A stretch of DNA of 16,417 bases from Promethearchaeota archaeon (GCA_048940445.1 JBHLON010000051.1:1-16417); one strand, 5' to 3'. Shown: positions 1-16,417, counted from the stretch's first letter. Numbers and translations: made by a program. Notes: a model not told the origin generated them from the sequence alone.

Positions 1-146
1 TTTTTAAGTACAAATGTCTTTTCTATTAAAACCCCTCCAAAGTCAAAAATGAAATGTTTAATCTTATACAATCTAACCTTCTGTTTCTTAATGATTTTAG
101 TGTCATCGAAATCCTCTAATTTCTCTGAATTTTTCTTTTCAATCAA
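1..146 (-). CDS. HAD-superfamily phosphatase (HAD-IA, YihX-like D-x-G-G-V-L variant), N-terminal part only; runs off the window edge
   Basis: Not in the ORF track. Manual translation from TTG at 146 gives MIEKKNSEKLEDFDDTKIIKKQKVRLYKIKHFIFDFGGVLIEKTFVLK with no stop. IKHFIFDFGGVL is HAD motif I, with the nucleophile Asp codon at 44..42. The start is uncertain: ATG 176, TTG 146 and TTG 71 are all in frame. Confidence 0.82.
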   Translation of the reverse strand, partial: MIEKKNSEKLEDFDDTKIIKKQKVRLYKIKHFIFDFGGVLIEKTFVLK

Positions 147-150
147 ATTT

Positions 151-936
151 TTAGTCTCGGCTCTCACTAATTTCATAACTTTCAATAATCATATCGCATA
201 TTTTCGATACTGGATCATAATTTCCATGCCAATTGGAGAATTCAGGAAATGTACCGGGGTCTACAACATATAGCTTATTAGATGAAGATTCTCGTATCAT
301 ATCTAAATGTCCAAATAAAAGGTTATGTTTATCCTTCCATTTGAAGATTATTTCTTCAATATCATTAGGAGTTTCAATTACCTCAACGGGAGCATGTTCA
401 TTTACCATTGGCTTTTTCTTACAGACGCATATCTCATTATCAATAAAATATACTAAGTAATGTGTACCAAGTATATATTTTTCGAGATAAAATACTTTTA
501 GTTGATTCTCTTCAAGATCGCTTATTTTTTTAATCAATTTAACGTCTTTACTTCCTGATCCAACAATCTGTTTTGAGACTAATGGAAATAAACCATTCAA
601 ATTTGTTTTTAACGTTTCAAATGTTCCTAAAAATATATGAGGAATATTAAAATCTAGTTCTTCTAATAAAAAGGAAGCTTCCACTCTATTCTTACATTTA
701 TATGATATCTCCGTATTGGGGACTACAAGTACGTTATTCGCTTCTAAGAAGTATCCGGCGTATAGAAATATTAATTGTTTGGATTTTAGAATAAAAAAAT
801 CATGTTTAAGTAGAGAGTCGTCAATACGTAATCTCTCTTTAGTATATACTTTTACTTTAAAACCTTTCTTTTCATAATAATTTTTCATTTTTGCTGTTAA
901 ATGGGTTGTCCGTTTTGAAAGTATTCCAATTCTCAA
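151..936 (-). CDS. ATP-grasp domain protein (RimK/ITPK1-like), degenerate active-site motif
   Basis: 261 aa, TTG start, AGGAG RBS. ATP-grasp layout: CKNR, FPLVSKQIVGSGSKDV, YLEKYI, FGHLDMIRE...LYVVDPGTFPEF. The D-x-N motif reads D-P-G. Confidence 0.8.
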   Translation of the reverse strand: MRIGILSKRTTHLTAKMKNYYEKKGFKVKVYTKERLRIDDSLLKHDFFILKSKQLIFLYAGYFLEANNVLVVPNTEISYKCKNRVEASFLLEELDFNIPHIFLGTFETLKTNLNGLFPLVSKQIVGSGSKDVKLIKKISDLEENQLKVFYLEKYILGTHYLVYFIDNEICVCKKKPMVNEHAPVEVIETPNDIEEIIFKWKDKHNLLFGHLDMIRESSSNKLYVVDPGTFPEFSNWHGNYDPVSKICDMIIESYEISESRD

Positions 937-943
937 ATATATA

Positions 944-950
944 CACTCCT
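944..950 (-). promoter_or_regulatory. Shine-Dalgarno-like RBS (AGGAGTG) overlapping the upstream TAG stop
   Basis: The minus strand reads TAGGAGTGTATATATTTG. TAG ends 949..1767 and the final TTG starts 151..936. Confidence 0.7.
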
Positions 951-1767
951 ATTTTCTAGCTTGTTCTATTAAGAAATTAGTTACTTTTTCAAATCCATTA
1001 CTGATATAATTAAAATTAGGCGTTGAATTAACATCAGTTACATAGAATTTTCCTTCTTTAGATTTTAAAAAATCTACTGATGTAATGCTTAAATCAAGTA
1101 TTTCTTGGATTAATTTTACTTTTTCTTCTAATTCTAAGATAGGAGGGATTTCTTGCCTTGTTTTCATTTTGTTTGGGTTAATCAATACAGGTATTTGCTT
1201 ATAGAAGTACAAGGCATCCCCAATACCATAAACCTTATATTCCCATTTACTTTTAATAAATTTTTGATAATAAAAAAATTGATAGTTTTCAGGACCATCG
1301 AAAGCCTCAGTTAAAGCCCGTTCGTCAATGATTTTAAGATGTCCTTCTTTTTTTTCTATGTTCGCATTAAAGGCATAATTTTTTTGATCGATGACATTTT
1401 TGATAATGTAATCTTCAAAAGGAGGTGGCATTCCAACAGGTAATATAGCATGATCGGGAATATCGATTCCTGCCTTAGCTAATAACATACCACTTAAAAA
1501 TCTATGGGATGTTAACATAATTCCTTTTGATGAATTTATAATGGGGATTGACGTTTCGTGTTCAATTAATTTTCCTAAATTTAATATTAGATCTCCTTTT
1601 CCTTTAACAAAAAAAATATCTTCTTTAAAATCTTTAATTGAAAAATCTAAAAGGAAAGATTCTTCTAAATAAATAGAAATCTTAGTAAATCTTTTCAAAT
1701 ACTTCAAAAATTCACTTACTTTATTTTCTAAGTGATATTTGTCAAGAATTAACCCAACTTTAATCAA
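949..1767 (-). CDS. ATP-grasp protein, ITPK1-like inositol phosphate kinase candidate (RimK-like fold)
   Basis: 272 aa, TTG start, AAGGT upstream. Motifs IPIINS, YYQKFIKSKWEYKVYGIG and ITSVDFLKSKEGKFYVTDVNSTPNF (D...D-x-N). Confidence 0.78.
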   Translation of the reverse strand: MIKVGLILDKYHLENKVSEFLKYLKRFTKISIYLEESFLLDFSIKDFKEDIFFVKGKGDLILNLGKLIEHETSIPIINSSKGIMLTSHRFLSGMLLAKAGIDIPDHAILPVGMPPPFEDYIIKNVIDQKNYAFNANIEKKEGHLKIIDERALTEAFDGPENYQFFYYQKFIKSKWEYKVYGIGDALYFYKQIPVLINPNKMKTRQEIPPILELEEKVKLIQEILDLSITSVDFLKSKEGKFYVTDVNSTPNFNYISNGFEKVTNFLIEQARK

Positions 1768-1922
1768 TTATTTTACCTTATTGATATTTTTTCTAAGAAA
1801 AATCGATATGTTTATTTTCAAAAATAATAAATTATTTTAATATAAATAAGTCTTAAAGAATAATAAACTTAGGTTCCAAATGAGACCTACGAATAGTTAA
1901 GTTGCTATTTAAAATCAATATA

Positions 1923-1930
1923 TTTATATA
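1923..1930 (+). promoter_or_regulatory. Candidate archaeal TATA box (TTTATATA) for 1973..2887, in a divergent intergenic region
   Basis: Consensus-like TATA box with an A-rich upstream stretch, about 45 bp before the ATG. The AT-rich background lowers specificity. Confidence 0.4.
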
Positions 1931-1972
1931 ATATAATTTGCTTTAATGAAATTGAATTAATAGGTTTTTGAA

Positions 1973-2887
1973 ATGGCTAATAATGTTAAAAGGATTTATA
2001 TTGGAGCCATTTGTAATAGAGATCTCGAGGTTTTGGAAAGAATAAAGAAATTTTTATTAAAAAACTATAATGTCCTTATTGTTGAACTATTAAAAAAAGG
2101 GACTAATTCATTTGATAATAAGTACTTTTTAAAGCAGTTAAAAAAATATCCTATCTCCTTCTTAATGCTGAAATTGACTACCCAAAATTCTAACAAAAAA
2201 ATTTATGAAGCAATTGAGCAAGTATGTCCTAATATTCCAATTTTAAATAGCTTAAATTCTGTTCAAGTTTGCGAAAGTCGTAAAGAAACATTTAAAATGA
2301 TTAGTCAAAAGTGTAAAAAAGTGAAGATACCAATTACTTACTTTTCATTGAAAGAAGCTTTAAGAGCATGTCAATCTGGAACTAAAGTAATTGTCAAACT
2401 TGATGCTCATAATATCCCAAATTTTCCAAAAAATGATAGAATAATAGGAATTGCCAATTATGTAAGCGAACTTAATGAAATAATCAAAAATTATGATGAG
2501 AGAGATCTATTCTTTCAAGAATACTTAGGAGAATTTGATATTATTTATAAAGTATATGTGATTGGACGATGGATGGTTTCAATTACCTCTCATAATAGAT
2601 TACACAATCCTAATAATTTATCTCCTTTAGAGTTAATTCATATTAGGATACCAGTTGAGAAACAATTAAAAAGTAGAATAAAAAGATTGGGTCGGAAATT
2701 TGGAATGACTATTTTCGGGCTAGATTATATTTTAACAGAAGATGGACCTTGTATTATAGATGTAAACGATTTTCCAAGCTTTAGAAGCATTCCTGAAGGA
2801 ATTAGCTTAATTTCGGATTACATTTACAATATCATATCTTTACGAGAGCAGTATTCCCAAATGCGAATTACGGCTAAAGCAAAATAA
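1973..2887 (+). CDS. ATP-grasp protein, ITPK1-like inositol phosphate kinase candidate
   Basis: 304 aa. FFQEYLGEFDIIYKVYVIG and FGMTIFGLDYILTEDGPCIIDVNDFPSF match the ITPK1 pattern Q-x-F/Y...YKV(F/Y)VxG and FGxD...ID(I/V)NxFP. Convergent with the MIPS gene, 14 bp apart. Confidence 0.82.
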   Translation: MANNVKRIYIGAICNRDLEVLERIKKFLLKNYNVLIVELLKKGTNSFDNKYFLKQLKKYPISFLMLKLTTQNSNKKIYEAIEQVCPNIPILNSLNSVQVCESRKETFKMISQKCKKVKIPITYFSLKEALRACQSGTKVIVKLDAHNIPNFPKNDRIIGIANYVSELNEIIKNYDERDLFFQEYLGEFDIIYKVYVIGRWMVSITSHNRLHNPNNLSPLELIHIRIPVEKQLKSRIKRLGRKFGMTIFGLDYILTEDGPCIIDVNDFPSFRSIPEGISLISDYIYNIISLREQYSQMRITAKAK

Positions 2888-2901
2888 GCTTGAGATATTG
2901 A

Positions 2902-3993
2902 TCATTTTTCTCGCTTATTTTGTAAAAATTCCAGTAATCTTTCTTTCGCAATATAATCCTCCAATTGTTCAGGAGGATGTTTAGCAAAAAATGAACACGC
3001 TGAATGTAAAACACCCCCTATATTTCTATCTTTAGCTATCTTACTTACACGTATACAATCCGTAAGCACACCTGCAGAATTGTTTCCATCCTCTACAAAC
3101 AGAGTGATGTCCATTCTAACAGGAGCTCCTCCAAAAACGCGGCCCTCAAGTCTAATATACGCTTCTTTCTGGTTTTTTAAGAAGGGAATATAATCAACAG
3201 CAGAAATTTGACAATCTATAGTATCTCTATTCTGTAAATTAGCTACAACAGATTCTGTTTTAGATTGTCTCTTTCCTTCTTCATATCTTAGAGTTCCATT
3301 TTTCATAGGAGTTAATAAATTACAAAAATCGCTGGAGCCTCCCCAATCAAGTTGTATTGTTCTATCTAAAATCGCACCTCTCATTGGAAATAGATTAGCA
3401 AGTGATCTATGCACAATTGTTGCTCCTATTTGTGATTTTACATCATCTCCTATTAGTGAAAGCCTTAATCTTTCAGCTTTAGCAATTATCTCTGAATCCT
3501 TGACTACATGGGATGGCATTCCATTAACAACACAGGTTCCAGCATCAAGAGCAGCAATAGCATAATATTTTACTGCTTTATGACTTCCGGTAGGAAGTAA
3601 TATGACTACAACATCAACATTCCTATCTTTTAATTCTTTTACAATATCAACAGAAATTTGATTATCATCTATAGGAATGATATTTTTTATATTGCTATCT
3701 AAACCATCCATGACAGGACCTTTAACTACTGGTGCATTTAAGAAAGGTGGCTTAAAAAGGATCATATTACAATTAGGTTCTGAAAAAATCGCTTCACTTA
3801 AATCTTTCCCAACTTTTTTTGAATTTACATCTATCCCCAATACAAAATTTATATCATTAATACTATATTGAGTAATTTCTGTCAAGATTCCTATAATTTT
3901 GTCGGGATTTTGTTTGTAATTTTCGACACCTTGTACTAAAGCTGAAGCAACATCTCCTACTCCAATAATAGCAACGTTGATTTTTTCCGCCAT
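2902..3993 (-). CDS. ino1: myo-inositol-1-phosphate synthase (inositol-3-phosphate synthase), prokaryotic type, divergent
   Basis: 363 aa. Rossmann motif VAIIGVGDVASALVQG, then LPTGS, GDDVKSQIGATIVHR, GKRQSKT, DYIPFL..QK.AY, EDGNNSAGV and FFAKHPP; all are recognisable MIPS blocks. Confidence 0.92.
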   Translation of the reverse strand: MAEKINVAIIGVGDVASALVQGVENYKQNPDKIIGILTEITQYSINDINFVLGIDVNSKKVGKDLSEAIFSEPNCNMILFKPPFLNAPVVKGPVMDGLDSNIKNIIPIDDNQISVDIVKELKDRNVDVVVILLPTGSHKAVKYYAIAALDAGTCVVNGMPSHVVKDSEIIAKAERLRLSLIGDDVKSQIGATIVHRSLANLFPMRGAILDRTIQLDWGGSSDFCNLLTPMKNGTLRYEEGKRQSKTESVVANLQNRDTIDCQISAVDYIPFLKNQKEAYIRLEGRVFGGAPVRMDITLFVEDGNNSAGVLTDCIRVSKIAKDRNIGGVLHSACSFFAKHPPEQLEDYIAKERLLEFLQNKREK

Positions 3994-4018
3994 AATATTT
4001 TCTATAATAAAGGGATTG

Positions 4019-4028
4019 TATTTAAATA
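4019..4028 (-). promoter_or_regulatory. Candidate TATA box (palindromic TATTTAAATA) for ino1; spacing fits a leaderless or near-leaderless transcript
   Basis: TTTAAATA on the minus strand ends about 26 bp upstream of the ATG at 3993, and no SD sequence is visible. Confidence 0.5.
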
Positions 4029-4062
4029 ATTTTAAAATATAAAAAAGCTTTAATATTGATTT

Positions 4063-4078
4063 ATTATTTGCAAATAAT
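4063..4078. promoter_or_regulatory. Perfect 16-bp palindrome ATTATTTGCAAATAAT, candidate operator
   Basis: Read directly from the sequence. It lies between the divergent ino1 and glycosidase genes. Its function is inferred. Confidence 0.4.
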
Positions 4079-4106
4079 CTAGAAATGAATTATCAAAATT
4101 AAAATT

Positions 4107-6548
4107 GTGGTGGCTTTCATAGAATTGAATTTAATTGACTTATATTTAACTTTTTTAATTATAACCTTTATAATTCTATTTCTTTTAACAGTATATTTGA
4201 TTTTACCTTGGATATTCAAAATTTTTGTATCTCCAAGATTTAATGCTACCTATGTCTATAACTCAAAGGATTTTAAAAAGAAAGAAAAATTAGAAGGCTA
4301 TCCAAGTAAACAGGATATTTTTCAAGTAGATTTTGATAATAATCTCGGAGGCTATTCAATTTCATTTGGAACTACAACAAAATTTTCATATGGAGATATA
4401 ATCATTAGACATAAACATCAAGAATATAATATTTATAAAACTAAATCGAAATCTCTTCAGTTAAATTCAAAGAATGAAAAAGAAGGAAATGATAAGTTAG
4501 GTTCATTTAAATTAATAATTGCTGAATTTAAATCGGAGGATAAGGAACTATATTTCAGTATAGCGATAAAGAATTATCTCCGAGAGAATTTTATTATTTT
4601 TGAGCTGAATCTTCCTGAAGGGCTAAAAGCTACTTCATATGGTAAAAAATCAAAATTTATTACTTCCTACCCCTCATTTCTAAATATAAGTTCTCATACA
4701 AAAATATTTAGTTATCGTAATACCAAATTCTGTCCTCCTTCAAGAAAACTTAATACTACATCAGCACCTGTTTTACTATATGATGACTCTCTGAACTGCT
4801 TTACATTGTCTCCATTAGATGGTTTCTTAAACACATTGATTTCAAAAGATAAAGATAATAGAATAAATTGCGGTATCCAAGGAAAGATTAAAGAGTTACC
4901 AAGTGGTTTTTCACAAAAATTTATTCTTCTTTTTAGTAAAGGAATAAATCACTCTTTAGAGCGTTTAGGAGAAATTTTACTAAAATATCATGATTCTAAT
5001 CGTAAAGACCTTTATGCTAATGTAGTTACATCTTATTTAGGATTTTGGACAGATAATGGAGGCTATTATTACTATAACACAGAGAAAGGAATGAACTATG
5101 AAGAAACAATGTTATCAATTAAACAGTACTTTGAAGAAGATGCTATACCCATCATGTATTACAATTTTGATAGTTGGTGGTATTTAAAACATACAAATAA
5201 AATTTTAACGACTTTATTAAGACCAATTGTCCGATTGCAGGGAGGAGGATTATTTGGTAATACTTTACGTTGGGAAGTGGATCCAAAAAATTTTACGACT
5301 AATTTAAAAACATTTCAAAAAAAATTTCAAAGACCAATTACGGCTCATAATCGTCGTTGGGATTCTCGCTCTCCCTATGTAGATAAATTTCAATTCGAAA
5401 CTTATAAAAATCATGCTGTGCCACTGAATAGAGATTTCTGGCAATGGCTAATGGCTTATGCCAAAGAAAGCGGCATTGTTGTTTATGAACAAGATTGGAT
5501 TAAAAATCAAATTGCAAGTATACCAATATTAAAACAATATATTAATGCTCAACAGGATTGGTTGGACAATATGGCGTTTGCTGCTAAAGAGAAGGGAATT
5601 GATGTATTTTATAGCATGCAAACTCCTGGTGTCTTACTATACAGTATAAAACATTCAAATGTTAATATTTCCCGATGTTCGGAGGATTACAATCATAGGT
5701 GGCCTTTAACTTATAGATATGTTCACTCCACTCAAACGAATATACTTTTTAATGCTATTGGTATTAATTCTCATCCAGATGTTTTCCGTTCAAGAACAAT
5801 AGAAAATAATTTTCTGAAACTTTTCGGAGAAAAGTATCCAAATTTTAATTGTCTCTACCAAATCTTGAATGCTGGGGTTGTTGCACCCGGAGATAAAAAA
5901 GAAAATGTAAATTGGGATCTTCTGAAAAAAACATGCAGGAGTGATGGTTTATTACTGAAACCAGATAAACCTTTAACTGTTAATGATTTGATGTTTAAGA
6001 AACATAAGAAATACTATATTTGTGATACTTTTACCAGGATAAATAATTTAACTTGGAAATATATTTTAATTTCCAATCTATGGCCTCGAAGAGTTAAAGA
6101 AACTTTTTTCACATTAGCAGACCTAGGCTTTGAAAAAGATGATTATATTGTCTATGATTATTTTTCTGATATTATCACTCGAGTTAAGTTAGATGAAAAG
6201 ATTGAAATAGGACATTTAAAAAAATATGACTATAAATATTATATAGTGTGTCCTATTGTTAAAAATGGAATGGCTTTAATTGGCTGTCCTGACAAGTTCA
6301 TTACTTGTTCAAGAAAATTGGTTAAATTTTTCAATGCAAATGATAAATCCATTAACTTTCTAGTGGAAAACACACAAAATACTAGTATTAAACTTTTAAT
6401 TTATTCAGAAAAAAAGCCTACTTCAATTCAAGTTGATAAGGAATTAACTAATTTATGGAATTATGATGAGGAACTAAATAAAATAGAAATATACCTTTGG
6501 TTCGATACTAAAACTAAAAAAGAAGTTATAATCAAAAATAATATTTAA
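4107..6548 (+). CDS. Membrane-anchored putative glycoside hydrolase/transglycosylase, clan GH-D-like (GH36/raffinose synthase-like TIM barrel)
   Basis: 813 aa, GTG start, N-terminal hydrophobic helix. Motifs YLGFWTDNGGYYYY, FDSWW (D355), YEQDW (D463, nucleophile-like), SRCSEDY (D527, acid/base-like) and GD...WDLLKKTCRSDGLLLKPDKP resemble clan GH-D strand motifs. Confidence 0.6.
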   Translation: MVAFIELNLIDLYLTFLIITFIILFLLTVYLILPWIFKIFVSPRFNATYVYNSKDFKKKEKLEGYPSKQDIFQVDFDNNLGGYSISFGTTTKFSYGDIIIRHKHQEYNIYKTKSKSLQLNSKNEKEGNDKLGSFKLIIAEFKSEDKELYFSIAIKNYLRENFIIFELNLPEGLKATSYGKKSKFITSYPSFLNISSHTKIFSYRNTKFCPPSRKLNTTSAPVLLYDDSLNCFTLSPLDGFLNTLISKDKDNRINCGIQGKIKELPSGFSQKFILLFSKGINHSLERLGEILLKYHDSNRKDLYANVVTSYLGFWTDNGGYYYYNTEKGMNYEETMLSIKQYFEEDAIPIMYYNFDSWWYLKHTNKILTTLLRPIVRLQGGGLFGNTLRWEVDPKNFTTNLKTFQKKFQRPITAHNRRWDSRSPYVDKFQFETYKNHAVPLNRDFWQWLMAYAKESGIVVYEQDWIKNQIASIPILKQYINAQQDWLDNMAFAAKEKGIDVFYSMQTPGVLLYSIKHSNVNISRCSEDYNHRWPLTYRYVHSTQTNILFNAIGINSHPDVFRSRTIENNFLKLFGEKYPNFNCLYQILNAGVVAPGDKKENVNWDLLKKTCRSDGLLLKPDKPLTVNDLMFKKHKKYYICDTFTRINNLTWKYILISNLWPRRVKETFFTLADLGFEKDDYIVYDYFSDIITRVKLDEKIEIGHLKKYDYKYYIVCPIVKNGMALIGCPDKFITCSRKLVKFFNANDKSINFLVENTQNTSIKLLIYSEKKPTSIQVDKELTNLWNYDEELNKIEIYLWFDTKTKKEVIIKNNI

Positions 6549-6574
6549 GGTCATTTTCTAGCGTAAGAACCTAT

Positions 6575-7900
6575 TTATTTCTTAATTAATGTTTCTTTTA
6601 CTTTTAAGAAAAGCGGTATGGATCCCAAAAAGAATATTGGAGCGAATGTGAAGACAAACGATTCTGGTATGATCCCTACTATTAACATATAGGTAGCAAT
6701 TAAGCCTCCTACAATAGAACCTATTACCTGCGAAACAGTTCTTATAACATTTAACAGTCCAAGAAACTTACCTCTTTCAAATTCAGGTAACAAATCTTGG
6801 GACCACGCATTCATTGGTGTTTCTAAACCCAAAATTCCGATAAGTATAAAAGGAAATAATATAAACAATAACATCAAATTGGTTGATGATCCTATTTTAA
6901 CGAAAGGAATGTAAATCATTGCTATAGATATAATATAAATTACAAGAGGTATATATACTCGGCGACCATGTTTATCGCTAAGTTTGCCCAGTAAAGAAAT
7001 AATAATAAATAGAATAATAAATGAAATAAAAACTAATAAGATCAACTCCATTGTAGTCAATCCTAAAGCAAATATCCATATAAATAAAAAAGGCAGAATT
7101 GTGGATATCCCTGTTCTATATACTGTAAGAGCTAGTACAATTTTGAAGAATTCCCTATTTTCCCTTAATTTTCTCACATTAAAAATTCCCTTAAATTCAG
7201 TAAAAAATTTCTTTTTTGGAGGTAATTCTTCTGATGATTTCTCTTTTATAAGTAAAAATCCTAAAAAACCTGTAATACAAATACTTATTCCTCCTATAGT
7301 TAAAGTAAAGATATGCCCACTTTGTCCAATTACAGTACCACCTGCAGGAGTGTTTACTCCAAAAATCATGTCTGCTACCAGAAAAGAGGCTACAGCGATT
7401 AATAATCCAATATTACCTATAATATTTATAATACCATTTGCTCTCCCTCTTCTTTCTACTTCAACCGTATCTGGAATTAGTGCCCTCTCAGATACATAAT
7501 ACGCATTAGAACTAATTCCAATTACCACAACATCTAAAATGATGCATATTATGTAGGCAATAGTAATGTTTCCGCCAGCAATGTTAATTGAAAAAGCGAA
7601 AAGTATCATTGAAATCCCTGATATGATTCCATAAAGTAAATAAGGACGCCGTCTTCCAAATCTTCCCCTCGTGTTATCACTTTTTATACCCCACATCAAG
7701 TTTGAGATTAATCCCACAACTGCTGATAAACTAACCATTAGAGTAATGAATAAAGGTTTTAGGAATAAAACTTGATTTAAATAGGTATTTAAATAATTTT
7801 GCTCAAAAAAACCAAAGATTGTATCACCTGCTAATAACATACCTATTAAATAAACTTGGTTTCGTAAGAAATCACTAAATACTCTTTCTTTTTTTCTCAT
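6575..7900 (-). CDS. MFS transporter, glycoside-pentoside-hexuronide (GPH/MFS_2)-like
   Basis: 441 aa with about 12 hydrophobic segments. Motif A: GIKSDNTRGRFGRRRPY and LGKLSDKHGRR. Also DTVEVERRGRANG and DLLPEFERGKFLG. Confidence 0.9.
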   Translation of the reverse strand: MRKKERVFSDFLRNQVYLIGMLLAGDTIFGFFEQNYLNTYLNQVLFLKPLFITLMVSLSAVVGLISNLMWGIKSDNTRGRFGRRRPYLLYGIISGISMILFAFSINIAGGNITIAYIICIILDVVVIGISSNAYYVSERALIPDTVEVERRGRANGIINIIGNIGLLIAVASFLVADMIFGVNTPAGGTVIGQSGHIFTLTIGGISICITGFLGFLLIKEKSSEELPPKKKFFTEFKGIFNVRKLRENREFFKIVLALTVYRTGISTILPFLFIWIFALGLTTMELILLVFISFIILFIIISLLGKLSDKHGRRVYIPLVIYIISIAMIYIPFVKIGSSTNLMLLFILFPFILIGILGLETPMNAWSQDLLPEFERGKFLGLLNVIRTVSQVIGSIVGGLIATYMLIVGIIPESFVFTFAPIFFLGSIPLFLKVKETLIKK

Positions 7901-8018
7901 ATTTAATTCGCCGTTAATTATTTAAGGAATAAGTTTTAATTTTATTTTGATTTTATTATTTAAAAGTATATCTTTTTAACTTAAAGCAACATTGAAAGAA
8001 AATGAACATAATTAAGAG

Positions 8019-8918
8019 ATGGCGAAAAAAGTTATATTCTCTGCAAGAGAAGATCATGAAGTAATAAAGCGAGTAATAAGTAAATTAAGTAAATTAAAAG
8101 AGATTCAACTTATTACTCATGATCCTAAAAAGGATTATTTCAACCTCTCAAATATGCCGACTGCATTTAGAGAAGCTGATTTAATAATTGTTAAAGTCAG
8201 AAATGAATGTTCTATTGATCTTCTTCACTTTGCTAAGATAAATAAAATTCCGACACTTCATGATATAGATACCGTTCTAATGTGTAAAAATAAAGTATCC
8301 CTTGATTTTGCCTTGCGAGATGCCCTCCTTAAAAATCCTATTCTTAAGAGGTATTTTTCTTTACCGCATTCTTGGAACCATAATGTATCTAATATATTAA
8401 AATTTAAAGAATGGGCGGCTCCAAGGTTACCCATTGTAATTAAAAGTCATTATCAGCATGACAAATTTAATCGATTTAACTTTTTGGTAAGAGAATTGAA
8501 AGAAATAGATAAATTTTGTGAAAAGTATAAAGATTTCTTGTATTATGATGTATATGTCCAAGAATTTATAGAGAGTGACGGTATTGAAAGGAAAATTTAT
8601 GTTGTGGGTGATAATATTTATGGTATCCAAAGAGAAAATCCCATATATATTTACTTGCGGGAGGATCCCAAAAACATTAATGTTGAAGAAATAGCTAGAC
8701 AAGAATATAAAATAACAGAAAGTGTTAGAAGATTAGCGAAAGTTTTAGCAAAGGAGCTAGGCCTAAGAATTTTTGGTTTTGATCTTGTAAAACCTCTAAA
8801 TAAGCGAAAATATTATTTAATAGATTTAAATGATTTTCCAGGATTTATGGGTATACCACATATAGATGATATAATTGTAGAGTATCTTAAAAATTATATT
8901 TCCAATTTAAATAACTGA
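8019..8918 (+). CDS. ATP-grasp protein, ITPK1-like inositol phosphate kinase (inositol-trisphosphate 5/6-kinase family) candidate
   Basis: 299 aa and the best ITPK1 match: CKNK, LPIVIKS, YVQEFIESDGIERKIYVVGDNIYGIQR, LGLRIFGFDLVK...YYLIDLNDFPGFMGIP. Confidence 0.85.
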   Translation: MAKKVIFSAREDHEVIKRVISKLSKLKEIQLITHDPKKDYFNLSNMPTAFREADLIIVKVRNECSIDLLHFAKINKIPTLHDIDTVLMCKNKVSLDFALRDALLKNPILKRYFSLPHSWNHNVSNILKFKEWAAPRLPIVIKSHYQHDKFNRFNFLVRELKEIDKFCEKYKDFLYYDVYVQEFIESDGIERKIYVVGDNIYGIQRENPIYIYLREDPKNINVEEIARQEYKITESVRRLAKVLAKELGLRIFGFDLVKPLNKRKYYLIDLNDFPGFMGIPHIDDIIVEYLKNYISNLNN

Positions 8919-8974
8919 AAACTTAAAATAGTTGGATTGATCTTTTTTCACAAAATTTCTCATCTACTGCTAAA

Positions 8975-8982
8975 TTTATAAA
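8975..8982 (+). promoter_or_regulatory. Candidate TATA box (TTTATAAA) for 9031..13578; GGAG RBS at 9020..9023
   Basis: Consensus archaeal TATA box about 50 bp upstream of the ATG, and GGAG 7 nt before the start. Confidence 0.5.
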
Positions 8983-9030
8983 TATTAAGGATGAATAAAG
9001 TTTTATTAATCACCTAATTGGAGAAATCTA

Positions 9031-12000
9031 ATGAAAAGAAAATTTTACACAACAGTTCTTATTTTAATATTGTTAATATCTAGCTTCTCGATAAATATAA
9101 GGGACTTTTATTCATCAGAACCTAAAAATTCGCTAAAGTCAGACGAGTTTAAACCAAGAAATACAAAAAATTTATCTGATCATCCTATTAATATACCTTT
9201 CATCTACGGAGTAAGTCGTGGTCCAATTGAACTTGATCCACATAATAGTTGGGATTCTAATTCTTTTGATGTAATTCAACAAGTTTGTGAAGGCTTATAC
9301 GGCTATAATTATTCAGATCCTGAAATGGAAATCATCCCTTATTTAGCAACTGCAGAGGGTGTCTGGTCACCTGATGATCTAAATTATACCATACCATTAA
9401 GAACAGGGGTTACATTCCATGATGGGGCACAATTCAATGCAACAGCAGTTAAATTCTCGTTTGATAGATTAGCATATTTGATGGACTATTCTATGTCTGT
9501 CGTATATAGTTTATATGAAGTGTATGATCCTAATGTCGCCTCTTATAAACGAATTATTAACAGAACTGAAATAGTTGATACTTATACAATTAAATTCATA
9601 TTGAATATGCCTTATGGAGCAATTGATGCTTTATTATGTTTTCCAGCTTCTTATATACTATCACCAAAATCAACCTCTGCAACCACTCTCATAGATACAG
9701 AAACGGGAGATTTAGTAGGAACAGGGCCTTTTGTCTACGATAATTATTCAGTTAATGTGGAGGTTAATTTTCATGCGTATAATAATTATTGGCGGGGAAA
9801 AGCTGTTATTGATCAAATGAAATTTAAAGTTATTGATGACACTAAGGAAAGAGAGTTGGCATTAATTAATGGAGATGTCCATTTCATTTCTAGCCTTGAT
9901 TCTGATTATTATAATGCTTTTAATGCTTTACCATATATTAAGTTCTTGGATACTGGAAAAACAAGCGGTTGGACTTCTTGTCTTGGGATGAACAATAAAC
10001 AGATTAATGTTTTATGGAGAGAAGCTATTTCTTATGCGATTGATTATGATTATATTATCAACGATATTAGAGAAGGGTATGTTGAAAGATTAAAATCACC
10101 TGTCCCAGATGGTATAAGATATGCAAATTCGTCATTTAATTATCCCGTTTTGGATTTACCACATGCTAGGATAATTGTTCAATCGATGGGATATGGTATT
10201 GGATTTGATATATATGATGATGCTGAATGGGAAACTGCCGCAATTAATACTCCTTTTGCAACTTTTAACTATACTTACAATTTAGGTAATAAGATTCGAC
10301 AAGACATATTGTATCTACTTCAGGATAATCTAGGAAAGATTGGAATTAAAGTGACTGATGCTGGTATGACATGGACTGAATATCTCTATAGGTTATATGA
10401 AGTTGGTGATTATAGTAGAAATCAACTTCAACTTTATTGGTTTGGCTGGGTACCAGATTATAATGATCCAAGCAATTTTCTTAATTCCCTATTTACTAAT
10501 CGTACTGTTGCATCTAATGCTGCTCAGGTTAATGATCCCATTGTACAACAATGGATGGAGGACGCTCTTGAAGAAACGGATCAAACCCAAAGAGAAGCAC
10601 TCTATGATAATATTCAAAAACGTCTTGTGGAAGAAGTTTATCCTTGGGTTTGGGCCACAGTCGAGAAATTATATTACGCTTATCATATCAATCTAACGGG
10701 ATTTCAACCAAATGTATTAAGAATAAATTATTTCTATCCGTGTCAATGGAATCCATGGTATATCTCTCCTAGGGTTGATGCAACATTTATAGTTGGTGTG
10801 TTAAGTGGTCCTCATGATATTGACCCACATAATGCTTGGGATAGTATGTCATATCAGGTGATCGATCAAGTCTGTGAGGGATTATATGGATATAATTATT
10901 CAGATCCTGAAATGAAAATCATCCCCTATTTAGCAACTGCAGAGGGTGCTTGGTCACCTGATGGTCTAAATTATACTGTTCAATTAAGATCGGGAGTTAC
11001 ATTCCACGATGGAGCACCGTTTAATGCAACGGCAGTCAAATTCTCTTTTGACAGATTAGGCTATTTAATGGAAAATGATATTGCTATTATAGAAGAACTC
11101 TATTGCTTTAGAGATGGGACCCCAATTATCAATCGAACTGAAGTTATTGATACCTATACTATTAAATTCATATTGAATATGCCTTACGGAGCATTTGATG
11201 CATTATTATGTTTCAGTGGCTCTTATATACTATCGCCAAAATCAACTCCTGGAACAACTCTTATAGATACTGAAACGGGGGATTTGATTGGAACAGGGCC
11301 ATTCGTATATGATGATTATATACCAGATGTGGAAATAAACCTTCATGCTTATGACAATTACTGGAGAGCAAAAGCAGATATTGAAGTAATGAAGTTCAAG
11401 ATTTATGATGATCCTAGTGAGAGAATGGCAGCATTGGTAACTGGAGAGATTGATTTCGTTGATAAATTGCTGCCAGAATGGGTAGATCTCTTAAAAAGGC
11501 TCGCCAATATTACAGTTTTGGATGAAGGTAAAACAAGCACTATGATTAATTATCTTGGGATGAATAACAAACAGATTAATGTGTTATGGAGAGAAGCTAT
11601 TTCTTACGCGATTGATTATGATTATATTATCAACGACATTAGAGAAGGGTATGTTGAAAGATTAAAATCACCTGTCCCAGATGGTATAAGATACGCTAAT
11701 TCAACGTTTAATTATCCTATCTTAGATTTACCACATGCTAGATTAATTGTTCAATCAATGGGATATGGTATTGGATTTGATATATATGATGATGCTGAAT
11801 GGGAAACTGCCGCAATTAATACACCTTTTGCAACTTTTAACTACACCTATAATGTAGGGAGCGAGATTCGAGAAAATATTTTGTATCTACTTCAGGATAA
11901 TCTAGGAAAGATTGGAATTAAAGTGACTGATGCTGGTATGACATGGACTGAATTTATCTATAGATTATTTGATATTGGCGGTTATGGCAGAAACTATCTT

Positions 12001-13578
12001 CAGCTATATTGGTTATCTTGGGTTATGGATTTTAACGATCCAAGCAATATTCTTGATTCGATGTTTTTAGATACATCCACATCTAATTTTGCTCAAGTAA
12101 ATGATGCACAAGTTTCTCAATGGCTGCAAGATGCAATTATTGAGACTGATCCTATTCAGAGGGAAATATTATATGGTAATATTCAAGAACGCCTTGTGGA
12201 AGTGATTTTTCCTTGGGCATGGGGTACGGCTGAAAAACTATACACAGCTTTCCACGAAGATTTAACAGGATTTCAACAAAATACATTAGAACGACTTTAT
12301 TTTTATTCATGCAAGTGGGATAGAAAGCTTCCTGGTACATTCATTTTGAGTTCTGATGCTGGAACTCCAGATGATGACGGGATTTTTAATCTAACATGGT
12401 CAGCATCCGATGGAGCAATTAATTATACTGTATATCAGCATTCTGAATACATAACTGTTGTTAATGAAAATTTAAGTCTATTAGTTGATGGAATTACAGA
12501 TCTAAACCTTTCTTTAAGTGGTTATTCTGATGGAACATATTATTTTATTGTAGTTGCAAATAATGTGTATGGTGAAACACTTTCTAATTGCTATCAAGTT
12601 GATATACTTACTTCCAAATCTCTTTCCATTAATATTCCTGATAATCTTAGTTCATGGGAAACTGGGACACCTCACAACATAAATTGGACATCAACAGGCA
12701 TCATTTCAAACGTAAAAATAGAGTTATATATCGATGATATGTTTGTCATGGAAATTTCCTCCGAAACAAATAATGATGGGGAATATTTGTGGGCGCTCCC
12801 CTTATCTCTTATGAGTTCTACTCTCTATCAAATTAAAATTAGTGATGTATCTGATCCTTCAATATATGATTTTAGCGATTATTTTGAGATTTTTTCGCCC
12901 TCTATTACTATTATTATTCCTGATGATTCAAGTTCTTGGGAAACTGGTACCTCCCACTACATAAACTGGACTTATACAGGTACAATTTCGAATGTGAAGA
13001 TAGAATTATATGAAGATAGCTTATTTGTATTGGAAATTACTTCAGATACCTCTAATGACGGAAAATACTACTGGACAATTCCTACCTTACTTGGAGGCTC
13101 TACTCAATATCAAATTAAAATTAGTGAAGTATCTGATCCCTCTGTTTACGATTATAGCGAATATTTTGAAATATATACTTATGCTATTGTTATTACTGTG
13201 CCTGACAGTTCTAACTCTTGGCAAGCAGGTACATGGCACTATATTTATTGGACTTCACCATTATTGATTTCTAATGTTAGAATCGAACTGTTCAAGGATG
13301 ATACATTTACCATGGAAATCACTTCTGGCACAGTTAATGATGGAGAGTATTACTGGTTGATTCCTACCACACTTGAAGCTTCGTCTCATTATCAAATAAA
13401 AATTACTGATGAATCTAATCCTTCTACCTATGATTTTAGTGAATATTTTGAGATAAGGCAGCCCCCATCAGGAGAATTTCCTTTAGCCTTAATTATAACA
13501 GTTTCAGCTGTTGGTGTTGCTTCAGTTATAGCTTTAGTTACCATATATCTGCTATACAGAAGAAAGCGGAAAATATAA
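9031..13578 (+). CDS. Large cell-surface ABC-type substrate-binding protein: signal peptide, two family-5 (OppA/DppA-like) domains, Ig/FN3-like domain, three Ser/Thr-rich Ig-like repeats, C-terminal TM anchor
   Basis: 1515 aa. Signal MKRKFYTTVLILILLISSF. Two copies each of DPH..WD, PYLA, LR.GVTFHDG..FNATAVKFSFDR, GTGPF, REAISYAIDY and W..D.NDP. C-terminal LALIITVSAVGVASVIALVTIYLLY followed by RRKRKI. Confidence 0.92.
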   Translation: MKRKFYTTVLILILLISSFSINIRDFYSSEPKNSLKSDEFKPRNTKNLSDHPINIPFIYGVSRGPIELDPHNSWDSNSFDVIQQVCEGLYGYNYSDPEMEIIPYLATAEGVWSPDDLNYTIPLRTGVTFHDGAQFNATAVKFSFDRLAYLMDYSMSVVYSLYEVYDPNVASYKRIINRTEIVDTYTIKFILNMPYGAIDALLCFPASYILSPKSTSATTLIDTETGDLVGTGPFVYDNYSVNVEVNFHAYNNYWRGKAVIDQMKFKVIDDTKERELALINGDVHFISSLDSDYYNAFNALPYIKFLDTGKTSGWTSCLGMNNKQINVLWREAISYAIDYDYIINDIREGYVERLKSPVPDGIRYANSSFNYPVLDLPHARIIVQSMGYGIGFDIYDDAEWETAAINTPFATFNYTYNLGNKIRQDILYLLQDNLGKIGIKVTDAGMTWTEYLYRLYEVGDYSRNQLQLYWFGWVPDYNDPSNFLNSLFTNRTVASNAAQVNDPIVQQWMEDALEETDQTQREALYDNIQKRLVEEVYPWVWATVEKLYYAYHINLTGFQPNVLRINYFYPCQWNPWYISPRVDATFIVGVLSGPHDIDPHNAWDSMSYQVIDQVCEGLYGYNYSDPEMKIIPYLATAEGAWSPDGLNYTVQLRSGVTFHDGAPFNATAVKFSFDRLGYLMENDIAIIEELYCFRDGTPIINRTEVIDTYTIKFILNMPYGAFDALLCFSGSYILSPKSTPGTTLIDTETGDLIGTGPFVYDDYIPDVEINLHAYDNYWRAKADIEVMKFKIYDDPSERMAALVTGEIDFVDKLLPEWVDLLKRLANITVLDEGKTSTMINYLGMNNKQINVLWREAISYAIDYDYIINDIREGYVERLKSPVPDGIRYANSTFNYPILDLPHARLIVQSMGYGIGFDIYDDAEWETAAINTPFATFNYTYNVGSEIRENILYLLQDNLGKIGIKVTDAGMTWTEFIYRLFDIGGYGRNYLQLYWLSWVMDFNDPSNILDSMFLDTSTSNFAQVNDAQVSQWLQDAIIETDPIQREILYGNIQERLVEVIFPWAWGTAEKLYTAFHEDLTGFQQNTLERLYFYSCKWDRKLPGTFILSSDAGTPDDDGIFNLTWSASDGAINYTVYQHSEYITVVNENLSLLVDGITDLNLSLSGYSDGTYYFIVVANNVYGETLSNCYQVDILTSKSLSINIPDNLSSWETGTPHNINWTSTGIISNVKIELYIDDMFVMEISSETNNDGEYLWALPLSLMSSTLYQIKISDVSDPSIYDFSDYFEIFSPSITIIIPDDSSSWETGTSHYINWTYTGTISNVKIELYEDSLFVLEITSDTSNDGKYYWTIPTLLGGSTQYQIKISEVSDPSVYDYSEYFEIYTYAIVITVPDSSNSWQAGTWHYIYWTSPLLISNVRIELFKDDTFTMEITSGTVNDGEYYWLIPTTLEASSHYQIKITDESNPSTYDFSEYFEIRQPPSGEFPLALIITVSAVGVASVIALVTIYLLYRRKRKI
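9190..12320 (+). repeat. Intragenic tandem duplication of the solute-binding domain (units about 9190..10750 and 10780..12320)
   Basis: The DNA offset is 1587 bp early (9304 vs 10891) and 1572 bp after a 15-bp indel. Includes a 73-bp exact match, 10309..10381 = 11881..11953. Confidence 0.92.
12619..13464 (+). repeat. Three tandem 282-bp (94-aa) Ig-like repeats, similar to the Ser-Thr-rich GPI-anchored/Kre9-KNH N-terminal family
   Basis: Units start at 12619, 12901 and 13183. Consensus I..PD...SW..GT.H.I.WT....ISNV.IEL......EI.S.T.NDG.Y.W..P..L..S..YQIKI...S.PS.YD.S.YFEI. Confidence 0.88.
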
Positions 13579-13591
13579 TTTAATTTAAAAT

Positions 13592-13605
13592 CCTTTTTTT
13601 TCTTT
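13592..13605 (+). terminator. Oligo-T archaeal-type terminator candidate after the SBP gene
   Basis: CCTTTTTTTTCTTT shortly after the stop at 13578. An A-run at 13642..13649 could terminate the convergent uppP. Confidence 0.45.
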
Positions 13606-13686
13606 AAAATATTAATAAACATAAAAATTAATCTTTGAATTAAAAAAAATTAGTTTAGACAACCTTAAGGGTAAGAATTCTTATCT

Positions 13687-14541
13687 TTAACCTATTGGAC
13701 TGTAAAATAAAACTGGAAATAGGATTAACCATGCAATAATTCCATAGAAAATACAAAAATATCCAAATTGAAACTTTTTTGAAATTTTAAGAAGTATATT
13801 TATCGTTAAGTAGCCAACGACAAAGCTAATTAATGTTATTAAAATTATAGTAATAGGATCCAAAATTCCAAATACAGATCCCTCCCCAAAAATAACATCC
13901 ATTCCAATGGAAGCTATTATTACTGGAACAGACATTAAAAAGCTAAGTTTCAATGCATTATCTGTTCTGTATTTTTCAGCTAATATTGTTGATACTGTAA
14001 ATCCTGAACGTGAAACACCAGGTAAAATACTTATGCCTTGAATTAAGCCAGATATGAATGAATCTTTTCTTAAATCTTCATTAGAAACGTTTTTAAGATT
14101 TTTATTTCCATAGTTCCTTTTAAATTTGATTAGAATAATCCCAGTTATTATGAGTAACCCTGCTATAATTAATGTAAGAAAATCCCCACTCTTTGCAGAA
14201 AATCCCTCGATTAATACAAATTTGAAGATAAAATAAAGTGGGACTGCAGTAATTGCTGTTGCTAGGGTCGCTATTATTACCCAATTCCTTTTTTTAATGT
14301 CAATTTCTTCTGAATTATATCTTTTTGGAGCTAAAGATTTAAGAATGTTAAAATAATCTTTTCTAAACTTTAAGAGCACGGCAAACATAGTTCCTAAATG
14401 AAGCCATATACTCAAGCTAAAAGCTTCAGTTGGGGTGATATTAAAAAAGTCAGTAGCAACAATTATTACTTGACCTGAAGATGAGATAGGAAGCCATTCA
14501 AATAAACCCTGCAAAATAGCAATAATAATATATTCAATCAT
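13687..14541 (-). CDS. uppP: Undecaprenyl/polyprenyl-diphosphate phosphatase (BacA family)
   Basis: 284-aa polytopic membrane protein with BacA motifs LQGLFEWLPISSSG, LHLGT, QGISILPGVSRSGFT and SFLMSVP. Confidence 0.93.
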   Translation of the reverse strand: MIEYIIIAILQGLFEWLPISSSGQVIIVATDFFNITPTEAFSLSIWLHLGTMFAVLLKFRKDYFNILKSLAPKRYNSEEIDIKKRNWVIIATLATAITAVPLYFIFKFVLIEGFSAKSGDFLTLIIAGLLIITGIILIKFKRNYGNKNLKNVSNEDLRKDSFISGLIQGISILPGVSRSGFTVSTILAEKYRTDNALKLSFLMSVPVIIASIGMDVIFGEGSVFGILDPITIILITLISFVVGYLTINILLKISKKFQFGYFCIFYGIIAWLILFPVLFYSPIG

Positions 14542-15016
14542 AATTTAATTCAAATCTTTCCATTCCTTTTAATAATGCATTTTTGATTTCTTCTCTTGAT
14601 TTTCTAAAACCTTCTAATCCTTTCATTGAAGGATCTTCAATATCTCCTTTTTCTCCTGCAAATTCTTTTAATGTAAAAATGGACTTATTATTATGCCCGA
14701 TGAATGTATTCAATTCTTCCTTATGTTTTTCTGTTAAAGTCAAAATTAAATCCGCTTTTTCTATTAAAGATGGGCATCTTTTTAAATCAATTGATAAAGA
14801 ATCTTTAGGCAAATTAATTCCCACTTCTTTCATTACCAAAATTGCATCCAATGAAATTAACATCCCATCTCTTGCATTTGAGGATATCCCACCAGAATAT
14901 ATATTCACATGTATATTATTTCTAATAAAAATATCTTTCAGAAATCCAACAGTCATTGGACTTCTCGCAGTATTTACACTACAAACTACCAAAATATCTT
15001 TATAGGGAAATTTCAT
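14534..15016 (-). CDS. Low-molecular-weight phosphatase family protein (LMW-PTP / protein-arginine phosphatase-like)
   Basis: 160 aa. N-terminal P-loop VVCSVNTARS (C-X5-R), then ADLILTL and DIEDP. Confidence 0.88.
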   Translation of the reverse strand: MKFPYKDILVVCSVNTARSPMTVGFLKDIFIRNNIHVNIYSGGISSNARDGMLISLDAILVMKEVGINLPKDSLSIDLKRCPSLIEKADLILTLTEKHKEELNTFIGHNNKSIFTLKEFAGEKGDIEDPSMKGLEGFRKSREEIKNALLKGMERFELNYD

Positions 15017-15114
15017 CTTCCTTCTTATAAGTTATTCACGGTTTTCAGAGAAATTAAATAATAGATTATGTAATGAATCATTTTTTTAATATTTTAAAAT
15101 TAATTTAAATAAAA

Positions 15115-15789
15115 TTAGAGGAAGCAATCTTTATTTACAAATTTAATTCCTTTTTCAGGCATTGATTTTAAAGAATTCGCAATATTTCCTGGAGGTAGAT
15201 CGATCCCCTTGGTTAAATCGGCTAAAAGCAATACTTCAAATCCGAAATCAATACCATCCATAGCTGTAAAATAACAACAATAATCTAATGCTAAACCACA
15301 AACAAAAATTCTCTTAATTTTTAATGATTTTAAATAACCCGCTAATCCTGTCTCAGATTTTTTATCATTTTCAATAAATCCAGAATAACTATCAATTTGA
15401 GGGTTGTAACCTTTACGAATTATTGCATGAGCTAAATCTGTTTTTAGATCGCTATGAAATTCTGCTCCTTTTGTCCCTTGCACACAATGGTCGGGCCATA
15501 AAACAGGCCCTATTGCTTCAGTTTGGTAAAGATCTCCTGGTTTTTTTCCCGAGTGGTTGCTTGCAAATGATAAATGTTCTTGAGGATGCCAATCTTGGGT
15601 TAAGACTACCTTGGCATTTTCTTTATTAAATTTCTGGGCTAGTGTATTGATATGATTAATTATTTGATCCCCCTCATTAACTGGTAATGCTCCACCAGGC
15701 ATAAAATCGTATTGCATATCCACAATAATCAAAGCATCATTCTGATGAATCTTAATATTGCTTCTACCTTTTATATCTTTAATATCCAT
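15115..15789 (-). CDS. pncA: Nicotinamidase/pyrazinamidase (isochorismatase family)
   Basis: 224 aa with VDMQYDFMPGGALPV, TQDWHP..H.SFA, LWPDHCVQGT.GAEFH, IRKG, DSYSGF and GLALDYC; the Asp-Lys-Cys triad and metal ligands are present. Confidence 0.95.
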   Translation of the reverse strand: MDIKDIKGRSNIKIHQNDALIIVDMQYDFMPGGALPVNEGDQIINHINTLAQKFNKENAKVVLTQDWHPQEHLSFASNHSGKKPGDLYQTEAIGPVLWPDHCVQGTKGAEFHSDLKTDLAHAIIRKGYNPQIDSYSGFIENDKKSETGLAGYLKSLKIKRIFVCGLALDYCCYFTAMDGIDFGFEVLLLADLTKGIDLPPGNIANSLKSMPEKGIKFVNKDCFL

Positions 15790-15874
15790 TGTTAACTGTA
15801 CTTTGTCTGTTTTATTGAAGTATTATAATAAAAGATTAGATTTATAATTATATTTTTGACTCTGGTTTAAAAGT

Positions 15875-16417
15875 TTAATATTTTTTATAAATTAAAAATA
15901 TCGATGTAAAGAATACTGCAATCATAATTCCAAAAAATGATGTCCATTCCAAGATTGACAATCTAAGGGCTATATAAATAAAAAGTACTCCTGTAACAAT
16001 AAAACTCAAATAAGCATGAACCTTCAAAAATTTTACACTTCTAAGAAATATATATCCATACAATAAAAATGTGATAGAAGTACAAACGAAGAATATGAGA
16101 GCTAAAAGACCGTGAATCGTTAAAATCACTAAATTTTCAGGATAAGCAGGAAACACTCCTATTAAAGATAAAGAAACACAATCTATAATCGAGATACGTA
16201 AAACAATTTTTTTTATGTTATTATTAACACTTTCTCCATTGACTGCTTTTCCTAAACTAATATTGAAGGGTATTGCAAAAAGACCAGAAAGGATAAAACC
16301 TATATTAAAATAAATACCACCTGGACTAAGTGCTAAATGGCTTATATTATATTTTAACATGGAATACCCTGGAAATGAAAAAAAAGCAATAAGATTCCCA
16401 AGAAACATTATCACTAT
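15875..16417 (-). CDS. DUF998-like (Frag1/DRAM/Sfk1-related) membrane protein, probably 5'-truncated
   Basis: The frame stays open to the window edge (ATA precedes GTG 16414). Motifs PGYS....ISHL, FNIGFILSG, IGVFP, H...A..FF and LEW, with several TM helices. Confidence 0.7.
   Translation of the reverse strand: MVIMFLGNLIAFFSFPGYSMLKYNISHLALSPGGIYFNIGFILSGLFAIPFNISLGKAVNGESVNNNIKKIVLRISIIDCVSLSLIGVFPAYPENLVILTIHGLLALIFFVCTSITFLLYGYIFLRSVKFLKVHAYLSFIVTGVLFIYIALRLSILEWTSFFGIMIAVFFTSIFLIYKKY

Follow-up and report, generated by a model that had tools for sequence, protein, structure and literature searches.

Does an archaeal locus that combines myo-inositol-3-phosphate synthase (MIPS) with four ATP-grasp genes constitute, as an original prediction had it, a self-contained module that makes, removes and transports soluble inositol phosphates? 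The window analysed here, a 16,417-nt stretch of a Promethearchaeota genome (GCA_048940445.1, JBHLON010000051.1:1-16417), carries all the predicted elements within positions 1-8918, each where it had been placed. Four ATP-grasp genes (A, B, C and D) and the MIPS (Ino1) gene lie within 9 kb, together with genes for a HAD hydrolase, a glycosidase-like protein (X) and an MFS transporter. The four ATP-grasp proteins had been called paralogues, and profile-profile comparison shows that they are mutually homologous (A-B, E 3.6e-11; B-C, 4.4e-8; C-D, 1.5e-19; A-D, 2.9e-7). The 3.64-Mb genome contains only three matches to PF05770 (Ins134_P3_kin), namely B, C and D; all three are in the window, so their grouping there is not due to chance. 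A profile search of the same genome for an IPK-family kinase (PF03770) found none.

The synthase and its published precedent

The MIPS gene (2902..3993, minus strand) encodes a 363-residue protein that scores 75.2 bits against PF01658 (cut-off 27) and 303 bits against TIGR03450 across residues 5-356. The latter score falls short of the equivalog cut-off (638), which is no surprise in an enzyme from outside the actinobacteria. The PF01658 score and the full-length match to the INO1 model place the protein among the myo-inositol-1-phosphate synthases. A search of the genome with PF01658 found no second MIPS.

The core of this cluster is already published for Lokiarchaeum, and the present genome, from a Loki-type Asgard archaeon, holds its own copy. 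In Lokiarchaeum, ATP-grasp genes homologous to ITPK1 flank the inositol-3-phosphate synthase (IPS) gene, with two pairs of kinases (LcIKA-LcIKD) flanking two IPS genes; plc1-delta yeast regains IP6 in part through LcIKC, in which Arg156 was described (Desfougères et al., 2019, PNAS; PMC6900528). The rescue was partial, and the yeast host contributes IPMK and IPK1 of its own. The kinase-synthase pairing is the same in the window, and the C-type protein here shares Arg156 of LcIKC; our guess is that LcIKA-D are two C-type and two D-type genes. Neither the A/B pair nor the HAD hydrolase is mentioned in the text of the Lokiarchaeum paper, and the same goes for the variable slot and the wider distribution described below (PMC6900528). 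The original prediction was right that ITPK1 homologues had been reported in Asgard archaea (PMC6900528), and public annotation does label these proteins 'RimK family ligase' or 'hypothetical', as it had anticipated. It underrated the prior art, since the kinase-MIPS linkage and one yeast complementation were both published in 2019 (PMC6900528).

Two ITPK1-family proteins and a divergent ATP-grasp pair

The motif D...D-x-N and the pattern Q-x-(F/Y)...K(V/I)Y had been read in three of the four ATP-grasp proteins, correctly for B, C and D. RimK-type ligases carry an E-x-N metal motif and ITPK1 kinases carry D-x-N-x-F-P; E-x-N is absent from all of A, B, C and D. The clearest ITPK1-family member is D (8019..8918, plus strand, 299 aa), which scores 58.2 bits against PF05770 (Pfam gathering cut-off 23 bits) vs 29.8 bits against Pfam RimK, a model matched by D alone. 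C (1973..2887, plus strand, 304 aa) scores 29.1 bits, also above the PF05770 cut-off. Searched against the PDB, the profile of C has only ITPK1 and ITPK4 among its top ten matches (E 6e-9 and weaker), and the top matches of D are all ITPK1 (E 4e-9). The motifs read D251...D263-V-N265-D-F-P and Q182-x-Y...K193-V-Y in C, and D255...D269-L-N271-D-F-P and Q181-x-F...K192-I-Y in D. In the alignment with human ITPK1 (2ODT), K192 and R205 of D correspond to K199 and R212; both are invariant in 24 orthologues. C keeps K193, which is invariant among its orthologues together with D263-V-N265-D-F-P and R156; opposite R212, the alignment places a Ser of C. Thus the K199/R212 equivalents are present in D, partial in C and B, and absent in A. 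An all-Pfam scan gave no match to PF17927 in C or D at E <=0.01.

Judged by these sequence features, C and D are ITPK1-family proteins, and C is the probable orthologue type of the published LcIKC. Eukaryotic ITPK1 (PF05770; PDB 2ODT, 2Q7D, 7TN6, 8OXE, 1Z2N) has the same ATP-grasp fold as both proteins, the same D...D-x-N-x-F-P metal site and the same Q-x-F...K-V-Y strand; D matches both K199 and R212, whereas C differs in its Ser at R212. They differ from the eukaryotic enzymes in their low identity, with sequence alignment confined to the C-terminal ~120 residues.

The other two, A and B, form a divergent pair that lies about as near to LysX/ArgX ligases as to ITPK1. A (151..936, minus strand, 261 aa) is the divergent paralogue with an altered active site. 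It has no Pfam match and only weak MptN/RimK NCBIfam matches (21-25 bits), and its family profile finds ArgX (3vpb) best, at E 1.8e-6, with ITPK1 at E 0.03. Its glycine loop is GSGSKGV. D212 is followed by D226-P-G228 in place of D-x-N, and L161 stands where the Lys of K-V-Y would be. G228 is invariant and the Asn is missing in 26 of 26 orthologues, two of them Thermoplasmatota-labelled. A lysine, K174, lies thirteen residues after L161, a position placed by eye from the K-V/I-Y strand and not by alignment to a solved ITPK1. B (949..1767, minus strand, 272 aa) is the intermediate paralogue, scoring 17.2 bits against PF05770 and 41.7 bits against rimK_fam, under the cut-offs of 23 and 143, respectively. 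D232...D245-V-N247 (followed by S-T-P) and K178 of Q168-x-F...K178-V-Y are invariant in B; K190-Q191 lie near the R212 position, placed by eye in the same way.

Comparison with solved structures points in the same direction. The model of B (pLDDT 90.5) has its nearest folds in ArgX (Z 23.7), RimK (21.9), PPIP5K2 (20.9) and human ITPK1 (19.5), and LysX gave Z 22.6 in the A/B structural comparison. Superposition had been proposed as a check on ITPK1 kinship; a likeness to human ITPK1 is there, but B is nearer to ArgX. The first PDB match of the B profile is likewise ArgX (E about 1e-6), and the A/B profiles reach ITPK1 at E 0.03-0.12. The B HMM gives 32 bits with D, 29 with C and 26 with A, vs 28.8 bits with ArgX. 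Overall, A and B score 29-31 bits with ArgX/LysX (fold Z 23.7) vs 9-32 bits with C/D and 15-17 bits with ITPK1 (fold Z 19.5). Because the ArgX/LysX scores are as good as those to C, D or ITPK1, A and B may not be kinases. The prediction of four ITPK1-like kinases is therefore not supported for the full set: C and D pass the family tests, and in the proposed Pfam scoring both exceed the PF05770 cut-off that B and A fail, whereas A and B are equally near to LysX/ArgX ligases and A lacks a metal ligand.

B lies directly upstream of A in every locus, with a 12-nt gap here and a 4-nt overlap in the relative L086. The predicted A + B complex has an ipSAE of 0.90 vs 0.01 for the best control; 58 of 80 solved complexes attain this mark, as do 2 of 110 mismatched pairs. 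At least 96% of the contacts recur between runs, and the partner pLDDT is 88 or higher. A and B are thus predicted by modelling to form a heterodimer. LysX/ArgX/RimK ligases form dimers, and the predicted A/B interface region is, we believe, the one that LysX-type homodimers use; the complex score may reflect likeness to solved LysX/RimK homodimers and not real binding.

A phosphatase-like gene and a variable slot

The predicted HAD phosphatase is present in the window only as codons 1-58 (3..176, minus strand), the gene being cut by the contig start. It shares 26 nt with the end of A. The window part is 84% identical to residues 1-58 of the L006 orthologue (tblastn); residues 34-341 are found at the end of another contig of the same genome (C123), at 92% identity, and the protein has 341 aa in relatives. 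The L006 orthologue scores 55.4 bits against PF00702 and 41.9 bits against PF13419, both above the Pfam cut-offs, and matches the HAD-IA models PRK09456 (YihX-like glucose-1-phosphatase) and TIGR02247 at E 2e-15 and 4e-21. Motif I is F-D-F-G-G-V (D45-F-G47-G-V), that is DxG for DxD, with Gly for the second Asp in 17 of 17 orthologues; S163, K195 and D219-D220, assigned to motifs II-IV, are all invariant. The cluster protein thus matches the HAD-IA models of E. coli YihX-type phosphatases (alpha-D-glucose-1-phosphatase), which presumably carry the same unusual DxG motif I. It differs from them in a 38-aa N-terminal extension, a Lys-rich tail formed by the C-terminal ~100 aa, and scores under the curated cut-offs.

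X (4107..6548, plus strand, 813 aa) has no Pfam or NCBIfam match even at E 10; its 86 homologues come nearly all from Asgard-labelled archaea, plus bdelloid rotifers. Its predicted fold (pLDDT 91.9) comprises a transmembrane helix (residues 2-45) and a TIM barrel flanked by N- and C-terminal beta-sandwiches. The best match is 7exf, the Arabidopsis alkaline alpha-galactosidase of the raffinose-synthase family (Foldseek E 4e-29; Z 27.1 over 619 residues, rmsd 3.8), followed by GH36 and GH27 at Z about 21. The ORF proposed as GH-D-like thus has a model that matches a GH36 raffinose-synthase-type alpha-galactosidase over the full length. R523-C-S-E-D527-Y aligns with RASDD447F of 7exf (profile E 0.25). 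D463 (in Y-E-Q-D-W) lies 64 residues upstream of D527, a spacing identical to that of D383 and D447 in 7exf, and both Asp residues are invariant in 45 homologues; from this spacing and invariance, D463 would be the counterpart of D383. With the plant raffinose-synthase/alkaline alpha-galactosidase enzymes of GH36 (PDB 7EXF-7EXJ, 'galactinol-sucrose galactosyltransferase 6'), X shares the three-domain architecture, a putative R-x-S-x-D acid/base motif and the Asp 64 residues upstream, and differs in its 11-12% identity, its N-terminal membrane anchor and its place outside Pfam models at E <=10. The neighbouring MFS transporter (6575..7900, minus strand, 441 aa) appears to be of the GPH/sugar type. 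It scores 113.8 bits against MFS_1, 63.1 bits against MFS_2 (cut-off 27) and 57.8 bits against TIGR00792 (GPH), the last below its cut-off of 231.

Both genes occupy the interval between D and MIPS, whose contents vary from genome to genome: X, the MFS gene, SBP_bac_5 proteins, GH2, a Zn-ADH with a 941-aa protein, or nothing. X is there in ~16 of 80 loci and the MFS gene in ~35 of 80, by rough by-eye counts in which many loci are cut by contig ends; in the more distant genomes L004 and L005, X is unlinked to MIPS. Since this slot is variable and elsewhere filled by other sugar genes, X and the MFS protein are probably outside the inositol-phosphate system. A connection of X to inositol may nevertheless exist, since X adjoins MIPS in those ~16 roughly counted loci and galactinol (galactosyl-inositol) is a ligand of the enzyme that X most resembles in structure. 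The proposed removal and transport of soluble inositol phosphates is thus not supported, the candidates being a sugar-type carrier and an alpha-galactosidase-like protein, both in a variable slot. Nor is the idea of a self-contained module supported, the truly conserved accessories being the A/B pair and the HAD gene.

Conservation of the cluster and its competing readings

The tight linkage of MIPS to ITPK1-like ATP-grasp genes and the HAD gene is conserved across related loci. In 80 MIPS loci from Loki-type MAGs, the recurring order is Isoc-LMWPc-BacA-D-[slot]-MIPS-C-B-A-HAD, so the proposed synteny survey shows the core from D to HAD kept; A is just 45-70% identical across these loci. ITPK1-like genes are found almost only in one of the 30 sampled Asgard families. 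A single GTDB family supplies most of the 80 loci, which are thus non-independent; this would suit a neighbourhood that simply reflects descent, its gene order handed down within a group of close relatives while MIPS and the ATP-grasp genes serve unrelated processes. BacA, LMWPc and isochorismatase are equally syntenic with no obvious functional link. We consider such an accident of descent very improbable: C, B, A and MIPS are linked in a changed order in three Thermoplasmatota-labelled genomes, members of another phylum, at 26-41% identity; the slot turns over while the core stays together; and the published complementation ties a C-type protein to inositol phosphates (PMC6900528).

Two further readings turn on the chemistry of A and B. 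If all four ATP-grasp proteins were inositol-phosphate kinases of differing ring-position specificity, taking Ins3P to InsP5/InsP6, the HAD, X and MFS proteins would be integral to removal and transport. The mutual homology of the four fits this, as do the D...D-x-N site and K-V/I-Y strand kept in B, C and D, and the failure to find an IPK-family kinase for the remaining steps. All four also have, in their translations and family consensuses, an N-domain Lys (in a hydrophobic-run-then-Lys motif) where ArgX has Arg, which we take to be the counterpart of K59 in human ITPK1. When the global relatives nearest to B are considered (48 proteins), 23 match PF05770 and 17 match RimK. This scheme is nonetheless quite unlikely, given that neither the Asn ligand nor a Lys equivalent to K199 is present in A, that B falls under the Pfam cut-off and that both are structurally nearer to LysX/ArgX. 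Its transport and removal steps fare no better: the known cargo of GPH-type MFS carriers is neutral glycosides rather than polyanions, X is alpha-galactosidase-like, and most related loci lack both. Alternatively, A and B could be LysX/RimK-type ligases that form an amide or ester bond through an acyl-phosphate, with C/D supplying a phosphorylated intermediate, the HAD protein trimming it, and the product being an inositol-derived conjugate or solute, or else a head-group precursor, in place of signalling polyphosphates. Among solved structures, LysX/ArgX/RimK ligases (PDB 3VPB, 5K2M, 3VPD, 4IWX) stand nearest to A and B in sequence and fold, and A has their classical glycine loop; the A/B size of 261-272 aa is that of LysX and not of ITPK1, and the presumed LysX-like interface region fits as well. 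Yet neither protein has E-x-N, B having a kinase-like D-x-N, and scores against the NCBIfam ligase models are all far below the curated cut-offs (rimK_fam: A 21, B 42 and D 36 bits vs 143). The cluster holds no LysW-like carrier-protein or amino-acid biosynthesis gene, and an inositol pathway offers no evident carboxylate substrate. Ligation is thus unlikely.

With the gene content, family assignments, conserved linkage, distribution and folds observed here, we favour, with some reserve, the reading that the Lokiarchaeal inositol-phosphate cluster recurs here in one more genome, accompanied by a separate variable module. That module would pair X, a GH36-like alpha-galactosidase/transglycosidase tethered to the membrane, with the GPH-type MFS protein in sugar or glycoside metabolism outside the conserved core. 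The end product, co-regulation and the substrates of A/B, HAD and X are inferred, and the pathway we propose for the core is as follows. The sole MIPS would convert glucose-6-phosphate into inositol-3-phosphate, to which C and D would add further phosphates, giving soluble inositol polyphosphates. B and A, encoded back to back on one strand with the HAD gene, most likely form a heterodimeric ATP-grasp unit in which B would provide a complete D...D-x-N site and A a catalytically altered partner. By kinase or ligase chemistry, this unit would probably act on the same inositol-phosphate pool, and the HAD protein, with its YihX-like DxG motif I and polylysine tail, would probably take phosphate off an intermediate.

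Gene order at the MIPS locus and its conserved neighbours

The window makes up the initial 16.4 kb of contig C9, which comes from a 3.64-Mb, 93% complete Loki-type Asgard genome of ~29% GC. Its first 8918 nucleotides (1-8918) contain the genes that the original prediction listed there. The inositol-3-phosphate synthase gene (MIPS; 2902-3993, minus strand) lies among the genes of four ATP-grasp proteins: A (151-936, minus), B (949-1767, minus), C (1973-2887, plus) and D (8019-8918, plus). X, a protein of 813 aa without a family match (4107-6548, plus), and an MFS transporter (6575-7900, minus) occupy the slot between MIPS and D. Of the HAD hydrolase gene, only the first 58 codons (176..3, minus) lie in the window. 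Residues 34-341 of the hydrolase were found at the end of another contig of this assembly, C123, and the gene is therefore cut by an assembly gap and not broken. A search of the whole genome placed all three matches to the Pfam family PF05770, as well as the single MIPS, within the window. A 90-aa open frame at 1-273 (plus) was treated as spurious because it is antisense to HAD and A and has no family match. The divergent intergenic regions B/C, MIPS/X and MFS/D were searched for a common operator and share merely AT-rich 9-10-mers, which are unconvincing in a genome of 29% GC.

Synteny was surveyed, as the original prediction had proposed, in 80 MIPS-anchored loci from named MAGs labelled Promethearchaeota, Hodarchaeota, Hermodarchaeota or Thorarchaeota; window proteins were located by tblastn, and MIPS identity was 74-90% in all but three loci. 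The core order proved to be conserved across related Loki-type loci, the recurrent arrangement being isochorismatase-LMWPc-BacA-D-[slot]-MIPS-C-B-A-HAD. In-frame stops in D of locus L087 and in HAD of locus L050 do not indicate introns or pseudogenes; the alignment segments had overrun the true gene ends. The block at 13687-16417 (minus), encoding BacA (undecaprenyl-diphosphatase), a low-molecular-weight phosphotyrosine phosphatase, an isochorismatase-family protein and DUF998, is syntenic with D in nearly all 80 Loki-type loci and missing from the Thermoplasmatota-labelled loci. Between D and BacA the window carries a gene for a 1515-aa protein (9031-13578, plus) with two SBP_bac_5 stretches and three Kre9/KNH Ig-like repeats. 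BacA directly follows D in relatives, so this gene is a lineage-specific insertion; a similar one was seen in L015 only.

The slot is empty in some genomes and otherwise holds different genes: X (~16 of the 80 loci in a rough count by reading), MFS (~35, counted likewise), SBP_bac_5, GH2, or a Zn-dependent dehydrogenase paired with an unknown protein of 941 aa. In L044 (5907-9791), L024, L077 and L015, the slot contains such a Pfam-less protein of 936-945 aa beside a Zn-dependent, glucose-dehydrogenase-like dehydrogenase; BLASTP showed no relationship of the 941-aa protein to X. X itself also occurs elsewhere, beside unrelated genes, in two more distant genomes. Given this variability, it is B, A and HAD that count as conserved accessory genes, and not the glycosidase or the transporter. 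The proposed module of accessory genes keeps its hydrolase and loses X and MFS, and the predicted inositol polyphosphate island is partly supported: MIPS is linked to the ITPK1-like C and D.

Kinase and ligase affinities of the ATP-grasp proteins

All four ATP-grasp proteins had been read as ITPK1-like kinases, and only two of them, C and D, are ITPK1-like in sequence. D and C score 58 and 29 bits against PF05770, above the Pfam cut-off of 23, while B reaches 17 bits and A gave no PF05770 match in the Pfam search. The motifs on which that reading drew had been described accurately, D...D-x-N and Q-x-F/Y...K-V/I-Y being present in B, C and D. A has D...D-P-G in place of D...D-x-N, with an invariant Gly at the position of the Asn metal ligand and Leu at the Lys position; its GSGSKGV loop is classical. 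Family profiles built from 24-27 orthologues each were then compared with the PDB. ITPK1/ITPK4 stood alone at the top for C and D (E 4e-9 to 6e-9), and the invariant K192 and R205 of D align with human K199 and R212, which are among the most conserved inositol-phosphate contacts (Desfougères 2019, PMC6900528). The A and B profiles matched ArgX (3VPB) first (E ~1e-6) and ITPK1 at E 0.03-0.12.

On a common scale, the B HMM gave 32 bits for D, 29 for C, 26 for A and 28.8 for ArgX, and the A HMM gave 35 for B, 20 for D, 9 for C and 30.8 for ArgX. The predicted B structure (pLDDT 90.5) matched ArgX with a fold Z of 23.7, LysX/ArgX with 22.6, RimK with 21.9, PPIP5K2 with 20.9 and human ITPK1 with 19.5; these families lie within ~4 Z units of each other, so the fold search does not decide between kinase and ligase for B. 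Nor does the ESM Atlas, in which A and B fall into RimK/LysX-like clusters with many members that also match PF05770. Together, the profile, HMM and fold scores form a chain of similarity running from ITPK1 through C/D, B and A to the LysX-like ligases. The B family is small, with 55 representatives at E 1e-10 or better among 1.84 billion proteins; 23 of the 48 nearest to B have a PF05770 match and 17 of the 48 a RimK match. Three distant B-like proteins (P0210, P0213 and P0214) have a second gene of ~250 aa directly 3', on contigs of 1-3 kb that are otherwise uninformative. On the metagenome contig of P0213, an NTP_transferase gene, of the family of inositol-1-phosphate cytidylyltransferase, precedes the B-like gene, and a gene for 248 aa comes immediately after it, comparable to the B-A pair.

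In every locus seen, A directly adjoins B in the same orientation; the genes are separated by 12 nt in the window and overlap by 4 nt in L086. Their predicted complex had an ipSAE of 0.90, compared with 0.01 for the best control. Of 80 solved complexes, 58 attained that mark, as did 2 of 110 mismatched pairs; individual runs agreed in at least 96% of contacts, with a partner pLDDT of at least 88. The model supports binding, and A and B would probably form a heterodimer in which one active site is altered. Solved structures of LysX- and RimK-type enzymes are homodimers, and the complex score may for that reason reflect the likeness of A and B to them. The searchable literature yielded no account of the A/B pair, of the HAD or of the X family. 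The B/A pair is a conserved, apparently undescribed unit that travels with ITPK1-like genes and an unusual HAD.

The HAD hydrolase and the GH36-like protein X

The HAD orthologue belongs to the HAD-IA class (PF00702, 55 bits), with TIGR02247 and YihX glucose-1-phosphatase as the best NCBIfam models. Motif I reads F-D-F-G-G-V in the window and in 17 of 17 aligned orthologues, with Gly in place of the usual second catalytic Asp, a substitution also known from YihX. The C-terminal ~100 residues are a Lys-rich repeat (KKEYKKAKKEY...) conserved in the 17 orthologues (alignment A6, e.g. L006:3607-4632). The protein is likely a phosphatase.

The GH36-like family that X defines has no Pfam model and is widespread among Loki-type archaea. 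Nearly all of its 86 homologues are labelled Asgard (Promethearchaeota, Hodarchaeota and similar). P0077-P0082 come from bdelloid rotifers (Adineta, Rotaria), at ~30% identity over half of the length, and could reflect horizontal transfer into rotifers or contamination. In the X model (pLDDT 91.9, pTM 0.92), a membrane helix at the N-terminus is followed by a beta-sandwich, a TIM barrel and, at the C-terminus, a second beta-sandwich. Its best structural match was the Arabidopsis alkaline alpha-galactosidase of the raffinose-synthase branch of GH36 (Foldseek E 4e-29; VIA Z 27.1 over 619 residues, ~6 Z above other GH36/GH27 enzymes), structures of which have been solved with galactinol and raffinose. 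The Arabidopsis enzyme was also the sole sequence match of the X profile in the PDB, with R523-C-S-E-D527-Y of X placed on RASDD447F. The invariant D463 of X (Y-E-Q-D-W) lies 64 residues upstream of D527, the same distance as D383 in the plant enzyme; D383, which is mutated (D383A) in the deposited complexes, is taken to be the nucleophile. The fold match and the equally spaced Asp pair make it very probable that X is active as an alpha-glycosidase or transglycosidase of the retaining type. The charges on either side of its anchor are a weak hint that its catalytic domain would lie on the cytoplasmic side. The MFS protein is GPH/sugar-like, matching MFS_2 with 63 bits and TIGR00792 below its cut-off. 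X and MFS had been included in a module for making, removing and transporting soluble inositol phosphates; nothing points to their handling inositol polyphosphates. They look like a module for uptake and cleavage of alpha-galactosides or glycosyl-inositols, and might conceivably supply inositol.

Distribution in archaea and relation to the published kinases

We sampled 301 genomes across the Asgard phylum with a six-frame HMM search; these include incomplete MAGs, in which "not found" does not equal "absent". Within the GTDB family to which the window belongs, 55 of 68 genomes had the B type; it was detected in none of 233 genomes sampled from 29 other Asgard families. PF05770 was detected in 61 of the 68, in one of seven genomes of the sister family and in none of 226 sampled from 28 other Asgard families; it was not found in G210, a sister-family genome assembled as a single contig of 4.4 Mb. 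ITPK1-like genes thus look almost confined to one Lokiarchaeal family in this Asgard sample.

Three loci of another phylum (L084, L086 and L088, of which L086 is labelled Thermoplasmatota) carry C-like, B-like and A-like genes beside MIPS, at 26-41% identity and in changed order; D was not found in them. Their C-like protein matches PF05770 above the cut-off (27.6 bits). Among 301 genomes of that phylum, seven had B-type matches at E 1e-8 or better, including strong ones (E 1e-95 or better) in G301, G302, G303 and G460 and a weaker one (2e-27) in G380. In L086 a xylose-isomerase-like TIM-barrel gene (AP_endonuc_2), of a Pfam family that includes inosose dehydratases and isomerases, directly adjoins the C-like gene, and a sugar kinase of the PfkB family is found at a distance of 4 kb (L086:6494-7291 and L086:2544-3656). 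MIPS, C, B and A have stayed linked although their sequences have diverged and their order has changed, which argues that they share a function. Transfer between archaea would be compatible with the patchy spread.

Lokiarchaeum has four ITPK1 homologues, LcIKA-D, two pairs of which flank two inositol-phosphate synthase genes, and LcIKC gives a partial rescue of IP6 in plc1-delta yeast (Desfougères 2019, PMC6900528). The Asgard-ITPK1 link has been repeated in later papers. Arg156 of LcIKC (Desfougères 2019, PMC6900528) is invariant in the C family and is the sole clue tying LcIKC to the C type; the best 120 matches of a protein search with C included no Lokiarchaeum GC14_75 record. Since MIPS is directly flanked by D and C in many loci, we infer that LcIKA-D would be two C-type and two D-type genes.

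A bolder reading, which we consider unlikely, is that the B/A heterodimer would be a new ATP-grasp inositol-phosphate kinase or pyrophosphate-forming enzyme; with C, D and the DxG-type HAD, it would allow synthesis of highly phosphorylated inositols in the absence of IPMK and IPK1. On this reading, one Lokiarchaeal family and a few Thermoplasmatota would have exchanged the C-B-A-MIPS set by horizontal transfer, and ITPK1 would be a patchy archaeal trait and not a general Asgard inheritance. The InsP5 2-kinase family (PF06090) had no match in the genome, nor in the control genomes, so this result is uninformative.

The linkage of ITPK1 and MIPS in Lokiarchaeum has been the main argument for a soluble inositol-polyphosphate synthesis older than eukaryotes. 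To this the locus adds no new principle, and the surrounding survey sharpens the picture. What retains interest is the conserved, probably heterodimeric A/B pair, in which one active site is altered, along with the unusual HAD, the Pfam-less GH36-like family and the narrow, patchy range of archaeal ITPK1-like genes. The narrow range within Asgard archaea and the related set in another phylum weaken a simple reading of inheritance from an Asgard ancestor.
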